Part shown: one piece after another, positions 1 to 64,000 of the stretch
Layout of the letters: each line of letters opens with the position of its first letter
How positions within the stretch are numbered: the stretch's first letter is position 1
Origin: a virus
Length of the DNA: 64,000 nucleotides
Direction: 5' to 3' (one strand)
Virus record (IMG/VR): IMGVR_UViG_3300014039_000031
Coordinates: 7,725 to 71,724 of that record
Notes under the pieces: model-generated
Databases searched by the model: none
What the model was told of the DNA's origin: nothing
What the model saw: the letters and a program-made list of their open reading frames with translations, nothing else
Made by a program: the position numbers and the translations under genes

Positions 1-35
1 TACCTTTTATTTATATAATTAAAAATATAAATAAT

Positions 36-207
36 CTCCATTATAGTCGTTGAACGTCTTTCTTATTATATAAGAAATTTCGCTGCGGATTACCTAATAT
101 TTGACGATTTTACCTTACCTTGGTCATTACCCTTGCCACTATTATATCACTATAATAGCTTGGTTGTCAAATCTCTAAAGGTGTTCCCGCAATTTAGAAG
201 ATTTTAT
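36..207 (-). repeat. Copy A of a ~175-bp conserved element; the near-identical copy B at 7758..7929 lies inside the ORF-less intervening sequence of dnaE; probable group I intron core located 3' of the nrdD exon
   Basis: Direct comparison: tctccattatagtcgttga(a/g)cgt, gattttacc(t/a)taccttggtc, ttcccgcaatttag(a/g)agattt shared. Confidence 0.5.
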
Positions 208-217
208 GTGAGCCTGT

Positions 218-1201
218 TTAATTCGTTAACCCACAAGTACGTGCAGCGACGTCCATCTTGTCTGTGTCTGTATTACCGCAGTTAGAGCACTCCCACCACG
301 TATTCCCATCGGTGTCTTTATGTACATCAATAGTCTGTGACTCGCCGCAAACGTGGCAATAGGAAGTCTTTGTATTAATCTCACAGTACATGATGTTATT
401 ATAAATACATTCTAGAATTGGATACAGAACGGAAATATTCTTAGATACATCTGAACTTTCTACGTAACTTAGGCAACCTCCGACAGAATACTTCTGGAAT
501 TCGCCTTCAAGTTCAATCTTGGAGAATGGGTCAATTGGTTGAGAACTCGGGATGTGATAAGAATTTTCAAAATACTTCTTGTTTCCAAATAGTTTCTTAA
601 ACTGGTCTGGATAACGTTCTTTGGTCTTAATCGCAAACTTGTAACATAATGATTCTGCTGGGGACGCATAAAGCGAATACCCTACGTTCTCTGCTTGTTT
701 CCATTCTTCACACTTGTTTGTCAAGAACTTGAGAATTCGTAACATCAGCTCTTGTCCGTTTTTGGTGAAATTATCTTCACCAATGAGAATCTTAACTGCT
801 TCGTTTCCTCCATTGTATCCAAGCGAGACTGTAGCATATCCATTGTGAACTAGCTTGTCTAGAGTCTCGTCTGGATCTAGTCTAGCTAAGGCTCCATCAA
901 CCCATAAGATTGGAGCTACGCCAGCTTTTGTTTTTGAAAGTCTATCAACTCGAACTTTTAGACCTGTGTGACAAATTTCAGCTCGTTCATCCAGTAATCT
1001 GAAAAAGATTTCAAGAAGATGTTCTTGAGATTTATCCCTGTCATATTTAAGTTCTTCTTGTGCGGCGAAAGCTGTATCTGGAAGATTCAGACTAGAAACG
1101 CCGCAATTGAATCGTCCATAATATTTTGGTTTGCCATCTTCATCTAAATATGGAGATAGGAAACTTCTACAACCCCATGAATATTCTATACAAAACGCCA
1201 C
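218..1201 (-). CDS. nrdD: Anaerobic ribonucleoside-triphosphate reductase NrdD, C-terminal exon (true 5' splice boundary lies inside the ORF; ends right at the glycyl-radical motif)
   Basis: C-terminus CHVCGES...WECSNCGN...AARTCG matches NrdD zinc ribbon plus glycyl radical loop; stop 3 codons later followed by intron-like repeat. Confidence 0.6.
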   Translation of the reverse strand: MAFCIEYSWGCRSFLSPYLDEDGKPKYYGRFNCGVSSLNLPDTAFAAQEELKYDRDKSQEHLLEIFFRLLDERAEICHTGLKVRVDRLSKTKAGVAPILWVDGALARLDPDETLDKLVHNGYATVSLGYNGGNEAVKILIGEDNFTKNGQELMLRILKFLTNKCEEWKQAENVGYSLYASPAESLCYKFAIKTKERYPDQFKKLFGNKKYFENSYHIPSSQPIDPFSKIELEGEFQKYSVGGCLSYVESSDVSKNISVLYPILECIYNNIMYCEINTKTSYCHVCGESQTIDVHKDTDGNTWWECSNCGNTDTDKMDVAARTCGLTN

Positions 1202-1589
1202 TTTTGTATACGTTCTCTTATGAACTGCTATATGTTTACATATAGATTAGACTATATCATATTCTTATTATTATAAGAATTTTTACATTTCGGTTATCTG
1301 TCGCTTATAACCTACGTCACATAAGGACTAGTCGTTAGGCTTTTATAGATATTGAATACTTTTAATCCCTCTGTTTAAATATCCTTTTGTTTTACTATTA
1401 TAAACAACACCCTGTTCATTGACCAAATACCATGACCAATTAGGTATCTTTTTCACATATAATCACCTCCACATTTTCAGGAGGTTTCTTCAACATCTAT
1501 TCTTAGCACGGTAAGTTATCTATATTTTTATAGACTTTCTCCGTTTAGAAAAATTTGCTATCAATATCACTATTGAAAGGCACAGTTAA
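1202..1589 (-). mobile_element. Intervening sequence splitting nrdD; candidate ORF-less group I intron
   Basis: 388 bp, no ORF, separates NrdD N- and C-terminal reading frames; contains ctacgtcacataagga similar to motif in other introns here. Confidence 0.4.
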
Positions 1590-2792
1590 TTAGTTTATGC
1601 AGGGGAAACAATGACCTTCGCCATTTGCATCTACCTTGATTTGCTTCATCACTTTCTCGCTGATATAATCAGGAGTTAAGCGTTTAGCAGAACATTCAAC
1701 CGCTTTCTGAGTTACATGCCAGTATTTAGTACCTGGCTTATAATTATCCTCTTCAAGAACATATAGTAGCTTAGGAAAAGCCTGAGTAACATATACACCT
1801 TGGCGATTCGGCATACCCTTTTCTCTCTGTTTTAGAAACTCTTTGATAAGAAGAACAAGTTCTTCTTTATATTCTTCTGTTTCGCCGATATACATAAATA
1901 AAGAGCAAAAAGGCGCCTGGCCGTTTAATGTAAACAGCGTTGAAATTTGATAATTAAAAGTTTGTACCGAATCTGCAATTTCTTTTTTTAAATCTGCAAG
2001 TGCAAACTTTTCTTTTAGTTCATCTGAAATATCTTCATTTTTATACTTGTTTTTGAAGATATTGTAACTATCACGAACAAAAGGAGCTAAATGAGTTAGT
2101 GTGATGGATTCTCCACCATAAGAATTAGCTGCGACACTAGCCATAATCTGCGTAGTTACAGTCATAGCTGTTAAAAGACGATGCGGCTTATTGATGCGCA
2201 CATTATTAATAACCGTGCCATTTTGCAGCATATCTTCTAGATTGATAAGGTCACAGTTATGAAGGGTTGATTGTGCCATATAATCCATATCATGTTGATG
2301 GCAGATACCAGCATCATGAGCTTCAATGACTTTTTTAGGGAAAATATAATTGCGAGCAATATCTGTGCTTGTAATACCAGCTAGATAATCTCGTTGTACC
2401 GTAACAAGTTTAGCATTTTTATTGCTGTTCTCTGTAGCCCAATAACTTTCTGGGTCATTTTTAATCATATCAAGAATTTCAGCGTCATTGTGTTTCTGAC
2501 GCGCGAGTTGGTGCTCATAACGATAAATCATATAAGATTTAGCGACATGCGGATAATCTCCCATGAGCAATTCTTCAACCGCATCTTGAATCTCTTCAAC
2601 AGTCATCTCATCATGGAAATATTCCGCATCTTGAAAATCTTGTGCGACATTTTTTGCTACGGAATGACAATCACTTTGTTCCCATCCAAGAGAATCAGAA
2701 ACATCACGTGCCGCACGATAGACCGCATTTTCAATCTTAGACAAATCAAATTTTACTTTGCTTCCATTTCGTTTTGTAATATATCTAGTCAA
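1590..2792 (-). CDS. nrdD: NrdD N-terminal exon (ATP-cone plus catalytic barrel N-part)
   Basis: N-terminus MTRYITKRNGSKVKFDLSKIENAV = ATP-cone; class III RNR-like. Confidence 0.7.
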   Translation of the reverse strand: MTRYITKRNGSKVKFDLSKIENAVYRAARDVSDSLGWEQSDCHSVAKNVAQDFQDAEYFHDEMTVEEIQDAVEELLMGDYPHVAKSYMIYRYEHQLARQKHNDAEILDMIKNDPESYWATENSNKNAKLVTVQRDYLAGITSTDIARNYIFPKKVIEAHDAGICHQHDMDYMAQSTLHNCDLINLEDMLQNGTVINNVRINKPHRLLTAMTVTTQIMASVAANSYGGESITLTHLAPFVRDSYNIFKNKYKNEDISDELKEKFALADLKKEIADSVQTFNYQISTLFTLNGQAPFCSLFMYIGETEEYKEELVLLIKEFLKQREKGMPNRQGVYVTQAFPKLLYVLEEDNYKPGTKYWHVTQKAVECSAKRLTPDYISEKVMKQIKVDANGEGHCFPCIN

Positions 2793-3723
2793 TACTTAAT
2801 CCTTTCTCTTGGTGAATAATCTTTAACATATCTTCAATATTTGATTGTAAAGGATAACGGTTGATTGATGTAGAACTCGCGGCAAATTCTTGTTTAACCA
2901 TATCAACATACATTGTGCTTCTACCATCTTCGCCCATATAGAACTGCTTGAATTCTTCTGGCGTCATCAAAGATTGTACATCGATTTGCTGTAACGCAAG
3001 ATTATCAAATGAAATATTCTGGAACCATTTCTCTTCAATCATTCGCGGCAGAGTATTTTGGATATATGCTTGATTGGTTTTAATGTCTTCACCAGCTTGC
3101 ATTAAATAATTTGTTCCACGTCCAAAGTTTTTATATCCAAGAATCAAGATTTTTAAATTATGGTGCGCCAAAGACTCTAGCTCATCTTTTGTAACAATTC
3201 CATTGATTACATGGACAACAATATTTGAATTACTCTTGGCCGCATCGATAAATTGTTTACTTGCATGATTTAAAGAAATACCGATACCATAAATTAATTT
3301 TTTGTCCGATAGCTCTTGAATAAAAGGAATATCCTGCATAAAATGCGTTTGATTAACAGTAATGGATGGAATAAGTTTCAATTTTCGGCACTTATATAGG
3401 AACTCTTCCAGGTCTGGATGTGTCATAATGTCTCCACCACCACAAGCTATTTGAGTGTATGGATGAAGTGAATCGATAAAAGACTTAGAAAGTAAATCAC
3501 CATGCAACCCATCTTTTGTTGACTTTTCATGGCAATAAGGACACCCTTTATAGCACCTATTCGTAATTTTAATATCCATTGAATCTGGAAATTTTGGCCG
3601 CAATTCATCATCTTTTGTATAACGAATCATTGTACCATCATTTAAATTAAGCATTACTACATAATTACCATTTTTATATTTTACAATATTAATGTTTTTA
3701 TCCATCATATCCAAAAAGTCCAA
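2785..3723 (-). CDS. Radical SAM protein (CxxxCxxC), NrdG-like activase candidate (longer than typical NrdG)
   Basis: RCYKGCPYCHE motif; adjacent to nrdD. Confidence 0.5.
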   Translation of the reverse strand: MDFLDMMDKNINIVKYKNGNYVVMLNLNDGTMIRYTKDDELRPKFPDSMDIKITNRCYKGCPYCHEKSTKDGLHGDLLSKSFIDSLHPYTQIACGGGDIMTHPDLEEFLYKCRKLKLIPSITVNQTHFMQDIPFIQELSDKKLIYGIGISLNHASKQFIDAAKSNSNIVVHVINGIVTKDELESLAHHNLKILILGYKNFGRGTNYLMQAGEDIKTNQAYIQNTLPRMIEEKWFQNISFDNLALQQIDVQSLMTPEEFKQFYMGEDGRSTMYVDMVKQEFAASSTSINRYPLQSNIEDMLKIIHQEKGLSID

Positions 3724-4171
3724 ACGCTATCATTTCATCGCCAGATGGAGAAGTAAATTCTTGTTCATAATATTCTAAATCATATATACTCTCAAAATCA
3801 TCATAAGACATAATTCCCAAATCAAAGCGTGCATCTCTACGCTTTTTGTTAACGTCATATGCATCCTCATTCATTTTATCAAAATAGGCGTCATGAAGCA
3901 TATTTGTATCAATGGGATGATACCATCTATTGCCTTTATACTTCTGCTCATAGATTGGCGCATATTCATCTAATGCATCTTGTACTTCTTCTTCTGTATA
4001 GATTTGACTTTGATGTTCTGGTAATAATTTTTGAAAATCATTTGAATAGGTATCAACAATATATGCTTCTCCATGACGAAATTTCCTAAATTCATCGCTT
4101 GTGCATATATTTAACGTATGCGTTGAAGATGAATTCGTTTCAAATACACTTGGCCGCACTTGAAAAATCAT
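3698..4171 (-). CDS. Hypothetical acidic protein
   Basis: ORF in operon context. Confidence 0.4.
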   Translation of the reverse strand: MIFQVRPSVFETNSSSTHTLNICTSDEFRKFRHGEAYIVDTYSNDFQKLLPEHQSQIYTEEEVQDALDEYAPIYEQKYKGNRWYHPIDTNMLHDAYFDKMNEDAYDVNKKRRDARFDLGIMSYDDFESIYDLEYYEQEFTSPSGDEMIAFGLFGYDG

Positions 4172-4246
4172 ATGTTATCCTTTCTATATAATATAAAAAT
4201 TCAATTATGTGATTATAACTATATTGTCCATGCATTAAAATGGATA

Positions 4247-4879
4247 TTATTTACACATTAACTCATTTACGCAATATTCAACGTAAAGGTTATTCACGAT
4301 TTTGCATACTGGATTTTTCACTTTTTTCGTTTTTATCCAAAGATAATTATCATGCGCTCTCGCACCAAGTCCAAACCATACATCAAAGCAATACTTATCT
4401 CCGAAATCATTATGGTCGGTCCAAGCTCTGCGCAAATATTCAAGTTTGAATTTATGCTCACGTTTATACGAACGTATCATTCTGATAATGAATGGAGTAT
4501 CTAGATATACATAAATAACTGTATATCGTCTTCCATATGAACTCAACGAATGAACGCCTTGCGGATTAAGTACGCAAACATTGACACTATTTTTTTTAAA
4601 AGAATTGACAGATGTGCCATAGTACCAATCACGGAATTCCGCACATTCAAGAAATTCATGGTTATGCTTTTTTTGCATAAATTCCATAGAATTTATAAAA
4701 TGATAATCTTCGCCATCAACTTCTCCTTCTCTCGGAGGACGTGTGGTATATGATACAACTTTATTTACTGGAACATTCTTAGACTTATAATACTTTACAA
4801 TTTGATTCTGCGTATAATTTTTTCCAGATGCAGACTTGCCGCAAATCGCTATTACTATTGGTTTCATTTTACCTCTCAA
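4247..4879 (-). CDS. Guanylate kinase-like nucleoside monophosphate kinase
   Basis: P-loop GKSASGK and TTRPPREGEVDGEDYHF guanylate kinase signature. Confidence 0.7.
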   Translation of the reverse strand: MRGKMKPIVIAICGKSASGKNYTQNQIVKYYKSKNVPVNKVVSYTTRPPREGEVDGEDYHFINSMEFMQKKHNHEFLECAEFRDWYYGTSVNSFKKNSVNVCVLNPQGVHSLSSYGRRYTVIYVYLDTPFIIRMIRSYKREHKFKLEYLRRAWTDHNDFGDKYCFDVWFGLGARAHDNYLWIKTKKVKNPVCKIVNNLYVEYCVNELMCK

Positions 4880-4951
4880 TAAAAATATAGGAGCAAACCT
4901 TTTCTGTTTACTCCTATATTATATCAAAATATTATTCAATTGTCAAAAATT

Positions 4952-6265
4952 TTATTCTTCACCATACCGTCTATTTGTCATTTCAATAGTACCATCAGAA
5001 TTGATTTGAGTGATTTTATATAACTGGTGCTGTGTTTGGCCTTTGCGTTTATATGCTTTTAAAATGAAAGTATCACCACGCCTAAAACCATTGCAAACTA
5101 CTAAAGTACCACGCTGAAAAAATCCTTGTTCCATAATTTTTTTTGAACCATCTGGCTTAATCTCACTAATACGTTTATTGTATTGAGAAAAGTATTCTTT
5201 AGACATTTTTACGTTAGCAATTCCTCCAAGAGTAGCTAAAGTAATCTGTGAATGTAATTCATCTTTTGCGATAACAGTCCCGGCTATGCGGCAAGTCTTA
5301 AAAATAGGAATATCTATATCATTACGTTTAAAAGTATAATCTACAGTCGGGGTTTGCGGCAAATCGTTAAAAGATACAATATCATACATATTCATTTTTA
5401 CATGAGATAATTCATGCTCATGGTAATACATGCCTAATGATTCCATTTCCCAATGAGAAATCGAACCAGCCGCATATTTATTCCATGCATCTTGGTCCAT
5501 TTTACCATTTAGTTTATTAAGTAGTTCTTGTTGATTCTCAATGATATAAGATTTTGCCGCACTCATTACCTTATCATATTCCTTTTTCCATACTTTTTTG
5601 TTAAGACATAATTGGTTGTCTATTGGCTCAATCATATCTTCATCAAAAAATTTGATAAAGAATTTATAATATACATCATGTAGCGCAAAATATTCCGAAT
5701 TAAATTTGCAATCTTTTTTTAATCCTTTATTAAAATTAAAAACTCGCTTTTGAATAATTAATCCTTTTGGAATTAAATTATTTTCAATTAAGGCATTAAA
5801 ATTCTGTAAAGTCAATTTCTTTTTAGGGTTAGTTGTAGTATGAAGATACTTCCGCATAATATCTTTACGTCCCCCAAAAGAATCAAAAGCACCAGACTTA
5901 ATTAATGATACCATAACAGTCTTATTAACTTTTGTCTTTCCTTCAAAATCTTCTAAAGACTTATAAGGGCGGTTTTCAATAATTTTTAAAGCAACTTCAT
6001 TGCCTACCCCTTGAAGCCCGCCAAGACCATAATGAATTACATTATTGTCTGCATCTGGTGTAAAAGAAAGCTCTGACTTATTTATGTCAATAAGTGAAAT
6101 TTTAATTCCTTCATTTTTCATCTTATTAACTGCTCGTGCGATTTTATTGTAATCAGATGATTTGTCATCCAAACCGGCAATCGTACCGCTATCGACAATA
6201 AGATTTGCACAGTTCCAAAAAATGACTGGAAATCGGAACGCTAAATTCATTTCTTGAAGGGCCAC
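4952..6265 (-). CDS. dnaE: DNA polymerase III alpha (DnaE-type) exon 3 (fingers/HhH/OB region)
   Basis: YGLGGLQGVGNEVALKIIENRPYKSLEDF = DnaE HhH region. Confidence 0.7.
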   Translation of the reverse strand: MALQEMNLAFRFPVIFWNCANLIVDSGTIAGLDDKSSDYNKIARAVNKMKNEGIKISLIDINKSELSFTPDADNNVIHYGLGGLQGVGNEVALKIIENRPYKSLEDFEGKTKVNKTVMVSLIKSGAFDSFGGRKDIMRKYLHTTTNPKKKLTLQNFNALIENNLIPKGLIIQKRVFNFNKGLKKDCKFNSEYFALHDVYYKFFIKFFDEDMIEPIDNQLCLNKKVWKKEYDKVMSAAKSYIIENQQELLNKLNGKMDQDAWNKYAAGSISHWEMESLGMYYHEHELSHVKMNMYDIVSFNDLPQTPTVDYTFKRNDIDIPIFKTCRIAGTVIAKDELHSQITLATLGGIANVKMSKEYFSQYNKRISEIKPDGSKKIMEQGFFQRGTLVVCNGFRRGDTFILKAYKRKGQTQHQLYKITQINSDGTIEMTNRRYGEE

Positions 6266-7461
6266 TAATGAGTACGCTAACGTATGTGATAAATTACGTT
6301 ATAAAATAACTGACTATTTCTTACGCTTTTTACCCAAGAGCCACTTGGTAAGCGCACGCTGTTTCCATCTACGTATCAATAGTAAATGTACTCTCGGTCT
6401 AACCCAAGATAGTCGATACAGCATTATTTGAAAAGATTATTCCATGTTTCTCTATTTGCCATTAGGTTATCTCGTAAAGGATATAAGAACCTATCATCGT
6501 AACGATTGCGGCCAACGTTAATTGCTGTAAAGGTTGATTTTGATTTATTGTATTTTTTCCCTAATGCTATCATAGATATATTAGTAAACAATAAATCATG
6601 TATAGCTTTTTTACCAAAATCTATATCAGCACACGCTTTATAACATAACGGATAAGTTTCATCATCTCTGTGCCACCTATGGCCAGAATTTATTTCACTC
6701 AAATATCCTTTACTAATATGATACTCGGCAGCAATATCATCATAATATTGTCCATTTTTAATTGCTTGAATAATTTTATCTTGTATTGCTTTTGAGTAAC
6801 TTGTTTTGTTCTTACCTAACGGATAATCTAATTTTTCGTTATAAAAATTTAAGCCAGAAGCTATGTTAGATAAAAAAGTGTTTGTCAAAATTGGATATTT
6901 TTGATAAATTTCAAAATATGCATATCCATCTACTAACATTTTTTGAATATCTGTCACTTGCTCTATGGTAAATACTTTACTACAAGCAACCCTTTCTTCA
7001 AAAGTTTTCGGATGCGGCATTTTGCCACTCCCGCCTATTTTAATATTGTATCCATTTTGGCTAGTTAATGATTTATAATATGCAATAAAGAAAATTTCTC
7101 TTTCGTCTACATATTCTTGTCCTAAACTGTCGTCAATTTCTTCTACAATTTCAAAATTAAAATTATTCCATCCATATTTTCTAATAGCATTGTGAAACGC
7201 ATTGGTGTAATCAGGTGATTTAGGATTATAAGCCGTAGATTTATGTCCACGTTTACGCTTCTCGATATTATTTGTTTGTCCTATGTATATTTTATCATTA
7301 ATTTTATTTGTAAATTTATAAATATAATGCATTTCCCCTCCCCTCATATAAAATAAATCTTTTCAAATTTTGCCACGAGATTTTACCCTCGTTAGCCTTA
7401 TATATTCTTCATTGGCTAAAAGTTAGAATTATAATTATATAAGACCATATTGATAAATATT
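6266..7461 (-). mobile_element. Intervening sequence B in dnaE carrying GIY-YIG homing endonuclease (group I intron-like)
   Basis: Separates dnaE exon 2 and 3 frames with stops; shares 16-mer ctacgtatcaatagta (6385..6400) with dnaB intron. Confidence 0.55.
6424..7347 (-). CDS. GIY-YIG homing endonuclease
   Basis: YIYKFTNKINDKIYIGQTNNIEKRKRGH N-terminal GIY-YIG. Confidence 0.8.
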   Translation of the reverse strand: MRGGEMHYIYKFTNKINDKIYIGQTNNIEKRKRGHKSTAYNPKSPDYTNAFHNAIRKYGWNNFNFEIVEEIDDSLGQEYVDEREIFFIAYYKSLTSQNGYNIKIGGSGKMPHPKTFEERVACSKVFTIEQVTDIQKMLVDGYAYFEIYQKYPILTNTFLSNIASGLNFYNEKLDYPLGKNKTSYSKAIQDKIIQAIKNGQYYDDIAAEYHISKGYLSEINSGHRWHRDDETYPLCYKACADIDFGKKAIHDLLFTNISMIALGKKYNKSKSTFTAINVGRNRYDDRFLYPLRDNLMANRETWNNLFK

Positions 7462-7692
7462 TTAGCGTGTAGGGTCCAACGTCTCAAACCCATATCCTCG
7501 ACTTGTAGCTACGCATACATTCCAAACGTAGTTACATAAGTTTTTACTAAGGTGTCGTTCGCGTACTCTTTCAAAGTATTCTTTTTCGCATTCTTTATAT
7601 GCTTCAGGTTGTTTCTTTGCCACGGATTTGCGGAGTCTATCGGCGAAGTTTAGATCAAAACCACCGCATTCAGGTATTTGAACCAACATCAT
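7462..7692 (-). CDS. dnaE: DnaE exon 2 (short middle exon)
   Basis: LVQIPECGGFDLNFADRLRKSV...SRGYGF aligns with DnaE [23 protein letters not shown]...AGYGF. Confidence 0.6.
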   Translation of the reverse strand: MMLVQIPECGGFDLNFADRLRKSVAKKQPEAYKECEKEYFERVRERHLSKNLCNYVWNVCVATSRGYGFETLDPTR

Positions 7693-8040
7693 AAACCTTT
7701 ATACCCCTGCTTTCGCAGTATTTGTTAGGGAGTAGACTATACAATCAACTTTCGTTGTCTCCATTATAGTCGTTGAGCGTTTCTCTGTTCTAGAGACTTC
7801 GATGCGTCTGGTTACCCAATCCTTAGTGATTTTACCATACCTTGGTCGCTAACCTTGCCGCCAATACATCCCTGTACTGGTTTGGTTACTAAGGCTCTAA
7901 GGGCTTTCCCGCAATTTAGGAGATTTATAGAGCGCTTTATAATTTTTATATTAAATAAAATTTTTCTTTTTTTTCGAGTTAAAAAGGAATCAAAATATTC
8001 ACCTCCAATCTTTTAATTCCTTTTTAACTTGTTTAGGTTG
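7693..8040 (-). mobile_element. Intervening sequence A in dnaE, ORF-less, contains repeat copy B (7758..7929)
   Basis: Exon 1 stops at ...YGICESQER* and exon 2 resumes MMLVQIP (DnaE YGIxxYQEQVMQIAQ); no ORF. Confidence 0.5.
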
Positions 8041-10350
8041 TTAACGCTCTTGCGACTCACAGATTCCGTATGAGATTTTCAGAACAGGTTCTAGAATCTT
8101 TTGTTCCTGTTTTGTTAACCCGTAATCGTCCATTTCTTGGTACCATAAAGATATATCTTTTTTAAACCTTGCGTATTTTTCAAGCGGTTGCTCCGCACCT
8201 TTTTCTTGTGCCATTAATCTGATTACACTATTTAAAGTAGCCAAATCGTCTACTGATTGCGGATGCGTTAATGCAATCCCCTGTACGCCACTTGACTTTT
8301 CCATCTGGAAACATGATTGAATTTTATGGTTCCAAAGCATTTCCCACATCTTAGGGTCATTACGTTCTATCTTATAAATACCAATAGCATTCTCATACGT
8401 CTCTTTTAATGTAGGATATTGCTTCAAATAACCATACTTGCAAAGTAATTCCAAGCATATTTGAATTTTATCCATCGCTTCAACAGAAAGTAGGTCGTAC
8501 TTAATAAGTGATAGTTTTTCAAGGTCATGTAAGTCAAATTGACTAATAATTGTACCATCAGGTGCTCGCATAAGTGCTGCGGTATTGGTAAACGGTTCAT
8601 CTACAAATACCAGTCCACCTGCGTGTATCCCCGAACGGCATACCAAACCTTCAATTCTAGATGCAACTTTCCATAGTTCTGAACGCTGCTTCATTTCTTG
8701 AACAAATGGAACAACAGGTTTCATACCTTCTTTATCGTCTCCATAATAACACTGATGAAGAGAACGAATAAGTCCACGGTCAGAAGGAACCAAAGAAGCA
8801 ATATATTGTGCAATATTGTTATCAATTCCTAGACCACGCGCGGCCGTTAAAATTGCTGATTTAGTTTTTTCTTTTCCAAGAGTAAGTACGTTACAAACCC
8901 TATCTTCACCGTATACATCACGAAATTTTTGAAGAATTTGTCCTCGCCGCAAACCAGACACATCTATGTCAACATCAAGGACAGACACTCGTTCAGGGTT
9001 GAGGAATCGCCAAGGGTATACTTTTGTAGTTTCTCGAAGTGCATTTATCTGGATGATTCCCAGTACATAAAGGATTAAAAAACCTCCGCCAGAGCCTCTT
9101 GAACAGCCGACAATAGACCCTGCTTCCCAAATGGTATCAATAATTTTCTGTAAATTTAGAAAATAAGATGACCAATGCGCATGATTAACAAGAGAACTTT
9201 GCCATACTGAATCAAGTTCTAGATTGATTTCATCGTATGCGGCCTGATTTTGTAAGTCTTTTTTCTCTTGAATACCTTGAAGGATTAGTTTGCCAAGCAA
9301 ATGGTCGCCTTCAAAATCAGATTCAAGAAGGTATTTTAGATTTGGAATTTTATCTTGAAAATCTCTAACTTGCTGCTCAGTGATATAACTATCTTTCCAT
9401 GGAAGTCGAGGAATTTTCAATGGTTTTTTAAGATTATAATCCTCACACTGATTTTTAATACATTCAATGTTTTTATATGCCGCGTATATTTGGTCTTTTG
9501 TCATATAGTTAAAGAAAGATTCAAGCTCTTCTGTACCCATCAAATAAGTTGTTGCATAAAAATCAGAAACCTCACGCTCTCCGTTTTGTGATTTGAGATA
9601 GGCTTCATGAATAAAGGCTTCATCTTTCTTTAAATAATGCGCATCACATGTAATAATATATGGAATATCTAACTTTTCAGATATTTTTAAAAACATCTTA
9701 TTTACAAAAATCTGTTCTGGATTATCAGACGGTTGCATTTCAAGATAAAAGTTACCTTTTCCAAAAATATTTTGAACATATTTTAACCATTTAATTGCCT
9801 GATTAAAATATTGTCTATCATGCGTGTTCATATACTTTACAAGTAACTGTTGGCAAAATCCACCGAGACACGCTGTTGAAGCAATTATATTACCTTGGTT
9901 TGGTTTAATAATATCAATCAAATCTTGATAGTATGTAGGTACTCGCCGCATACCGCGTGCCATATAGGAGCGCATCCACGCACGAGTAGAAATTTCACGA
10001 ATCTGTTGGTGCCCAGCCGCATTTTTTGCCAATAGAATGAAGTGATAATATTTATCTTCTTCTGGATTATAGTTTTCATTATTTAAACCATCGCGGCAAA
10101 GATAAATCTCATTACCTAAAATCACCTTAAAATTAGGATTATCCTTTTTGCGTTTTTCGTATGCTTCTTGTATCTTTACCGCATTTGCAACCGTTTCATG
10201 TTCAGTATATGCAATTACGTCTTGCCCTAATTCAAGTGCATAATCCATAATGCCTTCTACAGTATTTATTGAATCTCTAAGTCTAAGGTTCGAAAAATCA
10301 GTGTGGTTGTGTAAGCTCCCGGGATATTTTGTGAACTTTTTATGTTCCAT
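8041..10350 (-). CDS. dnaE: DnaE exon 1 (PHP domain + polymerase core)
   Basis: N-terminal PHP HNHTDFS, large Pol III alpha core. Confidence 0.8.
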   Translation of the reverse strand: MEHKKFTKYPGSLHNHTDFSNLRLRDSINTVEGIMDYALELGQDVIAYTEHETVANAVKIQEAYEKRKKDNPNFKVILGNEIYLCRDGLNNENYNPEEDKYYHFILLAKNAAGHQQIREISTRAWMRSYMARGMRRVPTYYQDLIDIIKPNQGNIIASTACLGGFCQQLLVKYMNTHDRQYFNQAIKWLKYVQNIFGKGNFYLEMQPSDNPEQIFVNKMFLKISEKLDIPYIITCDAHYLKKDEAFIHEAYLKSQNGEREVSDFYATTYLMGTEELESFFNYMTKDQIYAAYKNIECIKNQCEDYNLKKPLKIPRLPWKDSYITEQQVRDFQDKIPNLKYLLESDFEGDHLLGKLILQGIQEKKDLQNQAAYDEINLELDSVWQSSLVNHAHWSSYFLNLQKIIDTIWEAGSIVGCSRGSGGGFLILYVLGIIQINALRETTKVYPWRFLNPERVSVLDVDIDVSGLRRGQILQKFRDVYGEDRVCNVLTLGKEKTKSAILTAARGLGIDNNIAQYIASLVPSDRGLIRSLHQCYYGDDKEGMKPVVPFVQEMKQRSELWKVASRIEGLVCRSGIHAGGLVFVDEPFTNTAALMRAPDGTIISQFDLHDLEKLSLIKYDLLSVEAMDKIQICLELLCKYGYLKQYPTLKETYENAIGIYKIERNDPKMWEMLWNHKIQSCFQMEKSSGVQGIALTHPQSVDDLATLNSVIRLMAQEKGAEQPLEKYARFKKDISLWYQEMDDYGLTKQEQKILEPVLKISYGICESQER

Positions 10351-10767
10351 TTATTCTCCCTTTTTCTGTTCCTTTTCAGCACGCTCTTTCGCTTTTTGCT
10401 TGCGGCGTTTTGCTCCTGCTTTCTTGCCTTTTTCTTTCACCCAATCAATTTTTTTGTAGTCATATTTCTCAGACCATTTTTCAAAATCTTCCTGCGTAAA
10501 ACAATTTACAAGTTCTGGTACTCCACACTGAATCTCTTTTTTCATATAAGCGCCTTTTTGCCGACCTGTCATTTCATCGGGAAGAACTTCGCCTGTCAGA
10601 TGTTCGTAATTCAAATTCCAATTAAAGCGACTCATTTTACGTGTAGGCATACCTACTTCTGTTGTATAGCGACATTCTTTATTATAGCAAGTTGAATACC
10701 ACTTACTGTTCTTTTTAAAACCATTCACGTTATGCCGCCCGCATACAGGACATTTCGCCATTCGCAT
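10351..10767 (-). CDS. Hypothetical zinc-ribbon protein with basic tail
   Basis: CPVCG...C..C motifs, KR-rich C-terminus. Confidence 0.5.
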   Translation of the reverse strand: MRMAKCPVCGRHNVNGFKKNSKWYSTCYNKECRYTTEVGMPTRKMSRFNWNLNYEHLTGEVLPDEMTGRQKGAYMKKEIQCGVPELVNCFTQEDFEKWSEKYDYKKIDWVKEKGKKAGAKRRKQKAKERAEKEQKKGE

Positions 10768-10814
10768 AAAGTTACTCCTTTCATTTAGGACCTTTTATAA
10801 ATATATTATAACAT

Positions 10815-10848
10815 AAAAAAGCCCTCTAGTCAAATAAAACTAGAGGGC
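10815..10848 (-). terminator. Intrinsic terminator (gccctctag hairpin + U-run on minus strand)
   Basis: Inverted repeat 10821..10829/10840..10848 with A-run on plus side. Confidence 0.6.
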
Positions 10849-10862
10849 TAACGACTTATTTA

Positions 10863-11123
10863 TTAATAATGTGTAAATTCAATTGTATTATCATCATTAG
10901 TAAGATGGTCATATATATCTTTCTTTTTTAGTTCATCTGTTGGTTTGATGTTATTAGGCTGCTGACGCATAATATCATCCATGTAGCTTTCAACCATCTC
11001 CCAATCACTATAAATATCAATTTTATCAAACTTCTCACGAATAAGACTGTCCACGATAATATCATAACGTACAGCCTTATATACAAGATTCTTCAACTCA
11101 GTTTCTTCAATTAAAAGTTTCAT
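10863..11123 (-). CDS. Hypothetical protein
   Basis: ORF. Confidence 0.45.
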   Translation of the reverse strand: MKLLIEETELKNLVYKAVRYDIIVDSLIREKFDKIDIYSDWEMVESYMDDIMRQQPNNIKPTDELKKKDIYDHLTNDDNTIEFTHY

Positions 11124-11915
11124 TTAAAATATCCATTCATCTTCATTTTCTTCTAATTCGAAATCATCAATTAAAATTTGCGGCGTAACGTTTAAAGCAT
11201 ATTCCCAATGAGTATTATGTGTTTGAGAATACGTGCCTTTACAACACATACTAATAGAGCCATGTGGAATACCAGTTTCTTTTTCTGCTTGCCTTGCAGA
11301 TGGATATATAATATTTGTTTCTAAACATTTTACTGGAATTCCGTTACTATGCGTCCCATACATAGGATTTTTATTACCAGTCATATCTAAACTATGTTGT
11401 TTCTTCCATTCTTCTGTATGTGGTGGCCGACTATAGTCGGGGTCTAAGCGCATTCGTTCAAGTCCCTGCATCATTTTTATATGATGTTGCTTTCCTTCTT
11501 CGGTTTCCATAAAATTTTTTGCCCATTCTTTTCTTCTTTCGCGCTCTTTTTCAGTACAATTATATCCACAAATACCTTCTCCACCGCTTGTAAGATTATA
11601 TTGGTCTTTATCTATAAAAGTTTTAAAATAATTTATCCAATAACTTTCTCGTTCACTACCAATATTTTCATAGTCGCTTTTTGGAATTTCTTCTACGATT
11701 TCTATTTGAAAAAATTGTGCTCCATATTTTAAAATGGCATTTTCTACTGCATTTTTTCTCCTATTTGGATTTTTTGCTTCATATACATGACTTAACAATC
11801 GTTTTCTTATATTATTACTTTTTCCTATGTAACTATGTCCATTTATGCTATTAGTAATTTTGTATATTCCAGAGATATTATTATATTTATAGGGAATATT
11901 ATTTAAAAAATCCAT
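11124..11915 (-). CDS. GIY-YIG homing endonuclease, free-standing, C-terminal 25 aa homologous to the RecJ-like gene tail
   Basis: GIYKITNSINGHSYIGKSNNIRKRLLSHV; tail NVTPQILIDDFELEENEDEWIF. Confidence 0.8.
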   Translation of the reverse strand: MDFLNNIPYKYNNISGIYKITNSINGHSYIGKSNNIRKRLLSHVYEAKNPNRRKNAVENAILKYGAQFFQIEIVEEIPKSDYENIGSERESYWINYFKTFIDKDQYNLTSGGEGICGYNCTEKERERRKEWAKNFMETEEGKQHHIKMMQGLERMRLDPDYSRPPHTEEWKKQHSLDMTGNKNPMYGTHSNGIPVKCLETNIIYPSARQAEKETGIPHGSISMCCKGTYSQTHNTHWEYALNVTPQILIDDFELEENEDEWIF

Positions 11916-13618
11916 TCTATTTCATCTTCTTTAGCTACAACTTCAAAATCTTCAACTATAATTTGTGCTGTAACATTCCCCATCCAAGAATTTTTGGAAC
12001 ATTTGCCGACAATGGTTAGTTTCTTTTCTCCGCTTGTCCATTCCTCAAATTCTTCTCTGCTCGATTTAAATTTCATAATATCTACGCCAGAAGGTAGAGA
12101 AATCTTAATCGTAGGATGTCCTTTGGCTTCACCTAGTAGTTGGACATTAACATTATCTAATGGAATATCCTCAATAACAATTTTAGATTCTGGGATACCT
12201 TGACCATAGATATTTAATGCGGCAATATCTAGAACCGTTTTAGGATTAACTTGCATATAGTTCCAAATATAGTCTACATAATAGACTGGTTTAAAGTCAA
12301 TTCCTTGGTATTCTTTGTTGGTTACTTCTAGGAACTTATAATAGTTCTCTAAAGGTATCTCAAACCCGAACGCTGAGGTGTGGCCCTGCGCGAAATCTAT
12401 TAAACCGGTATTTTCACAGAGACTTCTCATATCTTCGATGGGGCAATAAGAATAGTTACGGGCACTGCCACGTAAATGAATTCCGTCTTCTTCTTCGACT
12501 TCTTGAAGTACCAAAGTTGGGTGTTGATATTTCGCTTGAATTTTATTTGCCGCAAGACCTAAAATGGAACTGGGAATATCATCTTTGCCGCATACACAAA
12601 TGATAATGGCATTATCAGTTAATCTCTTCTCTTGGATTTGATATTCAAGAAATTCCATAGCTTCATCTTGCAGCTTGGTTTGTCTACGCTTTACACGTTC
12701 GATAACGGTAATTGCCTCTTGCCAAAGAGGAACCTTTTTCCCTTTTTCACCCCTCTTGGATGATAGAACCATTGTATCACATTTATAGTCCAGAAGAGCA
12801 TTCATAAGCAGCCGTTTCTCAACCATCTCACCACTTCTACACATCGCGTTGATATAAGGGGTAATATAAAACGCCCAACTAAGATAATTAGAACCGTTCA
12901 TTTTATTCAACGAAAATTCCTGCTTTTTTACAAACTCACTAATGAATTTATTATGTAAATTAGACGTGCCTAGTTTGACAATTGCTCGTGTCTCCTGAGT
13001 AGTATATAACATCATATCGCTTAAGTTACCAAGAGCACATAAATCAATATAATCTTTTGCATAATTAAAATTAAAGAGTTCATCTAACATGCGGCAAAGC
13101 TGCCATGTAATGCCTGCACCGCTGAAATCTTTGTTCGGATAATTGTCCAATTGATTATTTACAACAATAGCATCTTCTGAATACTTCTCACATATATGAT
13201 GGTCAAGGCAGCAAACATCAACGTTATTATCTTTGAGATACTTATGTTGTTCATAATCGTTACTAGAAGAATCCGGTAAGATTAACAAATCTGTTGTATC
13301 AATAATCTCGTCTAAATCTATATCTGCAAGACCATGAGCTTTCCCTTCATGGATGACAATATTGGGCTCTTTTCCACAGATGCGATTAATGTAATTTGCA
13401 ATGATGCTAACGCTCGTGCATCCATCCACGTCACAGTCCTGTAAGATGGAGATTTTAGAATCCTTCCACATGCAGTGATTACCAATCATAACAGCAGCAT
13501 CTTTAATGTTCCGAAGCAAATGGTAGTCATTGATACTTTCTAATCCCGCATCCAACCACTTTTCTTGTTCTTCTACTGGAATATCTCTATTATACAAAAT
13601 TTGTTGCAGAGGTGTCAA
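11903..13618 (-). CDS. DHH-family phosphoesterase, RecJ-like ssDNA exonuclease
   Basis: DVDGCTS and LDHH motifs. Confidence 0.65.
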   Translation of the reverse strand: MTPLQQILYNRDIPVEEQEKWLDAGLESINDYHLLRNIKDAAVMIGNHCMWKDSKISILQDCDVDGCTSVSIIANYINRICGKEPNIVIHEGKAHGLADIDLDEIIDTTDLLILPDSSSNDYEQHKYLKDNNVDVCCLDHHICEKYSEDAIVVNNQLDNYPNKDFSGAGITWQLCRMLDELFNFNYAKDYIDLCALGNLSDMMLYTTQETRAIVKLGTSNLHNKFISEFVKKQEFSLNKMNGSNYLSWAFYITPYINAMCRSGEMVEKRLLMNALLDYKCDTMVLSSKRGEKGKKVPLWQEAITVIERVKRRQTKLQDEAMEFLEYQIQEKRLTDNAIIICVCGKDDIPSSILGLAANKIQAKYQHPTLVLQEVEEEDGIHLRGSARNYSYCPIEDMRSLCENTGLIDFAQGHTSAFGFEIPLENYYKFLEVTNKEYQGIDFKPVYYVDYIWNYMQVNPKTVLDIAALNIYGQGIPESKIVIEDIPLDNVNVQLLGEAKGHPTIKISLPSGVDIMKFKSSREEFEEWTSGEKKLTIVGKCSKNSWMGNVTAQIIVEDFEVVAKEDEIEWIF

Positions 13619-13650
13619 ATTATCCAGTGTCGGCTTATATAATTTATAAT

Positions 13651-13878
13651 CTATTTTTCATCAACTCCAAACTCTTTGCACATGCATCCAGCCAATGTCT
13701 TAAAACTTAAAATATAAGGATAAATACGTTTATCTTTAATAGCACACTCAGGAGGAACAAAATCAGTTAATTTTACCTCATGCGGCACATATGGATAAAA
13801 ATAATATTTGCAGTATCGACAACGCTTATGCTTGCGGCGATAGTTAAGAATCTTTAGCTTATCCCTTTTTGTCATCAT
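13651..13878 (-). CDS. Hypothetical Cys-rich small protein
   Basis: ORF. Confidence 0.35.
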   Translation of the reverse strand: MMTKRDKLKILNYRRKHKRCRYCKYYFYPYVPHEVKLTDFVPPECAIKDKRIYPYILSFKTLAGCMCKEFGVDEK

Positions 13879-13989
13879 CTATCACTTCATCCCACCATTC
13901 AGGTTTTACGTCACTTCTATAATGAGTATATTTTTTAATACGCAACCATGTAAAAAAAGATTTGACGCGCCAAGGAAATGGTACATATT

Positions 13990-15066
13990 TCATAGCATAA
14001 TCCTGTTCTTAAAAAGATACATGAATACATCTTTACCTTGGTCTAATGGACTTGCCTTATAATCAAGAATATTTTCTCTATCAAACAATACAGATATATT
14101 CATATATGGTTTATATTTATTGCCAATCTTGGCAATCTTCTCTTCAACCTTTAAACTTTCCTCAGACCCATATTCAGTAAAATCATGGTCATACGCGAGA
14201 ACTAATTCTTTGCAGCCAACATCTTTCAATAATTTAAATTGATATTTAGACAACGAACTGCCGCATGTTGCTACGCAGATATTATTACCAGTACCATAAT
14301 AGGTCATATAATTCAATACCGCTTTTTCACCCTCGACCACAATAGCGGTTTTTATATCTACAATTCTATCTTTCGCCCAATTAAGACCATATAGATTAAA
14401 ACCAAGAGCATGATTATATAGCTGCCCATGTGCTCTCCAAGGTTTATACTTACCATATTGTTCTAATTCCTCAATAATCGTGCGCTGCCTGATACCAACG
14501 CATCTATTGTTTTCATCAAAATGAGGAATCAAAATATTGCCACCAATAGGGTCATAATGAATGTCCGCATAATCACATACCTCTTTAGATATATTTTTCC
14601 AAGAGGAAATAATAGGTTGCGGATAATGGCGGATAATTGATAAATCATATTCAGGTAACTCAATTGAATTATTATTTATCTCTACGTCTTTTTGCTCTTG
14701 GTACCTATTAAAGATTTTCCAATCTTCTATTGTGTCTTCAAGAGTTACAGAATCATCGTCTATTTGAAGATTTAAAAAATTAACTACAAAGTTAATTGCT
14801 TGATTCAGGTCTACGTTTTTTACTTTTTCAATAAGCTCAAAAATATCAAAAACGCCGCACTCTGTATAGCAATTAAACATTTTATTTTCAAAATAATAAT
14901 ATAATTTTTTAGAACCTTCCCCAATACCATTATGGCAAATTGTGCGGGAAATGATGTAATCAGAATACATTTCTGGGTCTGCGCTGAAAAACTCTAATAT
15001 ATTATATACATCTTCTGGCTCAATTGAATCTTTTACTTTATCTTTGTCGTATCCCAATTCCCGCAC
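13990..15066 (-). CDS. dnaG: DnaG-like primase
   Basis: Zinc-binding CHNG...CYTECG and TOPRIM VVEGEKA...LAYDHD. Confidence 0.75.
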   Translation of the reverse strand: MRELGYDKDKVKDSIEPEDVYNILEFFSADPEMYSDYIISRTICHNGIGEGSKKLYYYFENKMFNCYTECGVFDIFELIEKVKNVDLNQAINFVVNFLNLQIDDDSVTLEDTIEDWKIFNRYQEQKDVEINNNSIELPEYDLSIIRHYPQPIISSWKNISKEVCDYADIHYDPIGGNILIPHFDENNRCVGIRQRTIIEELEQYGKYKPWRAHGQLYNHALGFNLYGLNWAKDRIVDIKTAIVVEGEKAVLNYMTYYGTGNNICVATCGSSLSKYQFKLLKDVGCKELVLAYDHDFTEYGSEESLKVEEKIAKIGNKYKPYMNISVLFDRENILDYKASPLDQGKDVFMYLFKNRIML

Positions 15067-15069
15067 CTC

Positions 15070-15399
15070 CTATTCATTTGGTTTCGTAGGGAAAAAATCT
15101 TTAGGGTCTATCAGTTTATAGAAGAAATCTGTTACAAACAATGTTTTATATCTGCAAGTGCCTTTGTCCGCATACATCCAACAAATAACGCGATTATATT
15201 TCCCTCGTCTGTTCTTATATACACTTTTTTTCATATTCGGAACACCAATGCCTGGGTGAGACGCAAGAATTCCTTCAATATCCTGTATGTCTTCTTCTGT
15301 GCAATCCACCATAATTTCACCAAAGTCGATACGGTTTGCAATTGATTTTGCACCCGCTAGCATGGTCTGGTCTAGAATCTTTTCTTGTTTAAAACTCAA
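15070..15399 (-). CDS. dnaB: DnaB-like helicase exon 2 (H4 region)
   Basis: LAGAKSIANRIDFGEIMV ~ DnaB RESGSIEQDADVVMFL; KNRRG ~ KQRNG. Confidence 0.55.
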   Translation of the reverse strand: MSFKQEKILDQTMLAGAKSIANRIDFGEIMVDCTEEDIQDIEGILASHPGIGVPNMKKSVYKNRRGKYNRVICWMYADKGTCRYKTLFVTDFFYKLIDPKDFFPTKPNE

Positions 15400-16429
15400 C
15401 TTATATAAAGTTCGACTATCTCTTATTACTTATATAAATAAATAAAATTCTATTTCGGTTTTCAAATGATTCGTTTCCTAAAACATTGCTACGTATCAAT
15501 AGTAGCCCTACTTCCCCGCTTTGCAACATAGGGAATAGTCTGTACGTATTACATGTTATTTTTATTAATATGCATGGCCTAAACATATATAGCTAATCAT
15601 ACTTAAGCTGCATCTATTATTAAAATATGATTGAATTTCAGATAAAGTTTTTCCTTCTACTCTTAACTCTTTCATTTTAATAACTTCTTCTGGATTAAAA
15701 CGCCTATGCGCTTTTTACAGATTTCGTCATTAGCGACATTTTTATTTAAAGGGTACTCCCTATCATCATCGTGCCAATTAATACCTTTATTAATTAATGT
15801 AATCGTAGCAGAAGAAACATGATACTCATGTGCTATTTCTTTAAAAGTTTGCTCTCTTCTTACAATTTTTTCTTTAATCTCTTCTACTTCTTTTTCGGTT
15901 AATTTTGCCTGAGAGTGCCTTTCACGTTTTAATGCAAACGTCTTTTGCCCACCAGATGCTACATTGTATCCATTTTCATTGATGTCAGAATGAAAATTCT
16001 TTATCCAATATTTTTCTCTTTCGTCTAATTCATCTTTTGAGCATTCCTCTAAAATCTCTAAGGAATATCCTTCACCTATATTTTCATATTTAGCCATCGC
16101 TAAATGAACTGGAAGATTCGTGTCTCTACAATTCTTACTTGTATATTTTTCAGGATGCGACGAACGATAATGTCCTCTATATCTATCATATATATCTACA
16201 CTTTGCCCTACATAACTTTTTCCATTCGGAAAAATTATACGATATATTCCGCAAATTCTCTTTCTCATTTTACCTCCTTTCTTTTTTATAATAAATATAT
16301 ATATTAGCCAAAAATATAATAAAAATAACATGTTTTTACACGGGATTGGCATTTAGCTTTCCCCGTTAGCAATTATTATTAATAATTACCCCAATGATGA
16401 ATTGGAAAAAAATTACTGGCAGCTTGTCA
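15400..16429 (-). mobile_element. Intervening sequence in dnaB with GIY-YIG homing endonuclease
   Basis: Exon 1 ends right after the H3 SNTQIN motif; 16-mer ctacgtatcaatagta at 15489..15504 shared with dnaE intron B. Confidence 0.5.
15672..16352 (-). CDS. GIY-YIG homing endonuclease
   Basis: CGIYRIIFPNGKSYVGQSVDIYDRYRGHY. Confidence 0.8.
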   Translation of the reverse strand: MPIPCKNMLFLLYFWLIYIFIIKKKGGKMRKRICGIYRIIFPNGKSYVGQSVDIYDRYRGHYRSSHPEKYTSKNCRDTNLPVHLAMAKYENIGEGYSLEILEECSKDELDEREKYWIKNFHSDINENGYNVASGGQKTFALKRERHSQAKLTEKEVEEIKEKIVRREQTFKEIAHEYHVSSATITLINKGINWHDDDREYPLNKNVANDEICKKRIGVLIQKKLLK

Positions 16430-17680
16430 TTACAACGGTTTACCATTAATTTGGGTATTTGAGAGCATGAAAATATTATTTTCTACCGCAATATCCTTGA
16501 GTTTTGAGGACATTAGAAACAAAATCTGGTCCTCACGGACTCTCATTCCTGTTCCTTGAGAAATCTCTTCAATCATCTTAATAGAAGATGTTAAATAATC
16601 AAATACTACGCATTGAAACGATAGATAATCAGTGCCTCCTTGCTCATTTACTCTTGGATATTTATATTTGCGGATATTGCGTTTAATGCAATTATCAACA
16701 TCTTTAAGACCATAGTTAGGAAGATATTGCATACGAAGTGGCGCATTACTAAGAATCTCCATAGATTTTCTAAGACGCTCTTCTTCCTCAAACGTTAACA
16801 GCTCAGGGTCAAGAATATGGTCTTCTGGAATATTACCGATAAAAGATAGCGCCATGGTTTGTAACTCTTCAATATCTAACTCAACTGAAATATAAAGAGT
16901 AGGGATACGATTATATAACTTCTCCCATTCACCTCTATCATTATAGTATTCGCTACAGGAAAAGAAACATGCATCGGCAACATCGCTTCTTGACTTGCCA
17001 GAACCGCTAGACCCAGAACGTAAATAAAATTTACCCCGCCGAGCGCCCATAGCAATGGCATCTTCATATGCATCGTACATGGCCCATCCGCGTGCTGGCG
17101 TGTGCCGCAAATCATCTATCAATTCGTTAATTCCATCACCAACAAGGACAGAATCAGAATCGTTATTATTCACATAAAAGTCACGAATGAAATAGAATTT
17201 ACTCTCGATGTCATCGGCTAATTGCTCTAAGCTCGTTCGGTCAAAATATTCATCTTGTGATTGCTTTTTACTTAAATCAAGAATATTATCTGGGTCATAA
17301 ATATCTGATACATCTACGCCAATAGAATCATAAGCTCGAAGAAGGGACATTTTCTTTAAGCGATTATAATAATAATCAAAAGCATCTACGTGCGTATCTT
17401 CAAATGTTTGCATCATCCATTTGCGGCCATTGTTAGCTTTATAGATTGCCAAAGACTTCGGCTTATCCTTTAAGTATGGCTCAATTTCTCGGCCTAAATG
17501 GTTCGTTACACCGCTATTATAAAGATTGTAAAGTGCGCCAAATATCACTTTATGTAAATCATTGCAGAAGTCTTCCTCTGAAAAGAAAAAACGTCCATCA
17601 GAAGCAAGATAGTCTGGCTTATGCATACAGCATCCGATAACCTGAATAGCCGCTTCTGAATCGTAATATTTACTAATCAA
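16430..17680 (-). CDS. dnaB: DnaB-like replicative helicase exon 1
   Basis: DnaB N-domain, Walker A GSSGSGKS, Walker B VVFDYLT, H3-like LSNTQIN. Confidence 0.7.
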   Translation of the reverse strand: MISKYYDSEAAIQVIGCCMHKPDYLASDGRFFFSEEDFCNDLHKVIFGALYNLYNSGVTNHLGREIEPYLKDKPKSLAIYKANNGRKWMMQTFEDTHVDAFDYYYNRLKKMSLLRAYDSIGVDVSDIYDPDNILDLSKKQSQDEYFDRTSLEQLADDIESKFYFIRDFYVNNNDSDSVLVGDGINELIDDLRHTPARGWAMYDAYEDAIAMGARRGKFYLRSGSSGSGKSRSDVADACFFSCSEYYNDRGEWEKLYNRIPTLYISVELDIEELQTMALSFIGNIPEDHILDPELLTFEEEERLRKSMEILSNAPLRMQYLPNYGLKDVDNCIKRNIRKYKYPRVNEQGGTDYLSFQCVVFDYLTSSIKMIEEISQGTGMRVREDQILFLMSSKLKDIAVENNIFMLSNTQINGKPL

Positions 17681-17692
17681 ATATCCTCCTTC

Positions 17693-18268
17693 CTAATCAA
17701 GGTTAAAGCGCTGCTTGGGCCGCAAAATATTTACTGGCCTTGGCCGCACATATACCCTAGGTTTATCATCAATACCTATATCTATATTTTTTGACTTCTC
17801 TTGGTCTGATTTGATTTTTTCCAATCGTTGAAAATAGTTATCAGCATCGGAATAAATAGAATCGACAATCCAAATTCCACCATTTGATTTACTAGGGTCA
17901 TTATGTTTAATATTATACCAATAGTCCAGACTCCTTTCAATCTGCTGGTAAGTCAAGCCATGTTTGATAAGCTGAGATATATTGATACCTATTTTCTTAT
18001 AGTCGGCATATGCGCCTAAGCATTGTGCTGCCAAAGTTATTACACTATCTCGCTCACTCTTGGCTGTTGTTTCTTGATTATTCTTATTATCCCAACAGTT
18101 ATCATGCCAATATCGATTACCATGTTTTGTCCAGTCAAATTCAAAGTCACGGTCAATCATTTGACAGCATCCAGGACATTTTACTAATCTTTGAGCCATA
18201 TACACTCCTATCTTTATAAATATATTATACAATATTCTAGGAGTATTGTCAAATAAAAAAAGAGCCAC
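17693..18268 (-). CDS. Hypothetical zinc-finger protein
   Basis: CPGCC...HDNCW. Confidence 0.45.
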   Translation of the reverse strand: MALFLFDNTPRILYNIFIKIGVYMAQRLVKCPGCCQMIDRDFEFDWTKHGNRYWHDNCWDNKNNQETTAKSERDSVITLAAQCLGAYADYKKIGINISQLIKHGLTYQQIERSLDYWYNIKHNDPSKSNGGIWIVDSIYSDADNYFQRLEKIKSDQEKSKNIDIGIDDKPRVYVRPRPVNILRPKQRFNLD

Positions 18269-18291
18269 CTATATTATCTATAAGTGGCTCT
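18255..18291 (-). terminator. Intrinsic terminator
   Basis: agagccac/gtggctct hairpin + U-run on minus strand. Confidence 0.6.
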
Positions 18292-18302
18292 TGGATATTA
18301 TT

Positions 18303-19319
18303 TTATTTTACATCTACGCCATTGGCTAGTAGTTCTTTAAGGTCATCGAGAATAAGGATAAGCTGCTCTGACTGTTTAGGCGTACAATCATTAACCTTTT
18401 TGCCAGTACCAAGATATTTATCTGTAATCTCAATAATCTTAGGTGCCCACTTCTCCTTAAATTCTGCTTTGTCTACGCTATGTTGAATCTTTGAGGTTAG
18501 TTCTTTAAATTCAGCACGCATAGAATCAAAATCAGGCGTAGCGGCCACTTCGTGCGCGGTCGTTCGTTCGTCTGTAATATACGCGCCATTATCTTCTTCT
18601 GCCTGTTTGTCGATGGCATCTCCAATTGCTTTTACAAGATTGTCGTAATTAAAGTCAATAGAATTCGGAGTGTATTTAAAACGTGACCCAGCAACGAATC
18701 TAGGAGTTCCACGCATATACAGAACAGTATGTGTGCGGCCATCCTCTTCTTCAACGGGATGCGCGTAACCAATAATGTCACTCATTCGGTCTACAATTAG
18801 ACGCGGACGATTTCCAAGCGTAGGAACAATTTGGTTATATTCGTTTCCATTTTCATCGGTAAATGTTTTATCCTGAGAATGGGAAATCATAACCAGACCA
18901 TAACCCATCTGCGGGATAGAACGAAGACATTCATCGAATTCCTTACTAGTTTGGCTCCACCCACCGCCATACGGAATTTCCCTGATAGTGGAAACACCAG
19001 CCTGATTACAAATGTATTTCTCACATAAATCATAAGCAATATCAGCAGTGTCTACGATAATGTTACTGTAAACGTCGTGTGCTTTCGGGTCTTTAAGCTG
19101 CTTCAGAACCTGTTTAAACTCAGACCATTTATTAATTGGAATAGCTTTTACGCCACCAATCGTAAGGTACCCAGCCTCAAACGCTAGAAGTAACGCTTTT
19201 GGGAACTTGGCAGCTGTACTAGTCTTGCCAGTTTTTGGTTCACCATAAAACATAACGGTGTACCCTTCAAGGGAACGACTAACCTTATGTGGCTCTACAC
19301 TAAAAATGTCAATTGCCAT
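18303..19319 (-). CDS. RecA-fold ATPase (Sak4/AAA-like recombination ATPase)
   Basis: Walker A GEPKTGKTS, Walker B-like IIVDTAD. Confidence 0.5.
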   Translation of the reverse strand: MAIDIFSVEPHKVSRSLEGYTVMFYGEPKTGKTSTAAKFPKALLLAFEAGYLTIGGVKAIPINKWSEFKQVLKQLKDPKAHDVYSNIIVDTADIAYDLCEKYICNQAGVSTIREIPYGGGWSQTSKEFDECLRSIPQMGYGLVMISHSQDKTFTDENGNEYNQIVPTLGNRPRLIVDRMSDIIGYAHPVEEEDGRTHTVLYMRGTPRFVAGSRFKYTPNSIDFNYDNLVKAIGDAIDKQAEEDNGAYITDERTTAHEVAATPDFDSMRAEFKELTSKIQHSVDKAEFKEKWAPKIIEITDKYLGTGKKVNDCTPKQSEQLILILDDLKELLANGVDVK

Positions 19320-19377
19320 GTATTTCCTCTTTCTCTAAAAAGTAACTGTAATATAAATTTTAAGAATATCTAAGATG

Positions 19378-19632
19378 TTACTCTTTAACCAGATAAACTA
19401 CAGTACCACGACGCTTAACATCAACTTGGTCGGCATAAGGACAACCTTCTTTGGAAAGTAGACCCTTGAACCCCTTATAAATAGTCCTAGCCGCGCTTTC
19501 AGTCTCGCAATCCATAGACTGTGCTGCATCATCAGATTTTAGAAAATCTTTAATTGGCTGCTCGTATTTAGATACACGTACATTGAGTTCAAAATCAGTA
19601 GGCACTTCGCTCTTTGTAAAATTAAGTTCCAT
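19378..19632 (-). CDS. Hypothetical protein
   Basis: ORF. Confidence 0.4.
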   Translation of the reverse strand: MELNFTKSEVPTDFELNVRVSKYEQPIKDFLKSDDAAQSMDCETESAARTIYKGFKGLLSKEGCPYADQVDVKRRGTVVYLVKE

Positions 19633-19712
19633 TATACATCCTTTTCTCTATATAGGTAGGGGAAACTTTAGTCCCCTACTCTATACTTTTTAGTTACTTT
19701 TAAGAAACAAAA

Positions 19713-20666
19713 TTAGAATGGGAGGTCGTCCCAATCATCGTCATCCTCAGTGGTGGTTTCAGTAACCGTTTCAGTTACTTTTGTAGGTGCATTGAAATTC
19801 TGACCGCCATTTTTCTGTGCCTGATAGTCATCATGATTCTTTTTAACTTCTGCAAGATGCTCTTCACGGTCAGCTAGCTTCTGCTTAAACTCCTTCTTGG
19901 TCAGAGTAGATTCATCATCCCACTCATAAGGCTCAACCGCAGCCCAAGTTACATCCCAAGTACGAATATGGCGCGTAACCTTATGGACAATTGGGTCACC
20001 AAAAGCAGATTCCTCTGTAGTCTCATGGGTGATTGCCTGAGAAACAATATTGCCCTTGATATGTGTAAACATGGGATTTTTATTGGAAATCTCCGCATCC
20101 ATGAAATAATCAATACCACCACGAGAACGGATATTAACATCTACAGGAAGTGCGTCACCACGATAATTAAAGGCATAGCCACGAAGATTTGCGAAATCAT
20201 CACCATCTTCTACCTCGCGCTCTGCAACACCTGCAATCAGCATATCAATATCAAAAGTAGCAGGCTCGGCAGAAATATCGCCTGTCATAAGATGCATAAA
20301 ACTACCAGATACACGCTTGGGAGAAGCCATTTCACCATCGCGGGTTACAAAATCATTTACATCTACAGAACCATCGATGCGAACCTTAAGAGCTTCCTTA
20401 CCAATCTTCTCATAGGTATTGCCGCCATCAGAATCAATTAGACCCTGTAGAATCTCATATGCGGGATTTGGCTTACCGCTCTTAAAAGTCTCAGTTACAT
20501 AAGGAAAAAATACAGGAACGATATTGGTTGCATCTTCATCTGTGGCAACATTTACCGTACCGTTAATGAAAGGCGTGTTGGTCTTCTTAGAAACACGATT
20601 GGCAAGACGCTCAGTGGAAAAAACATAACCTTCGACATGTACTGCATTGTTAAAACTCATATACAA
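19713..20666 (-). CDS. ssb: Single-stranded DNA-binding protein
   Basis: Acidic C-terminal tail DDDDWDDLPF typical of SSB. Confidence 0.55.
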   Translation of the reverse strand: MYMSFNNAVHVEGYVFSTERLANRVSKKTNTPFINGTVNVATDEDATNIVPVFFPYVTETFKSGKPNPAYEILQGLIDSDGGNTYEKIGKEALKVRIDGSVDVNDFVTRDGEMASPKRVSGSFMHLMTGDISAEPATFDIDMLIAGVAEREVEDGDDFANLRGYAFNYRGDALPVDVNIRSRGGIDYFMDAEISNKNPMFTHIKGNIVSQAITHETTEESAFGDPIVHKVTRHIRTWDVTWAAVEPYEWDDESTLTKKEFKQKLADREEHLAEVKKNHDDYQAQKNGGQNFNAPTKVTETVTETTTEDDDDWDDLPF

Positions 20667-20720
20667 TCCCTTTCTTTGTTCTTTTTCTAATTCATTAATT
20701 GTAATTATACTATACTTTGA

Positions 20721-21431
20721 TTATCTAGTCAATAACTTTTTAGGATACTTGCCGCATGATTTATGTTCTAAGCAATAACCGACTTTGTCACATTTGCATA
20801 GATAAAACATGTCACAAATAGTTTTCCATTCGTCAGAATACTCAGATAGCGCAGTAATAATGTCACGCATAAGCTGCCTAAATTCCCAATAGGCTCTCAT
20901 ACAAAGACGCTGTTCAGCCATACTCATAAGTGTGCGGGCATTGAATCGACAACTAACAGTTGTTGTCATACCAAGAGGAAGAACCATATTAGCATCCTCT
21001 TGCGGAATTCCGCACTCCTGTTGCATATAGGTTGTCGCTTCCGCGATAGCTGACATGCAAGAATCATATTTTTCTTTTGCCTTTGGATTCGCCGCAATCT
21101 TAGGAGGAGTCACATAGTCAAAACCTTGATATTTAATATATCGAGTGCTTGCCTGTAGACGCGTAGGTGCTCCTCCAATACACGTATACAGTTCTCGAAT
21201 CACTTTAGCGGAATATCCTTCAAGAGTGAACCATGCTTCGCCAAATTCCATTGTGCGGAAATGCCCATCTTTTAGACATGAAAGACCTCGCTTATAATTC
21301 TTCTCTGCATCAATTGTATCTGTCCCGTAACATGGGCCAGCCATTTCGCCGATTAGCGTTACTGGTTTCTGGACCGTATTGAAATTAATTGTTACTTTTC
21401 CCATTGACACCTTCCTGACTGTTATATCCAA
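20721..21431 (-). CDS. thyX: Flavin-dependent thymidylate synthase ThyX-like (divergent)
   Basis: TRLQASTRY and NARTLMSMAEQRL...AYWEFR resemble ThyX RHRxxSxxxQSxR / NxRxL...EIR. Confidence 0.5.
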   Translation of the reverse strand: MDITVRKVSMGKVTINFNTVQKPVTLIGEMAGPCYGTDTIDAEKNYKRGLSCLKDGHFRTMEFGEAWFTLEGYSAKVIRELYTCIGGAPTRLQASTRYIKYQGFDYVTPPKIAANPKAKEKYDSCMSAIAEATTYMQQECGIPQEDANMVLPLGMTTTVSCRFNARTLMSMAEQRLCMRAYWEFRQLMRDIITALSEYSDEWKTICDMFYLCKCDKVGYCLEHKSCGKYPKKLLTR

Positions 21432-22263
21432 AATTCACTGCATTGTACATTTTAATATAATATGCTTCTTTTTCGTCTAGTTCTTCTTTAGGACATTGCT
21501 CAACCACTTCAAAAGTAAAAGATTCAAGACCGCAGTCAAGCATTGCCGCATATAATTTATTGTCTTTTGGGGTTTTCATACCACAACCGCATCGACAATG
21601 CTGAGTAAAACGATTTAAAATATCTACAGATTGTCCAACATAGCACATTTGATTATCAATGTTGGTAATCTTATATATGCCGCATACCTTATCAGTTCCA
21701 AGTATATTTGTAAAAAGCTCTTTTGCTTTCTTTTGGTAATATGTAGACCAAATAAGTTTAGATAAAATTTCTGGATTTGTCAAGCGATTTTTAAAAGAGT
21801 TAATCACTTCAATATCTTCTTTATCCGCACGAGAAATAACAATATGATTATCAGTTGTCTTATTTGAATTTTCTCGCTGTAAGACCTCAACAGCCGCAGA
21901 TTTCTGTCGTTGCAATTTATCTAATTCATTTTGAAGCTCTTGGACTTGTTCAATATATTCGGTTTTATTTTGATTGACCTGAATTTGAAAATCTCTAAGA
22001 TTAGATAAAATATTTTCTTTTTCAATCTTTTCGAAATCTTTAAAGCCTTGCTTTTTTTGCTCTTGGACTTCTTTAAGTTCTTTTAGCCTAGCTTTTTCAT
22101 TTTGAATTTGATATTCAATATGCTCTCGCGCAATGAGGATTTCTTTATTATTTTCTTTTACAATATTGATTTTGCGGCGAATGCCTGTGTGTACGCCAAC
22201 TGCATATCCGCATATTGTAATACAGATGACGCACACAAAAGCAATAACAATTTGCACTACCAT
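21385..22263 (-). CDS. Membrane-anchored coiled-coil protein with C-terminal minimal GIY-YIG domain
   Basis: N-terminal TM, long coiled coil, then VCGIYKITNIDNQMCYVGQSVDILNRFTQH. Confidence 0.5.
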   Translation of the reverse strand: MVVQIVIAFVCVICITICGYAVGVHTGIRRKINIVKENNKEILIAREHIEYQIQNEKARLKELKEVQEQKKQGFKDFEKIEKENILSNLRDFQIQVNQNKTEYIEQVQELQNELDKLQRQKSAAVEVLQRENSNKTTDNHIVISRADKEDIEVINSFKNRLTNPEILSKLIWSTYYQKKAKELFTNILGTDKVCGIYKITNIDNQMCYVGQSVDILNRFTQHCRCGCGMKTPKDNKLYAAMLDCGLESFTFEVVEQCPKEELDEKEAYYIKMYNAVNFGYNSQEGVNGKSNN

Positions 22264-22568
22264 TTCTGATTATAATGTTTCTCAATAGTCTTACTGGTAG
22301 TTTCATCTAAGTCGGCAGTGCGGCCTTTATCAGTTAGACGAATATAATTAGTTCCTCCATCTGGTTGAAGCTCGCGCACCGCATATCCACGATTTACAAG
22401 TGAAGAGGTAATCATGCAATTTGCCGCACGCGGCTTCATATCAAGTCCAGCCGCAATATCCTTGAAAGTTAAATCTTCTCCATCATGGTCACGAAGGAAG
22501 CGAACAAGACGTTTAGCATCATGTGAAAATGTTGCTTCTTCTACAAGAATTGTCTTTTTTAATAGCAT
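22257..22568 (-). CDS. Hypothetical protein (possible winged-helix)
   Basis: ORF. Confidence 0.4.
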   Translation of the reverse strand: MLLKKTILVEEATFSHDAKRLVRFLRDHDGEDLTFKDIAAGLDMKPRAANCMITSSLVNRGYAVRELQPDGGTNYIRLTDKGRTADLDETTSKTIEKHYNQKW

Positions 22569-22633
22569 CTGATTCCTTTCTTTCTAAAATACTTTATAAG
22601 TATTATACCATGGGATATTAAAATAGTCAAGAA

Positions 22634-23668
22634 TTATTTGAAGATTTCTTCTAACTTGCAATCGGTAGCTGGCTTGTCCGGTCTAAGCCTATTCAAGTAT
22701 GGATGGCGGAACGTCTTGGCTTCTTTATCGAGACTCATGCAATTAACTTCTACTGTTGTACCGATATATTTATCTGGATTAAGCGCCATAAGGGCTTTCA
22801 TTTCATCTGTAAGCCCAGAAGACACTCGACCAATAGAGACAAGATTACCTGCATTATCATATGCGCCAACACGGATAGCGCCAGCCCAGCCGTAGTACGC
22901 GGCCTTTGTAATTAGATTACCATAACTATCTTTATACTGCCATGTATCAGATTCTTTTCCAGTGTATTCATATTCAGGAGGTAGAATCTCTGTAATCACA
23001 AAATCAATATCATTTTTCGCCTGTTTGATTTTAAACATGACTTTTGGCTGTCGTTTACCAGGAGCATAAAGACCATCTTCAACTCGAAAAACCATACCCT
23101 CCTCGCCACGTGCAAGCATGTCACTTGTGATTTTATCTAAGTTAAGATATGCATTATCATAGCACGATGCTACTTCAAGTTCTGGAATTAGATTTGTCCC
23201 AATATCAATATGCTCACATAGGTTACCATAACGCCTAGAATAATTCACTTGATTCATCACATAATCTTCACCATTATATGCAAGAATATCATGCATATAA
23301 AAATGAATCTTACCATATTCTCCATACTGTCGTTCAATGGCTTTTTCAGGAAGAGCACCAAGCACTGACGTTACATTTTTAGATGTGCCATTGGGGTAAT
23401 AAACTTCTCCAATAATGCATGTACCGTTAGGAAGCTCATTTCTAGCCCACTCTGCTATATGCGGCACTTTCTCAATATTGTCTGAATAGTATCCTGTCTT
23501 CTTTGAAATAGAACGACTATACAGATGTACTTTATTATTGTCTTTAATTAATTGGCTCCAATATCCGTCTTTCTTGACTGTTCCAATTATTGGAACGTTT
23601 TTAAACATTTCCTCATAGTTTTTAGGAGCTTTACCAACAAGCATGGGCGAATAAATATTCAGTGACAT
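22634..23668 (-). CDS. ATP-dependent DNA ligase
   Basis: Motif I TVKKDGYW, motif V-like FRHPYLNRLRPDK. Confidence 0.65.
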   Translation of the reverse strand: MSLNIYSPMLVGKAPKNYEEMFKNVPIIGTVKKDGYWSQLIKDNNKVHLYSRSISKKTGYYSDNIEKVPHIAEWARNELPNGTCIIGEVYYPNGTSKNVTSVLGALPEKAIERQYGEYGKIHFYMHDILAYNGEDYVMNQVNYSRRYGNLCEHIDIGTNLIPELEVASCYDNAYLNLDKITSDMLARGEEGMVFRVEDGLYAPGKRQPKVMFKIKQAKNDIDFVITEILPPEYEYTGKESDTWQYKDSYGNLITKAAYYGWAGAIRVGAYDNAGNLVSIGRVSSGLTDEMKALMALNPDKYIGTTVEVNCMSLDKEAKTFRHPYLNRLRPDKPATDCKLEEIFK

Positions 23669-23697
23669 ATTCCTCCAATAAAAAGAAAAAGGATGGA

Positions 23698-25572
23698 CTA
23701 GAGCTTAGTCCCTCGTCCACCCTTATTTGCTATTTTACCTGTAAAGTTTTGCGGCTCAGTTATTGTCATGGATACAATCTTATCATCATCGTCTAGCTTA
23801 ATGCCGCACATGCCGCCAGACCTGATACTACTTGCTCGCACACTATCTGCCTTAAAACTAATCTCTCTCTTGGAAGAGGTAAGTGTTACGATACACCCAT
23901 TAGTCTCTTGGATAGATACTATATCCACATCAGTTTTAGCGGCAACGATTCCACGCTTATTGCGCACACCTTTAGCAAATTGTTTTCCTTCACACTTTTT
24001 AACTTTGCCATCAGCCATTGCAAACATCAGATAAGGCTTGCTATCACGGAAATAGCTATCGTGCGCATAGATAATTTTTTCATCCTTATCTAAATTAATG
24101 ATAGCGCCAATTGCTGTACCCTTATCCTTTGGGCCGCACTCTTTAATATCCGCAGGTGAAATACGGTAAAACTTACCCTTATTTGAGAATAGAGCAATCA
24201 TCCTATCTTCTGCAATGCTAAATGCAGCGAAACCGTTATTTTTGAATTTAGAAGGAGAAACCTTTTGTAGATAACCAAGAGGATTAAAAACAATTACGAA
24301 GTTCTTAATTTCCTTTGAAGCAGAAGACTTGGCTTTCTTTGTCTTTGTAATCTCCTTTTGGACTACTTTAGTCCGACGAGGAGTACTATATTTTTTATCC
24401 ATATCTTTCAGCTTTTTTAAAAATACTTTATCAAGTTCTTTTTTATCATTTAAAATTAAATCGCATTTTGCAATAATTTCGCTCTTTTCTGTTAGCTCTT
24501 TTTCAATTGACTGCGTATCCAGTTTAGTCAGCTTCATTAACGGCATTGAAAGAATTGATTTGATTTGCTTATCTGTAAAGTTAAACTCATTTTTAAGCCC
24601 ATTTGCCGCATTAGCTTTATCATTTGAACCGCGAATAATCTCAATGATTATATCAATATTCGTTAAGGCAAATTTTAATCCCTCTAAGATTTCTTTTCTT
24701 TGAGCCGCGAGATTTTTATCATATTCAGCTTCGCGTTTAAGGCACTCAAAACAATGAGACAAGTATTCATCAACTGTCTGCTGTAGATTTAATAAAACAG
24801 GAGTTTTACTGATAATGCCATTCTGATTGACATTATACTGTGACCTTAAAGGTGTTGACTGAAATAGCTGCTGCAATACTTTTTCTGCCGCATACCCTCG
24901 TTGACATTCTACAACTAAAGCAATGCCATTCTTATCACTCTTATTATATACATCTTTAATACCAATTAAATCTTCTGATTCGATTAGCTCTTTAATCTTT
25001 ACAATTAAAGGTTCAATGTATACTTGATATGGCATTTCAGTAAAAGTAATTTCGTTGCCGTCAATAGTATATGTAGCTTCTACAATTACTTTACCTTTTC
25101 CAGTTTCATTGATTGAAGATAATTCATCCTTATTGACGATTGTACAGCCAGTAGGAAAATCAGGGTAGTATTCCTCTGCTTCAAATTTACCAGTTTTAAC
25201 GTACTTACCGATTAAGTTAATAGTTTCTTTAAGGTTGTGCGGCAACCAATTATTTGCAATTGAAACACCGATACCTTGAGCGCCATTGACAAGAAGTCTA
25301 GGAAAATATGATGGTAATACTACTGGCATATATTCATCTTCGCTGAAATTCAAAACCATTGGAACTGTATTTTTTTCAATTCCATTTAACATGAATTCTT
25401 CTGTGATTTTAGAAAGACGCGCTTCTGTATATCGGTCCGCAGCAATTGCGTCTCCGCCCAAAATTACGTTACCATTTGCACCATGGAAATCAACCTCTGG
25501 TACATTGTTTGTAAAAGGCTGAGACATGCGTGCGAAAGTTTCATAAATCGCTTGAGTCAATTTTGTTATCAT
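23698..25572 (-). CDS. Type II topoisomerase A subunit (GyrA/ParC-like) exon 2
   Basis: AIYETFARMSQPF... continues GyrA after HPHGD. Confidence 0.8.
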   Translation of the reverse strand: MITKLTQAIYETFARMSQPFTNNVPEVDFHGANGNVILGGDAIAADRYTEARLSKITEEFMLNGIEKNTVPMVLNFSEDEYMPVVLPSYFPRLLVNGAQGIGVSIANNWLPHNLKETINLIGKYVKTGKFEAEEYYPDFPTGCTIVNKDELSSINETGKGKVIVEATYTIDGNEITFTEMPYQVYIEPLIVKIKELIESEDLIGIKDVYNKSDKNGIALVVECQRGYAAEKVLQQLFQSTPLRSQYNVNQNGIISKTPVLLNLQQTVDEYLSHCFECLKREAEYDKNLAAQRKEILEGLKFALTNIDIIIEIIRGSNDKANAANGLKNEFNFTDKQIKSILSMPLMKLTKLDTQSIEKELTEKSEIIAKCDLILNDKKELDKVFLKKLKDMDKKYSTPRRTKVVQKEITKTKKAKSSASKEIKNFVIVFNPLGYLQKVSPSKFKNNGFAAFSIAEDRMIALFSNKGKFYRISPADIKECGPKDKGTAIGAIINLDKDEKIIYAHDSYFRDSKPYLMFAMADGKVKKCEGKQFAKGVRNKRGIVAAKTDVDIVSIQETNGCIVTLTSSKREISFKADSVRASSIRSGGMCGIKLDDDDKIVSMTITEPQNFTGKIANKGGRGTKL

Positions 25573-26926
25573 AAAGGCTTTTTATCCTTTATTTCTTATA
25601 GTTTCCTATAAGTTCGGCATATCTTTTCTACTTAATAATTTAAGTAGCCGCTGACTCTTGGAAGAATTATATTCTGTAATTACAGTTTCATCTTCTATGC
25701 TCTGCCCCTGACTAATATTTTATTACTAGCCTTCGGTTCGGATTAGCATATTCAATATTAATTTAATATTAAACTTAGCCTTCCCGCTTAATTCAGCAGT
25801 TTTAGCACGGCACGCGCTAAATCATATTTTCTATCTAAATAAATAGGACAATTTTCTGGATATAGCAGTTCTAATACGTTTTTGGTTCCCTCTCGGCAAG
25901 TTGTTTGCCAATAATATAAATCTGAACCAATACTTTCGCTATGAGCTTTTGGCTTTGCATGTTCCATTTTATGAGGAAAATACTCTTTTAAAACGCTGCT
26001 AATATAATTACAAACTTCTTCTGAACCAACTACACCCATTCTTAAATCTCTTGTAGTGGGTTTTCTAATCCATCCATCGCCGTCAATAATACCTCTAATA
26101 TAATTTAATTCAAGCTCTCTATCATTAAAAATAAATGGCTTTTCTTTTAGGCTTTTTCTTGGAGTAATATTATATTTTTGTAAGTCTTTACATAAATCAG
26201 TACTGCAAACATCAATAACCCAACAAAGATTATTCCTGTCATAAGCACCGCCATAGCAAGGTTTAATAACTTCATTTAATTTTTCTTTTGGATATTGTAA
26301 AAACTTAGCAAATTTATATACGTGTTCTTTGTCTTTATCTCCAAGACGAACCGTAACGTTATATGAAATATAATCTTTTGAATTCCCTTTGATTTTATTT
26401 TCAATAATACAACCATCTGCTAATAAGAAACCAAGCCAATATGCCATTTCTGGAGTTGGTTCTTCTCTAAAAATATCTCTTTTAAAATTGTATTTATATC
26501 TAACTGTATCCTCGTATCCAAGAACCTCTAGCCAATGACTAAAAACTCCATTTTGAGATATATTATATTTATCTCTAATTTCTTTTTTAGTAATATTAGG
26601 ATTATTTATATATTCTTGAATTGCTTCCCATTCTTTTGGTTCAAAATAATAGCAATATCCATTGTCTTCTTTTGGAAATACTAATTCTTTATACTTATCT
26701 TTCCAAGTTAATTTACAAAAACTATGCCTATCTATTTTAAACATATCTGCTACTTTTGATTTTGACAAACCTTTTTCATTCTCTTCCATATAAAACTTAG
26801 TTGCTTCATAGGTTGATACTTTTACTGCTTTCATATTTATATCCTTTCTTATATTATTTATCGCTATATAATATAAAAAATAGATATACAAAATAATAGA
26901 GATATGCCCATAAAAAATATAATCTA
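25573..26926 (-). mobile_element. Intervening sequence in topo A gene carrying LAGLIDADG homing endonuclease (inserted at HPHGD codons)
   Basis: Exon 1 ends ...WWPHG, exon 2 resumes AIYETF; stops flank. Confidence 0.55.
25788..26891 (-). CDS. LAGLIDADG homing endonuclease (double motif)
   Basis: YWLGFLLADGCI and IRGIIDGDGWI. Confidence 0.8.
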   Translation of the reverse strand: MYIYFLYYIAINNIRKDINMKAVKVSTYEATKFYMEENEKGLSKSKVADMFKIDRHSFCKLTWKDKYKELVFPKEDNGYCYYFEPKEWEAIQEYINNPNITKKEIRDKYNISQNGVFSHWLEVLGYEDTVRYKYNFKRDIFREEPTPEMAYWLGFLLADGCIIENKIKGNSKDYISYNVTVRLGDKDKEHVYKFAKFLQYPKEKLNEVIKPCYGGAYDRNNLCWVIDVCSTDLCKDLQKYNITPRKSLKEKPFIFNDRELELNYIRGIIDGDGWIRKPTTRDLRMGVVGSEEVCNYISSVLKEYFPHKMEHAKPKAHSESIGSDLYYWQTTCREGTKNVLELLYPENCPIYLDRKYDLARAVLKLLN

Positions 26927-27160
26927 TTAGTTAATTCTACCGTGTGGCCACCATAATGCTGCTACACCGCCATCAATCTTAGCAGACTTTACGTGTGGTT
27001 TGTCATTGGTATACTTCTTAGTATACATTTCCCAAAGAATACATCTTTGGCCTGGTTTCAAACCGTCTTTCACGTTTGGGAACGCGCGATTGGCATTTAC
27101 GTCATAAGAACTATCAACAAAATTCTGTTGAACTACGTCAATAATGTCTGCTTTATCCAA
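26927..27160 (-). CDS. Type II topoisomerase A subunit exon 1
   Basis: RAFPNVKDGLKPGQRCILW...HG = GyrA N-terminus. Confidence 0.7.
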   Translation of the reverse strand: MDKADIIDVVQQNFVDSSYDVNANRAFPNVKDGLKPGQRCILWEMYTKKYTNDKPHVKSAKIDGGVAALWWPHGRIN

Positions 27161-29063
27161 TATTTGCCTCCTCTAAATGTTGTTCAAGAAATTTTACTCG
27201 TGGTTCTACTTTCTTTCCATATAGGTCATTAAACATATCTGCTGTTTTTTCTATATCAAACACCGTAAGCAATTTCATATTTCTTGTTTCTGGCTCTAAC
27301 AAGCAGTATGCAAGTTCATTTGCGTCTTGTTCGCCTAATCCTTTCATCCTTGTTATTGCTTTTATTTTACTAGAATATTTTTCTTTATATTTTTGTAAAG
27401 CAATATCATTCTTCAAATAAATATATTCATTCTTTTTAGTAATAACTCTAAACAATGGTGGCTCGGAACAATAGACGTGACCATTAATAATCAATTCTGG
27501 ACAAATATACCAAAATATATTTAACATAAGATTTGAAATCGCTTCGCCATCAAAATCTGCATCTGTTGCTGTAATAATTTTCCCATAACGAAGAGATTTT
27601 TTATCATATTTACACTTTGCTGTTTTTGGGTCAAACTCTAATCCAAGAGCTTGAATTAGATTATTGATTTCTTGATTCTTAATAATAGTCTCTGGTTTTG
27701 CCTTTAGTACAGAAAGCATTTTTCCTCTAACTCCATAAACAGCTTGGAACTTAGAATCTCTACCAGCAACCATATTTGAAGATGCACTTCGACCCTCTGT
27801 TAAATATAATTCACAGATAGAACGGTCTTTAGACCAACAATCAGACAAACTTGTTGGCATTTTTAAAAAGTTATTACCACGCTTTTTATTATTCTTAACC
27901 GCTGCGCGAGCTTTCTTCGCTGCTTCTGCCGCACGTTTAGCCACAATGGCTTTCTCAAGAATGGCTTTTGCATCTGTTGGATTATTATCTAACCACACTT
28001 CAAGCTGTTCACCAAGAGTAGAAGTAAAAGATGTATCTACATCAATAATATCATCTTTAACTTGCGCGTTATATTTAACGCCTTTACTATCGATATTGCA
28101 TACAAGAATTAATCCTTCTTGAATTGCCGCACCATCTAGATTCTTTTCTTTGTCTTTAAGAAGATTATTTACTCTAGCCCATGAATTAAATACGCGGGTT
28201 AACGTTGATTTAATCCCTGTAATATGCGGCCCAGACGATGTTAAACCATAATTTACATATGAGACAATCTTAGATTGACTACTGGATGTAAAAGTCATGG
28301 CAAGACGAATATTATCCTCATTCATCACAAAATGATTTGAAACAATTTCAGTATCATTGCCACGCTTTTCATCTAACATGTCTTCAATACTATCATGTGC
28401 AATTTCAACACCATTTAAAACAACTTTAAGAGTGGGACAAATGCACGTAATATCATTGAAAAACTTTTTGAAGTGCGCAATAGATGTTTTATCTGTACCA
28501 AAAAATTGTCCATCTGGTAGATACTCTACATATGTACCAGAATGTCCTTTATCAATACCAGAGTTATGTCCAGTAATAATACCATCTTTGAATTCAATCT
28601 GTTCATATTTACCATCACAGACTGTTCGTGCCTTAAGACATTTAGAAAGAAACGTAACTAATTTACTTCCTAATCCGTTAAGGCCAAGACTAGACCCCTC
28701 ATAAACACCATCATCTGTATACTTACCAGAGGTATTCATCGTATCAAAAGCAGCCTGAAATACAGTCTTACCATCATCACGCTTTTGATTCACAAGAAAA
28801 CCTTGTGCATAATCTTGGATTGAACATACACCGGTTTTATCATCAATAGATACTTCAATTACATTACCATGTCCGATATTATGTTCATCTAACGCATTGC
28901 TGAATAGTTCCAACATTAACTGATTTGGAGTAGATGTGTCGCCGCAGTACATTGATGGACGTTTACGCACATGCTCACGTGGAGTTAGTGATTGAATTGA
29001 ATCTTCCGTATAAGAATTGCTTTTTAAGTTACTTCTCAAATTACTCTCCTTTCTTTTATACAA
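27153..29063 (-). CDS. Type II topoisomerase ATPase subunit (GyrB/T4 gp39-like)
   Basis: GHKL ELFSNALDE, TOPRIM ELYLTEGRSASS. Confidence 0.85.
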   Translation of the reverse strand: MYKRKESNLRSNLKSNSYTEDSIQSLTPREHVRKRPSMYCGDTSTPNQLMLELFSNALDEHNIGHGNVIEVSIDDKTGVCSIQDYAQGFLVNQKRDDGKTVFQAAFDTMNTSGKYTDDGVYEGSSLGLNGLGSKLVTFLSKCLKARTVCDGKYEQIEFKDGIITGHNSGIDKGHSGTYVEYLPDGQFFGTDKTSIAHFKKFFNDITCICPTLKVVLNGVEIAHDSIEDMLDEKRGNDTEIVSNHFVMNEDNIRLAMTFTSSSQSKIVSYVNYGLTSSGPHITGIKSTLTRVFNSWARVNNLLKDKEKNLDGAAIQEGLILVCNIDSKGVKYNAQVKDDIIDVDTSFTSTLGEQLEVWLDNNPTDAKAILEKAIVAKRAAEAAKKARAAVKNNKKRGNNFLKMPTSLSDCWSKDRSICELYLTEGRSASSNMVAGRDSKFQAVYGVRGKMLSVLKAKPETIIKNQEINNLIQALGLEFDPKTAKCKYDKKSLRYGKIITATDADFDGEAISNLMLNIFWYICPELIINGHVYCSEPPLFRVITKKNEYIYLKNDIALQKYKEKYSSKIKAITRMKGLGEQDANELAYCLLEPETRNMKLLTVFDIEKTADMFNDLYGKKVEPRVKFLEQHLEEANIG

Positions 29064-29093
29064 GCATTATATCAAATATCATTTATTTTGTCA

Positions 29094-29130
29094 AATAAAA
29101 AGCGCAAGATAGGTTTTTCTATCTTGCGCT
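29094..29130 (-). terminator. Intrinsic terminator
   Basis: agcgcaagatag/ctatcttgcgct hairpin + U-run. Confidence 0.6.
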
Positions 29131-29158
29131 TAACCGTAATCTATTCTGATTGATTAAC

Positions 29159-29581
29159 TTATTTATTTAATTTTTCACGTGTCTTAATCTCATTCTCACA
29201 AAAAATATGAAAATTATTTTTCATATTCTGATACCTCTTTTGCTCTCGCCTATATTGTTCATTAATCATCTTTGCTTCACGGCAAGCAACATTGAAGGCA
29301 TCCATACCATCCGCCGCATTCATTTCACCAAGAGCAGATACAATATGATTGACTCCCTCAGCTCGTCCCTTCATAACCTTTAGACGCTCTGCGGCCATAG
29401 CCAAACGATTCTTATAATCCGCAATTTCCCAACCAATCCACTTATTGGCATTTTTCTTGTCCTCTTGGTCTGGTGCCGCATAAGAAGTAAACATTCCCCA
29501 TTTAGACGAACGAGTTACAGTTGCAACTTTAGTATCATCATCCCAAGAGCAATCAATAATTCGAGAGTGAGCCATTTGCAA
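29159..29581 (-). CDS. Hypothetical protein
   Basis: ORF. Confidence 0.4.
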   Translation of the reverse strand: MQMAHSRIIDCSWDDDTKVATVTRSSKWGMFTSYAAPDQEDKKNANKWIGWEIADYKNRLAMAAERLKVMKGRAEGVNHIVSALGEMNAADGMDAFNVACREAKMINEQYRREQKRYQNMKNNFHIFCENEIKTREKLNK

Positions 29582-30440
29582 TTTCCCTTTCTGTATATTT
29601 TGTCATAATATTAACTAAAAAATTATCTAAAAAGTCATTCGCGGCAATATTTTCTTTAGGTACACCAAAAGTAAAGCTAGGTTTCTCACTTTCAGCATCT
29701 TCAATAATAGCTTTCATGTTATGCACATATTCATCACAACGTGCTTTTGCTTCTTCTGGTGTTAAGGAAATCCTATAACGCTTAATATCCATCATTTCAT
29801 CTCGTACTTTATGAGAGTTAACGCGAATAGCTTTACTGAAAGGAACGCCTGAGCAATATTTAAAAATGAAATTATATAATCGAATAATATGCTGCAACTC
29901 TTTTGCCACATATCCATGCTTTTCAATCAATTCATGGTTAGCAGGAGAATCATGGCAGATTTTAGATGCTTTTTCACGAGCCATTCCAAGAGAAGAAGCA
30001 AGAACCTTATGCGGGTTAATGTTGGCAATTTCATCAACTTTAGAACAAAGAAGGTTCCATTCATTTTTATACACAGGGTTTACATAAACGTAATCTGTGC
30101 ATAAGATTTCAAGGAAATTAATATTGGCCTTGCGGAAAATGCGAAAATAGTCACGAATATCTTTTAATGTACAATGCTCATTATTGGCTAAAACTTCAAC
30201 TTTGTTAATAGATTTGCGGCCAAGGAACAAATCATCAAGTTTTGGGAATACAAGCATTTTTGTATCAACATCAGACGATTCATCAAAAAGACCATAATTC
30301 ATAGAGCCATTTGCCGCACAGACGAACATTTCCACTCCATCATATTTATGAGTCTCTTGGACTTCTTTTACATGAGCTTCAACACGTTTCTGAATGTCCC
30401 AATCATCTTTATACATATAATTCTCCTTTCTTTTAGACAA
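29553..30440 (-). CDS. Nucleotidyltransferase-fold protein (Pol-beta-like NTase)
   Basis: GS...DxD: CAANGSMNYGLFDESSDVDTK. Confidence 0.45.
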   Translation of the reverse strand: MSKRKENYMYKDDWDIQKRVEAHVKEVQETHKYDGVEMFVCAANGSMNYGLFDESSDVDTKMLVFPKLDDLFLGRKSINKVEVLANNEHCTLKDIRDYFRIFRKANINFLEILCTDYVYVNPVYKNEWNLLCSKVDEIANINPHKVLASSLGMAREKASKICHDSPANHELIEKHGYVAKELQHIIRLYNFIFKYCSGVPFSKAIRVNSHKVRDEMMDIKRYRISLTPEEAKARCDEYVHNMKAIIEDAESEKPSFTFGVPKENIAANDFLDNFLVNIMTKYTEREIANGSLSNY

Positions 30441-30470
30441 TTATATAATATTATATATATTTTGTCAAAT

Positions 30471-30494
30471 AAAAAAGGGAGTCCGAAGACTCCC
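30471..30494 (-). terminator. Intrinsic terminator after Ro60 gene
   Basis: gggagtc cgaa gactccc hairpin + U-run on minus strand. Confidence 0.6.
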
Positions 30495-30513
30495 CATCAA
30501 AAGAAAGAAGAAA

Positions 30514-31950
30514 TTAGATTGTATACTTTTCCTCGATATAATCAACCAACTCTCCGCCATCTTCAACGTACTTAAGCATCTTAAATACATTGTCGTTGAG
30601 CGCGGTCATTAGATGCATATCAGGATTGTTCGAATTCACAATCTGAGTATGGTAATTTCCAAGGTCAAAGCTATAGAGAGTCGTGCGGCCATAGTTAGCG
30701 CAATACTCGTTATAAGAATACATTGCCTTATCATATCCCGCAGTAGACCAAAAATATGAACGCTTATCCATTACCTGCATATCAGATACAACAAAAATGC
30801 GGTCATAATTCTTATTGCGAATCATACCGAAAGCCGGAGCAATATCAGTACCATATCCGCAATGGTCATTATCACACATTTCACGAATAATCTGGAAAGG
30901 ACCGGAAGCCTTAGCAAACGTCTTCGTCTTTGCATCGTTACCGAACTTCACAAAGTCACAGTTCCCATTGATATATAGGGCTGCTGCGTAGCAAGCCCCA
31001 ACTTCCTTGATGGAAAGAGAAGACTTGTCGCCATACATATCATCCATGGAGCCAGAAACGTCAAGCATGATAACAGAAGTTCCATCCAACTCAGGCATAT
31101 TGCCACAAGCAATACGGAAAGCGGTATCAAGAGCTGTAATCACTGCCATATTCTGAACACTGAGATTTCGATAGGCCGTATAAATCTGATAAGGGAACAC
31201 AAGAGACTTGTGGATAGAGACTTCATTGATAATCTGGTCAACAAGATTCTTCTTGACCCAAACGTCATCAACGTCACTGTGTAGAATGTTGTTGAGATTG
31301 CGGATAAGGGCAAGATAACCAAGTTTATGTCCCTCTACAAGTTCCTTCCAACTAGTGGTACCAGTAGAAATACCAACTTCCCAAGTCTCAGGGGCAGCAA
31401 GAGTACCAGCCTTATACTTATCAATCGTCTCGCTATGAGCATGAGTAATATTGATAAGGTCATACATATTATACTGCTTACCGTTCATCTTATACTTAGC
31501 AATCTGATAATCACCAAGAGAAGAAAGATAATCAGCACAGCCACGAACCAGCGCATGAGAACGCCTGCCGCCAAGCATATCTACAGCTGCAAAAATCTCA
31601 GCTGGATCATCCGCGCGATGCATGAAATTCTTATAGAACTCACGCTTCTGCTCAAACTTCTCAAAATTCAGGCGAGCTGCGACAAGCTGAGAAGCCGAAC
31701 GCATACCAAGCTCATTACGCGCAAACTTAGCGCACTTGGCCGCAAACACAGGGCCATACTGCTCAATGATAGCATCAGTCAGCTTGATAAAACGCTCCTG
31801 TTGCACATCTGCGGATTCATAGAAGGTATTACACATCTTAGACGAGAAAATGAAATTCATCCACTCCTCGACAGGATTCTTTACATAATTAAGCCCACCC
31901 TCAAAAGAACGCTCACGAGAGGGCTTCACATTTTCATTAAACTTTGCCAT
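30514..31950 (-). CDS. rsr: Ro60/Rsr ortholog (TROVE + vWA domains)
   Basis: vWA MIDAS DVSGSM...GYGTD...FVVSD; YLALIRNLNN ~ Ro60 LLRNLGKM; SLVFPYQI ~ Ro60 HPFHIL; FEGGLNY ~ SEGGTYY. Confidence 0.65.
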   Translation of the reverse strand: MAKFNENVKPSRERSFEGGLNYVKNPVEEWMNFIFSSKMCNTFYESADVQQERFIKLTDAIIEQYGPVFAAKCAKFARNELGMRSASQLVAARLNFEKFEQKREFYKNFMHRADDPAEIFAAVDMLGGRRSHALVRGCADYLSSLGDYQIAKYKMNGKQYNMYDLINITHAHSETIDKYKAGTLAAPETWEVGISTGTTSWKELVEGHKLGYLALIRNLNNILHSDVDDVWVKKNLVDQIINEVSIHKSLVFPYQIYTAYRNLSVQNMAVITALDTAFRIACGNMPELDGTSVIMLDVSGSMDDMYGDKSSLSIKEVGACYAAALYINGNCDFVKFGNDAKTKTFAKASGPFQIIREMCDNDHCGYGTDIAPAFGMIRNKNYDRIFVVSDMQVMDKRSYFWSTAGYDKAMYSYNEYCANYGRTTLYSFDLGNYHTQIVNSNNPDMHLMTALNDNVFKMLKYVEDGGELVDYIEEKYTI

Positions 31951-32083
31951 AACTACTTCTCTTTCTCTTGGAAGGAAATATACTTATAGGAATTAAATAC
32001 TGGTATCTATGATTTGAACAAAAGCACATTTAAGAAGAAAGGATACCTTTATATTTAATTCCTATAGGCATGTTTCCACACCT

Positions 32084-32224
32084 AAAATAAAATAAAATGA
32101 GGAGATGTTAAAAACAGTACACAAAAGATACCGACCTACCCGACGCAATGTCTGCGAAGGACGGAGTTGAACCGCCTTTCCGCATTTTCAAGGTGAAGTA
32201 ACTGTTTTTCTATCACTCATTTTG
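32084..32224 (-). ncRNA. Y-RNA-like ncRNA upstream of rsr: long bulged terminal stem + tRNA-like acceptor/T-arm minihelix
   Basis: Own -35/-10 promoter; 5' strand aaaatgagtgatagaaaaacagttac pairs with 3' gtactgtttttaacatctcctcatttt; tgcggaa-a-GGCGG TTCAACT CCGTC-cttcgca; U-run end. Confidence 0.5.
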
Positions 32225-32231
32225 TAATTAT

Positions 32232-32261
32232 ATTATACAATATAAATTTTTAAAAGTCAAT
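32232..32261 (-). promoter_or_regulatory. Sigma-A-type promoter (TTGACT-17-TATAAT) for the Y-like RNA/rsr
   Basis: Minus-strand ttgacttttaaaaatttatattgtataat. Confidence 0.55.
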
Positions 32262-32269
32262 AAAAATTT

Positions 32270-32506
32270 TTAAAAGATTTTTATTTTTCTAATATCTTCA
32301 TCGTCACCTGTATAATCATACCAAGTGACACACACTAAAAAGAATTCGTTTTCAGGAGATTCAGCCCATTCACAATAACTACGATATGCAATATAGGCTT
32401 CATCTAAATCATCCGTTTCTGTACTATCTATAACAGTACCATCAGTAATGCAAGCCTGTACAATAAAATCGTAAGGCTCTTCCATTAGAGCAAGAAAATC
32501 ACCCAT
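32270..32506 (-). CDS. Hypothetical acidic protein
   Basis: ORF. Confidence 0.4.
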   Translation of the reverse strand: MGDFLALMEEPYDFIVQACITDGTVIDSTETDDLDEAYIAYRSYCEWAESPENEFFLVCVTWYDYTGDDEDIRKIKIF

Positions 32507-33300
32507 TATCCAAATACCTCGTCATCATTAAATCCTGAATAGTCGATAATTTTAATGCGGCCATCTTTATCATATCCAAAATTTCCATCATGAAAATCAG
32601 AGATATTATATTTATTGATAAAATCAATAAGCCGTTTTGCCGCATTGATACCATAGTCTGCAATAAAACTAGATAGTTCAACCGAATGCAGTTCACTATA
32701 TGTGTTATATTTTTTATTGCTCTTGGTTACAATCTGATTGGCAATATCATTATATTTTTTAATATTATGCTTAGACTTATTATAAGAATATTTACTCTCA
32801 ACGCGATTAGACACATAAATTGGAATAAAGCCAACAGTACATAGAAATTGAGTTTTGGCAAACATAGAACTTATTTTATTCTTCTTTGCGATACGATAAA
32901 AATATTCTTCTGCTTCGCAATAATTTGATTCATCGATAGGAAGTTCACACTTACCATTTGCATGATTATATAAAACAATATCATCAGTATTAAAATACTC
33001 AGGAACGCAATTAGATTCTGCGGCATCTTCAAAAGAATCTACATCACATTCATGGATGCGGTAATAACCTTGAAATGGGATTTTGAAAACATAATTAGGA
33101 TATTCTTCAAAAAATAAAACAAGTTTTGATACTCCGTTGATAACTTTATCCGCACCAGTCAAGCGTTTAAAAGTATCATTATAATCGGAAAAATCCTGCT
33201 CATTATAATCTTCAAAATATACTGTCATCATAGACATTAAATCATCAGACATAGTATTAAAACGAGAATTAATAAAATTACACAATTTTTTTTTATCCAT
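32506..33300 (-). CDS. Hypothetical protein (possible kinase-like fold: HDGNFGY...IIDYSG)
   Basis: ORF; weak motif. Confidence 0.4.
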   Translation of the reverse strand: MDKKKLCNFINSRFNTMSDDLMSMMTVYFEDYNEQDFSDYNDTFKRLTGADKVINGVSKLVLFFEEYPNYVFKIPFQGYYRIHECDVDSFEDAAESNCVPEYFNTDDIVLYNHANGKCELPIDESNYCEAEEYFYRIAKKNKISSMFAKTQFLCTVGFIPIYVSNRVESKYSYNKSKHNIKKYNDIANQIVTKSNKKYNTYSELHSVELSSFIADYGINAAKRLIDFINKYNISDFHDGNFGYDKDGRIKIIDYSGFNDDEVFG

Positions 33301-33323
33301 ATATATCCTTTCGTCAATATATA

Positions 33324-33677
33324 TTATAATAAATTAGAATTATATGTGTCAATTTGTTTTTTCTTGGTCCCAATCGCCTTCCCTTGTATATCTAAGACAG
33401 TCCCTATTTTACATCTATTAAAGATAAAATTATTTACTCTATCAAATTCTTCAAAGTTACATTTATACTGATCAAGAGGAATGAAAGGAAGCACTTCGTC
33501 TTTTAGATGTGAGTATTCTGCATATAAATCTTCATCCATCTTGCGAGTGCAACCCTGTCCCGAATCTTGCGGCACATAGCTACCCAGAGGGCATAGAAAA
33601 CAGGTGTCGTTGTCACAATCACAACAATGAAAATCAACGTACACATCTATACCTCTTTCCAATGTGCGGCAAAGCAT
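33324..33677 (-). CDS. Hypothetical Cys-rich protein
   Basis: ORF. Confidence 0.4.
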   Translation of the reverse strand: MLCRTLERGIDVYVDFHCCDCDNDTCFLCPLGSYVPQDSGQGCTRKMDEDLYAEYSHLKDEVLPFIPLDQYKCNFEEFDRVNNFIFNRCKIGTVLDIQGKAIGTKKKQIDTYNSNLL

Positions 33678-33886
33678 TTCGGATTATAAGGAATCCAGGC
33701 CGCATATTGCGGAGGAAGGAACACTCTTAGTTCTGTTGGTTCAGTATTCATTGCGACACCATTAATAATAACCTGTTGCGCATTAGACTGAATTTGAATG
33801 TTATACTGTTTCCCATGCTCTAACTTATATGTCATATCAGGATAAAGATTGTGATATTCCCAGTCTTCACCTATATATGTATACAT
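33647..33886 (-). CDS. Hypothetical protein
   Basis: ORF. Confidence 0.35.
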   Translation of the reverse strand: MYTYIGEDWEYHNLYPDMTYKLEHGKQYNIQIQSNAQQVIINGVAMNTEPTELRVFLPPQYAAWIPYNPKCFAAHWKEV

Positions 33887-33888
33887 GG

Positions 33889-34101
33889 TTATGCCTTACG
33901 AATTTCAAACTTCGCACCATAGTAGATTTTACCAGACTGAATCTTATCAAGCATATCCTGCGCAGACTTTTTATCTGGAAAAAGCATTGCTTCATCTGAT
34001 TTAGTTGTCCGCATACCCTTTGCAGTTAGCATACGAAACTGCTTATCAACAAAAGGCTCCTGAGTGCGCTTACCATAAATACGATACATTAATACTCCCA
34101 T
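33889..34101 (-). CDS. Hypothetical protein
   Basis: ORF. Confidence 0.35.
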   Translation of the reverse strand: MGVLMYRIYGKRTQEPFVDKQFRMLTAKGMRTTKSDEAMLFPDKKSAQDMLDKIQSGKIYYGAKFEIRKA

Positions 34102-34301
34102 TCATCTAAAACATTTTTAAGGCGAATTTCCTTAGTAAAATTATTGATTGCTTCTACCTCTTGGTCCTCATAATCGTAAAATACTTCTGCAACGTTACCC
34201 AACCATACAAAATGCTGGTAACCACCTTCATTCACAAGACCAAACAAATCAAAAGTTTTATACTCTGGACGTCCATCTGTGATAGCATCATTGAGTGTCA
34301 T
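34089..34301 (-). CDS. Hypothetical protein
   Basis: ORF. Confidence 0.35.
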   Translation of the reverse strand: MTLNDAITDGRPEYKTFDLFGLVNEGGYQHFVWLGNVAEVFYDYEDQEVEAINNFTKEIRLKNVLDEWEY

Positions 34302-34312
34302 TTTGTTCTCCT

Positions 34313-34786
34313 CTAAAGAAGCTGATTCGCATCACTATATGTGCGGCCGCCTTTAGGAGTCGGCCATTGACTATATGGTACTACTTTTTCCGATTGGTCG
34401 CAAGTACATTTATCTGAAAGGCCGTTATATTTTTCATAATCACTCTTGGTTGCAAGATGCCATTTACCGTCATTTTTCCAATTATATTCTACTTTGATAT
34501 GAAGTAGTGAAAAAGCATTTTTAGAACCGATTAAAACATCCTGAACATGCCTATATAGGTCAAGATATTGTTCACGTTCATCTTCACTTTCGGCAGTGAT
34601 ATGTTTCTCATAATGACGATTTGCAGTTTCCTGTTCATCGTTCATATACTTTTCAATATCACGTTTCTCATATTGATTTAAATTATCATAATTTTCAGGA
34701 TATTCATCTTGTTCATTAATGTTTTTAATACGCATAATTTTCCTTTCTTTTGGTATCATATTATCATATAAAAAAGGAGTTGTCAA
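34313..34786 (-). CDS. Hypothetical acidic protein
   Basis: ORF. Confidence 0.4.
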   Translation of the reverse strand: MTTPFLYDNMIPKERKIMRIKNINEQDEYPENYDNLNQYEKRDIEKYMNDEQETANRHYEKHITAESEDEREQYLDLYRHVQDVLIGSKNAFSLLHIKVEYNWKNDGKWHLATKSDYEKYNGLSDKCTCDQSEKVVPYSQWPTPKGGRTYSDANQLL

Positions 34787-34804
34787 GAAAAATTTGACAA
34801 CTCC
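34770..34804 (-). terminator. Intrinsic terminator (ggagttgtcaa/ttgacaactcc)
   Basis: Hairpin + U-run on minus strand. Confidence 0.55.
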
Positions 34805-34816
34805 AACATTATATAT

Positions 34817-35755
34817 TTAGTTGTTACTATTGGTCAGAATATATTCACGAATAGCCGCTTGCGCCAAACCTTTAATCTTTGCAAGATTAACACTGGCAAC
34901 CTTCTTCTTACGATAAAAGTCCCAAAAATTCTCTTCCATAAGCTCGTTCAAAACTTTTTGCATACACATACCGAAGAATTTACCATTGCGGCAATCAATT
35001 TCATCCATATCGAGAACGATAAGAACTTTATTAACTTCCTTTTCGACAAAAGCAGGCGTACAAAACTTATCTACAAACTCTTTTTCAGTATCATTTTGGT
35101 TGACATTGGTCTTCTTAGTGGTTTTATTATGATGCCATTCATCGCGTACAATTTTAGCAACTTGTGGATTTCCCCACGGGTCACGAAGAACTGGATAAGT
35201 TTTAATAACAATACCTTCACCAATAATACCAGAAGGAAGATTAAAAGTACAAGAATCTACATACTTATCAACATCATCCCAAGTCATATTATCAATGCGG
35301 GCAATGATAGGAACGCAACGATGATAAATTTTACTTACTACTGGATACCATACATCATAATCAATATATTCACCGCTGTCAGTATCAAAAACATCAAAGA
35401 TAAAGAAACCACCTTCAATATACTGTTTAATGCTACCGACAAACTTGCGGCCATCCACTCCGCCAAGCCATTCACCATAAATAATATAGCTAGGATTGTC
35501 AAGCAACCAATCCTTTAAAGCATTGATTTCAGTGTCATTAGAATTTGTAATATAGTATGCAAATCCAGCATTATCCTTCTCAATAGAAATCTCACGGGTA
35601 CGAGAGCCACACGCAATTTTGCCCTCATCATCTACCCAAATGCTGGAATTGCTTCCGTCCATTTTCGGCTGAATTAAAACCGACTTACAAATGAAACCCT
35701 GAACTTCATTACGAGTAGAGCGTTCAAGATGAATATACTTGTTGAAATGTGACAT
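34817..35755 (-). CDS. ATP-dependent RNA ligase, Rnl1-like (nucleotidyltransferase motif I KMDGS, motif IV EGIVIK)
   Basis: IQPKMDGSNSS; GEGIVIKTY. Confidence 0.55.
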   Translation of the reverse strand: MSHFNKYIHLERSTRNEVQGFICKSVLIQPKMDGSNSSIWVDDEGKIACGSRTREISIEKDNAGFAYYITNSNDTEINALKDWLLDNPSYIIYGEWLGGVDGRKFVGSIKQYIEGGFFIFDVFDTDSGEYIDYDVWYPVVSKIYHRCVPIIARIDNMTWDDVDKYVDSCTFNLPSGIIGEGIVIKTYPVLRDPWGNPQVAKIVRDEWHHNKTTKKTNVNQNDTEKEFVDKFCTPAFVEKEVNKVLIVLDMDEIDCRNGKFFGMCMQKVLNELMEENFWDFYRKKKVASVNLAKIKGLAQAAIREYILTNSNN

Positions 35756-36304
35756 GTTTTCCTCTTTCTCTCTTTCAACAATTACATTATATCATGCATT
35801 TTATAAAATTGCAAGAAAAATTTTTCTTCTCTTTTCTGTTTTCTTATAGTTATTTTTGCGTAGCAAAAATAACGTAATTCTTTTATCTTTTCTCTTCTTT
35901 ATAATTTTTACGTCACTGTAAGTGACGTAAAAGATAAATTAATTTAAAGATAATTTATTTTATAATTATATAAATAATATTATATTTGTCAATATTATTT
36001 CTTATTATATATAAAAATTATAAAGAATAAATAAACTAATTTAAAATAATTAATTAATTACATTAGTTTTACATTATATACTATATATTATATTAATAAT
36101 ATTCTTATTATATATAATCTTATATAATTAGTCTTAAGGGGTAAACCCCTTAACAACCCAGTTATTAATTATAACGTAATTTTTCATTTTGTCAAGAGTT
36201 CTGTAAAAAATTTTTTATAACAAAATTTATGCTAAAAATATTGTTGACTAATTTAATTTTATAGTTTATAATGTTCTCAACACGCAAACAAAAGAAAGGA
36301 AAAT
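35756..36304. other. AT-rich divergent intergenic control region with perfect palindromes (tacgtcact gtaa gtgacgta at 35898..35925; taaggggt aaa ccccttaa at 36134..36154)
   Basis: No ORFs; strand switch point. Confidence 0.5.
36244..36272 (+). promoter_or_regulatory. Promoter TTGACT-17-TATAAT
   Basis: Consensus hexamers. Confidence 0.55.
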
Positions 36305-36688
36305 ATGGAACAGATTACAGCAGAAGCAGCTCGCCGCATTCGACAGCAGAGTGTAGTAGATAAAAAGAAAAAGGAACTGGAAGAAGCTCAAAATATTCCA
36401 TTTTTTGAAGAGCTAACTGAGAAAGTAAAAGACGCGGCGTTCAATGGCGAAAGTAATGTACAGATTGGGCCGCATGAATCAGAATATTACCAAGAGGTTA
36501 TCGATAGTGGCAAGATTGTTCATAGTAAAGAGAAGCAACTTCCGCTAGACTGGAAAAAAGTTTTCAAGGTTTTTGAAGAGTCTCTTGGATATAAAGTTTC
36601 AATTGTGCAATATCCTGCGCAATTTCTTAAGTCCAATGGCCTTGATATGGTTACACTCAATATTGAGACTGCAACTGTATATTGGTAG
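36305..36688 (+). CDS. Hypothetical protein
   Basis: ORF with RBS. Confidence 0.5.
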   Translation: MEQITAEAARRIRQQSVVDKKKKELEEAQNIPFFEELTEKVKDAAFNGESNVQIGPHESEYYQEVIDSGKIVHSKEKQLPLDWKKVFKVFEESLGYKVSIVQYPAQFLKSNGLDMVTLNIETATVYW

Positions 36689-36694
36689 TAAAAT

Positions 36695-37216
36695 ATGAAG
36701 CACACGTTAATTATGATGGCAGGCCCTGCGAGTTCAGGAAAATCTGTATTTGCAAAAATCATTAAAGATTCACATGATGATTGCGTTGTAGTTTCATATA
36801 AACAGATGGCAAAAGCAGCACTGGTCGCAAAAGAACCGCAACATTATGTAGATAAGCGATATATCGAAGTATTAAATAATATGCTTGAAACACATGAATA
36901 TGTAATTGCTGATAATTACAATATCAATGCAAATGAACGCAAAAAAATATTTGACAATATAAATATTGATAAATATAATATTATTTGTGTTTGGGTGGAA
37001 ACGCCTCTTAATGTTGCATTGAAGCGAAATGCACAACTAGATGAAAAGTGGCGAAGGTCGGAAGACTCTATAAAGCAAATGTATAAAATTAAAGTATCGC
37101 CGCAAGAACAAGAGCCTTTTAAAAAAGTAATTTTCATTTCAGAGCAAATGAATTATGCTATTGGAACAGATACAATGGAAATTCAAAATATTTTAGATAC
37201 TCTTAAGGCTCTATAG
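36695..37216 (+). CDS. P-loop kinase, polynucleotide kinase (Pnk kinase-domain)-like
   Basis: GPASSGKS; VIADNYNINANERKK and VALKRN resemble T4 Pnk kinase domain. Confidence 0.5.
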   Translation: MKHTLIMMAGPASSGKSVFAKIIKDSHDDCVVVSYKQMAKAALVAKEPQHYVDKRYIEVLNNMLETHEYVIADNYNINANERKKIFDNINIDKYNIICVWVETPLNVALKRNAQLDEKWRRSEDSIKQMYKIKVSPQEQEPFKKVIFISEQMNYAIGTDTMEIQNILDTLKAL

Positions 37217-37268
37217 TACTTTGACAATTGAATATTTTATTTTAATTATTATTTAATAAAAGGAAATA

Positions 37269-38189
37269 ATGTTAAAATTTATTTGTATTTTAATTGCGGC
37301 AATGTTTATTGTTAATTTTCTTTGTAGTTTTACTAAAGAATATCGAGAAAGTAATAATGTTGGCATTAATCGAGCCATTTCAGTTGTAATTGCAGTAATT
37401 CTAATTGGTATTTCATGTGTATATACACAAGACGTAGGCGAAGTTGTTGTACTTCGCTCTATTGGTGGTAGTCTCTCTGGTTACACAAGTGAAGCTGGTT
37501 TCCATTTTACTGCACCATGGAATGATACAATTTCGTTCGATACCCGTAACAATTTAATTAACTTTCATGGTTCAAAAACAGACTACTCTTATGATGGAGG
37601 TTCTGCGGAAGGCCCATATGTAACTGTAAACGATAAGTCTGGCTCCAAGGCGAATGTAGATATACAAGTCAATTACAGTCTAGACTCAAAGACTGCTGAG
37701 TATCTATATACTGAATACGGAACGCAAGAGAACTTTACTAAGAACTATGCTTCCAATGACCTTCGCTCTGTAGCGCGTGAGGTGTCTGGTCAGTTTGACA
37801 CAATCACTATGTTAACTGACCGCTCTCAATATACGAAAGCAGTCCAAAAAGCTCTAGAAAAGAAGTGGAAGAAAATTGGCCTAACTGTTGAGCAAGTCAG
37901 TGTGCAAGACATTTCTTATGCTAAATCTATTACAGATGCCTATGCTGATTCTCAGGCAGCAGAAGTAGAAAAGGCTAAGGCTCAGAATCAACAAGAAACT
38001 GCCAAGATTAAGGGAGACACTAAAGTAATTGAAGCTACAAAGGAAGCAGAAGCTAATAAAGTTCTTAATGATTCATTAACTGATAATGTTCTTTCTCAGC
38101 AATATATTGAAGCTCTAAAAGAAATGTCTAAGAATGGCAATACTGTAGTAGTCCCACAAGGTTCAACTCCAGTAGTATCAACTAAATAA
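37269..38189 (+). CDS. SPFH/band-7 domain membrane protein
   Basis: TM then VVVLRSIGG...GFHFTAPWNDTISFDTR SPFH pattern. Confidence 0.55.
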   Translation: MLKFICILIAAMFIVNFLCSFTKEYRESNNVGINRAISVVIAVILIGISCVYTQDVGEVVVLRSIGGSLSGYTSEAGFHFTAPWNDTISFDTRNNLINFHGSKTDYSYDGGSAEGPYVTVNDKSGSKANVDIQVNYSLDSKTAEYLYTEYGTQENFTKNYASNDLRSVAREVSGQFDTITMLTDRSQYTKAVQKALEKKWKKIGLTVEQVSVQDISYAKSITDAYADSQAAEVEKAKAQNQQETAKIKGDTKVIEATKEAEANKVLNDSLTDNVLSQQYIEALKEMSKNGNTVVVPQGSTPVVSTK

Positions 38190-38194
38190 TCAAT

Positions 38195-38232
38195 AGCCTC
38201 AAAGTTTTTCTTGACTTTGAGGCTATTTTTTT
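38195..38232 (+). terminator. Intrinsic terminator whose loop carries the -35 (ttgact) of the next promoter
   Basis: agcctcaaag/ctttgaggct + T-run. Confidence 0.6.
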
Positions 38233-38271
38233 ATATACTTATGCTAACAGAATCCAAGAGGAAGAGAGATT

Positions 38272-38451
38272 ATGGATGCAAATGTAGCAATGGTATGTGT
38301 CACGGTTATTTGCGTCGCGGCAATTATAGCTAAATGCTATATGGAACATTTGGCTGAAACTACTCGACGCATTAGGGCGAACGCACCAGAGCACCAACGC
38401 AATATCGATAACGTTCCATACAATATGAACAATATCTGGAAGAAGAAGTAA
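38272..38451 (+). CDS. Small membrane protein (59 aa)
   Basis: MDANVAMVCVTVICVAAIIAK...; followed by two more short TM ORFs 38451..38537 and 38537..38656. Confidence 0.35.
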   Translation: MDANVAMVCVTVICVAAIIAKCYMEHLAETTRRIRANAPEHQRNIDNVPYNMNNIWKKK

Positions 38452-38708
38452 TGTTTAATATTATTTTATCATTTGCCGCAGGTTTTATAATTGGATATGC
38501 GGTGTGTTGTATTCTTACTATTGGAAAGGATAACTAATGGCAGATTGCATTTTTGTTGCATATATCCTTGCTGTAATTGGATATGCATATTTTTCATTTA
38601 GCCGCAAATTTGAAAATATTCGATTCAATTTATATCGAATGTATCTTAATTTTTAGTTGACTATTGACTTTATATAAATTATAATATAAACCAATAGAAA
38701 GAGGAATT

Positions 38709-38897
38709 ATGCGTGATATTAATCGTATATATGATATTGTTATAAAAATTCAAGACCTGTGGGAGCACTATTCAGACCAACGTTTAGGTCAACTTATTGA
38801 AAATTATCTTGTAAAAGATGGAGAAGATTTGTTCTATATAGAAGATGAAGAACTTTCTCAACGTTTAACTGATAAACTCTCATGGATTGATTGGTAA
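38709..38897 (+). CDS. Hypothetical protein
   Basis: ORF with RBS aagaggaattatg. Confidence 0.45.
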   Translation: MRDINRIYDIVIKIQDLWEHYSDQRLGQLIENYLVKDGEDLFYIEDEELSQRLTDKLSWIDW

Positions 38898-39133
38898 AGA
38901 TGAATATTACAGTGAAAGATTTTATTGATTGGCTTCGTATGGATACCGCTAATACCGGAAGTATGATTCGCTTTGAAGCATCAAATATTCCGTGCTTAAA
39001 GAGTCCAAGCATATATTTTAAAGATATTGATGATAATATGACCATTGAATTAGAAAATGCATATGTACATTATTTTCATGTAGAATATAATGAAGATTAT
39101 AGAATCTTTACTTTTGTAATTTATATTTTGTAA
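38891..39133 (+). CDS. Hypothetical protein
   Basis: ORF. Confidence 0.4.
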   Translation: MVKMNITVKDFIDWLRMDTANTGSMIRFEASNIPCLKSPSIYFKDIDDNMTIELENAYVHYFHVEYNEDYRIFTFVIYIL

Positions 39134-39149
39134 TTTATGTGGAGTTTTA

Positions 39150-39719
39150 ATGATTACTCAATATTCTCATGGTATCAATACAGAAGCAAATCCAAGCAAC
39201 AATGTAATCGATATTTACAAAAAGTGGAGTGCGGAAGAAGTGCGGGCTAGCCTTCAACCAAATCGTACTTCACTTGTAAATATTTGTCTCAATCTTGACC
39301 ATGGATTTAACGTTGGTTCTATTATTCGCGCATCAAATTGTTTTCTTGCTAAGGAGACTTATGTGGTTGGCCGCAAACGCTTTGACGCTCGTGGGGGTGT
39401 TGGATCCAAAAAATACGAACGCGTATATCACGCAGATACATTAGATGAAGTCATTGAAGTTCTGCATCCTCTTGGATATACCATTTTTGCTGTAGATAAT
39501 GTAGAAGAATATAATCCGCAGAATATTTTTGATGCTGATATTCCAATGAAATCTGCTTTTGTATATGGAAGTGAGGGCGATGGTTTGCCAAAAGATGCTA
39601 TTGACAAATGTGATGAAATGGTATATATTAGGCAATATGGAAGTATTCGCTCACTAAATGTGGCACAAGCTGCCGCATGTTGTATGATGGAATATTCTAG
39701 ACGTTATCAAATGAGGTAG
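39150..39719 (+). CDS. SpoU/TrmH-family RNA 2'-O-methyltransferase
   Basis: NVGSIIRAS, VYGSEGDGL, SLNVAQAAACCMMEY motifs. Confidence 0.75.
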   Translation: MITQYSHGINTEANPSNNVIDIYKKWSAEEVRASLQPNRTSLVNICLNLDHGFNVGSIIRASNCFLAKETYVVGRKRFDARGGVGSKKYERVYHADTLDEVIEVLHPLGYTIFAVDNVEEYNPQNIFDADIPMKSAFVYGSEGDGLPKDAIDKCDEMVYIRQYGSIRSLNVAQAAACCMMEYSRRYQMR

Positions 39720-39721
39720 CT

Positions 39722-39952
39722 ATGAAATGGGAAGATTTATCACCAGAAGCAAGACTATATATTAAATTACAGCCGCATGTTTTTGCTAAGACTACGATTG
39801 CATCATTAATTGCTCTAATGGATAAATCAGTTTCTCTCCAAGAGAAAGCAAATTATATCGACCGTGCGGCAGATATTTTAAAGCTATGCGCAGTTTCAAT
39901 CAAAAGCCATCCAGAGTTTGAAATTGTTATTGACAATACTCATAGTACGTAG
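39722..39952 (+). CDS. Hypothetical protein
   Basis: ORF. Confidence 0.4.
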   Translation: MKWEDLSPEARLYIKLQPHVFAKTTIASLIALMDKSVSLQEKANYIDRAADILKLCAVSIKSHPEFEIVIDNTHST

Positions 39953-39988
39953 TATTATATAAAATAAAGATAAGAAAGGATGTTTTAG

Positions 39989-40432
39989 ATGGCTGAGTTG
40001 ACTAAGAGCGACTATAGATACTTTGAAATGGCACATAGGGAAGCTGAAAAATCTACCTATGATACCTTTCATCTTGGATGCGTTCTAGTCTATAAAGGTC
40101 ACATTATCGGTCGCGGAAGCAATTCCTCTAAAACTTCACCTATTCAGGCCAAATATAATCAGTTCAGGCAGTTCCGATATGGGCCGCAATTAGTAGCACA
40201 TAAAAACCATGCTGAAATCAGCGCTATTAAGAGTGTACCTTATCAGGTAGATAAAGAGACTGATTGGTCAAAGGTTTCATGTTACATTTATCGTATCTCT
40301 AAGGGTCGAAAAAAGAATGTGGGTTTAGCTCGACCTTGTGAGGGATGTTTTCAGGCACTTATCGATAAAGGTATTCGTAACATCTACTATACTACAAATA
40401 ATGGCTATGCGTATGAGGAAATTCTTGTATAA
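39989..40432 (+). CDS. Cytidine/deoxycytidylate deaminase family zinc enzyme
   Basis: HAEISAI ... PCEGCFQAL. Confidence 0.65.
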   Translation: MAELTKSDYRYFEMAHREAEKSTYDTFHLGCVLVYKGHIIGRGSNSSKTSPIQAKYNQFRQFRYGPQLVAHKNHAEISAIKSVPYQVDKETDWSKVSCYIYRISKGRKKNVGLARPCEGCFQALIDKGIRNIYYTTNNGYAYEEILV

Positions 40433-40511
40433 TGAATATTGTTAGTATTGCTGTAATTATAATTTTTATGTTTTCTGTCTATTGCTATTATAATGGAAAG
40501 CGATTTAAATA

Positions 40512-40814
40512 ATGAAGTGTATTCTAATTTCAGATAAAGAAATGCAGGATTACCTAAAGCATTTTAATGAATCAAATGGTTCAAATTATAGCTTTGTATG
40601 GTGCCCTGAATATTGTAATCTGGTTGATTTTACCAATCATCATCGTCTTGATTATAATAATTCATTACAGGCGATTTTATATGAATTTAAATATGATAAT
40701 ATTGAACTTAAAGCGGTAATTAATCTTGCTATCGAGGAAGGAACTCCTTTAAGCGATGTATGCGGCCTTTATCATGATACTAGCCGCAAAACCTATATTC
40801 TTACTTGGAATTAA
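40512..40814 (+). CDS. Hypothetical protein
   Basis: ORF. Confidence 0.4.
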   Translation: MKCILISDKEMQDYLKHFNESNGSNYSFVWCPEYCNLVDFTNHHRLDYNNSLQAILYEFKYDNIELKAVINLAIEEGTPLSDVCGLYHDTSRKTYILTWN

Positions 40815-40847
40815 AGCTATTAAGTAGATTCAAACAGTCTACTAAAT

Positions 40848-40922
40848 GGGCCATTAGCTCAGTTGGATTAGAGCCTGAAACTTCTATTTTCAAAGTCGCG
40901 CGTTCGAGTCGCGCATGGCTCA
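40848..40922 (+). tRNA. tRNA-Arg (anticodon TCT)
   Basis: Manual cloverleaf: GGGCCAT/ATGGCTC acceptor, GCTC/GAGC D stem, TGAAA-CTTCTAT-TTTCA anticodon arm, GCGCG-TTCGAGT-CGCGC T arm; flanked by inverted repeat cagtctacta/tagtagactg. Confidence 0.8.
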
Positions 40923-40969
40923 CTTAGTAGACTGGCAATAAGTTAGTCTATGTTATTTAAAACAGCATT

Positions 40970-41152
40970 TTGAAAGGATTTATTGTGAAAATTCGTGATT
41001 GGGAAGACTTCGATGAAGAGGATAACTTTGAAAAATTTTCCCATAAGACAAAACTAATTCGCCAGCGCAAAGATGATACTTATAAAAGTAAGCGTCGTGA
41101 GAAGCGTGAGCGTCAAGAATTTGAAGAAAATGCTGCGAAGGGCGGGGAGTAA
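40970..41152 (+). CDS. Hypothetical small basic protein (non-ATG start likely)
   Basis: ORF. Confidence 0.3.
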   Translation: MKGFIVKIRDWEDFDEEDNFEKFSHKTKLIRQRKDDTYKSKRREKRERQEFEENAAKGGE

Positions 41153-41236
41153 TTCCTGCCCTTTTTTATTATAAAAAATAGTTGCCATTTGCCACATAAT
41201 CATATATAATATATTTACCAAAAGAAAGAGGTAAGT

Positions 41237-42172
41237 ATGAATGAAGTAGATATGCTCCGCAATGATTCTCTTGTGCGGGAAAAGGATTTGGGAAACGGAA
41301 TCTCGTCTTTCAATTTTTCCAATAAGTGCTTTTGGGATAAGAAGTGGACTACGGAGTCAATCAAGGCTCGCGGATTATTCTGTGATGTTAAAAATAACAA
41401 TGTTGTGGCACGTTCTTATAATAAGTTTTTCAATATTGGAGAGCGTCCTGAGACTGAAATGCTGAATCTTCGTACTACTTTTGCATATCCTGTGCAGGCA
41501 TATGTGAAGTATAATGGTTTTTTGGCAATCGTCTCAGCAGATAAGGATAATCCCGATAAGTTGTTCATCGCATCCAAGAGCACTAATGAAGGCCCGTTTG
41601 CGGGATACATTAAGAACATTATTAACTCTATGCTGAGCGAAGACACGCAAAAGGATTTTGCAAACACCTTGCATAATCTTAATATCTCTGCTGTGTTTGA
41701 GTGTATTGACCCAGCGCATGACACGCATATTGTAGAATATTTCAGTCCGCATTTAGTTATGCTTGATTGTATTTATAATTCCTTTGAATATAAGCACATG
41801 TCATATGAGAATATGAGAGAATTTGCATGTAAGTTTGGTTTTTTGTTTAAGGTTCGTTTTTCCATTTTAACAGATTGGGAAGATTTTACAAGTTTTATTG
41901 ATTGGCATAAGGATGATAATGGGATTGAAGGATTTGTGTTTGAAGATGCTAATGGGTTCATGGTAAAGTATAAAACTTTATGGTATCGTTACTGGAAGCA
42001 GGTGCGTGGCGTTTTGCAGCAGGTCTGGAACGGACGTGATATTGATTCAATCAAGAATATCAATAACAAGATTAAGCCAGAGCACAAGCAGCCGCTTCTT
42101 GATTTCGTAGCTTCATGCCGCAATCGTGATGCGTGTCCATCAGTAATTGAATTCCGCAACTCTTTATCTTAA
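41237..42172 (+). CDS. Ligase/nucleotidyltransferase-superfamily protein (RNA ligase-like; motif I KYNG, motif IV-V EGFVFEDANGFMVKYK)
   Basis: Motif inspection. Confidence 0.4.
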   Translation: MNEVDMLRNDSLVREKDLGNGISSFNFSNKCFWDKKWTTESIKARGLFCDVKNNNVVARSYNKFFNIGERPETEMLNLRTTFAYPVQAYVKYNGFLAIVSADKDNPDKLFIASKSTNEGPFAGYIKNIINSMLSEDTQKDFANTLHNLNISAVFECIDPAHDTHIVEYFSPHLVMLDCIYNSFEYKHMSYENMREFACKFGFLFKVRFSILTDWEDFTSFIDWHKDDNGIEGFVFEDANGFMVKYKTLWYRYWKQVRGVLQQVWNGRDIDSIKNINNKIKPEHKQPLLDFVASCRNRDACPSVIEFRNSLS

Positions 42173-42178
42173 TTTTAG

Positions 42179-42208
42179 TTTGACTCTTGGTATAATATAT
42201 TATATAAT
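42179..42208 (+). promoter_or_regulatory. Early promoter TTGACT-N-TATAAT with upstream T-tract
   Basis: ttttagtttgactcttggtataatatattatataat. Confidence 0.55.
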
Positions 42209-42239
42209 ATAATTGTTCCAAGAGAGGAAAGGAAGTTAT

Positions 42240-42425
42240 ATGACTGCTACTTACACTACCGCCGTTCTTCGTCTCGCCAGCTATTACGTGGACAATAAGG
42301 ATGATATTACCGGAGATTATATTGATGGGGCAGTTATGACTATCAGTAATGTCTATGGGGTGCGTGACGAGCGCATTCGCCGAGACATGTATAAGATGAT
42401 TGACATTTTGATTGATGGAGAGTAA
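42240..42425 (+). CDS. Hypothetical protein (start at second Met after RBS)
   Basis: RBS agagaggaaagg. Confidence 0.45.
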   Translation: MTATYTTAVLRLASYYVDNKDDITGDYIDGAVMTISNVYGVRDERIRRDMYKMIDILIDGE

Positions 42426-42642
42426 AATGCTTTCATGGAATTGGGATATTAACAATCCTATTCGGCTTGGTATGGAGGACGAGCATATGCAGGAAAGCGT
42501 TTACAAGTGTATCCAAGAGTTCGAAAATGAATATATGGGGCATCCATCTTGTGAAGAGTTTGAAGATACCTTGGAGCGCAACGGTATTGACCCGTCTGAC
42601 ATGCCTAATTGCTATTGGAACGATTTAGCTCAATATCTTTAA
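42412..42642 (+). CDS. Hypothetical protein
   Basis: ORF. Confidence 0.4.
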   Translation: MMESKMLSWNWDINNPIRLGMEDEHMQESVYKCIQEFENEYMGHPSCEEFEDTLERNGIDPSDMPNCYWNDLAQYL

Positions 42643-42648
42643 TTCTAT

Positions 42649-42683
42649 GGGAGATTGTCTATTGACAGTCTCCCTATTTTTTT
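42649..42683 (+). terminator. Intrinsic terminator with embedded -35 ttgaca
   Basis: gggagattgtc/gacagtctccc + T-run. Confidence 0.6.
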
Positions 42684-42719
42684 ATATAATATAAAAAGTA
42701 TATATTGAAAGGATGATGT

Positions 42720-43532
42720 ATGATTAAACTTGCAATTCCCTTTCAATTGAATGGAGAGTTAAATGATGATGTAAAAGAATTCAATATTCTTTTTTACAAA
42801 TCTCGAAATTCAATTGAAGATTTGATTGAATTCGTTCAAAAGTATGAGAATACTCGCATTAATCTGGAATTCCCAGAAGGAATTCATATGCCGACAGTCA
42901 AATCAATTAATAAAGTCTCTGATAATATTTATATTAAGGTTGCTCCTGCGGATATTCTTAAAGTTGTAGAGCTTAAAGAAAATAATTTTAAATTCTTTTT
43001 TAATCAAGATATGCCGGTGTCAACATACACAGCACTTGATGCCTTTTTCCGCATGGGTGTATCAGACGTATACATTGCAGATGACCTATGCTATAATTTA
43101 ACAGAAGTGCGGCAAATGTGTGAAAGTCATAACGTACAAATGCGGCTAGTCCTTAATAAGATTCCATGCACTACTTTTGACCGTGGAGTTAATCCCAAGA
43201 GTCCAATCTATATGCCTAAAGACTTTGAGCTTTTGGATGGATATTTTGATGTATTTGAATTTGAGTGCGGCCTACCGTATGACTGGGCTAAGTTCGATGT
43301 TCTATATCGAGCATGGTTTATCAATCATTATTGGCATGGTCAAATGAGCGAAATAAATGAAGATGTAGACCAGAATTTTCATTGTGACGCAATCCATCCT
43401 GATTTTACCCGTAATAAACTAAATTGTGAACGTAGATGCTGCAAAAGGGTGTCAAATAATTGCCGCAAATGTGAAGATTTTCTTGAACTTGGTGAAGTAT
43501 TGAAAGCTAAGAGAATTCGATTTACAAATTAA
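42720..43532 (+). CDS. Hypothetical protein with Cys-rich C-terminus
   Basis: ORF. Confidence 0.45.
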   Translation: MIKLAIPFQLNGELNDDVKEFNILFYKSRNSIEDLIEFVQKYENTRINLEFPEGIHMPTVKSINKVSDNIYIKVAPADILKVVELKENNFKFFFNQDMPVSTYTALDAFFRMGVSDVYIADDLCYNLTEVRQMCESHNVQMRLVLNKIPCTTFDRGVNPKSPIYMPKDFELLDGYFDVFEFECGLPYDWAKFDVLYRAWFINHYWHGQMSEINEDVDQNFHCDAIHPDFTRNKLNCERRCCKRVSNNCRKCEDFLELGEVLKAKRIRFTN

Positions 43533-43534
43533 TT

Positions 43535-43570
43535 GGGCAAATGATTATAAACTTTTGCCCATATTTTTTA
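43535..43570 (+). terminator. Intrinsic terminator
   Basis: gggcaaa...tttgccc + T-run. Confidence 0.6.
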
Positions 43571-43627
43571 TAAATATATAAGCAATCGTCTAACTGTCGT
43601 ATAGGATTTAAGGAGAATTTTATTCAA

Positions 43628-44407
43628 ATGACAATCATTAAAAACAGGGCAACGAAAGCATTGGCCTATGGTGTATCTATTTTAGCCTTGGCCGGAGTGA
43701 CAAATGCTTATTGCGCTTCAAACGCAAGCGCTATGTCCAACGATGAAATCTTAGCTGCGGCTACTCGTGAAATCAAAGTTGAAACCATGTTCAAATATAA
43801 AGAAGATGGATATAATAACGCGCAGAGTTGGCTGGTAGATAAGATTAATATGCAAACCCAGCAGCAAGACCAAGTAACAAGAATCATTCAAGATTATGGA
43901 GATTATCTAGATTTAAATGAGATTTCTCAAATTCAACAGATTATGGAAAAGCAATCTGTGGCAACTAGTATCTCTGAATTAAAGCAGTATAAAGCTGAAC
44001 TTGATAAATGGTCACAGTATGGTGCCGATAAAAAACAAAAAGCACTCCAAGAGAAGAAAGAAGCGGAAGAGCGCGCGGCACAAGAAGCATTAGCGGCAGA
44101 GCAGGCAGCACAACAGGCCGCAATCGTCCAAAGTACGCAAACTATCTCATATAGTAATACCAATGCAAATACCTCTTACTCTTGGTCTGGTGGCAGCGCG
44201 AAAGATTTTATCGTAAGCAAAGAAAGTGGCGGTAATTATAACGCTACCAACGGTAGGTATTTTGGCGCGTATCAGTTAGATATATCCTACCTTAATGGTG
44301 ATTTATCGCAAGAAAATCAAGACCGTGTTGCCGAACAATATGTAAACAATAGATATGGCAGTTGGGAAAACGCTGCCGCACATTGGCAGTCTAACGGTTG
44401 GTATTAA
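43628..44407 (+). CDS. Secreted protein with coiled coil and C-terminal transglycosylase-like (Rpf/APF-type) domain
   Basis: Signal peptide; C-term GGNYNATNGRYFGAYQLDISYL...GSWENAAAHWQSNGWY. Confidence 0.45.
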   Translation: MTIIKNRATKALAYGVSILALAGVTNAYCASNASAMSNDEILAAATREIKVETMFKYKEDGYNNAQSWLVDKINMQTQQQDQVTRIIQDYGDYLDLNEISQIQQIMEKQSVATSISELKQYKAELDKWSQYGADKKQKALQEKKEAEERAAQEALAAEQAAQQAAIVQSTQTISYSNTNANTSYSWSGGSAKDFIVSKESGGNYNATNGRYFGAYQLDISYLNGDLSQENQDRVAEQYVNNRYGSWENAAAHWQSNGWY

Positions 44408-44415
44408 GAAAGTAG

Positions 44416-44754
44416 TTGACAATATTTGAAATGTTTGGTAATATATTATTGAAAGTTAAGAAGTGGGCAATTCCAGTAATTGCCGCATTAATCGTTGTGG
44501 TTGGGGGCCTAACAGTATGGGTTAACACTACCTTCCAAGGTCAACTTTGGTTCGACAAAATGACAAATCAAAGAACTCCACCTCCTGAGAATCACTGTAT
44601 CAAGGTGTATTCCGCAGGACAGCTCGTTGGAGACTATGATGGACATTATTCTGTAGAACAATTTGATGACCACATTGTTCTTATCAATCATGATAAACAT
44701 GATGATAAAACTGAAATCTACGGTGAAACCGCAGTGATTGTAGACGAAGATTAA
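44416..44754 (+). CDS. Membrane-anchored hypothetical protein
   Basis: N-terminal TM. Confidence 0.4.
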   Translation: MTIFEMFGNILLKVKKWAIPVIAALIVVVGGLTVWVNTTFQGQLWFDKMTNQRTPPPENHCIKVYSAGQLVGDYDGHYSVEQFDDHIVLINHDKHDDKTEIYGETAVIVDED

Positions 44755-44767
44755 AAGGAGAAAATCA

Positions 44768-45208
44768 ATGGTTGAATCTTATGGTATGAATTTTAATGCT
44801 GCACTAACGCAGGATAAAGATGGTAATGTGTCTCTTGGTGTACACGTGACCGATTCGGATGGCCTTGACATTGACAAGAATGAATCTGGCAGCGATATTC
44901 CAAAAGTCATTGAAAACCTTTGCAGTGGTCTGATTAAAGACCTAACAGTTGTATCCAACGGCCGCAAAGCCAAAAAGGAGAAGGAAGATGCGGAGAAGCG
45001 TCGTGCGGCCAAAGCTGAGAAGCAGAAGAAGATTGCAGACCTTAAAGCACAGGCAGAAGCTCTACAAAAAGAGATTGCTGCGCTGGAATCTGAGAAAACG
45101 TCCTCCACGCCCAAGACTACAGTGAGTGCTCTAGATTCACTTTCCAAGGACTTTGAATCTCTTCTGGACGATTCAACTATGAAAATTTTCCGCAAGATGC
45201 TGTTCTAA
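44768..45208 (+). CDS. Hypothetical protein with KE-rich coiled coil
   Basis: ORF with RBS aaaggagaaaatcaatg. Confidence 0.45.
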   Translation: MVESYGMNFNAALTQDKDGNVSLGVHVTDSDGLDIDKNESGSDIPKVIENLCSGLIKDLTVVSNGRKAKKEKEDAEKRRAAKAEKQKKIADLKAQAEALQKEIAALESEKTSSTPKTTVSALDSLSKDFESLLDDSTMKIFRKMLF

Positions 45209-45274
45209 AATTTATCTTGCAAACCCATATATAAAGTTATATAATATACTTAAAGAAAAGGAAGGAGATACAGG

Positions 45275-45619
45275 ATGTTCGTAGGTGACAAGTTTTATAA
45301 CATTGATACGGAACGCGACTTTGACGCTTGCTTGAAAGAGAACGGTTTCGACCCTGCGGAAATTAAAAACTATGCTATCTCCTTCCACGTTTCTAATCGC
45401 GCATGTTGCGTAGAAGGTCTACTTGGTGACGATTGGGCGGAAGTATCTCATGCGATTCAACAGGAGTGTGATGACTTGCGGAATGAGGTGGATAACCTTG
45501 AATCTCGTTCTCGCAAAGGCAATACTCGTGCTGACATTGCTAAACGTCTTAGCACTATTCTTGAGAATATTTATGACCTTGCTTTATCGAATCAAATTTA
45601 TGACCCCGATGAACTTTAA
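45275..45619 (+). CDS. Hypothetical protein
   Basis: RBS aaaggaaggag. Confidence 0.5.
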   Translation: MFVGDKFYNIDTERDFDACLKENGFDPAEIKNYAISFHVSNRACCVEGLLGDDWAEVSHAIQQECDDLRNEVDNLESRSRKGNTRADIAKRLSTILENIYDLALSNQIYDPDEL

Positions 45620-45632
45620 GTAATATTTTTTC

Positions 45633-45661
45633 TTGACAAAAAGGAAAATTAACCATATAAT
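45633..45661 (+). promoter_or_regulatory. Promoter TTGACA-17-TATAAT
   Basis: Consensus. Confidence 0.55.
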
Positions 45662-45730
45662 ATATTTGAAATCTTTGGACAAAGATGTATAATTTTGTTG
45701 TACAACTTTTTATATTATATAGTGGTGCTA

Positions 45731-45784
45731 GAGCCTACAGTGTTCCAGAAATATTGTAGGCTCATTTTTCTTTTGGCAAAGCCA
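45731..45784 (+). terminator. Intrinsic terminator (gagcctaca...tgtaggctc + T-run) ~100 nt downstream of promoter: short transcript/attenuator
   Basis: 9-bp stem + attttt ctttt. Confidence 0.55.
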
Positions 45785-46144
45785 GTTTAGTATAACAGTA
45801 ATACATCGCTCTTGTAAAGCGAAGCAGACAGGGCAGCACTGTCAACTGGCTCCAATATTTTAGTATTCTATGAGGATAATATAAAAGGAGATTCGACCAC
45901 TCCAAGCAATGCACTTGTATTATTCTCATAGAGTGCTAACCTTAGACACTCTCCAAGTGATAGTAGAGCGGAATTTGACCCCGTCTGTGCTATCCCAAGT
46001 TATAAGCGATTCGGGCAGTCGCTATACAAATTTGCCCACTTTAGATTATTAGATAGGCTACATAGGGAGTAGCTACCTCATGGAAAAGTGAATATCCACC
46101 ACCTGCCTATCTATTGTATTTAGTGGATAGGAAAGTGTGGATAT
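45785..46144 (+). other. Highly structured ~360-nt noncoding leader of HNH endonuclease gene; start codon region sequestered
   Basis: Many local and long-range complementarities (agataggc/gcctatct; aatatccacca/tgtggatat covering ATG). Confidence 0.45.
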
Positions 46145-46870
46145 ATGCTTAAATGTATTATTTGTGAAAAAGATTTTGTTATTAGACCAAATGGTAAAAT
46201 GGGCGGGGCAAATCGTCAAATTTGTTATAATTGCTTGCCTGAAGATATTAGTTCAAAACAAGAAAGACGAAAAGCTACGAATTTTCTTATTAGTCAAAAG
46301 CTTCAAAAAGAAAAAACAAGTCGTGGCTGCGATATTTGTGGTTACAATAGTTGCGGAGCAGCATTAGAGTGGCATCATTATAATAGCGATAAAGATTTTA
46401 ATCCAAGTGCTATTCCAGTATGTAATTGGGAAACATTGAAGAAATATCGTAAAGAAACTCAAAAATGTCAATTATTATGTGCAAATTGCCATAGAGAAAT
46501 ACATTATAAAAAATATTGGGGAAATTTTATTATGCCAATTGATAGTGGCCAAAGTGAAAATTTCAGAAAAGAAGTTTGTGATTATTACAAAGAAAACCTA
46601 AACATAAATAAAACTAGCGTTTATTTCCATAAAAATCGCGAAACAATTAAAAATATTCTGCTGTATTGTGGAGTTAAGATAACTAAAGAAGACAATCATA
46701 AATCTGTCAGTATGATAAATATTAAAACAAATGAAATTATTAAAACATTTTACAGTTTAAATGAAGCTAGTGATTTTTTAAATAAAGGTAAAGGTGGCAT
46801 TACCCATATATCTGATGCTTGTTCCGGGAAAAGAAAGACTGCTTACGGGTACAAATGGCGTTATGAATAA
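46145..46870 (+). CDS. HNH homing endonuclease with C-terminal DNA-binding module
   Basis: CDICGYN...HH...CANCH HNH motif; C-term TAYGYKWRY. Confidence 0.8.
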   Translation: MLKCIICEKDFVIRPNGKMGGANRQICYNCLPEDISSKQERRKATNFLISQKLQKEKTSRGCDICGYNSCGAALEWHHYNSDKDFNPSAIPVCNWETLKKYRKETQKCQLLCANCHREIHYKKYWGNFIMPIDSGQSENFRKEVCDYYKENLNINKTSVYFHKNRETIKNILLYCGVKITKEDNHKSVSMINIKTNEIIKTFYSLNEASDFLNKGKGGITHISDACSGKRKTAYGYKWRYE

Positions 46871-46899
46871 TATTTTTCATTTTTACTTTTAAAAATTAT

Positions 46900-46929
46900 T
46901 TGACAAATTATCAAATAATTTGATATAAT
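46900..46929 (+). promoter_or_regulatory. Promoter TTGACA/TGaTATAAT overlapped by perfect 10-bp inverted repeat aaattatttg/caaataattt (operator-like)
   Basis: Sequence inspection. Confidence 0.5.
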
Positions 46930-47318
46930 GTAGTTAACAAAAGGAAAAACACTTCTTTTGAACATAGGGTTCCTAAACCAAAAGAATTAGGTGCGGCTTA
47001 AGGTTTCAGACTACAGATAAAAGAAACTTAGTGATTAAATAAATGATGCGAAAGAACGTCTGAAGAATCACGATTAAAATATGGTTTGCGGTTATCCTAA
47101 AACCACACCTAAAATTTTTCTTGACTTCTAGTTGAGAATAATGTACAATATATTTAGAAGAAAAGGGGAAAAAGGATAGTCAACAGTACCATCAACAAAC
47201 CAGTGACCCTGCGGCGAATATTAATGAGCCAATACCCATAAGATGTAATATCGAGTACGCTGTTAGGTTGATTAAATTTTTCTTCCAAATAAGTTTAAAC
47301 GCCAAGAGAAAGAGGTAA

Positions 47319-47429
47319 AATGGCACAGTCTATCGAGTCTATGGAGCAGCGTTATCAGATGCTTATTAACCGAAAGGGTAAGAATTCAGAAAATGTAGGC
47401 ATTATGCGCAAACTTCGCCGCAAGATTAA
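47319..47429 (+). CDS. Small ORF (36 aa) with strong RBS
   Basis: agagaaagaggtaaaatgg. Confidence 0.3.
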
Positions 47430-47466
47430 CAAGGCTAAGTCAGGTATCATTCTTTCTTAATTTTAT

Positions 47467-47600
47467 ATGCGTGATAGGGATTCAGTTACTTCATATCAAT
47501 AGCAGAGATATAGGCTGTCGGTTCGAATCCGACCATCTACGGATGTAGCTCAACAGGTAGAGCGATGTCATTTTATAGTCTGAATCCAAGATTTCCGCAT
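47467..47600 (+). ncRNA. Y-like ncRNA paralog with T-arm and D-arm-like tRNA mimic
   Basis: 5' atgcgtgatagggattcagttacttc; closing helix atgcg/ccgcat and ggattcag/ctgaatcc; GTCGG TTCGAAT CCGAC T-arm; GCTC aacaggta GAGC D-arm-like. Confidence 0.45.
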
Positions 47601-47608
47601 ATTTTTTC

Positions 47609-47637
47609 TTGACTTTTGGTTATATATATTATATAAT
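47609..47637 (+). promoter_or_regulatory. Early promoter
   Basis: ttttttcttgacttttggttatatatattatataat. Confidence 0.55.
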
Positions 47638-47660
47638 ATATTTAGTTCAAAGGAGATAAC

Positions 47661-47807
47661 ATGAGATACTGCATTTGCCGTGAAAAAACTACGCATTGCC
47701 TGTCTATTCGAGTTGATACTGACTGCTCGCCTGTACGCTTTGATGTACTTTCCATTCATGACACTTTCGAAGAGGCAGATGCGGCACTTCGTTTTTATCT
47801 TGATTAA
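47661..47807 (+). CDS. Small Cys-containing protein (48 aa)
   Basis: RBS aaaggag + ATG; not in ORF track (<60 aa). Confidence 0.4.
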   Translation: MRYCICREKTTHCLSIRVDTDCSPVRFDVLSIHDTFEEADAALRFYLD

Positions 47808-47900
47808 TCTATTTTATAGATAGATTAATGTAAACATTCCGCAGCCAGAGCCAATCTGGACCGCCGCATACTTGAAAGGAAGCGGGTTTGAATGTTTTAT

Positions 47901-47973
47901 GCGCCCTTAGCTTAGTTGGTAAAGCAGTGGACTCTTAATCCAAAGACCGTCAGTTCGAATCTGACAGGACGCA
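47901..47973 (+). tRNA. tRNA-Lys (anticodon CTT)
   Basis: Manual cloverleaf; GTCAG-TTCGAAT-CTGAC T arm. Confidence 0.75.
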
Positions 47974-47988
47974 CCTATTTTATTTCGC

Positions 47989-48061
47989 TCGTCTGTAGTT
48001 CAGCTGGTAGAACATTTGGCTGTTAACCAAAATGTCGTAGGTTCGAGTCCTACCGGACGAG
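47989..48061 (+). tRNA. tRNA-Asn (anticodon GTT)
   Basis: Close to E. coli tRNA-Asn architecture; TTTGG-CTGTTAA-CCAAA. Confidence 0.8.
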
Positions 48062-48291
48062 CAAAATAAAATATTTGACAAAATCATTTCGGTAGTATAT
48101 AATATAAATATAAAATAACAAGTCTTCAAGAATCTTAACTCATACGGTTTGGCCGCCGATAGAGGAACTACTAAGGACGGGACACCTGAATGCTAGCTAA
48201 TACAGGGAGCAGACAGCCAGTATTGTCCTTGATGTAATCGAATGAGCTATCTTGTTGTTTTATATTTATATTATTGGTCGAAAGGTTTCAA

Positions 48292-48495
48292 ATGAAATTA
48301 TATCTGAAACACTATACTAACAAAATTTTATGGTCAGAGCCAAAAGATGATGATGAAGCATATAAAGATATTCAAAATTGGTTAACAGAACATTATCCAA
48401 TTAATCATTATATGCGGCATTGGGTAGATAATGCTGGTGTTCATTGGATTGATTTTGGTTCGCACACAGATTTCTTTTGCATTGAAGGAGAGTAG
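48292..48495 (+). CDS. Hypothetical protein (start MKLYLKH)
   Basis: Promoter at ~48074..48102 and 170-nt structured leader. Confidence 0.45.
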   Translation: MKLYLKHYTNKILWSEPKDDDEAYKDIQNWLTEHYPINHYMRHWVDNAGVHWIDFGSHTDFFCIEGE

Positions 48496-48498
48496 GCA

Positions 48499-48948
48499 AT
48501 GTCTTACAACAAGGAAGAAGATTTGAAGTTGAAATACGCTTATATTCCCGATGATGCGGCAAATGCCCCTGCTTCTAAAAAGAAGAAGCCGTCTCCTAAG
48601 AAAGCCAACCATAAACATAATTATGATAAAAGTATTATCATCAATTATTATGATAAATATACTGGTAAGTGGACCTATTCATATAGGAATATCTGCACTG
48701 TTTGCGGCCGCATTGGTGATTTTAAAGATAAAGATGGAATCATCGCAAAGACTTTCCCGCACATCAGTACTTGTTGGTTTGGTTTTTCCGTTGCTTTTGG
48801 ATATAATGCAGAATTTGAGGAGTTTACCGAGTGGTCAAAAACTTGGTATCCTGTAATTGTTTGGAAAGACTATCAACCTTTATCAGATAAGTTTATTCCT
48901 AACGAGTTTTTTGATGAACTTAAAATCGGAACAGATAAAGTAGATTAA
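48499..48948 (+). CDS. Hypothetical protein with basic N-terminus
   Basis: ORF. Confidence 0.45.
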   Translation: MSYNKEEDLKLKYAYIPDDAANAPASKKKKPSPKKANHKHNYDKSIIINYYDKYTGKWTYSYRNICTVCGRIGDFKDKDGIIAKTFPHISTCWFGFSVAFGYNAEFEEFTEWSKTWYPVIVWKDYQPLSDKFIPNEFFDELKIGTDKVD

Positions 48949-48958
48949 TAATGTGCTT

Positions 48959-49046
48959 CGGGAGTTGATGGAATTGGCATACATAGCGGCCTCAAAAGCC
49001 GTCGGTTATTGTAACCATACGAGTTCGAATCTCGTACTCCCGACCA
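48959..49046 (+). tRNA. tRNA-Leu (anticodon CAA), type II, CCA encoded
   Basis: CGGGAGT/ACTCCCG acceptor, long variable arm ggtta-ttg-taacc, ACGAG-TTCGAAT-CTCGT. Confidence 0.75.
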
Positions 49047-49051
49047 GAACT

Positions 49052-49137
49052 GCTACGGTATCCCATTAAAGACATGGACCGGTCTGTAAAATCGGTACCT
49101 TAAGGTTGACTAGGAGCGTTACCTAGACGTAGCACCA
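49052..49137 (+). tRNA. tRNA-Tyr (anticodon GTA), type II, CCA encoded, atypical T-loop
   Basis: CCGGT-CTGTAAA-ATCGG anticodon arm. Confidence 0.65.
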
Positions 49138-49150
49138 ATTGTACTTTATA

Positions 49151-49244
49151 ATGCGTGACAGAAAATCAGTTACTTCTATTTTAAAAATAAGATATTGGTT
49201 CGATTCCAATTACCGCATAAAAACTGATTTTAGTATTTCCGCAT
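49151..49244 (+). ncRNA. Y-like ncRNA paralog (compact)
   Basis: atgcgtgacagaaaatcagttacttc (22-mer shared with the rsr-linked RNA at 32084..32224); aaaatcagtt/aactgatttt and atgcg/cgcat helices; ATTGG TTCGATT CCAAT T-arm; T-run after. Confidence 0.45.
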
Positions 49245-49677
49245 TTAATTTTTATTCTGGTATGTGATTGAGTTTTAGTTACTTCGAAGATATATATTAT
49301 GTTTTAAATTAATTAAAATTTAAATTAAAAGAACCAGCTTTTACGTCAGACTATAACGGCGTAACAAAAAACTGGTAACTTATACTAAAACTAGTATTTC
49401 CATACCTTCCTCTTTCTCTTGGATAAGTGATTGACCGCATAGTTACTTCATATTTTTGGTATAATATAATTCAGTCTATGTGATATTATTTCCTTATCTT
49501 AAACATTTTGCGTGATTGGTTCAAGAGATACTTCATAAATATTTTATGACATTTTTTTGCTCTCTCTTGGGCATACTTTCCGCTTTAATAGGGCCTTATG
49601 GTCCTATTTTTTTTATTGACTTTATACATACAATATTATATAATATATATAAAGAAAGAGAGAAAGAGGTTTTTTAT

Positions 49678-50217
49678 ATGAGCGTTTGGGTTGTTTCTGA
49701 TACTCATCTAAATCATACCCGCATCATGGAGTATTGTCCTGATACACGTGATTTTTCCTGCGTTGAGGATATGAACGAAGCAATTATCAATAGATGGAAT
49801 GACCGCATTTCCCCCGATGATATAGTCTATCATCTTGGTGATGTTTGTATGGGACAACTTGATACAATCGATAAGTATCTTCCTCGACTAAATGGTCATA
49901 TCACTCTCATTAAGGGAAACCATGATACGAAGGGCCGCATTGCCCGCATCCAAGAGGTTGTCGGTTGGGAAGTCCTCAACATTGAATGTATACACTATAA
50001 TGGTATTAACTTTCTTATGATGCATGAGAAGCCAGAAGACATGCATGGTAATTCTGAGAATGTTATTCTTTACGGTCATGTTCATGACGCTGCGCCGCAT
50101 GGTTTGCAGCCTGATTGGACATATCATGTTGGACTTGATACTAACAATCTTGCTCCTGTAAATCTTCATGATATTTGGATTGATGTCCAAGAGCAGCGAA
50201 TTAAGACTGGTGAATAA
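49678..50217 (+). CDS. Calcineurin-like metallophosphoesterase
   Basis: VVSDTHL, GDV, GNHD motifs. Confidence 0.75.
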   Translation: MSVWVVSDTHLNHTRIMEYCPDTRDFSCVEDMNEAIINRWNDRISPDDIVYHLGDVCMGQLDTIDKYLPRLNGHITLIKGNHDTKGRIARIQEVVGWEVLNIECIHYNGINFLMMHEKPEDMHGNSENVILYGHVHDAAPHGLQPDWTYHVGLDTNNLAPVNLHDIWIDVQEQRIKTGE

Positions 50218-50405
50218 TGGAAGTCAAGCATAAAGTGCAAAGGATTTGCGGCAATTGCCGATATTATTGGCATAAATCATGCTATCGGTTTCCGCCGCAA
50301 ATTGTTTTAGACTATGATTATAATGTGAGGACGGTTCATCCTTCGCCGCAGTCAGGAGACAGATGTGGTGAATGGTCTATTCATCCTAAATTGGAGCAAA
50401 AATGA
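50217..50405 (+). CDS. Small Cys-rich protein (CGNCxYY...CGEW)
   Basis: ORF. Confidence 0.4.
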   Translation: MEVKHKVQRICGNCRYYWHKSCYRFPPQIVLDYDYNVRTVHPSPQSGDRCGEWSIHPKLEQK

Positions 50406-50617
50406 AATGCAAGAAGATTTGTTGGACTTGTAAGTATATGCGTGGCAGATATACCGATTCGTTCTATGGCGGGTCTATTGGAAATTGCGCATATGATTCT
50501 GTAATGTTGGGACATTTTGATGAATCAAGAGATAATATGCCGCTTAAAAGCGGTGATGATACTTGCGGCAATTGGGCACCAAACGAATATTTTGCATCTA
50601 TAGATAATTTTTCCTAA
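50402..50617 (+). CDS. Small Cys-rich protein, paralog (CWTCKY...CGNW)
   Basis: ORF. Confidence 0.4.
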   Translation: MKCKKICWTCKYMRGRYTDSFYGGSIGNCAYDSVMLGHFDESRDNMPLKSGDDTCGNWAPNEYFASIDNFS

Positions 50618-50625
50618 ATTTTATC

Positions 50626-50654
50626 TTGACTCTTGGGTAATTATATTATATAAT
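50626..50654 (+). promoter_or_regulatory. Early promoter
   Basis: ttttatcttgactcttgggtaattatattatataat. Confidence 0.55.
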
Positions 50655-50681
50655 ATAATTAAAGAAGTTGAGAGAGAGGTT

Positions 50682-50876
50682 TTGGACATGGACTTCAACA
50701 TCTGCGCCAACTGCAAGTATTTTCTTACAACTGATTCTGATTATATGTTTGGACATTGCATTAAGGAGTTTGCTGATGCTGGGTTAGACATTGATGAAAT
50801 CAAGTCTATGATTGGACCTATTGGTAATATTCTCGGTGATGATTATATGTGTGCGGATGGTGAGCTCAATGATTAA
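50682..50876 (+). CDS. Small Cys-rich protein, paralog (CANCKYF...)
   Basis: RBS agagagaggttttggacatg. Confidence 0.45.
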   Translation: MDMDFNICANCKYFLTTDSDYMFGHCIKEFADAGLDIDEIKSMIGPIGNILGDDYMCADGELND

Positions 50877-51039
50877 CAATAGTTTCAATGGTTGGACGAA
50901 AGAGCAACTTGACCAGTACAATGAACTTTGTATTGACTATCCGCAATGGGCAGTTGACATGCTTATTGACCTCTATGGCCCAAATGAACTTTTTGACGGT
51001 ATCGTAACGGACCTTGAAGAGTACTCTTATATGCTTTAA
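50869..51039 (+). CDS. Hypothetical small acidic protein
   Basis: ORF overlapping previous stop. Confidence 0.35.
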   Translation: MINNSFNGWTKEQLDQYNELCIDYPQWAVDMLIDLYGPNELFDGIVTDLEEYSYML

Positions 51040-51048
51040 TATTGGAAT

Positions 51049-51121
51049 ACCTGTGTAGCACAATTGGTTAGGGCAGTTGACTTATAATCGACCGATGCGG
51101 GTTCAAGTCCCGACACAGGTA
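51049..51121 (+). tRNA. tRNA with anticodon TAT (Ile, AUA-reading), imperfect D and T stems
   Basis: GTTGA-CTTATAA-TCGAC anticodon arm. Confidence 0.55.
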
Positions 51122-51129
51122 CCCGACAT

Positions 51130-51223
51130 GGGATAGATAACCAGTGGGGAACTGGGTCCGCCTGCTAAGCGGAACGTACTTGTAAATAATAAGTATCCGG
51201 GTCGGAACCGGATTATCCCGCCA
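51130..51223 (+). tRNA. tRNA-Ser (anticodon GCT), type II with very long variable arm, CCA encoded
   Basis: TCCGC-CTGCTAA-GCGGA; GGGATAG/TTATCCC acceptor. Confidence 0.6.
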
Positions 51224-51309
51224 ATGTTTATTCCCGCGCCTATACGCGGTGGCTTTCATGGTAGTGCCGAAAACAACCATTGCGGCAGAATAGGCAACGC
51301 CGCATACTT

Positions 51310-51401
51310 GGAGAGTTGGCCGAGTTGGTCGATGGCACTTGTCCTGAAAACAAGCAGGCGCTGGTAACGTCTCTAGAGTTCGAATCTCTAACTCTCCGCC
51401 A
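51310..51401 (+). tRNA. tRNA-Ser (anticodon TGA), type II, C at position 33, CCA encoded
   Basis: Parallels E. coli tRNA-Ser(UGA) D-arm; CTTGT-CCTGAAA-ACAAG. Confidence 0.7.
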
Positions 51402-51402
51402 T

Positions 51403-51479
51403 GGTCATGTAGCTCAGTTGGTAGTAGCAGCAGACTGAAAATCTGCGGGTCGCTTGTTCGATTCAAGCCGTGACCACCA
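51403..51479 (+). tRNA. tRNA-Phe (anticodon GAA), CCA encoded
   Basis: GCAGA-CTGAAAA-TCTGC; GCTTG-TTCGATT-CAAGC. Confidence 0.8.
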
Positions 51480-51491
51480 ATAAATACCCTG

Positions 51492-51527
51492 TAGGGCAAC
51501 TTCTTTTGAGGTTGCCCTATTTTTTTA
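51492..51527 (+). terminator. Intrinsic terminator after tRNA cluster
   Basis: tagggcaac...gttgcccta + T7. Confidence 0.65.
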
Positions 51528-51556
51528 TTGACTTTTACTGCATAATCATATATAAT
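51528..51556 (+). promoter_or_regulatory. Early promoter
   Basis: ttgact-17-tataat. Confidence 0.55.
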
Positions 51557-51588
51557 ATATATAAAGAAAGCCAAGAGAAGGAGAAAAG

Positions 51589-52071
51589 ATGGCTACTCTT
51601 TATATTCTCGCAGCTATTCCAGCCGCAGGAAAGACAACTTGGGCGCATGAGCATCATTCTGAGCTTGATGCCAAGATTATCTCGCGCGATAACATTCGTT
51701 TCAACTATATGGCAAATGACCCTGATTTTCTTCCTTCCATGGATTATTTCAAGTATGAGAAGGATGTCGAGCGATGCTTCTATGACCAGATTAATTGGGA
51801 TTTGTGTGTGAATGATATGAACGTCATCGCTGATGCCACTCATATCTCTTGGAAGAGTTTAAAGAAAACCGTTGAGCATTGCGGCAAAAACGCGGACAAG
51901 GTTATTCTTGTATACTTCAATCGTGGTCTTGATATTGCCTTGCCGCAGAACGCGAAGCGTGATGGCGTTGAGCATGTTCCCGAGGAAGTAATCAAGCGTA
52001 TGTGGAAGAACCGCTATCAGCCTGCTCGTGCAAAGGCCGCAGGTCTTGTTGATGAATATATGATTGTGTAG
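51589..52071 (+). CDS. Polynucleotide 5'-kinase (T4 Pnk kinase-domain-like)
   Basis: AIPAAGKTTWA; IISRDNIRF; VPEEVIKRMWKNR align with T4 Pnk N-domain. Confidence 0.6.
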   Translation: MATLYILAAIPAAGKTTWAHEHHSELDAKIISRDNIRFNYMANDPDFLPSMDYFKYEKDVERCFYDQINWDLCVNDMNVIADATHISWKSLKKTVEHCGKNADKVILVYFNRGLDIALPQNAKRDGVEHVPEEVIKRMWKNRYQPARAKAAGLVDEYMIV

Positions 52072-52297
52072 GCAACAAATGGATGATAACGTGAAATATA
52101 CCCTACGGCAAATCAAAAAGGCCGCAAAGGAAATGCTGAATCTCAATATGCCTATTGGCTTTGAGTACTGTGTTTACGATATGCCATTGGCTGATTGCCA
52201 AGAAATCTGCCGCAAACTTGAGAATTTTGGTTTTCAGGTCTCTATTGGTCATCGTCTTGGCAGTGAGAATACGATTATAGTAAGAGAGAAAGAGTGA
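52064..52297 (+). CDS. Hypothetical protein
   Basis: ORF. Confidence 0.4.
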   Translation: MCRQQMDDNVKYTLRQIKKAAKEMLNLNMPIGFEYCVYDMPLADCQEICRKLENFGFQVSIGHRLGSENTIIVREKE

Positions 52298-52611
52298 ATA
52301 TGTGTACTTTTAATTATCCAGAAAATTACGACCAGTTTACCCAAGAGCAGCAAGATAGCATCCTGAGCTGGTTCAATACTACGAAAGAGATTGAACGTGG
52401 ACTGATTTCATATTCTACCAAAAGTAAGAATGAAAATGAATTGAAAGCCTTTTCAGACAGGCGTGAGAAATATGAAGTGCGGCTAAGGGCGGCTCAGTCG
52501 ATTCTGCGTACAATGGGCGTGTTCGTTGAATATAATTGGCCTGGACATGAACACGAATATTTCCTAGCCACACGAGCTGACGCAGAGCTGTATCGCAAGG
52601 AGCATGAATAA
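52294..52611 (+). CDS. Hypothetical protein
   Basis: ORF. Confidence 0.4.
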   Translation: MNMCTFNYPENYDQFTQEQQDSILSWFNTTKEIERGLISYSTKSKNENELKAFSDRREKYEVRLRAAQSILRTMGVFVEYNWPGHEHEYFLATRADAELYRKEHE

Positions 52612-52799
52612 TGGCCGCATGTGTTCATGGCGAAGTGTGCCGCGCATGGATGGAAAGAACTAAACAGAAAGCTCCGTTGAGCAATACATGTCCTTTTAAT
52701 TGTCCTTTATACGAGCGCAAACCTTCAATATCGGAATACTGTCCAAATCGGCACGCATATCCTAAAGATATTTTCGGCACGCCTATTTTTTATTGTTAA
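52611..52799 (+). CDS. Small Cys-rich protein
   Basis: ORF. Confidence 0.35.
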   Translation: MAACVHGEVCRAWMERTKQKAPLSNTCPFNCPLYERKPSISEYCPNRHAYPKDIFGTPIFYC

Positions 52800-52814
52800 A
52801 AAGGTAATTTATGA

Positions 52815-53610
52815 TTGCGAATGACGCACGCACCATGGTATATGAGTCCATTTATGCAAAGGTGTTTATATATGAAATATGAAGATGGGCATACTTTTGA
52901 TAGTGGCGTAAAATTAATTAAACGATTATATAAAGATGATACTTCGCATTATACATGTCAGTTCCAGTGCCCAAGATGTGGTAATATATTTACTGCTACA
53001 TTAGCAGACGTAGCTAGAGGAAGCACAAAATCTTGCGGGTGTCTACAAGCAGAAGTAAAAAAGCAGCATGCCCCAACCAATAAAAAAGATTTAACTGGGC
53101 AAAAATTTGGTTATTTGACAGTCATTAAAGATTCTGGTAAAAGAGATGCTAATGGTACGGTGAAGTGGCAATGTAAATGTGATTGTGGGAATTATCATTT
53201 AGTAGCTACTACAAATTTGATAAATGGAAATACTGTATCTTGCGGGTGTGTAGTATCTTATTATGAACGATTAATAGAAGAAATTTTAAAAGAAAGTAAA
53301 ATTAATTATATAAAACAAAAAACTTTTAATGGATGTATAAACCCAGAAACAGGATATAAATTAAGATTTGATTTTTATCTGCCGGACTATAATTGTTGTA
53401 TAGAATACGACGGTATACAACATTTTAAACCAGTAGAGTATTTTGGCGGTGTTAAAAAATTCAAAAAAGATAAATATAGAGATGCCATAAAAGATAATTT
53501 TTTGTAGTGAAAATAACATTAAACTCATTAGAATACCTTACAAAGATAAAAATCTTCTTAATAAAAAATATATTTGTGAATTATTAGATTTTTGAGTTAA
53601 TTGTGGAGTG
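52815..53610 (+). pseudogene. Zinc-ribbon + PD-(D/E)xK-like (DUF559/Vsr-like IEYDGxQH) endonuclease gene interrupted by a frameshift at a T6 run (~53495..53505); C-terminal ...NNIKLIRIPYKDK continues in another frame
   Basis: Two-frame reading across aattttttg. Confidence 0.45.
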
Positions 53611-53617
53611 GTAAATT

Positions 53618-53896
53618 ATGTATTTTGTTTTATGTGATTGGGTTACTGACGAAAAAGAATGGTATGAGCAGCGGGGTTCGAAAGTTATCGCTCTAAATAC
53701 TGCGGCTGAGGCCCTTGCACTCGCACATAATATCGCTTATCATTACGATACAAGTGAGAAGTATGAGAATCCAGTAAATGTAACTATTTTTTATAATGAA
53801 GATGGAGTATTTGACGAAGAGGATAATTTCGTTTGCTCCTATATAGGATGTAACAAATATATTAAATGCGGCAAAAAGCTGCATCTATATGCTTAA
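53618..53896 (+). CDS. Hypothetical protein
   Basis: ORF. Confidence 0.45.
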   Translation: MYFVLCDWVTDEKEWYEQRGSKVIALNTAAEALALAHNIAYHYDTSEKYENPVNVTIFYNEDGVFDEEDNFVCSYIGCNKYIKCGKKLHLYA

Positions 53897-53903
53897 ATTT
53901 TAA

Positions 53904-53927
53904 GGGGCCGCAAGGCTCCTTTTTTTA
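53904..53927 (+). terminator. Intrinsic terminator (ggggcc GCAA ggctcc + T7)
   Basis: GNRA-loop hairpin + T-run. Confidence 0.6.
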
Positions 53928-53928
53928 T

Positions 53929-53957
53929 TTGACGATACCCTTTCAATTTTATATAAT
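53929..53957 (+). promoter_or_regulatory. Early promoter TTGACG-17-TATAAT
   Basis: Consensus. Confidence 0.5.
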
Positions 53958-53984
53958 ATAAATATAGAAAAGAAAGGATGTTGT

Positions 53985-54920
53985 ATGGCAAAAGAGTACG
54001 GTTTCCGTCCTTCCACCATTGATGACTTGAAGGGTCAACCTAAGATTCAAAAAATGCTGCGAGTGTATATTAAAGCAGCTAAAATCAAAGGGGAGTCTTT
54101 TCCGCATACCATTATCACAGGCCCCAGTGGTTGCGGCAAAAGCGCTACTGCAAATGTTATCGCACATGAGCTTGGATGCAATTTCCGTGCGTATTCCGGT
54201 CCTGCTATCAACGATATTAAAACTATTCAGACTATTCTTCTATCTATTAAAGAGAATGATATTGTTCTGATTGATGAAGTACACCGTCTAAACAAGAAAT
54301 TGCAGGAAATGCTTTACTTTGCAATGGAGAATTTCCAAGTCGATGCTGAGATTGATGGCCAGACCGCACGTACAGACATTCCGCATTTTACCTTGGTGGC
54401 AGCTACTAATCTTTATGGTGGATTAAATGACGCTCTTTTGAACCGTTTCCCTATTCAAATGAAACTTGCCGCATACACCCAAGATTCAATGACAGATATT
54501 GTAAATAAAATCTGCCAAGAGAAGAATATCCAGATTGACCAGAAGAGCGCTCGAATGATTGCGGCCACCACTCGTGGTGTTCCTCGTAATGCAAACTCAT
54601 ACGTTGCCCGCATCTATGATTTTGCTCTTGTAATGAACGATGGCATCATCACGCCGCAAATCGTTATTGATGGCTTTGATATTATGGGTATCAACAAGTA
54701 TGGTTTGAACCAAGACGATATGGATTATCTAAACTTTCTTGCGGTACAGAGCAAAGCGGTAGGCATTGATACAATTTGTCTTACTCTTGGAGTGGATAAA
54801 AATACAGTCCAGACCAAGATTGAGCCTTATTTGTTGCAAAAAGGCTATATCCAGAAGCAACCGCGAGGTCGTGTAGCTACTGATTCTGGCCGCAAACTTT
54901 GCAAAGAAATGGCTGAATAA
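53985..54920 (+). CDS. RuvB-like AAA+ ATPase
   Basis: GPSGCGKS, LIDEVHRL, VAATN, RGVPRNANSYVARIYDFA parallel RuvB. Confidence 0.7.
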   Translation: MAKEYGFRPSTIDDLKGQPKIQKMLRVYIKAAKIKGESFPHTIITGPSGCGKSATANVIAHELGCNFRAYSGPAINDIKTIQTILLSIKENDIVLIDEVHRLNKKLQEMLYFAMENFQVDAEIDGQTARTDIPHFTLVAATNLYGGLNDALLNRFPIQMKLAAYTQDSMTDIVNKICQEKNIQIDQKSARMIAATTRGVPRNANSYVARIYDFALVMNDGIITPQIVIDGFDIMGINKYGLNQDDMDYLNFLAVQSKAVGIDTICLTLGVDKNTVQTKIEPYLLQKGYIQKQPRGRVATDSGRKLCKEMAE

Positions 54921-54982
54921 TTTTCTTGCTCTTGGTCATAATATGTTATATAATATATTTAGAAAGAGAGAGAGGAAAACAA

Positions 54983-55132
54983 ATGATTGGCGATAAGGTT
55001 ATGGTTGAGCAAGCATACGGTATCGTATGCGGTGTAATTTCTGATATTATCTATGATGAAGATTGTGTTGTAATCACTGATACCCGTGGTTGCCGCATCG
55101 TTGCAAACTTCAATGAGATTATCGTTCTTTAG
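54983..55132 (+). CDS. Hypothetical small protein
   Basis: RBS agagaggaaaacaaatg. Confidence 0.4.
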   Translation: MIGDKVMVEQAYGIVCGVISDIIYDEDCVVITDTRGCRIVANFNEIIVL

Positions 55133-55140
55133 GAGATATT

Positions 55141-55407
55141 ATGTGCAAGTATTGTGATTTCCCTGTCGATAGCAATTCCGCATACATTGATGCAACAGAT
55201 ACATCATGCTCTGATGGTGGATTCAGCGTAGGGCTGCATCATTCCAACTTTGCAAAAGACAATGGATATTATATCTTTGGGGAATATTATCCATATGAAG
55301 ATGAAACTATTGATTCTGACCTTGCAAATTCCTTTTCAACACGTAATGGATATTCCCTTGCAATCAACTTTTGTCCGTTTTGCGGAAGGAAACTCAATGT
55401 CAACTAA
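55141..55407 (+). CDS. Zinc-ribbon small protein
   Basis: CKYCD...CPFCG. Confidence 0.4.
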   Translation: MCKYCDFPVDSNSAYIDATDTSCSDGGFSVGLHHSNFAKDNGYYIFGEYYPYEDETIDSDLANSFSTRNGYSLAINFCPFCGRKLNVN

Positions 55408-55729
55408 GATTTATACGAAGATTCTTTCAGCTCTTGAAACGATTGTCTATCAAGAGGGTTGGGTACTCGGTCAATGTTGTTATAATACCAGAAGTGAATT
55501 CTATTATCGCGGATGTAAATTTGTTGTGGTTGTTTGCCCATCGGAAGGACGTGACGTTTTCAAAGTGTATTGTGAATATCATGATGGTAATGACGTAACA
55601 TATAGTCAGTTTAGCCGCACATATCTTGGTGAGACTAATGGTGATACAAGCCCTATTCTTACCTTTGCAAATATGCTATTTTCTGATATAGCCCACGAGA
55701 GCCGCATCATTCGCCGCAAGTTCGATTAA
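55397..55729 (+). CDS. Hypothetical protein
   Basis: RBS ggaagg + ATG. Confidence 0.4.
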   Translation: MSTKIYTKILSALETIVYQEGWVLGQCCYNTRSEFYYRGCKFVVVVCPSEGRDVFKVYCEYHDGNDVTYSQFSRTYLGETNGDTSPILTFANMLFSDIAHESRIIRRKFD

Positions 55730-55816
55730 TTTTTTCTTGCAATCTATGATATAATATCATATAATATATATAAAGAAAAGGAAGAGATATTAAATCTCCC
55801 AAGAGAAAGAGAAAGT

Positions 55817-56080
55817 ATGCGCTACATGGTTGAATCTGAGCTTTATCAATTTCCCGCATGGGGTGGGGCCAAGTCTCGTCTTGACGATTTGGTAAAGCAT
55901 CCTGCGGCATATGATATGGTTGCGGACTACCTTGACATGTGTCAGATGGAAGGCGATGCCTGCGAGCCATGGACTGAAACTGATGTGAATGATTGGCTTT
56001 GGTTCGAACTTGACAACTATCTGTACGAAGAGGGCTTCAAGAACGAAGACGATGAGTGGATTGACGAGGATGATGACTAA
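55817..56080 (+). CDS. Hypothetical acidic protein
   Basis: RBS agagaaagagaaagtatg. Confidence 0.45.
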   Translation: MRYMVESELYQFPAWGGAKSRLDDLVKHPAAYDMVADYLDMCQMEGDACEPWTETDVNDWLWFELDNYLYEEGFKNEDDEWIDEDDD

Positions 56081-56256
56081 TGTTTAATCTTTCTATTGGC
56101 GATTATTGCACTTATTATGGTTTCGCTGGGCAGCATTCACTCGTTAAGATTATTGCTTTTGGATGCGACTATGAATATAACGGATATGTTTGCGTTAAGT
56201 TTATATCCAATGGTAATGAGTGCTATGTCCCTGAGAATCAGCTTTGCAAGTATTAA
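56080..56256 (+). CDS. Small Cys-rich protein (58 aa)
   Basis: ATGA overlap with previous stop. Confidence 0.35.
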   Translation: MFNLSIGDYCTYYGFAGQHSLVKIIAFGCDYEYNGYVCVKFISNGNECYVPENQLCKY

Positions 56257-56265
56257 GGAGTATGC

Positions 56266-56457
56266 ATGAAGATTTATCTTATTTGGGATGGTTCGGGTAT
56301 TATCGGTGGTTATTCCAGTGAGGGTAAGGCACGTAAAGCACTGAAACAGTATATCATCGACACGGGCGCATGCGAAGAGAAGGATTTTAAAGACAATATG
56401 ATTGATGATCTTTCATACGGAATCATCAGTCATCCAATTGACAATCTATGGATTTAA
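56266..56457 (+). CDS. Hypothetical protein
   Basis: RBS aaggag. Confidence 0.45.
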   Translation: MKIYLIWDGSGIIGGYSSEGKARKALKQYIIDTGACEEKDFKDNMIDDLSYGIISHPIDNLWI

Positions 56458-56461
56458 AAAA

Positions 56462-56490
56462 GGAGGGCTTGCGGCCCTCCTTTTTATTTT
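56462..56490 (+). terminator. Intrinsic terminator
   Basis: ggagggc ttgcg gccctcc + T-run. Confidence 0.65.
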
Positions 56491-56565
56491 TCAGAAATCA
56501 AAAAAAACATAGTTGCGGCCATTGCTATCTTTTTATATAATATATATAAAGAGAAAGGAAGAATC

Positions 56566-56898
56566 ATGAAAAACGCCAATCAGATTTTCAATACCATTGA
56601 GACTAGATGTAATGCAACGAACTCTATGTATACTTGGTATGTCAATAATAAGGATTATGATGATGACCTTGGGGTTGTTTTTGATGTGCGGGATAAGGCC
56701 ACACATGATGTCCTATGTCATTGCGGCATCTTTCCTTTTACAATGTATAGCGATGGAGAAGCATATGGCAATGTAGAGTTTAATTTATGGGATGGATTTG
56801 ATTTTGTAACGTTCGATTGTGGAGATTATAAATGTGAAATCGGTAGTATTTATATGAATGATGTCATTGATATGGCGATTAATATTCTTTATCGATAA
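56566..56898 (+). CDS. Hypothetical protein
   Basis: Promoter + RBS agagaaaggaagaatcatg. Confidence 0.45.
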   Translation: MKNANQIFNTIETRCNATNSMYTWYVNNKDYDDDLGVVFDVRDKATHDVLCHCGIFPFTMYSDGEAYGNVEFNLWDGFDFVTFDCGDYKCEIGSIYMNDVIDMAINILYR

Positions 56899-56965
56899 TT
56901 TTTTCTTGCGGATAGCTTTAATATATTATATAATATATATAAAGAAAAGGGAGAAAGGAACTTTC

Positions 56966-57124
56966 ATGAAGCGCAACGATTACGTTACTTATGTTCACCC
57001 TGATACGAAGAAGGTTATTATCTGCACTGTTGAGGAAATGTACGGCGATGGTCATGTACTTCTCTACGCTGTAGATTCAAATGAAGCGTTTCTGGCTAAT
57101 ATGTATGAGATTGTTGAGTATTAA
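56966..57124 (+). CDS. Hypothetical small protein
   Basis: Promoter + RBS. Confidence 0.4.
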   Translation: MKRNDYVTYVHPDTKKVIICTVEEMYGDGHVLLYAVDSNEAFLANMYEIVEY

Positions 57125-57127
57125 TTT

Positions 57128-57388
57128 ATGTTTGTCGCAGGTGATTTTATTCAAAATGGTGATGTAGTAAGTACGTTTAAAAATATGGAATTAAATATTG
57201 ACGCTAGTCTTATACAAGCCCTTATAGATAGTCAAGATGGAAAAGCATTTGACATAAGTATTCCCATTGATTCCTATCAGTTTATTGATTGTGCATCGTT
57301 GGAACTTCTAAACGATTATATTCAGTATGGCTATGACGTGTCTATCGATATGTTTAATCATACTATTGATATTAAATATAATGCTTAA
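57128..57388 (+). CDS. Hypothetical protein
   Basis: ORF. Confidence 0.4.
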   Translation: MFVAGDFIQNGDVVSTFKNMELNIDASLIQALIDSQDGKAFDISIPIDSYQFIDCASLELLNDYIQYGYDVSIDMFNHTIDIKYNA

Positions 57389-57400
57389 TGGAGCATAACT

Positions 57401-57721
57401 ATGAATGATTCTACTATTAAAGAAATTGCAAATCAACTTGGCGTAGCAGTCAATACCGTTGTGCCGCAATATGCTATGAGTCAGTCTATTAAACTATGTG
57501 CTTTGATTATTATTATGCTGATTGTTATTATTGTCAGTATCATTGTTATGAAACATAATTGGCAGAATTTTAAAAACGATTATGGAGATGGTAAACTCAT
57601 TTTCATTGGCGCAGCCGTAGTAACTTGCTTCGCCGTACCTCTTCTTGTATTTTCCATTGCGTCTTTGGTCGCTTGGATTGTCAGCCCTATTGGAATGACT
57701 CTTGGAGCATTGACTAGTTAA
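57401..57721 (+). CDS. Membrane protein (2 TM)
   Basis: Hydrophobic segments. Confidence 0.45.
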   Translation: MNDSTIKEIANQLGVAVNTVVPQYAMSQSIKLCALIIIMLIVIIVSIIVMKHNWQNFKNDYGDGKLIFIGAAVVTCFAVPLLVFSIASLVAWIVSPIGMTLGALTS

Positions 57722-57790
57722 TTTTTTTCTTGCATCTGGTTTAATTATGTTATATAATATAATTAAAGAAAGAGGAAAAGGAGATTCCAA

Positions 57791-57997
57791 ATGGCTCAGT
57801 ACATGGTTGCAAACATCGCTTACAACACCTTCTATGAGTGCGATGGGAAGTTTGCGGGAATCGTGCGGGATAAGTGCCTTTTCAAGAGCAAGGACCAGCT
57901 CCGCAGGATTCTGGACGAGGTTAAGGCTCATAAGTTGAGCAAGTACCACATGGTCTATGAGGGTTCAATTGAGTCCGTTGAGCCGTTTGAGAACTAA
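57791..57997 (+). CDS. Hypothetical protein
   Basis: Promoter + RBS. Confidence 0.45.
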   Translation: MAQYMVANIAYNTFYECDGKFAGIVRDKCLFKSKDQLRRILDEVKAHKLSKYHMVYEGSIESVEPFEN

Positions 57998-58021
57998 TTC
58001 AGCCAAGAGAAAGAAGAAATA

Positions 58022-58444
58022 ATGGATATTTACACTTACTATCACGAGACGGTTATGACAGATGCAGAGTATTATATCGATAATGAACACATCGATACTC
58101 GCGTAGATGGCTTTGATGAAGATGCGGCTTTCGATGAAATTTTTGACGATATGTGGGCTTCTGATTGGGTGTGCGGTAATGGGTCGGAAAACGGTCATGA
58201 CGATGTGCTGGTCGTTGTTTCTGCGGAAGAGATTATGAGTGGTCTTTTGGATAAGGACCTAACCGATAACATCCGCGATGCATATGGCGATGACTATTTT
58301 GGCAAGGCAATTGTGGAAAATGTTATCGGCCAAGGTACAAAGGGTGTGCGTTATCTAGACACCTTGTTCCGCACGACTACCCTTGAAGATATTATCGATG
58401 ATGTTAAAGATTATTTTCTCAAGAGCATTCATAAGGAGAATTAA
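58022..58444 (+). CDS. Hypothetical acidic protein
   Basis: ORF. Confidence 0.45.
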   Translation: MDIYTYYHETVMTDAEYYIDNEHIDTRVDGFDEDAAFDEIFDDMWASDWVCGNGSENGHDDVLVVVSAEEIMSGLLDKDLTDNIRDAYGDDYFGKAIVENVIGQGTKGVRYLDTLFRTTTLEDIIDDVKDYFLKSIHKEN

Positions 58445-58446
58445 TC

Positions 58447-58806
58447 ATGGAAAAGTTTTTTGATGATGATACGCTGGCTAATGATTATGTCAAGAACATT
58501 GTAGACCATGCGGCATATCGTCTCTTTGAGAACCAGCAGAATTGGCTTTATATGGTCGGTGAGCTTGGTAAAGGGCGCTGGCCGATGCTAAAAGATAATG
58601 CCGTTGATTATATCGAGCAGAAGGTTGAACAGGAATTCCATCTTCTTATCGCTTTTATCACATTTGAGCTTATCAAGATGTATCACGGGCAGGATATTGA
58701 CCTTAGTGAGAATGTTGCCGCTGAATATAATGAGTGGTTTGGCTATGAGCCAGAAGACGAAGGATATGTTAAAGGCAAGCCTGACCCTAACGGAGAGAAG
58801 GAGTAA
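58447..58806 (+). CDS. Hypothetical protein
   Basis: ORF. Confidence 0.45.
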   Translation: MEKFFDDDTLANDYVKNIVDHAAYRLFENQQNWLYMVGELGKGRWPMLKDNAVDYIEQKVEQEFHLLIAFITFELIKMYHGQDIDLSENVAAEYNEWFGYEPEDEGYVKGKPDPNGEKE

Positions 58807-58814
58807 AATACATA

Positions 58815-59348
58815 ATGGACGATTGTTATATGAACGCCCGCATGAACGAGCTAGCAATCAATATTGATAAGGTGCAGAAGATGGCCGTAGATACAAAGCT
58901 ATCTGATATTCCATCTATCCATAAAGATGTACGTACAGCCAAGCAAATGTCACATGCCGCATATACGCTTGCAAGCTCCATCAATGAGGTTGCTTCTAAG
59001 ATTCAGACAGCAAATATCGGAGGCCGCACTGTAGACGCTGATATTGACCCTGACTTTGCATATCATGTGTATCCAGCTCTTCAAAATGCATATTCGAAAG
59101 GCAAACGCCTACAAGAACAGCGTGAGCTGAAAGTCCGCCAAGAGCATAACAAACATATGGATGGGCTTATTCGTGATGTGAAGTTTGACGGCAAGTGGAC
59201 TATTATCAAATGGTCTGATGGTGATATTACACGAGTGAAATGCTCAGATGAAGATGATAATACGCCTGCTGGTGGGTTCAATGCGGCAGTTGCCAAGCAT
59301 TTCTTCCGTGGTGCATATAATAAGATTATGCATAAATGGTGTGATTAA
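58815..59348 (+). CDS. Hypothetical protein
   Basis: ORF. Confidence 0.45.
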   Translation: MDDCYMNARMNELAINIDKVQKMAVDTKLSDIPSIHKDVRTAKQMSHAAYTLASSINEVASKIQTANIGGRTVDADIDPDFAYHVYPALQNAYSKGKRLQEQRELKVRQEHNKHMDGLIRDVKFDGKWTIIKWSDGDITRVKCSDEDDNTPAGGFNAAVAKHFFRGAYNKIMHKWCD

Positions 59349-59537
59349 ATGCTTGATGAAGACGGAAAAGATTGGTGGTTAAATCAAGCCAAAAGAAGCG
59401 TTGAAACACTTGATGAAGATGATTTCGATAGATTCTTGATGATGTTGGATACAGCGCCAGTAGCAGATGACATTCTGTATGATAAGTTCGGTGAAACGTT
59501 AGACCTTTGGCCGCAGGAGGATGAATATGAGTCATGA
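59349..59537 (+). CDS. Hypothetical acidic protein
   Basis: ORF. Confidence 0.4.
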   Translation: MLDEDGKDWWLNQAKRSVETLDEDDFDRFLMMLDTAPVADDILYDKFGETLDLWPQEDEYES

Positions 59538-59805
59538 GTTTGTAAGTAATTTGCGGAATATTGCCACTTTTGCCAATAGTCAAGAGGTAATTAAAGATAA
59601 AGAGACGCAAAGTGACTACATCGATGAAATCAATCATATCATCAAAAAGGCCGCACAGCGAGGAGAGTTCTTCTATACATACAATGGTGTAAAAGAAGAT
59701 ATGGTAATGAAGCTAGCTATTTATTATGATTCTCTTGGTTTTGTTACCAGCGTGCAGAAGGATAGATATAGCGGCTCTTGGTCGCTTTACTTGAATTGGA
59801 TGTAA
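59521..59805 (+). CDS. Hypothetical protein
   Basis: ORF. Confidence 0.4.
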   Translation: MNMSHEFVSNLRNIATFANSQEVIKDKETQSDYIDEINHIIKKAAQRGEFFYTYNGVKEDMVMKLAIYYDSLGFVTSVQKDRYSGSWSLYLNWM

Positions 59806-60143
59806 ATATGAGAGCAGAAGAAGCTAAGACTATCGCACGAATTGCCGTCCAAGAGAAGCATGAAGCTGAATTGGCTAAGATTGCGGCAAAGCGCAAGGAG
59901 ATGGATGAACGGCTAGAATATTATTGTAATAGTTTAAGCACTTTAATTGAGAATAAGGCTAAAGACGGTAACTTTGATGCGAGGTATCGCATCAATGCTG
60001 AAAATTTTGATTCAGAGCATATGATTGAACTTTCCGCGCGTCTTGAAGACGATGGCTATGATGTTGATTATAAATTTTTTGAAAAAGGAGAGCGTCGTAT
60101 TGTTAAACCGGCTCATTGGCTACTTTCAATCTCTTGGCGATGA
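59778..60143 (+). CDS. Hypothetical protein (true start possibly ATG ~59807)
   Basis: ORF. Confidence 0.4.
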   Translation: MVALLELDVNMRAEEAKTIARIAVQEKHEAELAKIAAKRKEMDERLEYYCNSLSTLIENKAKDGNFDARYRINAENFDSEHMIELSARLEDDGYDVDYKFFEKGERRIVKPAHWLLSISWR

Positions 60144-60144
60144 T

Positions 60145-60483
60145 ATGTCCGCAGACAATATGCGGAACGTGACTAAAATTGCCCTTGATAATATGAAAGC
60201 CAAAAAGAAGAAAGATGAAGAATGGCATCAAAAGCTGATGGACAGGCGTGTGCGGCCAGTAATAAAAGTTCTCGAAGAAGAAGTTAAATGTTCGGCGAAA
60301 GATGGCAAAACCAGAATCGAGCAAGAGATTGAAGATTATTATCTAGATTTGCCGCACATGGAAAAAATCAGAGATTATTTTAATGATTTGGGCTATAATG
60401 TGATGTTATGGGATACCCATAATGGTCCAATCAGTGCTTCTTTTAAGCCTTTAATCTACACAATCAGTATTTCATGGGAGTAA
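60145..60483 (+). CDS. Hypothetical protein
   Basis: ATG after previous TGA. Confidence 0.4.
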   Translation: MSADNMRNVTKIALDNMKAKKKKDEEWHQKLMDRRVRPVIKVLEEEVKCSAKDGKTRIEQEIEDYYLDLPHMEKIRDYFNDLGYNVMLWDTHNGPISASFKPLIYTISISWE

Positions 60484-60726
60484 ATATGGGCATCGAGACT
60501 ATTTTAGGAGTTGTAATTGGAACTATTGTATGCGCTTCTCTTCTCGTTTTTCTCTTCACTGGCTGGGATGATAGCACGCTCTCAGATGATTTTTAATTTT
60601 ACATGCGGCCTAGGACTACTTATTGGTCTATATATGGTCGTGTGGGGTTTACATGAGTTCTGGCTGATGTACCAAGAGGAAAAGAAACTAACACATCAGA
60701 TGAATGGTCGGCATTGGGCTAGTTAA

Positions 60727-60850
60727 ACACTATATATTGTGTGCGGCCTAGCACAATATATAGTAACACAATATATAGGGTGGGTTAATTAATAGCTCAT
60801 AAGCACGCGGCTTAACCTTAAGGTTCAAGTTTAACTTGAAGGTTTGGCCG
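60727..60850. repeat. Nested perfect palindromes in ORF-free region (ctatatattgtg...cacaatatatag; acgcggc...gccgcgt enclosing aaccttaaggtt and caagtttaacttg)
   Basis: Sequence inspection. Confidence 0.5.
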
Positions 60851-61088
60851 CGTTATCTTTATATATATTACCAATTATAATACTATAGCCAGTTTATTGA
60901 ATAATATTAAAACGGAAACGTCGAGCTTGAATTCGGCAATTAAAAATATAAAACGTATAAGTTTACTTAAAATATAAAATAGGCCCTCTGAGTCCATTCT
61001 GTGGGCTTCCAGGGCTATATTTTCTTCTTGCTTCTGGCTATATAATATTATATAATATTATTAAAGAAAGGGAAGAAAGGAACCTGAT

Positions 61089-61418
61089 ATGGGCATGAAG
61101 TTCACTCCTGAAACCATCCAGTACCTGTTTGATGAGAAGACCCGCGATGCCGCAAATGCAATCAACAGCGGTGAAAAGTCGTGGTTGAAAGCCAAGCCAA
61201 TTGAAGCTATCGCCGCAGAAGTAATTGAATCTGCGGAGAAGGGTGATTTTTGCGCCTATTGGGTTATTTTTAAGGGTAGCGAGAAAGAGGCTATGGAAGC
61301 TCGTAAAACGCTTGAAGAGCTTGGTATGGCTGTTGAGGACTACTACTGGCATGATGATGGCGAATATGATACAGCAGGTGGCCGCATGAGTGTTTACTTC
61401 TCCCACCTTCTGGTGTAA
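61089..61418 (+). CDS. Hypothetical protein
   Basis: Promoter + RBS. Confidence 0.45.
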   Translation: MGMKFTPETIQYLFDEKTRDAANAINSGEKSWLKAKPIEAIAAEVIESAEKGDFCAYWVIFKGSEKEAMEARKTLEELGMAVEDYYWHDDGEYDTAGGRMSVYFSHLLV

Positions 61419-61433
61419 AGATAGGATTATATT

Positions 61434-61733
61434 ATGGTGATTTGTGCGGCATATGCCAAGAGACTGAAAGATAATGAGCTTACACGATATGAGAAAAAAA
61501 TAGTGGATGTGCATACAATTTGCAGCATATTCAATACCGCAATAGTCTGTACTGAATGTAAAGACGATTGGCCGCTAGCTATCTCTAGGAAGAGATTCGA
61601 GCCGTATCTTTTAAGTGATGATTGGGTGTGGGTTTCTTCAAGTGTTGTGGATGTTCTTGAAGGCGCTGGATATGATGTTGTAAAAAAGCAGGATAAAATC
61701 GTCGTGGACATACCAAGAGAAGAGAAAAAATAA
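61434..61733 (+). CDS. Hypothetical protein
   Basis: ORF. Confidence 0.4.
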   Translation: MVICAAYAKRLKDNELTRYEKKIVDVHTICSIFNTAIVCTECKDDWPLAISRKRFEPYLLSDDWVWVSSSVVDVLEGAGYDVVKKQDKIVVDIPREEKK

Positions 61734-61750
61734 AATAGAAAATGATGATA

Positions 61751-61780
61751 AACCCGTGCGGCGAATGCCGTGCGGGTTTT
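61751..61780 (+). terminator. Intrinsic terminator
   Basis: cccgtgcggc gaat gccgtgcggg + tttt. Confidence 0.6.
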
Positions 61781-61878
61781 AGTATATCTAAAGGAAGTTG
61801 GGCAAAAGAATATAATTTATGATATGTATTTTTTGTATATAATGTATAAAATGTATATAATAAAGATAGGAGAAAAGA

Positions 61879-62052
61879 ATGAATAAACATGTAAACATCG
61901 GTATGCCGCAGGAGAAATATGATGAATGGTTTGCGGCGATGCTCACTATGGGATATAGCAATTTTACGCAATTCGTGCGTGATGCTATTCAAGAGAAAGT
62001 GGATAGGAACGCTGTAACTGGATTAACGGTTTTGTCTGCGTTAAAAAGTTAA
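61879..62052 (+). CDS. Ribbon-helix-helix (CopG/Arc-like) DNA-binding protein, 57 aa
   Basis: VNIGMPQEKYDEWFAAM...GYSNFTQFVRDAI RHH pattern; RBS ataggagaaaagaatg. Confidence 0.5.
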   Translation: MNKHVNIGMPQEKYDEWFAAMLTMGYSNFTQFVRDAIQEKVDRNAVTGLTVLSALKS

Positions 62053-62141
62053 CGGTCTTGTGTGCATTTTGATTATTGTGGCAATCTTATAATTATAAAA
62101 CTCTTGTGGTTACGAAAATAACGGTACAATTCGTTTTAACA

Positions 62142-62373
62142 AAACCGCAGGTAAAATTGGTGCATATTTTTTAACTATCAAAAAGGTCAAAAAAACTGCA
62201 CCAAATATTGAGAAACCGCAGGTAAATTTAGTGCAGTTTTTTTAACCATATGAAACAATAAAAAAACTGCACCATTATTTCTAAAAAGGTTAAAAAACTG
62301 CACCAAATATGTAAAAAAGGTTAAAAAAACTGCACCAAATATGTAAAAAAGGTTAAAAAAACTGCACCACTAG
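62142..62373. repeat. Iteron array: aaaaaaCTGCACCA x5 direct (+ inverted copies in aaaccgcaggtaaaNttNgtgcag x2)
   Basis: Direct/inverted repeats immediately upstream of Rep-like gene. Confidence 0.6.
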
Positions 62374-62424
62374 TAAATTATAAGTAAATTATATAAAGTA
62401 CTTTATATAAAAGAAAGGAATTAT

Positions 62425-63408
62425 ATGAAGCAGTCTAGGATAAGTTTTAATGTTAACGACGATAAGATGCAAAATAAATATTATAATCCTTTAGCCATAG
62501 GATTGATTAGTCTTGATGCCCCATTGAATAAAGATACTCACACTCGAACATTAAAAGTAAAAGCAGCAAATAAAAAATTGCGTGATATTGGTTTTTCTAA
62601 ATATCAAATTAAGAAATTCTGGGATTGCATGGCGCAATTAGAAATACTGCAAATTGACGGTTCAGAATGTATTATTCTGCCAGTGGAAAAAAGATTCGTC
62701 GCTATCCCAATAGAGACGGTACGATTCTGTGTGAACACTTTATCCAGCGGTTGTTTTAAAACTTATTGTTATTTAAAATCTTGGTATCAATTGCGGCAAA
62801 TTAAAAACTATAAAGAGAATTACTTTTTTTCATATTCTGAAATAGTAAGAGCGTTCGGAATGAAAAAAAATAATGTATTGCTTAAAAAAATTCGAGAATA
62901 TGTCAATACGCTAAATGCGATAGGATTGATTGAATGTGCTCAAGCTGGTGTATATAGAAAAGGACATCATGGACAGTATATAGAATTATACCAAGTAAAT
63001 GATTATTGCCCAGCAGAGATTGAAGCAATTGAATCATTAGATAAGATTATTGAAGATGAAAAAGACATTCCAGAAGATTATGATCCATTGGATGTGAATC
63101 CAGAATATGCCGCATTATGTGATGGAGACAATAGTGTTGTGAAGCAAAAGACTATTGACGCAGAAGAACATCGGTTGCCGCAAGATACATCAATACGCTC
63201 TGCTGATTTTAAAATAAATTGGAAAAATGGTGAAATTTCTTTTGAAGAATACAAAGAATGGGTTAAAAAGCAGTATCTGCCAGTGTATCAGTTTAAAGTG
63301 GATATGAAAGGGAAGAATAAAAAGATTTTTGAAGAGCATGAAAATGTTTGCCAAGAGTTTTTAGAAGAGCTACGTGGTGAATTTCCTGCAGGAGATTTAC
63401 ATAGATAG
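62425..63408 (+). CDS. Putative replication initiator / iteron-binding protein
   Basis: Position downstream of iterons; RBS aaagaaaggaattatatg. Confidence 0.4.
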   Translation: MKQSRISFNVNDDKMQNKYYNPLAIGLISLDAPLNKDTHTRTLKVKAANKKLRDIGFSKYQIKKFWDCMAQLEILQIDGSECIILPVEKRFVAIPIETVRFCVNTLSSGCFKTYCYLKSWYQLRQIKNYKENYFFSYSEIVRAFGMKKNNVLLKKIREYVNTLNAIGLIECAQAGVYRKGHHGQYIELYQVNDYCPAEIEAIESLDKIIEDEKDIPEDYDPLDVNPEYAALCDGDNSVVKQKTIDAEEHRLPQDTSIRSADFKINWKNGEISFEEYKEWVKKQYLPVYQFKVDMKGKNKKIFEEHENVCQEFLEELRGEFPAGDLHR

Positions 63409-64000
63409 TGGAACACATAGATAGTGGGACAGCTTTCCACTTTTGACTTGATATGGTTCATTATATTGGTTTATTTTGGGAATGCGTCCCACTTATGATG
63501 ACATAGGGTGGGGTGAGAGGTATAGAATTCTCCCAGATAAGGTAAAAAATGATTACACTATCCAAATGCAATTTGGAATGCGGTATTATATATGAACATA
63601 TGTTCATATGTCAATATATTTTTTTTAGTCCTCTGACCTGCGGAAACGTTAAAAACCACCTCATTTCCCGCAAGTCGAACCATATAACGTTTCATTGTAC
63701 TCTTGGATTTTTTGAACCAAGAGAAAGAAAAGTTTGAACCAAGAGAAAGAAAAATAATGTTCTTAACAAATAAAAAAAATGCCCGTGCGCGACCTTGTGT
63801 CGTGCAGGGGCCTTGTGTCGTACAGACAGAGAGAGTTCAAAGAAAAGAAAGAAAAAGAAAAAGTAACACAAAAAGAAAAAGAAAGAAAAGAAATTAAAAA
63901 ATACTTTTACTAAAGTAAAAGTATTTTTATAATTATTATTTATTTTAAATAATTTATATTATTTAATTTATTATAATATAATAAATATTATTTATAATAT

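What the first reader, a model, noticed from the sequence alone, without database searches (positions are those of the whole stretch)
34817..37216. RNA-repair enzyme pair at the strand-switch: Rnl1-like RNA ligase and Pnk-like kinase
34817..35755 (minus) has nucleotidyltransferase motif I KMDGS (as T4 Rnl1 KEDGS) and motif IV EGIVIK. 36695..37216 (plus) is a P-loop kinase resembling the T4 Pnk kinase domain. Together with the second Pnk-like kinase (51589..52071) and the phosphoesterase (49678..50217), this is the classic healing and sealing toolkit used against host anticodon nucleases. Here the phosphatase appears as a separate calcineurin-like enzyme rather than fused to Pnk.
Basis: partly seen in the sequence, partly recalled or inferred. 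Interest (0 to 1): 0.6.

Follow-up and report, generated by a model that had tools for sequence, protein, structure and literature searches.

The report
Phage RNA-repair gene set, partly misassigned
An uncultured ~115-146 kb phage carries a real but already-described type of RNA-repair toolkit, in which the flagged ligase is an Rnl2-type nick sealer rather than Rnl1, the flagged kinase has lost its catalytic residues, and the likely working tRNA-repair enzymes lie elsewhere in the window.

Summary
Both ORFs exist with the stated motifs, and profile searches place them in RNA-ligase and Pnk/PSTK-kinase families, not DNA-ligase or dNMP-kinase families. Three corrections apply.

1. The ligase (34817..35755, minus) is not Rnl1-like. 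It matches PF09414, aligns to T4 Rnl2 across both domains, and full-length T4 Rnl2 is its best fold match. Its motif V is K-x-V, not K-x-K.

2. In other phages this domain is fused to a kinase and a metallophosphoesterase.

3. The kinase (36695..37216) has a Pnk/PSTK fold and an intact P-loop, but lacks the equivalents of T4 Pnk Asp35, Arg38 and Arg126. Syntenic orthologs and the window's second kinase (51589..52071) keep them.

The toolkit is wider than reported. It also includes a Ro60/TROVE protein with a candidate Y RNA, an RlaP-like nucleotidyltransferase, a SpoU methyltransferase and eight tRNA genes (seven called by ARAGORN, one more by Rfam). The ligase-TROVE neighbourhood is conserved in relatives. 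Such phage toolkits were described by Iyer et al. 2021. This is a new member of a known kind, of modest interest.

The parts
34817..35755 (-). LigA: ATP-dependent RNA ligase with Rnl2-type architecture (N-terminal nucleotidyltransferase domain with K31 nucleophile, plus a C-terminal four-helix domain, residues ~222-308)
   Evidence: PF09414 E=1.3e-17; phrog_548 full length E=4.5e-39; family profile vs PDB: NgrRnl 2e-13, T4 Rnl2 3e-9, no Rnl1; hhalign to T4 Rnl2 prob 97.5%, 4-299 vs 2-326; model pLDDT 87.3; Foldseek top hit full-length T4 Rnl2, E=7e-15
34776..34804 (-). terminator-like hairpin directly after LigA
   Evidence: consensus scan only
35756..36304 (.). AT-rich divergent promoter region: perfect TTGACA-16-TATAAT on the minus strand at 36195..36168 and 35992..35965; TTGACT-17-TATAAT on the plus strand at 36244..36272
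   Evidence: consensus matches; function inferred
36305..36688 (+). ORF127, unknown function, co-oriented with and 6 nt upstream of kinase 1; conserved in L001, L009 and L010
   Evidence: no Pfam or PHROG assignment; tblastn synteny; the apparent fusion to the kinase in P0125 is a read-through artefact
36695..37216 (+). Kinase 1: Pnk/PSTK-fold P-loop protein with degenerate acceptor site (K36, A39 and L115 in place of T4 Pnk D35, R38 and R126)
   Evidence: AAA_33 E=9.8e-11; alignments; model pLDDT 95.8; Foldseek PSTK 5e-8, CthPnk 9e-7, T4 Pnk 6e-6
37269..38189 (+). SPFH/Band-7 membrane protein, last gene of the ORF127-kinase 1 block; followed by a bidirectional terminator-like hairpin at 38192..38227
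   Evidence: PF01145 E=2.5e-29; present in L009 and L010, absent in L001
39150..39719 (+). SpoU-class RNA 2'-O-methyltransferase (RlmB/TrmH/TrmL-like), syntenic with kinase 1 and LigA in close relatives
   Evidence: PF00588 E=1.8e-26; NCBIfam partial hits; synteny
40848..40923 (+). tRNA-Arg(TCT), first gene of a dispersed phage tRNA set
41237..42172 (+).
   Evidence: PF09511 E=1.1e-39; phrog_8238 E=6.8e-72; TIGR02308 partial match; fungal Trl1 ligase domains E=7.5e-13; 38-42% identity to the ligase domain of kinase-phosphoesterase-ligase fusions in Twort and Alicyclobacillus phages
47901..48062 (+). tRNA-Lys(CTT) and tRNA-Asn(GTT)
48959..49046 (+). tRNA-Leu(CAA)
49678..50217 (+). stand-alone YfcE/Metallophos_2 phosphoesterase, candidate 3'-end healing enzyme (assignment inferred)
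   Evidence: PF12850 E=5.4e-11, phrog_547 E=1.4e-41; TIGR00040; aq_1665 E=1.6e-4; no specific similarity to the Twort fusion's PF00149 domain
51048..51479 (+). tRNA-Ile(TAT), tRNA-Ser(TGA) and tRNA-Phe(GAA), immediately upstream of kinase 2
51589..52071 (+). Kinase 2: intact Pnk-type 5'-kinase candidate (P-loop AIPAAGKT, SRDNIR, DATH, lid NAKRD)
   Evidence: AAA_33 E=2.2e-11, phrog_505 PNK E=1e-16; alignments; 29% identity, E=3e-8 to the Twort fusion kinase domain; homologs annotated polynucleotide kinase beside tRNA ligase in Bacillus phages
30514..31950 (-). Ro60/TROVE RNA-binding protein
   Evidence: PF05731 E=4.4e-12; phrog_850; solved TROVE-domain proteins 9l5y/9kop E=2.8e-24; lies 2-3.5 kb from LigA in 6 of 7 assessable loci
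32084..32225 (-). candidate YrlA-type Y RNA with its own consensus promoter (~32260..32232); ends approximate
29553..30440 (-). RlaP-like Pol-beta nucleotidyltransferase (RNA 3'-end nucleotide addition)
   Evidence: PF10127 24.7 bits vs cut-off 23, E=2.2e-5; phrog_388 E=1.9e-13; orthologs downstream of TROVE in L001 and L010; no solved relative by sequence

Best explanation
The flagged genes belong to a dispersed, early-expressed RNA repair and tRNA maintenance gene set in a large uncultured phage.

Proposed pathway (inferred):
1. [quoted passage not shown]
2. The 5'-OH is phosphorylated by the intact kinase 2 (51589..52071).
3. The 3' end is cleaned, possibly by the stand-alone metallophosphoesterase (49678..50217).
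4. Missing 3' nucleotides can be restored by the RlaP-like nucleotidyltransferase (29553..30440).
5. Single-stranded loop breaks are sealed by the Rnl1/Trl1-clade ligase (41237..42172).

The flagged ligase (34817..35755) is a second, non-redundant sealing enzyme of Rnl2 architecture. Lys31 would be adenylylated, AMP passed to a 5'-phosphate, and a nick closed in duplex RNA or in an RNA:DNA hybrid with an RNA 3'-OH strand. It is genomically coupled to a Ro60/Y-RNA module rather than to the kinase.

The flagged kinase 1 (36695..37216) keeps the Pnk/PSTK fold and a nucleotide-binding P-loop, but has lost the general base and both phosphate-binding arginines. It is most likely not a 5'-OH polynucleotide kinase. 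It may be a nucleotide-binding accessory protein acting with ORF127 and the SPFH protein.

Shown: family and fold assignments, residue states and synteny. Inferred: substrates, order of steps and the biological trigger.
For: Ligase family and fold:
- PF09414 and phrog_548.
- Family profile against PDB hits NgrRnl (2e-13) and T4 Rnl2 (3e-9), with no Rnl1 match.
- hhalign to verified T4 Rnl2 gives 97.5% over both domains. The pairings are K31=K35, R52=R55, E95=E99, F120/D121=F119/D120, E180=E204 and K201=K225.
- Foldseek ranks full-length T4 Rnl2 first.

Separate DNA ligase in the window.

True Rnl1-clade ligase. Fused kinase-metallophosphoesterase-ligase homologs in Twort and Alicyclobacillus phages.

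Kinase residues:
- Wide family consensus is SRDxIR / DATH / RN..R. Kinase 2 conforms; kinase 1 has SYKQMA and RNAQLD.
- T4 Pnk sequence verified.
- Essentiality of these residues comes from PMC2831316 and PMC3902929.

Other components and context:
- RlaP and TROVE hits. RlaP adds 1-2 nucleotides to damaged RNA 3' ends (PMC12776372).
- Conserved neighbourhood across relatives with 35-76% ligase identity.
- Eight tRNA genes in the plus arm.
- The same kind of toolkit is described for phages in PMC7824862.
Against: - No biochemical data exist for any of these proteins.
- The ligase family lacks the second motif V lysine (V203 where T4 Rnl2 has K227), so its catalytic competence is assumed, not shown.
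- The phosphoesterase is a generic YfcE-type enzyme with no specific similarity to RNA-repair phosphoesterase domains. Its role in end healing rests on guilt by association.
- The genes are scattered over ~22 kb on both strands, not in one operon.
- No host anticodon nuclease is known for this uncultured phage.
- The RlaP assignment is only just above the Pfam cut-off.
- Kinase 1 could use non-canonical residues.
Confidence: 0.7

Rival explanations
1. The 34817..35755 ligase is an Rnl1-type tRNA anticodon-loop ligase, and the adjacent divergent kinase 1 is its Pnk partner. Together they form the core healing-and-sealing pair.
For: Both are conserved as a divergent pair in close relatives (L001, L009, L010). 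KxDG and EGxxxK motifs are present. Kinase 1 has the Pnk/PSTK fold.
Against: The ligase has no PF09511 or T4 RnlA match and shows Rnl2 architecture. A real Rnl1-clade ligase exists 5.5 kb away. Kinase 1 lacks the equivalents of D35, R38 and R126. The adjacency is lost in more distant relatives.
Confidence: 0.08
2. LigA works in DNA replication or repair rather than RNA repair. It would seal nicks whose 3'-OH strand is RNA (ribonucleotide patches or primer remnants), a substrate that Rnl2 and Rnl5 enzymes accept in vitro.
For: It heads the minus arm, which is otherwise rich in replication genes: topoisomerase II, DNA ligase, primase, helicase, polymerase. Rnl5 and Rnl2 ligases seal RNA-OH/pDNA nicks, and a role in DNA repair with RNA patches has been proposed (PMC4408790). 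The closest cultured-phage homolog was annotated 'DNA ligase' by one depositor.
Against: Its most conserved neighbour is TROVE, with Y-RNA-like elements, and Rnl1 and RlaP genes lie nearby. That is an RNA-centred context. A canonical DNA ligase is already present.
Confidence: 0.12
3. The gene set serves phage tRNA biogenesis and RNA quality control (processing, modifying and surveilling the phage's own tRNAs with Ro60/Y RNA), rather than countering host nucleases.
For: Eight phage tRNA genes are interleaved with the kinase 2 and phosphoesterase genes. A SpoU 2'-O-methyltransferase and a Ro60/Y-RNA module are present. Ro60 is an RNA quality-control factor (PMC4201824, PMC12135203).
Against: None of the phage tRNAs is reported as intron-containing or split, so no ligase is obviously needed for their maturation. 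The published view of such phage sets is counter-defence (PMC7824862). The two roles are not mutually exclusive.
Confidence: 0.15
4. Kinase 1 is still an active kinase, either using non-canonical residues or acting on a different acceptor such as a small molecule, a nucleotide or an aminoacyl-tRNA as PSTK does.
For: The P-loop is intact and the fold prediction is very confident. PSTK is the best structural and sequence relative. The ORF is intact and conserved in close relatives.
Against: The residues lost are those that position and deprotonate the acceptor hydroxyl and bind the NTP beta-phosphate. D-to-N alone abolishes activity in T4 Pnk (Asp35) and leaves CthPnk (D38N) unable to catalyse. 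Among kinase 1's closest relatives several also have degenerate P-loops, which suggests relaxed catalytic constraint in this clade.
Confidence: 0.2

Closest known systems
T4 RNA ligase 2 (Rnl2, gp24.1) and the Rnl2/REL family (PF09414)
   Same: Same two-domain architecture: an N-terminal nucleotidyltransferase domain plus a C-terminal helical domain. The alignment spans both domains and full-length T4 Rnl2 is the best fold match. Motif I Lys, the R55 equivalent, and motifs III, IIIa, IV and the first motif V Lys are conserved.
   Different: Only 18-20% identity in the structural alignments, and no direct phmmer hit. The second motif V lysine (K227) is Val throughout this family. The nucleotidyltransferase domain scores better against Rnl5 (NgrRnl) than against Rnl2. 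The gene is linked to a Ro60/TROVE gene.
Rnl5 (Naegleria NgrRnl / Deinococcus DraRnl)
   Same: Best sequence-profile match for the nucleotidyltransferase domain (E=2e-13). Also a nick-sealing type ligase (PMC4408790).
   Different: Rnl5 is defined by an N-terminal domain and the absence of a C-terminal appendage. LigA has its nucleophile at residue 31, which leaves no room for an N-domain, and it has a C-terminal domain.
T4 Rnl1 (RnlA, gp63) with T4 Pnkp: the classic anti-PrrC tRNA repair pair
   Same: Same overall logic of 5'-kinase, 3'-end healing and ATP-dependent sealing. The window does encode an Rnl1-clade ligase (41237..42172) and an intact Pnk-type kinase (kinase 2).
   Different: The flagged ligase is not of this family. 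The Rnl1-clade ligase here is 311 aa, scores far below the T4 RnlA equivalog cut-off (32.5 vs 242 bits), and is closer to fungal Trl1 and phage fusion-protein ligase domains. The kinases are stand-alone and have no fused HAD phosphatase. The candidate phosphatase is a metallophosphoesterase.
Kinase-metallophosphoesterase-ligase fusion proteins (bacterial Pnkp architecture; Twort ORF008 and Alicyclobacillus phage KKP_3916 745-aa protein)
   Same: The same three activities are implied. The window's Rnl1-clade ligase is 38-42% identical to their ligase domain. Kinase 2 aligns to their kinase domain (E=3e-8).
   Different: Here the three functions are separate genes up to 10 kb apart. The window's phosphoesterase is PF12850/YfcE-type, not the PF00149 domain of the fusions, and shows no specific similarity to it.
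Phage RNA-repair toolkits catalogued by Iyer, Anantharaman, Krishnan, Burroughs and Aravind 2021 (PMC7824862), and Ro60-YrlA modules (Chen et al. 2014, PMC4201824)
   Same: The combination of tRNAs, Rnl1 and/or Rnl2, polynucleotide kinase, phosphoesterase (calcineurin-like in a few phages), RlaP and TROVE with a tRNA-like RNA partner is exactly what those papers describe.
   Different: This genome is ~115-146 kb (not jumbo), uncultured, and not in the cultured-phage collection. One of its two kinases is catalytically degenerate. The window's Y RNA copy is too divergent for the Rfam YrlA model.

Membership tests
Rnl1 (T4 RnlA) - for the flagged ligase 34817..35755 | Match to the Rnl1 nucleotidyltransferase profile (PF09511 / TIGR02308) | tested here: not met
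   Pfam returns only PF09414. NCBIfam returns nothing. Neither the single sequence nor the family profile hits T4 Rnl1 chains.
Rnl1 (T4 RnlA) - for the flagged ligase 34817..35755 | Rnl1-type C-terminal domain that confers tRNA specificity | tested here: not met
   The C-terminal domain aligns to the T4 Rnl2 C-domain. Foldseek ranks T4 Rnl2 first (7e-15) and T4 Rnl1 ninth (1.4e-9).
Rnl2 / REL family - for the flagged ligase | PF09414 nucleotidyltransferase domain with motif I lysine nucleophile and motifs III, IIIa and IV | tested here: met
   PF09414 E=1.3e-17, 64.9 bits vs cut-off 27. K31, E95, F120 and E180 are invariant in the family and pair with T4 Rnl2 K35, E99, F119 and E204; D121 pairs with T4 D120.
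Rnl2 / REL family - for the flagged ligase | Motif V with two lysines (T4 Rnl2 K225 and K227) | tested here: not met
   K201 aligns to K225, but V203 (invariant) aligns to K227.
Rnl2 / REL family - for the flagged ligase | Signature C-terminal domain appended to the nucleotidyltransferase domain | tested here: met
   The model has helices 222-308. hhalign extends to T4 residue 326. Foldseek aligns ~347 columns to full-length 2hvr/2hvq.
Rnl2 / REL family - for the flagged ligase | Sealing of 3'-OH/5'-PO4 nicks in duplex RNA via a ligase-AMP intermediate | not testable with these tools
   Requires adenylylation and nick-sealing assays.
Rnl5 (NgrRnl/DraRnl) - for the flagged ligase | Defining N-terminal domain and no C-terminal appendage (PMC4408790) | tested here: not met
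   The nucleophile is at residue 31 and a C-terminal domain is present.
T4 Pnk-type 5'-OH polynucleotide kinase - for kinase 1 (36695..37216) | P-loop GxxxxGK[ST] (T4 K15, S16) | tested here: met
   GPASSGKS, with K16 and S17.
T4 Pnk-type 5'-OH polynucleotide kinase - for kinase 1 (36695..37216) | General-base Asp and acceptor-phosphate Arg (T4 D35/R38; CthPnk D38/R41) | tested here: not met
   SYKQMA: K36 and A39 occupy these positions. Their essentiality is documented in PMC2831316 and PMC3902929.
T4 Pnk-type 5'-OH polynucleotide kinase - for kinase 1 (36695..37216) | Lid arginine that binds the NTP beta-phosphate (T4 R126) | tested here: not met
   RNAQLD: L115 is at the R126 position, while R111-N112 (= T4 R122-N123) are kept.
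T4 Pnk-type 5'-OH polynucleotide kinase - for kinase 1 (36695..37216) | Pnk-type P-loop kinase fold | tested here: met
   Model pLDDT 95.8. Foldseek: PSTK 5e-8, CthPnk 9e-7, T4 Pnk 6e-6 with rmsd 2.8 A over 143 columns.
T4 Pnk-type 5'-OH polynucleotide kinase - for kinase 2 (51589..52071) | P-loop, Asp-x-x-Arg and lid Arg all present | tested here: met
   AIPAAGKT, SRDNIR, DATH and NAKRD. phrog_505 polynucleotide kinase E=1e-16.
T4 Pnkp (bifunctional) - for either kinase | Fused C-terminal HAD/DxDxT 3'-phosphatase domain | tested here: not met
   The proteins are 173 and 160 aa with only the kinase domain.
Rnl1/Trl1 clade - for the ligase at 41237..42172 | PF09511 profile match with motif I Lys and motifs IV and V | tested here: met
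   PF09511 E=1.1e-39, 137 bits vs cut-off 28.3. KYNG, EGFV and KYK align to Trl1 KANG, EGFV and KYK. It does not reach the T4 RnlA equivalog cut-off.
RNA-repair 3'-end healing phosphoesterase - for 49678..50217 | Metallophosphoesterase fold with metal-binding motifs | tested here: met
   PF12850 E=5.4e-11. DxH, GD, GNHD and GHVH are visible in the sequence.
RNA-repair 3'-end healing phosphoesterase - for 49678..50217 | Specific relationship to a phosphoesterase shown to act on RNA 2',3'-cyclic-P or 3'-P ends | tested here: not met
   No significant similarity to the Twort fusion's phosphoesterase domain. The only solved relative is an uncharacterised Aquifex protein.
RlaP (PF10127) - for 29553..30440 | Profile match above the curated cut-off | tested here: met
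   24.7 bits vs cut-off 23, E=2.2e-5, which is marginal. phrog_388 nucleotidyltransferase E=1.9e-13.
Ro60 / Y RNA module - for 30514..31950 and ~32084..32225 | TROVE-domain protein | tested here: met
   PF05731 E=4.4e-12. Solved TROVE-domain proteins E=2.8e-24.
Ro60 / Y RNA module - for 30514..31950 and ~32084..32225 | Adjacent YrlA-type RNA: terminal stem plus tRNA-like T and D arms | tested here: inconclusive
   Relatives' elements match Rfam YrlA full-length at E=3e-5 and 5e-5, below the gathering score. The window copy has the promoter, terminal stem, shared motifs and a T-arm-like hairpin, but no YrlA hit. Stem complementarity is 7 of 11 perfect against 8.8% in controls.

The most novel reading that the evidence does not exclude
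The PF09414 ligase family defined here has Rnl2 architecture, an Rnl5-like nucleotidyltransferase sequence and a single-lysine motif V. It lies 2-3.5 kb from a Ro60 gene in 6 of 7 assessable relatives. It could be a dedicated partner of a phage Ro60/Y-RNA particle. In that reading the tRNA-like Y RNA or the Ro60 ring presents or splints broken structured RNAs for nick sealing. The catalytically degenerate kinase 1, with ORF127 and the SPFH protein, would then be a nucleotide-sensing regulator rather than a repair enzyme.
Probability: 0.1. Interest if true: 0.65.

Novelty: new member of a known kind. Interest (0 to 1): 0.35.

Why it matters
This is mainly a correction of annotation logic. In phage genomes a KxDG ligase next to a P-loop kinase is not automatically a T4-style Rnl1/Pnk pair. 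Residue-level checks here separate a probably inactive kinase paralog from the working one, and an Rnl2-type nick sealer from the tRNA-loop ligase.

Biologically, the locus adds an abundant uncultured phage lineage of ~115-146 kb from metagenome assemblies, with a 'Clostridiales bacterium' label on one homolog. It joins the phages that combine two ATP-dependent RNA ligase families, a kinase, a phosphoesterase, RlaP, Ro60 with Y RNAs and their own tRNAs. That points to strong pressure from RNA-targeting host defences.

The graded loss of catalytic residues along one orthologous kinase series is a tidy natural experiment on pseudoenzyme evolution. The series runs from intact (L008, L011), to Asp and both Arg retained (L009, L010), to Asp lost (L001), to Asp and both Arg lost (window). 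None of this overturns current understanding.

Tried and rejected
1. Gene-fusion evidence linking ORF127 to kinase 1. P0125 and P0126 (~300 aa) looked like fusions. Translating L009 shows an in-frame TAG stop that the gene caller read through, and the window's ORF127 ends in TAG TAA. Rejected as an artefact. No suppressor tRNA is among the tRNAs found.

2. Near-identical cultured phage. Megablast of 34000..38500 against 50,697 phage records found nothing.

3. ORF127 function. No Pfam or PHROG assignment, and only two close homologs by word-index search. It remains unassigned.

4. LigA as the phage's DNA ligase. Rejected because a canonical PF01068/PF04679 ligase is at 22634..23668.

5. The window phosphoesterase as the split-off middle domain of the Twort-type fusion. 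No specific similarity was found, so only 'same superfamily' can be claimed.

6. Rfam YrlA hit for the window's candidate Y RNA. None, even when searching 211 nt alone.

7. A covariance model from relatives. Abandoned because MAFFT misaligned the variable 3' halves. A direct complementarity test replaced it.

8. RlaP confirmation by a solved structure. No sequence-level hit.

9. NCBIfam naming of the deaminase (39989..40432), to decide between dCMP deaminase and a tRNA deaminase. No hit. Left as a generic cytidine/dCMP deaminase.

Full report
**1. What is at the coordinates**

The ORF list confirms a 312-aa ORF at 34817..35755 (minus) and a 173-aa ORF at 36695..37216 (plus). A 127-aa ORF lies at 36305..36688, just upstream of the kinase on the same strand. 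GC skew changes sign near 36000.

The 549-bp gap between the divergent genes is very AT-rich. It holds perfect sigma-70 consensus promoters on the minus strand (36195..36168 and 35992..35965) and a near-perfect one on the plus strand (36244..36272). Terminator-like hairpins follow the ligase (34804..34776) and the SPFH gene (38192..38227).

The transcription units therefore look like [ligase] and [ORF127, kinase 1, SPFH], each driven from the shared early-type promoter region. This is inferred from consensus scans only.

**2. The ligase is Rnl2-type, not Rnl1-type**

- Pfam assigns it to PF09414 RNA_ligase (E=1.3e-17), the REL/Rnl2-type domain, and not to PF09511.
- PHROGs matches phrog_548 'RNA ligase' end to end (E=4.5e-39).
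- A single-sequence search of the PDB finds nothing.
- A 22-sequence family profile finds Naegleria NgrRnl (Rnl5) at 2e-13 over the nucleotidyltransferase domain. It finds T4 Rnl2 at 3e-9 with an alignment running into the Rnl2 C-domain, and Rnl3 at 4e-5. It finds no Rnl1.
- hhalign of the family against it gives 97.5% probability over residues 4-299 against 2-326.
- The AlphaFold model (pLDDT 87.3) has an N-terminal nucleotidyltransferase domain and a C-terminal helical domain.
- Foldseek ranks full-length T4 Rnl2 first (E about 7e-15). Rnl3, T4 Rnl1 (1.4e-9) and NgrRnl follow.

Residue pairings with T4 Rnl2:

| LigA | T4 Rnl2 | Motif |
|---|---|---|
| K31 | K35 | I |
| R52 | R55 | |
| E95 | E99 | III |
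| F120/D121 | F119/D120 | IIIa |
| E180 | E204 | IV |
| K201 | K225 | V |

One departure stands out. The second motif V lysine (T4 K227) is an invariant valine (V203) in this family.

By the published criteria, Rnl5 has an N-terminal domain and no C-terminal appendage, and Rnl2 has a signature C-terminal domain. Both seal nicks whose 3'-OH strand is RNA (PMC4408790). On that basis this protein has Rnl2 architecture.

**3. It is not the phage's DNA ligase**

A canonical ATP-dependent DNA ligase (PF01068 plus PF04679, phrog_114) is at 22634..23668 on the minus strand.

**4. A true Rnl1-clade ligase was missed**

The ORF at 41237..42172 (plus, 311 aa) matches PF09511 RNA_lig_T4_1 at E=1.1e-39 and phrog_8238 at 6.8e-72. 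Its best solved relatives are fungal Trl1 tRNA-ligase adenylyltransferase domains (E=7.5e-13). KYNG, EGFV and KYK align to Trl1 motifs I, IV and V. It is far below the T4 RnlA equivalog cut-off, so it belongs to the Rnl1 clade but is not a T4 RnlA ortholog.

Its closest cultured-phage relatives (38-42% identity) are the C-terminal domains of ~750-aa proteins in Staphylococcus phage Twort (ORF008) and Alicyclobacillus phage KKP_3916. Their architecture is AAA_33 kinase, PF00149 metallophosphoesterase and PF09511 ligase. That is a single-chain healing-and-sealing enzyme.

Kinase 2 aligns to the Twort kinase domain (29%, E=3e-8). The window's phosphoesterase shows no specific similarity to the Twort middle domain.

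**5. The flagged kinase has the fold but not the chemistry**

Kinase 1 matches AAA_33 (9.8e-11) and KTI12. Its nearest solved sequences are PSTK. A family profile also reaches CthPnk (6.8e-9), Pnkp1 and T4 Pnk. Its model is very confident (pLDDT 95.8). Foldseek returns PSTK, CthPnk and T4 Pnk, the last with rmsd 2.8 A over 143 columns.

A full HMMER scan found 228 relatives. Aligned, the broad family shows the P-loop, S-R-D-x-I-R, D-A-T-H and R-N-x-x-R, which match T4 Pnk's NRDDYR, SDTN and KRNSKR. The T4 sequence was verified.

| Protein | P-loop | Motif after P-loop | Lid region |
|---|---|---|---|
| Kinase 2 | AIPAAGKT | SRDNIR | NAKRD |
| Kinase 1 | GPASSGKS | SYKQMA | RNAQLD |

In kinase 1, K36 replaces the general-base Asp, A39 replaces the acceptor-phosphate Arg, and L115 replaces the NTP-binding lid Arg.

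These residues are documented as essential. In T4 Pnk the essential kinase residues are K15, S16, D35, R38, D85 and R126 (PMC2831316). In CthPnk they are K21, D38 and R41, and even D38N blocks catalysis (PMC3902929).

The kinases syntenic with the ligase form one orthologous series. They share a unique C-terminal extension (KVSPQ..EPFD..IFIS..AIG), and the catalytic motifs degrade stepwise:

| Locus | Motifs | State |
|---|---|---|
| L008, L011 | SRDSIR, DATH, QN..R | fully intact |
| L009, L010 | KRDNCR, RNKNRD | Asp and both Arg retained |
| L001 | SESNIR | Asp lost |
| window | SYKQMA, RNAQLD | Asp and both Arg lost |

Kinase 2 is closer to the intact L011 kinase (41% identity) than to kinase 1 (31% over 67 residues). 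I conclude that kinase 1 is unlikely to be a 5'-OH polynucleotide kinase, and that kinase 2 is the credible one.

**6. The toolkit is wider than reported**

| Coordinates | Strand | Assignment |
|---|---|---|
| 30514..31950 | minus | Ro60/TROVE protein (PF05731; solved TROVE proteins 2.8e-24) |
| 29553..30440 | minus | RlaP-like nucleotidyltransferase (PF10127, just above cut-off; phrog_388 1.9e-13) |
| 39150..39719 | plus | SpoU RNA 2'-O-methyltransferase |
| 39989..40432 | plus | cytidine/dCMP deaminase |
| dispersed | plus | eight tRNA genes: seven by ARAGORN (Arg-TCT, Lys-CTT, Asn-GTT, Leu-CAA, Ile-TAT, Ser-TGA, Phe-GAA), plus an Rfam-only hit at 45781..45851 |

RlaP enzymes add one or two nucleotides to damaged RNA 3' ends (PMC12776372). 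The phosphoesterase and kinase 2 sit among the tRNA genes.

**7. Conservation**

The ligase has 489 homologs in the large protein collection, many on contigs of 130-154 kb. Among cultured phages it has only distant relatives. The best is Cellulophaga phi19:3 at 29%, and the Tsamsa-like Bacillus phages also carry one.

Neighbourhoods were retrieved for relatives at 35-76% ligase identity and re-scored by tblastn with the window proteins:

| Locus | Toolkit genes found near the ligase |
|---|---|
| L010 | kinase 1, ORF127, SPFH, SpoU, deaminase, Rnl1, TROVE, RlaP-like (the whole set) |
| L001 | all except SPFH |
| L009 | divergent ligase / ORF127, kinase, SPFH, SpoU; the contig ends before the TROVE position |
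| L008, L011 | PF00149 metallophosphoesterase, intact kinase, TROVE, Rnl1, all on one strand |
| L006 | TROVE (plus a metallophosphoesterase) |
| L007 | ligase only |

TROVE lies 2-3.5 kb from the ligase in 6 of 7 assessable loci. The divergent ligase|kinase arrangement holds only in the closest relatives.

Kinase 2's exact sequence occurs on many 115-146 kb contigs, with the PF12850 phosphoesterase upstream. In Tsamsa-like phages its homolog is annotated polynucleotide kinase and abuts an Rnl1-type tRNA ligase.

**8. How it most likely works**

This is inference built on the assignments above. [quoted passage not shown]

1. Kinase 2 phosphorylates the 5' end.
2. A phosphoesterase opens and removes the 3' phosphate. 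The YfcE-type enzyme is a candidate only by association.
3. RlaP restores lost 3' nucleotides.
4. The Rnl1/Trl1-clade ligase seals loop breaks.
5. The Rnl2-type ligase seals nicks within duplex regions.
6. The phage tRNAs replace depleted species.
7. Ro60 with its Y RNA handles misfolded or damaged RNAs.

This is the scheme laid out for phages by Iyer et al. 2021. That paper explicitly lists Rnl1/Rnl2 combinations, polynucleotide kinases, occasional calcineurin-like phosphatases, RlaP and TROVE with a tRNA-like partner (PMC7824862).

**9. Candidate Y RNA (side finding)**

A 555-bp gap lies upstream of the TROVE gene on the minus strand. In it, a consensus promoter (~32260..32232) precedes a ~140-nt element. 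The element has a terminal stem (AAAUGAG/CUCAUUU), an inner stem (AAAAACAG/CUGUUUUU), a conserved GUUACUUC motif, a T-arm-like hairpin (GGCGG-UUCAACU-CCGUC) and a U-run.

Relatives carry one to five such elements upstream of TROVE. Many have canonical T and D arms. Two match Rfam YrlA full-length at E=3e-5 and 5e-5, below the gathering score.

Across 11 elements the 8-mer 5' of the motif differs in every copy. It has a perfect complement downstream in 7 of them, against 8.8% at random positions. In 9 of 11 the partner is followed within 18 nt by a UUUCC-type motif.

The window copy itself gets no YrlA hit. YrlA RNAs next to Ro60 genes, including in 22 phages, are known (PMC4201824).

**10. Verdict**

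- The general 'healing and sealing' interpretation is supported as an inference.
- The specific family call (Rnl1) is wrong.
- The flagged kinase is probably not the working Pnk.
- The flagged pair is not the core unit.

The system is a new member of a known kind. Its minor points of novelty are the K-x-V motif V ligase clade linked to Ro60 and the degenerating kinase paralog.

Noticed in passing
window ~32084..32225 (-), promoter ~32260..32232 (-); L001 12690..12940; L006 13421..14154; L008 13962..14307; L011 13099..13313: Candidate YrlA-type Y RNA(s) upstream of the Ro60/TROVE gene. Each has a terminal stem, a conserved GUUACUUC motif, T-arm and D-arm-like hairpins and a 3' UUUCC motif, with one to five copies per relative. 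Two relatives' copies hit Rfam YrlA at E~4e-5. The window copy is too divergent for Rfam. Stem complementarity is far above control (7 of 11 perfect against 8.8%).
   Followed up: partly
window 41237..42172 (+): A second RNA ligase, of the true Rnl1/Trl1 clade (PF09511, E=1e-39), not mentioned in the finding. It is homologous to the ligase domain of kinase-metallophosphoesterase-ligase fusion proteins in Twort and Alicyclobacillus phages.
   Followed up: yes
window 29553..30440 (-) and 30514..31950 (-): An RlaP-like Pol-beta nucleotidyltransferase and a Ro60/TROVE protein sit next to each other, downstream of the flagged ligase. The arrangement is conserved in L001 and L010.
   Followed up: partly
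window 39150..39719 (+): A SpoU-class RNA 2'-O-methyltransferase is conserved in synteny with kinase 1 and the ligase (window, L001, L009, L010). It could modify phage or host tRNA. A protective role against cleavage, analogous to Hen1, is speculation only.
   Followed up: no
L002 and L003 (contigs carrying the same ligase protein, P0005, as L001): Two independent assemblies end ~225-235 bp upstream of the ligase start, inside the AT-rich divergent intergenic region. This could reflect a genome terminus, a repeat, or an assembly break in low-complexity sequence.
   Followed up: no
window 4952..10350, 218..2792, 21385..22263, 11124..11915, 15672..16352, 25788..26891, 46145..46870, 52815..53507: Many homing-endonuclease genes (GIY-YIG, HNH, LAGLIDADG). 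Several split or abut essential genes. The DNA polymerase is in two pieces flanking a GIY-YIG gene. NrdD is in two ORFs. One endonuclease domain is fused upstream of thymidylate synthase.
   Followed up: no
window 45781..45851 (+): Rfam tRNA hit (44.9 bits, E=2.5e-6) that ARAGORN did not call. Possibly an eighth, atypical tRNA gene.
   Followed up: no
L009 3483..4394; proteins P0125 and P0126: Public gene calls for a relative read through in-frame TAG stops. This creates a false ORF127-kinase fusion protein in the protein database, apparently because an alternative genetic code was applied by the gene caller.
   Followed up: yes
window 36134..36155 and 35911..35931: Short perfect palindromes (cttaaggggtaaaccccttaag; tacgtcactgtaagtgacgta) inside the divergent promoter region. 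They could be operator or origin elements.
   Followed up: no

Follow-up and report, generated by a model that had tools for sequence, protein, structure and literature searches.

Y RNAs of the YrlA class are bound and stabilised by Rsr, and their pseudouridine 55 and dihydrouridine are made by TruB and Dus. YrlA-type Y RNAs are already known in bacteria and in some phages. In Deinococcus radiodurans, the Y RNA Yrn1 is part of RYPER (Rsr-Y RNA-PNPase), where its stem docks on Rsr and a second module tethers the exoribonuclease; this complex served as the functional model for the RNA described here. Thermus phage phiLo encodes both a Ro60 and the Y-like RNAs Yrl1 and Yrl2, and the phage Ro60 assembles with host PNPase (PMC12135203), which supports the mechanism assumed below. 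For Escherichia coli phage Bas63, where the gene of the Ro60-like protein gp130 adjoins a run of tRNA genes, it was speculated by the authors that some of the "tRNAs" are Y RNAs and that gp130 counters the host defence ppl (PhageMaP preprint PMC11482910). In YrlA, the stem is followed by a conserved YUAY that opens the variable region (PMC4201824). The models of architecture and function applied in this work were drawn from PMC4201824, bioRxiv 10.1101/312249 and PMC12135203.

The window analysed is a 64,000-nt stretch of viral DNA. Its phage lineage is uncultured and of about 130-147 kb, and most contigs come from one large collection. Positions 47465-47602 (+ strand) very probably encode a YrlA-class Y RNA of an uncultured phage of about 140 kb, with a predicted Rsr-docking module and a predicted tRNA-elbow effector module. 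This RNA, Y1 (138 nt), was delimited as complete by a covariance model (R1), the Rfam YrlA match and the minimum free energy (MFE) fold. A first-pass annotation of the window had placed a paralogous Y-like RNA with a tRNA mimic at 47467-47600. The sequence there is as it described, and both closing helices that it named are present in the MFE fold, but the outer helix, H1, reaches two bases past those ends on each side, and the RNA is therefore 47465-47602.

R1 was built from eight distant phage relatives only (Rsr about 52-57% identical), with no sequence from the window; L120 and L124 were dropped from the seed, their 3' ends having been misaligned by MAFFT. Run on the window with filters on or off, R1 returned exactly six modules. 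Y1 scored 86.3 bits over 47463-47604, spanning model positions 1-147 of 147, with an E-value of about 6e-18 that, like all R1 E-values, is approximate because calibration was shortened. Against Rfam YrlA (RF02553), Y1 scored 31.8 bits (local E 2e-5, hit 47493-47581), below the gathering threshold of 69 bits because its sequence has diverged from YrlA; scores of the phage relatives were 31.7-37.7 bits. The Rfam alignment places the T, acceptor-like and D arms of Y1 in the correct order. Together, the R1 score, the covariation and the linkage of the family signature to rsr mark Y1 as a bona fide YrlA-class Y RNA, so that its earlier assignment as a Y-like paralog with a tRNA mimic is borne out. 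Some R1 matches covered only model positions 36-122; these proved to be places where two tRNAs or tRNA-like genes abut and not Y RNAs, as did a few low-scoring full-length matches (e.g. L017:4730-4877). The Rfam YrlA consensus is G+C-rich and strongly unlike the A+T-rich lineage of Y1. The MFE z-score of Y1 is modest (-1.8).

The ends of Y1 form a two-part stem. The 5' strand of H1 (47465-47477, +), delimited by near-invariance and covariation, comprises AUAUGCG, the bulged U47472, G47473-A47474 and the loop UAG. In the MFE fold, AUAUGCG (47465-47471) pairs with CGCAUAU (47596-47602), and GA pairs with UC across the bulge. Within the motif GUGAUAG, four positions (G, the bulged U, G and A) hardly vary among 91 distinct family members, and the motif is presumed to be the Rsr-docking site. 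The second helix, H2, is formed by GGAUUCAG (47478-47485) and CUGAAUCC (47580-47587) and is the counterpart of the YrlA anticodon-stem-like helix. It is followed by the invariant single-stranded UUACUUC (47486-47492), found in 77-81 of about 82 family members, in which UUAC (47486-47489) is the YUAY that follows the stem in the YrlA class. Pairing of UUACUUC with GUGAUAG or with the 3' loop was considered and dropped as geometrically incompatible with H2. The 3' strand (47580-47602, +) reads H2', the internal loop AAGAUU, the UC that pairs with GA, and H1', and a conserved AUUUCC sits within it. Y1 thus has the paired-ends stem, broken by an internal loop or bulge, that characterises the Rsr-binding module of the YrlA class. 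The published motif GNCGAAN0-1G does not occur literally in Y1, which reads GCGUGAUAG. The core position was tabulated in 87 environmental RNAs matching the pattern GUUACUUC-T arm-D arm; for 56 of these, the fetched stretch also contained an Rsr-like ORF. The core was UGAA in 24, CGUA in 11, UGUA in 11, CGAA in 6, CGCA in 6 and UGAU in 5, so that the family is broader than the published consensus. As judged from these sequences, the Y1 core, UGAU, falls inside the observed family variation.

Base pairing was assessed by covariation. RNAalifold on 11 full-length members gave compensatory changes at 24 of 33 pairs. Among the 91 distinct members, 31 of the 33 modelled pairs show compensatory changes in both partners; paired cells make up 94.8% (shuffles, 64.6%; slid partners, 37-45%), and the covariation score is 0.39 versus 0.09. 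All H1 pairs covary, H2 shows compensatory changes at 7/7 modelled pairs with 97% of cells paired, and across H1 and H2 such changes occur at all 17 modelled pairs (93-97% of cells paired, 91 sequences). The first-pass annotation had named helices unsupported in homologs as grounds for giving up its reading; the homologs show strong covariation instead. Its other ground was that the 22-mer running through the 5' strand, GTGAYAGRNNWNCAGTTACTTC, might be a DNA-level promoter or operator element only. The 22-mer has four matches in the window, at 32195-32216 (-), 47471-47492 (+), 49155-49176 (+) and 49264-49285 (+, two mismatches), where 0.09 are expected from dinucleotide shuffles and 0 of 100 shuffles reached four. 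One copy does overlap a weak promoter-like match (49155-49182, 9 of 12), and the modules lie near strong promoters. An operator would not, however, explain a complementary 3' partner that is always 70-150 nt off and covaries with the 22-mer; moreover, every copy is oriented with local transcription, and the 22-mer is not palindromic. The probability left to this explanation is close to nil, since the compensatory changes seen in both H1 and H2 effectively refute it.

The first-pass annotation had counted three family loci; the 22-mer is indeed found at each of them, but the family has six members, with 49256-49409, 49419-49501 and 49505-49589 in addition. The presumed protein partner is encoded by rsr (30514-31950, - strand), a phage Ro60/TROVE protein of 478 aa identified by Pfam (TROVE, E 4e-12), PHROG (850, RNA-binding protein, E 7e-31) and PDB profiles. 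The closest solved structure to this Rsr family is the Ro60 of phage phiLo (9KOP/9L5Y, E 4.5e-35); Xenopus laevis Ro60 (1YVP) was matched at E 3.5e-5. A paralog with the same docking stem, a T arm and a degenerate D arm (32093-32224, - strand; R1 58.8 bits, E roughly 1.5e-11) lies 143 nt upstream of rsr, within the <=4-kb same-strand criterion of Chen et al. (2014), and an 11-of-12 promoter (32260-32232, -) has its predicted start at about the first H1 base of this paralog. Y1, 15.5 kb away from rsr and on the other strand, falls outside that criterion, which concerns location and not structure. The remaining four modules form an array on the + strand: Y2 (49148-49248; R1 45.6 bits and fold) has a T arm only, Y3 (49256-49409; 28.1 bits and H1/H2 complementarity) an unrelated apical domain, Y4 (49419-49501; 28.9 bits) a short apex, and Y5 (49505-49589; 24.4 bits, fold z-score -3.1) degenerate forms of the motifs (GUGAUUG and UACUUC); a terminator-like hairpin (49587-49608) comes after Y5. 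All five have the docking stem in common with Y1 and differ in their apical domains. Y1 is the only one of the six with a complete tRNA-like elbow, and therefore it is probably this phage's functional YrlA.

The apex of Y1 is a circularly permuted tRNA elbow, in the order T arm, closed acceptor-like hairpin, UA linker and D arm. It is preceded by GAUAU, which can pair with AUGUC, and by a 5-nt variable-loop equivalent, AGGCU, that ends in U48 (together 47507-47516, +). The T arm, GUCGG-UUCGAAU-CCGAC (47517-47533, +; Rfam and R1 alignments and MFE fold), covaries at 4/5 stem pairs among the 91 members. The acceptor-like hairpin, CAUC-UACG-GAUG (47534-47545, +), has 4 bp and a UNCG-type tetraloop and was located by the Rfam YrlA and R1 alignments; in relatives this stem is usually about 7 bp, and 7/7 pairs covary. 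The UA linker (47546-47547), equivalent to U8 and A9, is followed by the D arm GCUC-AACAGGUA-GAGC (47548-47563), which carries A14, A15, G18, G19 and A21; linker and D stem (together 47546-47563, +; Rfam and R1 alignments) are invariant in the family. The G26 equivalent and AUGUC (47564-47569, +; sequence and MFE fold of the apical domain) complete the apex. A family-wide anticodon-stem-like helix from the variable region to the D arm was short and irregular and was excluded from the model, so the Y1 version, GAUAU/AUGUC (47507-47511 with 47565-47569), was left out of R1. All nucleotides of the tRNA tertiary contacts are present, U8, A14, A15, G18, G19, A21, G26 and U48 as well as, on the T side, G53, U54, U55, C56, A58 and C61. 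The Levitt pair N15/N48 is A-U in 10, G-C in 4 and an exception in 2 of 16 full-length members; in Y1, U48 faces A15 (47553). The canonical T arm and the D-arm-like hairpin reported in the first-pass annotation were thus both found, whereas its statement that acceptor pairing is absent is contradicted by the closed hairpin followed by UA, the arrangement seen in YrlA.

Y1 has no anticodon loop and no CCA end. No canonical tRNA was called at Y1 by ARAGORN, and the Rfam tRNA score was 13.3 bits against a threshold of 29, in agreement with the earlier view that an RNA without an anticodon arm is not a functional tRNA. These scores also weigh against a decayed or rearranged tRNA pseudogene without a function of its own, a reading favoured by the position of Y1 300 nt upstream of tRNA-Lys and tRNA-Asn and by T and D arms that resemble those of tRNAs. 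Also against it are the permuted arm order (T, closed acceptor-like hairpin, D), the conservation and covariation of the flanking stems and motifs in about 90 distinct sequences, and a relative in which the locus is identical although the phosphoesterase gene next to it has only 85% identity. A pseudogene is highly improbable, and was taken as effectively refuted by the covariation and the covariance-model score.

The same elbow could instead serve as a tRNA mimic independent of Rsr, a decoy or sponge for host tRNA-targeting defence nucleases or for tRNA-modifying enzymes, the paired ends being only protective. The full set of elbow tertiary nucleotides, the setting among phage tRNAs and RNA-repair genes and the distance of Y1 from rsr agree with such a role. 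The target of the best-known anticodon nucleases, an anticodon loop, is nevertheless missing from Y1, and the docking-stem motifs are conserved equally with the elbow and are common to the rsr-adjacent copies. As a complete account without Rsr it is very unlikely, although mimicry would be compatible with Rsr binding and could be combined with the YrlA-class reading.

Y1 is surrounded by phage tRNAs and by genes for Rnl1, an Rnl2-like ligase, two PNK-like kinases, a phosphoesterase, an RlaP nucleotidyltransferase and a SpoU methylase. Directly upstream is a conserved 46-aa basic ORF (47320-47460, +) that shows synonymous changes in relatives and has no family match, with a candidate promoter at 47121-47149; Y1 sits in the 3' region of this ORF, and the two are probably transcribed together. 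The T-run reported earlier is present directly 3' of H1' (47603-47607, +) and is kept in syntenic orthologs. It is a possible terminator tail; the terminator scan made no call there, and the closing helix is long-range with 3 G-C of 7 pairs. The T-run, a candidate UP element in the first-pass annotation, abuts the -35 hexamer of the consensus-like promoter of the next gene (TTGACT-17-TATAAT, 47609-47637, +).

The GUUACUUC-T arm-D arm signature, with UUACUUC as its anchor, returned more than 120 metagenome matches, and 49 of 80 fetched metagenome stretches contained an Rsr-like ORF on the same strand as the signature. All 56 environmental pairs had RNA and rsr on a common strand, 51-2908 nt apart in 55 of them; the outlier, at 7.3 kb, was the phage-type L177. 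Distant phage relatives carry one to four modules directly upstream of rsr on its strand, and tandem arrays in relatives reach seven modules. Of 46 phosphoesterase loci of other phages, none had modules except L064, in agreement with a restriction of the modules to rsr lineages. In a syntenic ortholog (clade with phosphoesterase about 60% identical), H1, H2 and the motifs are kept and both T and D arms are absent; the tRNA-like apex is therefore dispensable at the Y1 locus in relatives. A DNA search of 47000-50000 against deposited phages gave tRNA matches only, and none of 50,697 deposited phage records held an Rsr relative above about 30% identity, so the lineage has no annotated reference genome. 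Scanning viral contigs with Rsr alone recovered a near-identical contig only, and more distant contigs were reached with alignments. When bacterial genomes were scanned for the motif, one match was real: L127, a 45-kb contig in a Bacillota MAG; the contig is probably phage and offers a weak hint about the host. Two other matches in that scan were due to chance.

Long stems with internal loops resemble RNase III sites. The modules could be cis-acting elements of tRNA or mRNA operons that work independently of Rsr, as 3' stabilisers, terminators or signals for RNase III or RNase E processing. The five + strand modules all sit in intergenic gaps, with an ORF or tRNA on one side and the next promoter or terminator on the other, a T-run follows H1 in Y1 and its orthologs, the interrupted stems have the RNase III-site-like form, and the apical domain appears freely replaceable. 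Termination or processing would not, however, need invariant single-stranded motifs or a permuted elbow, and would leave unexplained why the same type of RNA accompanies rsr on its strand in every environmental pair and in distant phages and why modules are absent at related loci of phages in which rsr was not detected. A purely cis-acting function is quite unlikely on this evidence; Y1 may combine the roles of Y RNA and terminator.

For the YrlA-class reading, the following mechanism is proposed. The 5' and 3' ends would come together in the two-part stem, with the near-invariant G-(bulged U)-G-A of H1 paired to U-C-C, the internal loop between H1 and H2, and the invariant UUACUUC after H2, and this docking module would bind Rsr (30514-31950), the Ro60 ortholog encoded by the phage itself. 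If YrlA and Yrn1 are taken as analogues, the permuted elbow would act as an effector module, linking Rsr to an effector and controlling entry to the Rsr cavity. The effector could be host PNPase or a tRNA-elbow-recognising protein, which are known or proposed in this role; the scanned ORFs of the window yielded no PNPase gene. Y1 would most likely be made as the 3' part of the 47320-47460 transcript, ending at the T-run after H1. Such a particle may contribute to RNA repair or quality control during infection; the neighbouring ligase, kinase, phosphatase, nucleotidyltransferase and tRNA genes are consistent with the link to RNA repair that has been proposed for Ro60-Y RNA particles.

A broader suggestion for this phage group, doubtful and put forward tentatively, is that the docking stem (5' H1, GUGAYNG, H2 and UUACUUC; 3' UUUCC and H1') is a portable Rsr-docking cassette within tRNA operons. 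Its copies would be up to seven adaptors or pre-tRNA handles that couple Ro60 to tRNA maturation, repair or surveillance, or that blunt host defences attacking tRNA. The apical domains seen on the stem include the permuted elbow (Y1), a T arm alone and unrelated hairpins, and in relatives the stem encloses complete canonical tRNAs, tRNA-Lys (L113) and tRNA-Ile (L104 and L105). If true, this would be an undescribed function of Ro60-Y RNA particles. For annotation, the Y RNAs of this lineage are invisible at present, because the Rfam scores are sub-threshold and the deposited phage records offer no Rsr relative closer than about 30%. Y RNA genes can hide in tRNA clusters, unlinked from rsr and mistakable for tRNA debris, and a single phage can have six or seven of them. 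GUUACUUC with permuted T and D arms is a simple and specific signature, which recovered rsr-adjacent YrlA genes across many metagenomes.

Among known systems, Y1 is most readily compared with YrlA of Salmonella Typhimurium (RF02553; PDB 6CU1) and the YrlA family of Chen et al. (2014), which have the same two modules. In both, paired ends with a conserved 5' motif and an internal loop are followed by YUAY, and the permuted apex runs from variable region to T arm, closed acceptor-like hairpin, UA linker and D arm, with all elbow tertiary nucleotides, a covarying Levitt pair and neither anticodon loop nor CCA end. They differ in the 5' core (UGAU in Y1, not CGAA) and in the acceptor-like stem (4 bp with a UACG loop, versus 6 bp in Salmonella). 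Y1 is, moreover, phage-borne, in a tRNA cluster 15.5 kb from rsr and on the opposite strand, whereas the norm is less than 4 kb on the same strand. What is unusual in Y1 is this position in a region of tRNA and RNA-repair genes, far from rsr, as one of six copies.

The YrlA and YrlB of Mycobacterium smegmatis and the YrlA-like RNAs of mycobacteriophages also provide several Y RNAs per genome, from a common precursor; the full tRNA-like domain occurs in one RNA and just a T arm or a long hairpin in others, and modules 49148-49248 and 31958-32082 (-) of the window are comparable to the partial ones. The number of modules is larger here, six, and up to seven in relatives, versus two in M. smegmatis. 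In M. smegmatis YrlA, RNase P cuts the acceptor-like stem, which is 7 bp long, and CCA is then added; the 4-bp tetraloop-capped stem of Y1 is unlikely to be a substrate of RNase P. Phage phiLo (PMC12135203; PDB 9KOP, 9L5Y) resembles the present phage in pairing a phage Ro60 with phage Y-like RNAs, but its Ro60 gene is immediately preceded by Yrl1 and Yrl2, which carry the CGAA motif and are not described as tRNA-like. Yrn1 of D. radiodurans also has a T-arm-like hairpin and, unlike Y1, belongs to a metazoan-like lineage and is only partly tRNA-like. For phage Bas63, no Y RNA has been identified at the sequence level, whereas in the present phage the tRNA cluster contains defined Y RNAs that can be told apart from the tRNAs.

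The RNA under study, designated Y1, extends over window positions 47465-47602 (+), and the sequence there agrees with the description of 47467-47600 in the first-pass annotation, all named elements of which are present in the minimum-free-energy fold. In this fold a lower closing helix AUAUGCG/CGCAUAU (47465-71 with 47596-602) is followed by a bulged U (47472), beyond which G47473-A47474 pair with U47594-C47595, then by an internal loop and a second helix GGAUUCAG/CUGAAUCC (47478-85 with 47580-87). The apical domain is composed of a T arm GUCGG-UUCGAAU-CCGAC (47517-33), a closed acceptor-like hairpin CAUC-UACG-GAUG (47534-45), UA (47546-47) and a D arm GCUC-AACAGGUA-GAGC (47548-63). The hairpin between the T and D arms had been overlooked, and the earlier statement that acceptor pairing is absent was wrong. 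Y1 carries the complete set of elbow nucleotides (U8, A14, G18, G19, A21, G26, G53, U54, U55, C56, A58 and C61); among the six modules in the window no other has a complete elbow, the rsr-adjacent copy having a degenerate D arm. The 5' element shared between loci is non-random: GTGAYAGRNNWNCAGTTACTTC with ≤3 mismatches was found four times in the window where 0.09 matches were expected (0/100 shuffles gave four), and AGTTACTTC by itself occurred six times in the window against 0.41 expected.

No Rfam family was found at or above threshold at Y1. With relaxed search settings, 47493-47581 matched the YrlA (Y RNA-like) family RF02553 at 31.8 bits (E-value 0.0023 in 26 kb, 2e-5 in 251 nt), with the T arm, the acceptor-like stem, UAGCUCAA..GGUAGAGC and flanks all aligned in YrlA order. 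A covariance model of tRNA-like Y RNAs (R1) was built from eight full-length tRNA-like members from distant phages, excluding the window sequence, and matched 47463-47604 at 86.3 bits (E about 6e-18) with the full model covered. Further modules were detected at 32093-32224 (-, 58.8 bits), 49148-49248 (+, 45.6 bits), 49419-49501 (+, 28.9 bits), 49256-49409 (+, 28.1 bits) and 49505-49589 (+, 24.4 bits), and these results were unchanged with filters off; the proposal of an RNA family at several loci held, with its three copies revised to six.

The predicted helices were supported in homologs. RNAalifold analysis of 11 full-length members (MAFFT-based) predicted H1 and H2, the two helices of the docking stem, and the T, acceptor-like and D stems, with compensatory changes at 24/33 pairs. 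Across 91 distinct R1 hits, in an alignment fitted to R1 itself and so biased toward the modelled structure, standard pairs occupied 94.8% of cells versus 64.6% with shuffled partners and 37-45% with partners slid one to three columns, and both-sided changes were found at 31/33 pairs (covariation score 0.39 vs 0.09); the controls with slid partners and the MAFFT-based prediction speak for a genuine signal. Covariation among full-length members extends to the tertiary Levitt pair, A15-U48 in Y1 (A15-U48 in 10/16, G15-C48 in 4/16, exceptions in 2/16). The covarying long-range helices exclude a DNA operator, the reading of the shared 22-mer that had been named as fatal to an RNA. They also exclude a tRNA pseudogene, as do the permuted order of the arms and the failure of tRNA detectors on Y1, which is, as had been proposed, not a functional tRNA.

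The putative protein partner is encoded by rsr (30514-31950, -), the product of which was identified as a Ro60/TROVE protein by Pfam (E 4e-12) and as "RNA-binding protein" by PHROG (E 7e-31); the Rsr family profile matched phage phiLo Ro60 (E 4.5e-35) and Xenopus Ro60 (3.5e-5) in PDB. Upstream of rsr, at a distance of 143 nt, is the paralog 32093-32224 (-), which is preceded by a sigma-70-type promoter match (11/12) with a predicted start at about the first base of the closing helix. Separating this RNA from rsr is a nearly perfect hairpin ~30 bp long (31958-32082, -) with a pyrimidine-rich loop and 3' UAUAUUUCC (fold z-score -5.0; equally stable shuffles 0/200), which was not detected by R1 and resembles the long-hairpin Y RNA class (YrlB, Yrn2).

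Metagenomes were scanned for GTTACTTC, a T arm and then TAGCTCA, giving at least 120 matching stretches, of which 80 were fetched. Among the matches listed, an Rsr-like ORF was present in 49/80 stretches, the RNA and rsr were on the same strand in 56/56 pairs and they were 51-2908 nt apart in 55/56, the outlier (7.3 kb) being a phage-type locus with Rsr identity of 59%. Because of this linkage, GUUACUUC, which contains the YUAY motif (Chen et al. 2014, PMC4201824), is taken as a general hallmark of YrlA RNAs. The published Y RNA 5' core is GNCGAAN0-1G (PMC4201824); in the environmental RNAs among the matches listed it varies (UGAA 24, CGUA 11, UGUA 11, CGAA 6, CGCA 6, UGAU 5), and GUGAUAG of the window falls inside this variation, with GGUGAUAG exact in some of these RNAs. 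The Y-like reading of the first-pass annotation is supported, and by architecture, motifs, tertiary signature and rsr linkage of its family Y1 is classed, from sequence, as a YrlA-class Y RNA.

No close relative of the window was found among deposited phages searched. Metagenomes yielded 894 Rsr homologs, many on contigs of ~140 kb; the fetched set comprised 45 rsr-homolog loci and 78 loci with a homolog of the phosphoesterase gene (49678-50217) that stands immediately after the Y array, and a motif-plus-complementarity scan of these loci gave ~170 modules of Y1-like design. In phages with Rsr 47-57% identical to that of the window, rsr is immediately preceded by 1-4 same-strand modules, including full tRNA-like ones. 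In the 70% Rsr-identity clade rsr has no upstream module, a tandem of four to six stands immediately before the phosphoesterase gene, and one further module occupies the site syntenic with Y1. In the ~60% phosphoesterase-identity clade the syntenic ortholog retains the docking stem and motifs and carries an unrelated apex with GCGG-UACG-CCGC in place of the T and D arms, so the apical domain is exchangeable. This replacement of the elbow urges caution about the apical domain. Y1 as an Rsr-independent tRNA decoy is an improbable and unnecessary explanation.

A YrlA-like RNA at L105:3398-3659 (L, fetched locus; R1 104 bits) has a ~140 nt insertion in the acceptor-like stem loop. Other docking stems, all closely upstream of rsr, surround a complete canonical-order tRNA instead of the permuted elbow: L113:2110-2242 encloses tRNA-Lys(UUU) (2137-2210), and L104:3627-3766 and L105:3671-3810 each enclose tRNA-Ile(UAU) (3661-3737 and 3705-3781), the tRNA beginning at UUACUUC or a few bases past it. 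A similar layout was seen on environmental contig L134 (about 2800-2950, -). The idea of a portable docking-stem cassette, able even to enclose whole tRNAs, is drawn mainly from relatives and seems improbable. The 45-kb contig L127 (JAEEHF010000031.1, Bacillota MAG Tb.RUG.116), with 13 tRNAs and three or four phage-type Y modules (best 94.4 bits), is probably a related phage; its binning with a rumen Bacillota genome is a weak hint of the host.

Y RNAs dock on Ro60/Rsr via a stem of paired ends, and a second module gates the Ro60 cavity and acts as the tether for an effector, which is PNPase in D. radiodurans, Salmonella and phage phiLo; in YrlA this module is a tRNA mimic, the conserved T and D stems of which are proposed to bind a further factor (PMC4201824, PMC12135203, bioRxiv 10.1101/312249). 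Y1 has both modules, a putative docking stem for Rsr and a tRNA-like putative effector module, and is very probably a Y RNA that partners Rsr and bears a tRNA-like effector domain; its transcription, Rsr binding, effector and biological role are inferred. A conserved 46-codon ORF (47320-47460, +) precedes Y1, no promoter was found between them, and a T-run at the Y1 end is conserved in orthologs; Y1 is probably produced as the 3' end of the ORF transcript. A pure processing or terminator element would leave the invariant single-stranded motifs, the elbow and the universal rsr linkage unaccounted for and does not explain the data; a secondary terminator role is possible. The ORF product, immediately 5' of Y1, is lysine- and arginine-rich (46 aa, MAQSIESMEQRYQMLINRKGKNSENVGIMRKLRRKINKAKSGIILS), is kept in relatives with synonymous changes, matched no Pfam or PHROG family and may be an RNA-binding partner. 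In this phage group CCAAGAGA(A/G)AG(A/T)G recurs closely 5' of numerous start codons (for example at 47303-47316, 31953-31966 (-), the 49420-49413 region, and in relatives), possibly as an atypical leader or ribosome-binding element.

The four array modules (Y2-Y5, 49148-49589, +) come after two ORFs, a tRNA-Leu and a tRNA-Tyr-like gene, and the array ends in a terminator-like hairpin (49587-49608). This layout suggests a single processed precursor, by analogy with that of M. smegmatis. Neither ARAGORN nor Rfam tRNA called the conserved tRNA-Tyr(GUA)-like gene (49052-49137, +), whose acceptor stem is 6 bp long and whose ACCA end is encoded; the anticodon loop is CUGUAAA, the extra arm is short, the T loop is aberrant (AGCGUUA) and the D loop lacks GG. 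RNAalifold of the orthologous genes (n=8) gave a cloverleaf with compensatory changes at 11/24 pairs, chiefly in the anticodon stem. Another tRNA (45781-45851, +) was called by Rfam (44.9 bits) and not by ARAGORN.

RNA-repair-type genes cluster around the Y RNAs and tRNAs (29553-52071): an RlaP nucleotidyltransferase (29553-30440), an Rnl2-like RNA ligase (34817-35755), PNK-like kinases (36695-37216 and 51589-52071), a SpoU methylase (39150-39719), a T4 Rnl1-type RNA ligase (41237-42172) and the phosphoesterase (a metallophosphoesterase, 49678-50217), with eight tRNA genes in the region. Replication genes are seemingly interrupted (4952-10350 (-) and 23698-29063 (-)): DNA polymerase III alpha domains are divided over two ORFs (8041-10350 and 4952-6265), between which a further ORF lies, and a LAGLIDADG-type ORF (25788-26891) separates a gyrA-like from a gyrB-like gene, with GIY-YIG and NUMOD1 ORFs close by.

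A link of rsr and Y RNAs to RNA-repair genes is already known (bioRxiv 10.1101/312249), and the repair-gene neighbourhood agrees with it. YrlA-like RNAs were reported from 22 phages in 2014 (PMC4201824), and structures are available for the Ro60-Yrl complexes of phage phiLo (PMC12135203). Unusual features here are that Y1 is unlinked from rsr, lying 15.5 kb away on the opposite strand, that it sits inside a tRNA operon, and that Y modules are present in high copy number (six here and as many as seven in relatives, arranged in tandem). Concealment of Y RNAs among the tRNAs of phages was raised as a speculation in a preprint on phage Bas63 (PMC11482910), and the Y1 locus provides a concrete, sequence-defined case of this arrangement.

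What the first reader, a model, noticed from the sequence alone, without database searches (positions are those of the whole stretch)
49151..49244. Compact Y-like RNA copy immediately after tRNA-Tyr
The 94-nt unit atgcgtgacagaaaatcagttacttc...ATTGG TTCGATT CCAAT...taccgcat aaaaactgatttt agtatttccgcat folds into an outer helix (atgcg/cgcat), an internal loop, and an inner 10-bp helix (aaaatcagtt/aactgatttt) that encloses an A/U-rich segment and a perfect T-arm. It has the same conserved 5' strand as the rsr-linked RNA. It is probably co-transcribed with tRNA-Leu/Tyr and released by tRNA processing enzymes.
Basis: seen in the sequence. Interest (0 to 1): 0.7.

Follow-up and report, generated by a model that had tools for sequence, protein, structure and literature searches.

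The report
Compact phage Y-like RNA, T-arm only
This 94-base stretch is a real, conserved small structured RNA gene, one of six copies in this phage of a stem scaffold tied to the phage's own Ro60 RNA-binding protein; it is a stripped-down relative of known bacterial Y RNAs that keeps only one tRNA-like arm.

Summary
Window 49151-49244 (+) folds as described: outer helix, bulged GA/UC pairs, internal loop, 10-bp inner helix, small hairpin and a canonical T-arm.

It is one of six copies of a scaffold in the window: 5' GUGAYDR, an 8-bp helix, UUACUUC, variable cargo, the helix's 3' strand, NNNAUUUCC, and a closing outer helix. The 5' motif occurs 6 times against 0.01 expected.

I found 94 distinct modules in related uncultured phages, probably of Bacillota. 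Both helices covary while the loops stay fixed.

Nine of ten IMG/VR contigs carrying modules also encode a Ro60 of the same clade. In about 27 Ro60 loci, 1-5 modules sit directly upstream of rsr on the same strand.

Syntenic orthologues in phages with about 60% protein identity keep the T-arm through compensatory stem changes.

Cargo varies across modules: whole tRNA-like units, YrlA-type permuted tRNA domains, T-arm only (this one), or nothing tRNA-like.

Rfam YrlA does not detect this copy, and the known CGAA Ro60 motif is absent.

Best reading: a compact Ro60-partner Y RNA of an undescribed phage subfamily. It is probably co-transcribed with tRNA-Leu and an odd tRNA-Tyr. Ro60 binding and processing are inferred, not shown.

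The parts
49150..49245 (+). The whole compact Y-like module. The finder's 49151-49244 plus one further closing pair, A49150-U49245.
   Evidence: MFE fold. Same fold within the whole array. Consensus fold of 5 orthologues.
49150..49158 (+). 5' strand of the closing helix (AAUGCG). It includes the invariant GUGA: G49155 paired, U49156 bulged, G49157 and A49158 paired. It pairs with 49238-49245.
   Evidence: GUGA/UCC columns are invariant in 35 modules, and all 5 outer pairs covary. The close relative L121 has 49243 A->G, turning U-A into U-G.
49159..49161 (+). 5' side of the conserved internal loop (CAG; family consensus YDR).
   Evidence: Alignment A3.
49162..49171 (+). 5' strand of the inner helix (AAAAUCAGUU), pairing with 49222-49231.
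   Evidence: Pair probabilities 0.85-1.0. All 8 family-wide pairs covary.
49170..49176 (+). Conserved UUACUUC motif at the junction of scaffold and cargo. Its UA corresponds in position to the conserved YUAY/UA of YrlA.
   Evidence: Nearly invariant in A3. AGTTACTTC occurs 6 times in the window against 0.41 expected. YUAY is described in PMC4201824.
49177..49194 (+). Small A/U hairpin before the T-arm. In orthologues it is a 4-5-bp stem with a 7-nt loop, like an anticodon arm.
   Evidence: L125 6128-6232 and L189 4454-4561.
49194..49210 (+). T-arm AUUGG-UUCGAUU-CCAAU with a canonical tRNA T-loop.
   Evidence: In orthologues two stem pairs change on both sides (AU->GC, UA->CG) while the loop UUCGAYU is kept. 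The identical T-arm occurs in a module next to rsr in L275.
49211..49221 (+). Unpaired linker UACCGCAUAAA. It is probably a remnant of the 5' strand of an acceptor-like stem-loop that orthologues and L275 still have.
   Evidence: Alignment A2 shows a 10-nt deletion relative to orthologues. L275 2656-2759. The alternative pairing of this CGCAU with the 5' end is 6.3 kcal/mol worse.
49222..49231 (+). 3' strand of the inner helix (AACUGAUUUU).
49232..49245 (+). Conserved 3' motif AGUAUUUCC followed by the 3' strand of the closing helix. AGUAUU is the loop side; UCC pairs with GUGA.
   Evidence: Alignment A3. The TYTCC ending appears without being asked for in 30 of 53 hits to the 5' motif.
32096..32221 (-). 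Sibling module next to rsr. It has the same scaffold, T-arm-type cargo and its own 11/12 sigma-70 promoter at 32260-32232. It lies 146 nt upstream of the rsr start.
30514..31950 (-). Phage Ro60 (rsr) gene, 478 aa. This is the presumed protein partner.
   Evidence: Pfam TROVE, E 4e-12. PDB 9KOP/9L5Y, the Thermus phage phiLo Ro60, E 2.8e-24.
47466..47601 (+). Sibling module with a full YrlA-type tRNA-like domain: T-arm, acceptor-like hairpin, D-arm.
   Evidence: Rfam YrlA RF02553 scores 31.8 bits, E 2e-5, below the gathering score of 69. Fold.
49259..49406 (+). Second module of the tandem array. Its long cargo has no tRNA-like motif.
49422..49498 (+). Third module of the array, with the shortest cargo (26 nt).
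   Evidence: It is the only copy found by model R1.
49507..49586 (+). Fourth, degenerate module: AGAUACUUC, CUUUCC, and only a 3-bp closing helix.
48959..49046 (+). tRNA-Leu(CAA), the first RNA gene of the same presumed transcription unit.
49052..49137 (+). Non-canonical tRNA-Tyr(GUA)-like gene with T-loop AGCGUUA and an encoded CCA. It ends 13 nt before the element.
   Evidence: ARAGORN calls it only at -ps90. Cloverleaf MFE. Conserved with covarying acceptor and anticodon stems in L189, L196 and L125.
48075..48103 (+). 12/12 sigma-70-type promoter, the likely start of the unit that contains the array.
49587..49608 (+). Intrinsic terminator closing the array, followed by the promoter of the phosphoesterase gene.
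   Evidence: The same layout is seen in L189.

Best explanation
The element is a small non-coding RNA gene of a phage-specific subfamily of Y RNAs, the partners of the Ro60 protein.

Its two ends pair into a long stem. The stem carries an invariant bulged helix (GUGA over UCC, with a bulged U) and an asymmetric internal loop. I infer that this stem is the docking site for the phage's own Ro60 (rsr, 30514-31950).

The stem acts as a scaffold that presents a variable cargo. Here the cargo is reduced to a small hairpin plus a canonical tRNA T-arm.

The RNA is most likely transcribed as part of a unit: promoter 48075, two small ORFs, tRNA-Leu, odd tRNA-Tyr, four Y modules, terminator 49587. It would be cut out by endonucleolytic cleavage in the A/U-rich spacers and trimmed back to the protein-protected stem.

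Once bound, it would do what other Y RNAs do: gate access to the Ro60 ring, or tether Ro60 to a factor that recognises the T-arm (a tRNA-modifying or tRNA-binding protein, or an exoribonuclease such as PNPase).

Shown here: the fold, family membership, covariation, and the link to Ro60 genes.
Inferred: expression, processing, Ro60 binding, and the role of the T-arm.
For: 1. The predicted fold matches the description and persists in context.

2. Six copies of the scaffold lie in the window against 0.01 expected. One is directly upstream of rsr with its own promoter.

3. In 35 scaffold sequences, 97.5% of cells are paired and 13 of 16 pairs change on both sides. The covariation score is 0.84, against 0.18 when shuffled and 0.06-0.14 when slid. 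GUGA, UUACUUC and UUUCC stay invariant. A less biased test starts from the 5' motif alone: 30 of 53 hits recover the complement, the TYTCC ending and the outer helix.

4. Link to Ro60. Nine of ten module-bearing IMG/VR contigs encode a Ro60 of the same clade. One to five modules sit immediately upstream of rsr on the same strand in about 27 loci, and also in a Bacilli MAG contig.

5. Sibling modules carry YrlA-type T / acceptor-like / D domains.

6. Syntenic orthologues of this very copy (L189, L192, L196; neighbouring protein 56-60% identical) keep the scaffold and the T-arm, with two compensatory T-stem pairs. The more distant L125 keeps the order 'odd tRNA-Tyr, then hairpin + T-arm module'.

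7. The single substitution in a 99% identical relative turns U-A into U-G. That is tolerated in RNA on this strand only.

8. Precedent. Y RNAs are modular, with a Ro60-binding stem formed by the two ends plus an effector module (bioRxiv 10.1101/312249). Phage Yrl RNAs bind phage Ro60 and host PNPase (PMC12135203). Salmonella YrlA and YrlB, the two ncRNAs bound by Salmonella Rsr, are encoded next to rsr (PMC4201824); that they lie inside the rsr-rtcBA RNA-repair operon is my own knowledge, with the operon itself described in PMC7790460.
Against: - There is no expression or binding data.
- Rfam YrlA gives no hit here even at E <= 10.
- The published Ro60-contact motifs (GGUCCGA; GNCGAAN0-1G / CGAA) are absent. 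The conserved loop is GUGAYDR.
- This copy is 17.2 kb from rsr and on the opposite strand, outside the published 4-kb same-strand criterion.
- The phage group with the closest Ro60 apart from the near-identical relative (70-71% identity) has no module next to rsr.
- Compared with orthologues, this copy has lost a post-T-arm hairpin, so some decay is possible.
- The single-sequence folding z-score is only -2.2.
- The modules used for the covariation count were pre-selected for pairing.
Confidence: 0.65

Rival explanations
1. The scaffold is not a Ro60 site. It is a processing or stability cassette for RNAs of the phage tRNA operons. The paired leader and trailer with a fixed internal loop would be recognised by a nuclease (RNase III-like or phage-encoded) or would protect the ends. 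The neighbourhood of rsr is then just one more place where such cassettes are expressed.
For: Ten modules enclose units that ARAGORN calls tRNAs. Arrays lie inside tRNA clusters. The 70-71% Ro60 group has all its modules in the tRNA region and none at rsr. The known Ro60 motif is missing.
Against: Co-occurrence with Ro60 on 9 of 10 contigs, and tight same-strand adjacency to rsr in about 27 loci. 58 of 94 modules have no tRNA-like cargo to process. The embedded tRNA-like units I inspected (the L003/L124/L130 5419-type module) show no encoded CCA after the acceptor 3' strand, unlike the free-standing tRNAs of the same phages that I inspected, and one changes its anticodon between close relatives. 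An invariant bulge and an asymmetric loop are typical of a protein docking site rather than an RNase III duplex.
Confidence: 0.13
2. This particular copy is a decaying duplicate of a full-length YrlA-like gene that has lost its acceptor-like hairpin and D-arm. It has no function of its own, even though the family is functional.
For: There is a 10-nt deletion relative to orthologues after the T-arm, and a leftover 'ACCGCAU' resembling the 5' strand of the lost hairpin. The upstream hairpin is degenerate. Cargo is very plastic across the family: the full YrlA at 47466 corresponds to non-tRNA cargo in L189.
Against: Scaffold motifs and both helices are intact. The T-arm is perfect and is maintained by compensatory change across orthologues. 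T-arm-only modules recur independently, including next to rsr: window 32221-32096, L228, L230. The only change in the close relative preserves pairing.
Confidence: 0.12
3. It is a truncated tRNA pseudogene or a tRNA-derived DNA repeat, such as a recombination or mobile-element scar. The apparent stem would then be incidental.
For: It has a canonical T-arm, lies in a tRNA cluster, and homing-endonuclease genes are nearby.
Against: There is no acceptor, D or anticodon arm. The T-arm is not a copy of any tRNA in the window. The flanks are family-specific motifs with RNA-type covariation that includes G-U pairs on one strand only. All copies are on the transcribed strand.
Confidence: 0.04

Closest known systems
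YrlA (Rfam RF02553; Salmonella, Mycobacterium and mycobacteriophage Y RNA-like RNAs; Chen et al. 2014, PMC4201824)
   Same: It is the partner of a Ro60 orthologue. The two ends pair into a stem-loop-stem scaffold. A conserved UA-containing YUAY motif follows the stem. The effector module is derived from tRNA and has a canonical T-arm. A sibling copy in the window (47466-47601) has the complete permuted T / acceptor-like / D arrangement.
   Different: This copy has no D-arm and no acceptor-like hairpin. The GNCGAAN0-1G motif is replaced by GUGAYDR. The 3' strand (AUUUCC) is as conserved as the 5' strand. Rfam gives no hit here and only 31.8 of the required 69 bits for the sibling. The element is 17 kb from rsr on the other strand. 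The genome holds six copies, four of them in tandem.
Deinococcus radiodurans Yrn1
   Same: Both strands of the Ro60-binding helix are conserved, with a bulge. The tRNA-like part is reduced: a T-arm, an anticodon-arm-like hairpin and a poor or absent D-arm. The order is not permuted, with the hairpin before the T-arm, as in this element and its orthologues (PMC4201824).
   Different: The conserved helix sequence differs. Yrn1 is a single gene beside rsr, and it is experimentally shown to tether Rsr to PNPase.
Salmonella YrlB, and Thermus phage phiLo Yrl1/Yrl2 (PMC12135203)
   Same: These are short Y RNAs made of little more than the stem-bulge-stem. The phiLo RNAs are phage-encoded, lie upstream of the phage Ro60, and bind it and host PNPase. 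They compare well with the many modules here that lack tRNA-like cargo.
   Different: They carry the CGAA motif. No tandem arrays in tRNA operons and no tRNA cargo have been reported for them.
Phage T4 stable RNAs 'species 1 and 2' (rnaC, rnaD) at the end of the T4 tRNA cluster (from my own knowledge, not tested here)
   Same: They are small stable RNAs of unknown function, co-transcribed with phage tRNAs and cut from the same precursor.
   Different: T4 has no Ro60. No sequence or scaffold similarity was examined.

Membership tests
Y RNA (functional class: Ro60-bound ncRNA) | A long stem formed by pairing of the 5' and 3' ends, containing a conserved bulged helix. | tested here: met
   GUGA/UCC with a bulged U is invariant in 35 modules.
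Y RNA (functional class: Ro60-bound ncRNA) | A known Ro60-contact sequence: GGUCCGA in animals and Deinococcus, GNCGAAN0-1G or CGAA in YrlA, YrlB and phiLo Yrl. | tested here: not met
   The sequence reads GCGUGACAG, and the family consensus is GUGAYDR. No CGAA is present.
Y RNA (functional class: Ro60-bound ncRNA) | Encoded within about 4 kb of the Ro60 gene on the same strand (criterion of Chen et al. 2014). | tested here: not met
   This copy is 17.2 kb from rsr on the opposite strand. The criterion is met by the sibling at 32221-32096 and by modules in about 27 related Ro60 loci.
Y RNA (functional class: Ro60-bound ncRNA) | The genome encodes a Ro60 orthologue. | tested here: met
   Nine of ten module-bearing contigs carry Ro60.
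Y RNA (functional class: Ro60-bound ncRNA) | Physical association with Ro60. | not testable with these tools
   This needs a pull-down or a gel-shift assay.
YrlA (Rfam RF02553) | Covariance-model score at or above the gathering threshold of 69 bits. | tested here: not met
   No match at E <= 10 over 48800-49800. The sibling at 47493-47581 scores 31.8 bits.
YrlA (Rfam RF02553) | A T-arm with a tRNA-type T-loop. | tested here: met
   AUUGG-UUCGAUU-CCAAU at 49194-49210.
YrlA (Rfam RF02553) | An acceptor-like stem-loop and a D-arm following the T-arm (permuted tRNA-like domain). | tested here: not met
   Only an 11-nt unpaired linker follows the T-arm.
YrlA (Rfam RF02553) | A conserved YUAY (UA kink) between the Ro60-binding stem and the tRNA-like module. 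| tested here: met
   UUAC at 49170-73. These columns are at least 90% conserved in A3.
tRNA | A cloverleaf with acceptor, D, anticodon and T arms that tRNA finders recognise. | tested here: not met
   ARAGORN and Rfam tRNA at E <= 10 find nothing at 49151-49244.
Phage GUGAYDR/UUACUUC/AUUUCC scaffold family (defined in this report) | 5' GUGAYDR, an 8-bp helix ending in AG/CG, UUACUUC, cargo, the complementary strand, 9 nt ending in UYUCC, and a 3-6-bp closing helix. | tested here: met
   This copy matches every element.

The most novel reading that the evidence does not exclude
The Ro60-docking stem may be a general-purpose cassette that these phages use to display interchangeable tRNA parts: whole tRNA-like units, permuted tRNA domains, a lone T-arm, or other hairpins. 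The phage would then make a battery of Y RNAs that point one Ro60 ring at different tRNA-handling factors, or that act as Ro60-guarded decoys and reserves against host tRNA-cleaving defences. This would work alongside the neighbouring RNA-repair genes (Rnl1 ligase, kinase, phosphoesterase). Under this reading the T-arm-only copy is a dedicated adaptor or decoy for a T-loop-recognising protein.
Probability: 0.2. Interest if true: 0.8.

Novelty: new variant of a known kind. Interest (0 to 1): 0.6.

Why it matters
Y RNAs are the long-enigmatic partners of the Ro60 autoantigen. Outside Deinococcus, what their effector modules do is largely unknown.

This phage lineage offers a natural series: one conserved docking stem carrying at least four classes of cargo, in up to six copies per genome. 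It sits next to a tRNA set and RNA-repair enzymes.

That makes two questions testable with a handful of gel shifts and pull-downs. Which part of a Y RNA binds Ro60? What does the tRNA-like part recruit?

It also shows that the current Rfam YrlA model and the CGAA-motif rule miss a whole subfamily. Finally, it flags tRNA-like units embedded in Y scaffolds that genome annotators will call as ordinary tRNAs.

Tried and rejected
- Rfam at gathering and at E <= 10 finds nothing at the element.
- blastn of 48900-49700 against 50,697 phage records finds no match.
- Covariance model R1 was built from scaffolds with the cargo replaced by a GAAA linker. It finds only the copy with the shortest cargo (17.5 bits) and otherwise noise. 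The design cannot absorb 45-100-nt cargo, so it was dropped.
Hits without complementary 3' strands (L122/128/129, L123, L126, L131, L133) were discarded.
- An alternative fold pairs the 5' end with the internal CGCAU to give an acceptor/T minihelix. It is 6.3 kcal/mol worse and was rejected.
- Own promoter: the only candidate is TAGACG-17-TATAAT (10/12). Its -10 box overlaps the element's first bases, so a transcript from it would lack the closing helix. Judged unlikely.
- T-arm as a recent copy of a window tRNA: no second match.
- CRISPR-like array: rejected. The conserved halves flank cargo rather than forming constant repeats, the closing helices differ between units, and I noticed no cas-like genes in the parts of the window I annotated, though I did not look for them specifically.
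- Protein-coding: no ORF of at least 50 aa on either strand between 48949 and 49515.
- The first Ro60-based locus search, using N-terminal patterns, missed the Ro60 genes of several module-bearing contigs and briefly suggested that the modules occur without Ro60. A second search with other patterns found them.

Full report
**What is there.** The window is part of a large uncultured phage genome. It carries DNA polymerase III alpha, gyrase A/B, RecJ, NrdD, an Rnl1-type RNA ligase, an SPFH protein, RuvB and a TROVE/Ro60 protein at 30514-31950(-). The Ro60 matches the solved Ro60 of Thermus phage phiLo at E 2.8e-24. A 99% identical relative is IMG/VR contig 3300013901_000006, 145 kb. The nearest cultured phages by polymerase infect Bacillota, at about 37% identity. 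Related Ro60 loci sit in gut or rumen MAG contigs labelled Bacilli, Bacillota or Clostridium.

From about 40.8 to 51.5 kb the + strand carries a tRNA cluster. The finding lies in a 730-nt stretch with no ORF of 50 aa or more over 48949-49515. This stretch runs from a 149-aa ORF (ending at 48948) to a metallophosphoesterase gene (49678-50217).

**Checking the observation.** It gives a closing helix AUGCG/CGCAU, a bulged U, two further pairs (GA/UC), an internal loop, a 10-bp inner helix, a small hairpin and a T-arm AUUGG-UUCGAUU-CCAAU. The energy is -16.5 kcal/mol with z = -2.2. The same structure appears when the whole 569-nt array is folded.

The 5' strand matches that of an RNA just upstream of rsr (32221-32096, minus strand) in 23 of 26 positions. 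That RNA has an 11/12 sigma-70 promoter ending about 10 nt before it. The folding z-score alone is weak. The decisive evidence is repetition and comparison.

**A repeated scaffold.** The motif GTGAYDG-N6-7-AGWTACTTC occurs six times in the window, against 0.01 expected. The positions are 32216(-), 47471, 49155, 49264, 49427 and 49512. Each copy has the following parts, in order:
- a 3-6-bp closing helix;
- GUGA pairing with UCC around a bulged U;
- a loop YDR facing NNNAUU;
- an 8-bp helix;
- UUACUUC;
- a variable cargo;
- the complementary strand, then a 9-nt motif ending in AUUUCC.

Four copies form a tandem array at 49150-49586, separated by A/U-rich spacers of about 13-16 nt. The copy at 47466-47601 has a complete YrlA-type cargo (T-arm, acceptor-like hairpin, D-arm). 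It is the only one Rfam touches: YrlA RF02553 at 31.8 bits, E 2e-5, with a gathering score of 69.

**Relatives.** Pattern scans of IMG/VR, searches for Ro60 relatives, and synteny through homologues of the phosphoesterase gave 94 distinct modules.

In an ungapped alignment of 35 scaffolds, with cargo replaced by a linker, 97.5% of cells are paired. Thirteen of 16 pairs change on both sides; the three that never vary are the GUGA/UCC pairs. The covariation score is 0.84, against 0.18 in shuffles and 0.06-0.14 with slid partners.

These modules had been selected for pairing, so I repeated the test starting from the 5' motif alone in related loci. In 30 of 53 hits, the first perfect 8-nt complement downstream is followed by exactly nine bases ending in TYTCC and by a closing helix of at least 4 of 5 pairs. 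None of these three features was required. Pattern hits in unrelated contigs show no such complementarity.

**Link to Ro60.** Nine of the ten IMG/VR contigs with verified modules also encode a Ro60 of the same clade, at 47-98% identity. The tenth is undetermined, because only the best 80 loci were listed. In about 27 Ro60 loci of 37-57% identity, one to five modules lie within about 600 nt upstream of rsr on the same strand. One example is L155, where one promoter is followed by four modules running into the rsr start. The same holds in a Bacilli MAG contig.

The exception is the group with 70-71% Ro60 identity. It has nothing next to rsr but six modules in the tRNA region. One of its contigs apparently holds both the Ro60 gene and the array about 17 kb apart, as in the window. 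That contig is L163/L238 and L190, matched by sample and contig length, so this identity is an inference.

**Orthologues of this copy.** In L189/L190, L192 and L196 (phosphoesterase 56-60% identical) the gene order is conserved: 149-aa ORF, tRNA-Leu(CAA), odd tRNA-Tyr, five or six modules, terminator, promoter, phosphoesterase.

The module corresponding to the finding is 108 nt. It has the same closing and inner helices. Its T-arm stem differs at two pairs by compensatory change (AU->GC, UA->CG), while the loop UUCGAYU is kept. It also has a short hairpin after the T-arm that the window's copy has lost. The leftover ACCGCAU in the window resembles that hairpin's 5' strand. An rsr-adjacent module in L275 has the identical T-arm followed by such a hairpin.

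In the more distant L125, the odd tRNA-Tyr is again followed by a module whose cargo is an anticodon-arm-like hairpin plus the T-arm ATTGG-TTCAATT-CCAAT. The only difference within the element in the 99% identical relative is 49243 A->G, which turns U-A into U-G.

So this compact T-arm-bearing module is a maintained gene, not a chance fold.

**Cargo diversity.** Of the 94 modules:
- 58 have no tRNA-like motif;
- 16 have the permuted YrlA-type T...D arrangement;
- 10 contain a unit that ARAGORN calls a tRNA (for example L003 5447-5521, L035 2137-2210, L155 5633-5766);
- 10 have a T-arm only. These include the finding, its orthologues, and rsr-adjacent copies such as the window's own.

For the embedded tRNA-like units I inspected (the L003/L124/L130 5419-type module), no CCA follows the acceptor 3' strand. 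The free-standing tRNAs I inspected in the same phages (window tRNA-Leu and tRNA-Tyr-like, L003 tRNA-Ile) do encode CCA. One embedded unit changes anticodon (tac to tag) between near-identical contigs. I read them as mimics rather than decoding tRNAs, but this is an inference.

**Mechanism.** All characterised Y RNAs are modular. A stem made from the two ends holds the Ro60 site, and the rest binds an effector (bioRxiv 10.1101/312249). Phage phiLo Yrl RNAs bind phage Ro60 and host PNPase (PMC12135203). Salmonella YrlA and YrlB are Rsr-bound ncRNAs encoded next to rsr (PMC4201824). That they lie inside the rsr-rtcBA RNA-repair operon is from my own knowledge; the operon itself is described in PMC7790460.

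By analogy, and given the gene linkage, I propose that the invariant bulged helix and loop dock the phage Ro60, and that the T-arm is the effector-facing part. A T stem-loop alone is a sufficient substrate for TruB; this is established knowledge from TruB-T-arm structures and was not tested here.

The element has no credible promoter of its own. It sits between a 12/12 promoter (48075) and a terminator (49587). Co-transcription with the two tRNAs is therefore likely. Release would need cuts in the spacers. RNase P or RNase Z could at most free the side facing the tRNA, because the module has no acceptor-like stem.

Nearby lie an Rnl1 ligase (41237-42172), an AAA_33 kinase (51589-52071) and the phosphoesterase. 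This recalls the bacterial pairing of Ro60/Y RNA with RNA-repair enzymes.

**Comparison and novelty.** It works like a Y RNA and is closest to YrlA and Yrn1, but it fails formal YrlA membership. It has no Rfam score, no D-arm or acceptor-like hairpin, and no GNCGAAN0-1G/CGAA motif. It also lies outside the 4-kb same-strand rule.

Full-text searches found nothing on this scaffold motif, on tandem Y-RNA arrays in phage tRNA operons, or on tRNA units embedded in Y stems. I rate it a new variant of a known kind.

**Main uncertainties.** The open points are expression, actual Ro60 binding, and whether this shortened copy retains a role of its own.

Noticed in passing
window 49052-49137 (+); also L003 ~6315-6388, L030 ~340-415, L125 ~5990-6085 and ~6385-6480, L134 ~2290-2385, L189 4270-4356, L196 ~1720-1805: A class of phage tRNA genes has a non-canonical T-arm, NNNGG-AGCGUUA-CCNNN, and a D-loop without GG. 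In the window it is a tRNA-Tyr(GUA) with encoded CCA. Default ARAGORN and Rfam miss it, and ARAGORN calls it only at -ps90. The odd T-loop is identical across phages and anticodons (Tyr, Ile, CAU, GUU), while the acceptor and anticodon stems covary. This suggests a co-evolved, altered tRNA elbow.
   Followed up: partly
window 47466-47601 (+): A full-length YrlA-type Y RNA (scaffold + T-arm + acceptor-like hairpin + D-arm) lies directly after a 46-aa ORF. Rfam YrlA scores it 31.8 bits, below the gathering score of 69, so standard annotation would miss it. Its positional counterpart in L189 and L192 has non-tRNA cargo.
   Followed up: partly
L003 5419-5550 and 5878-6005; L035 2110-2242; L092 1285-1177; L155 5633-5766; L124/L130 equivalents: tRNA-like units that ARAGORN calls as tRNAs (Val-tac, Thr-tgt, Lys-ttt, Lys-ctt, Ile-tat) are embedded inside the Y scaffold. 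In the L003 5419-type module that I inspected, no CCA follows the acceptor 3' strand, unlike the free-standing tRNAs I inspected in the same phages. One changes anticodon from tac to tag between near-identical contigs. Annotation pipelines would count these as ordinary tRNAs.
   Followed up: partly
window 48104-48273 (+) and 46930-47120 (+): Two stretches of about 170-190 nt lie directly downstream of 12/12 sigma-70 promoters (48075-48103 and 46900-46929). Neither has an ORF or an Rfam match. They could be structured leaders or further small RNAs.
   Followed up: no
window 45781-45851 (+): Rfam tRNA matches here at 44.9 bits, but ARAGORN does not report it. This may be another atypical phage tRNA.
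   Followed up: no
window 41237-42172, 49678-50217, 51589-52071 (+): An Rnl1-type RNA ligase, a metallophosphoesterase and an AAA_33 kinase-like protein are interspersed with the tRNA and Y-RNA genes. Together they look like an RNA (tRNA) repair toolkit beside the Ro60 system.
   Followed up: partly
window 25557-27559 (-), against L120 14393-16317: The region between the gyrA-like and gyrB-like genes differs from the otherwise 98-99% identical relative. The window has a LAGLIDADG ORF (25788-26891) that the relative lacks. The relative has a different insert of about 1.3 kb, and the flanking 618 nt are only 75% identical. This pattern is typical of homing-endonuclease turnover. A NUMOD1 ORF (46145-46870) also sits in the tRNA region.
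   Followed up: partly
L137 and the other Ro60 loci of 70-71% identity (L136-L152): The phage group with the closest Ro60 apart from the near-identical relative has no Y module upstream of rsr. There an ORF and a promoter abut the gene. Six modules are kept in the tRNA region instead, so the Y genes have moved relative to rsr within this lineage.
   Followed up: yes
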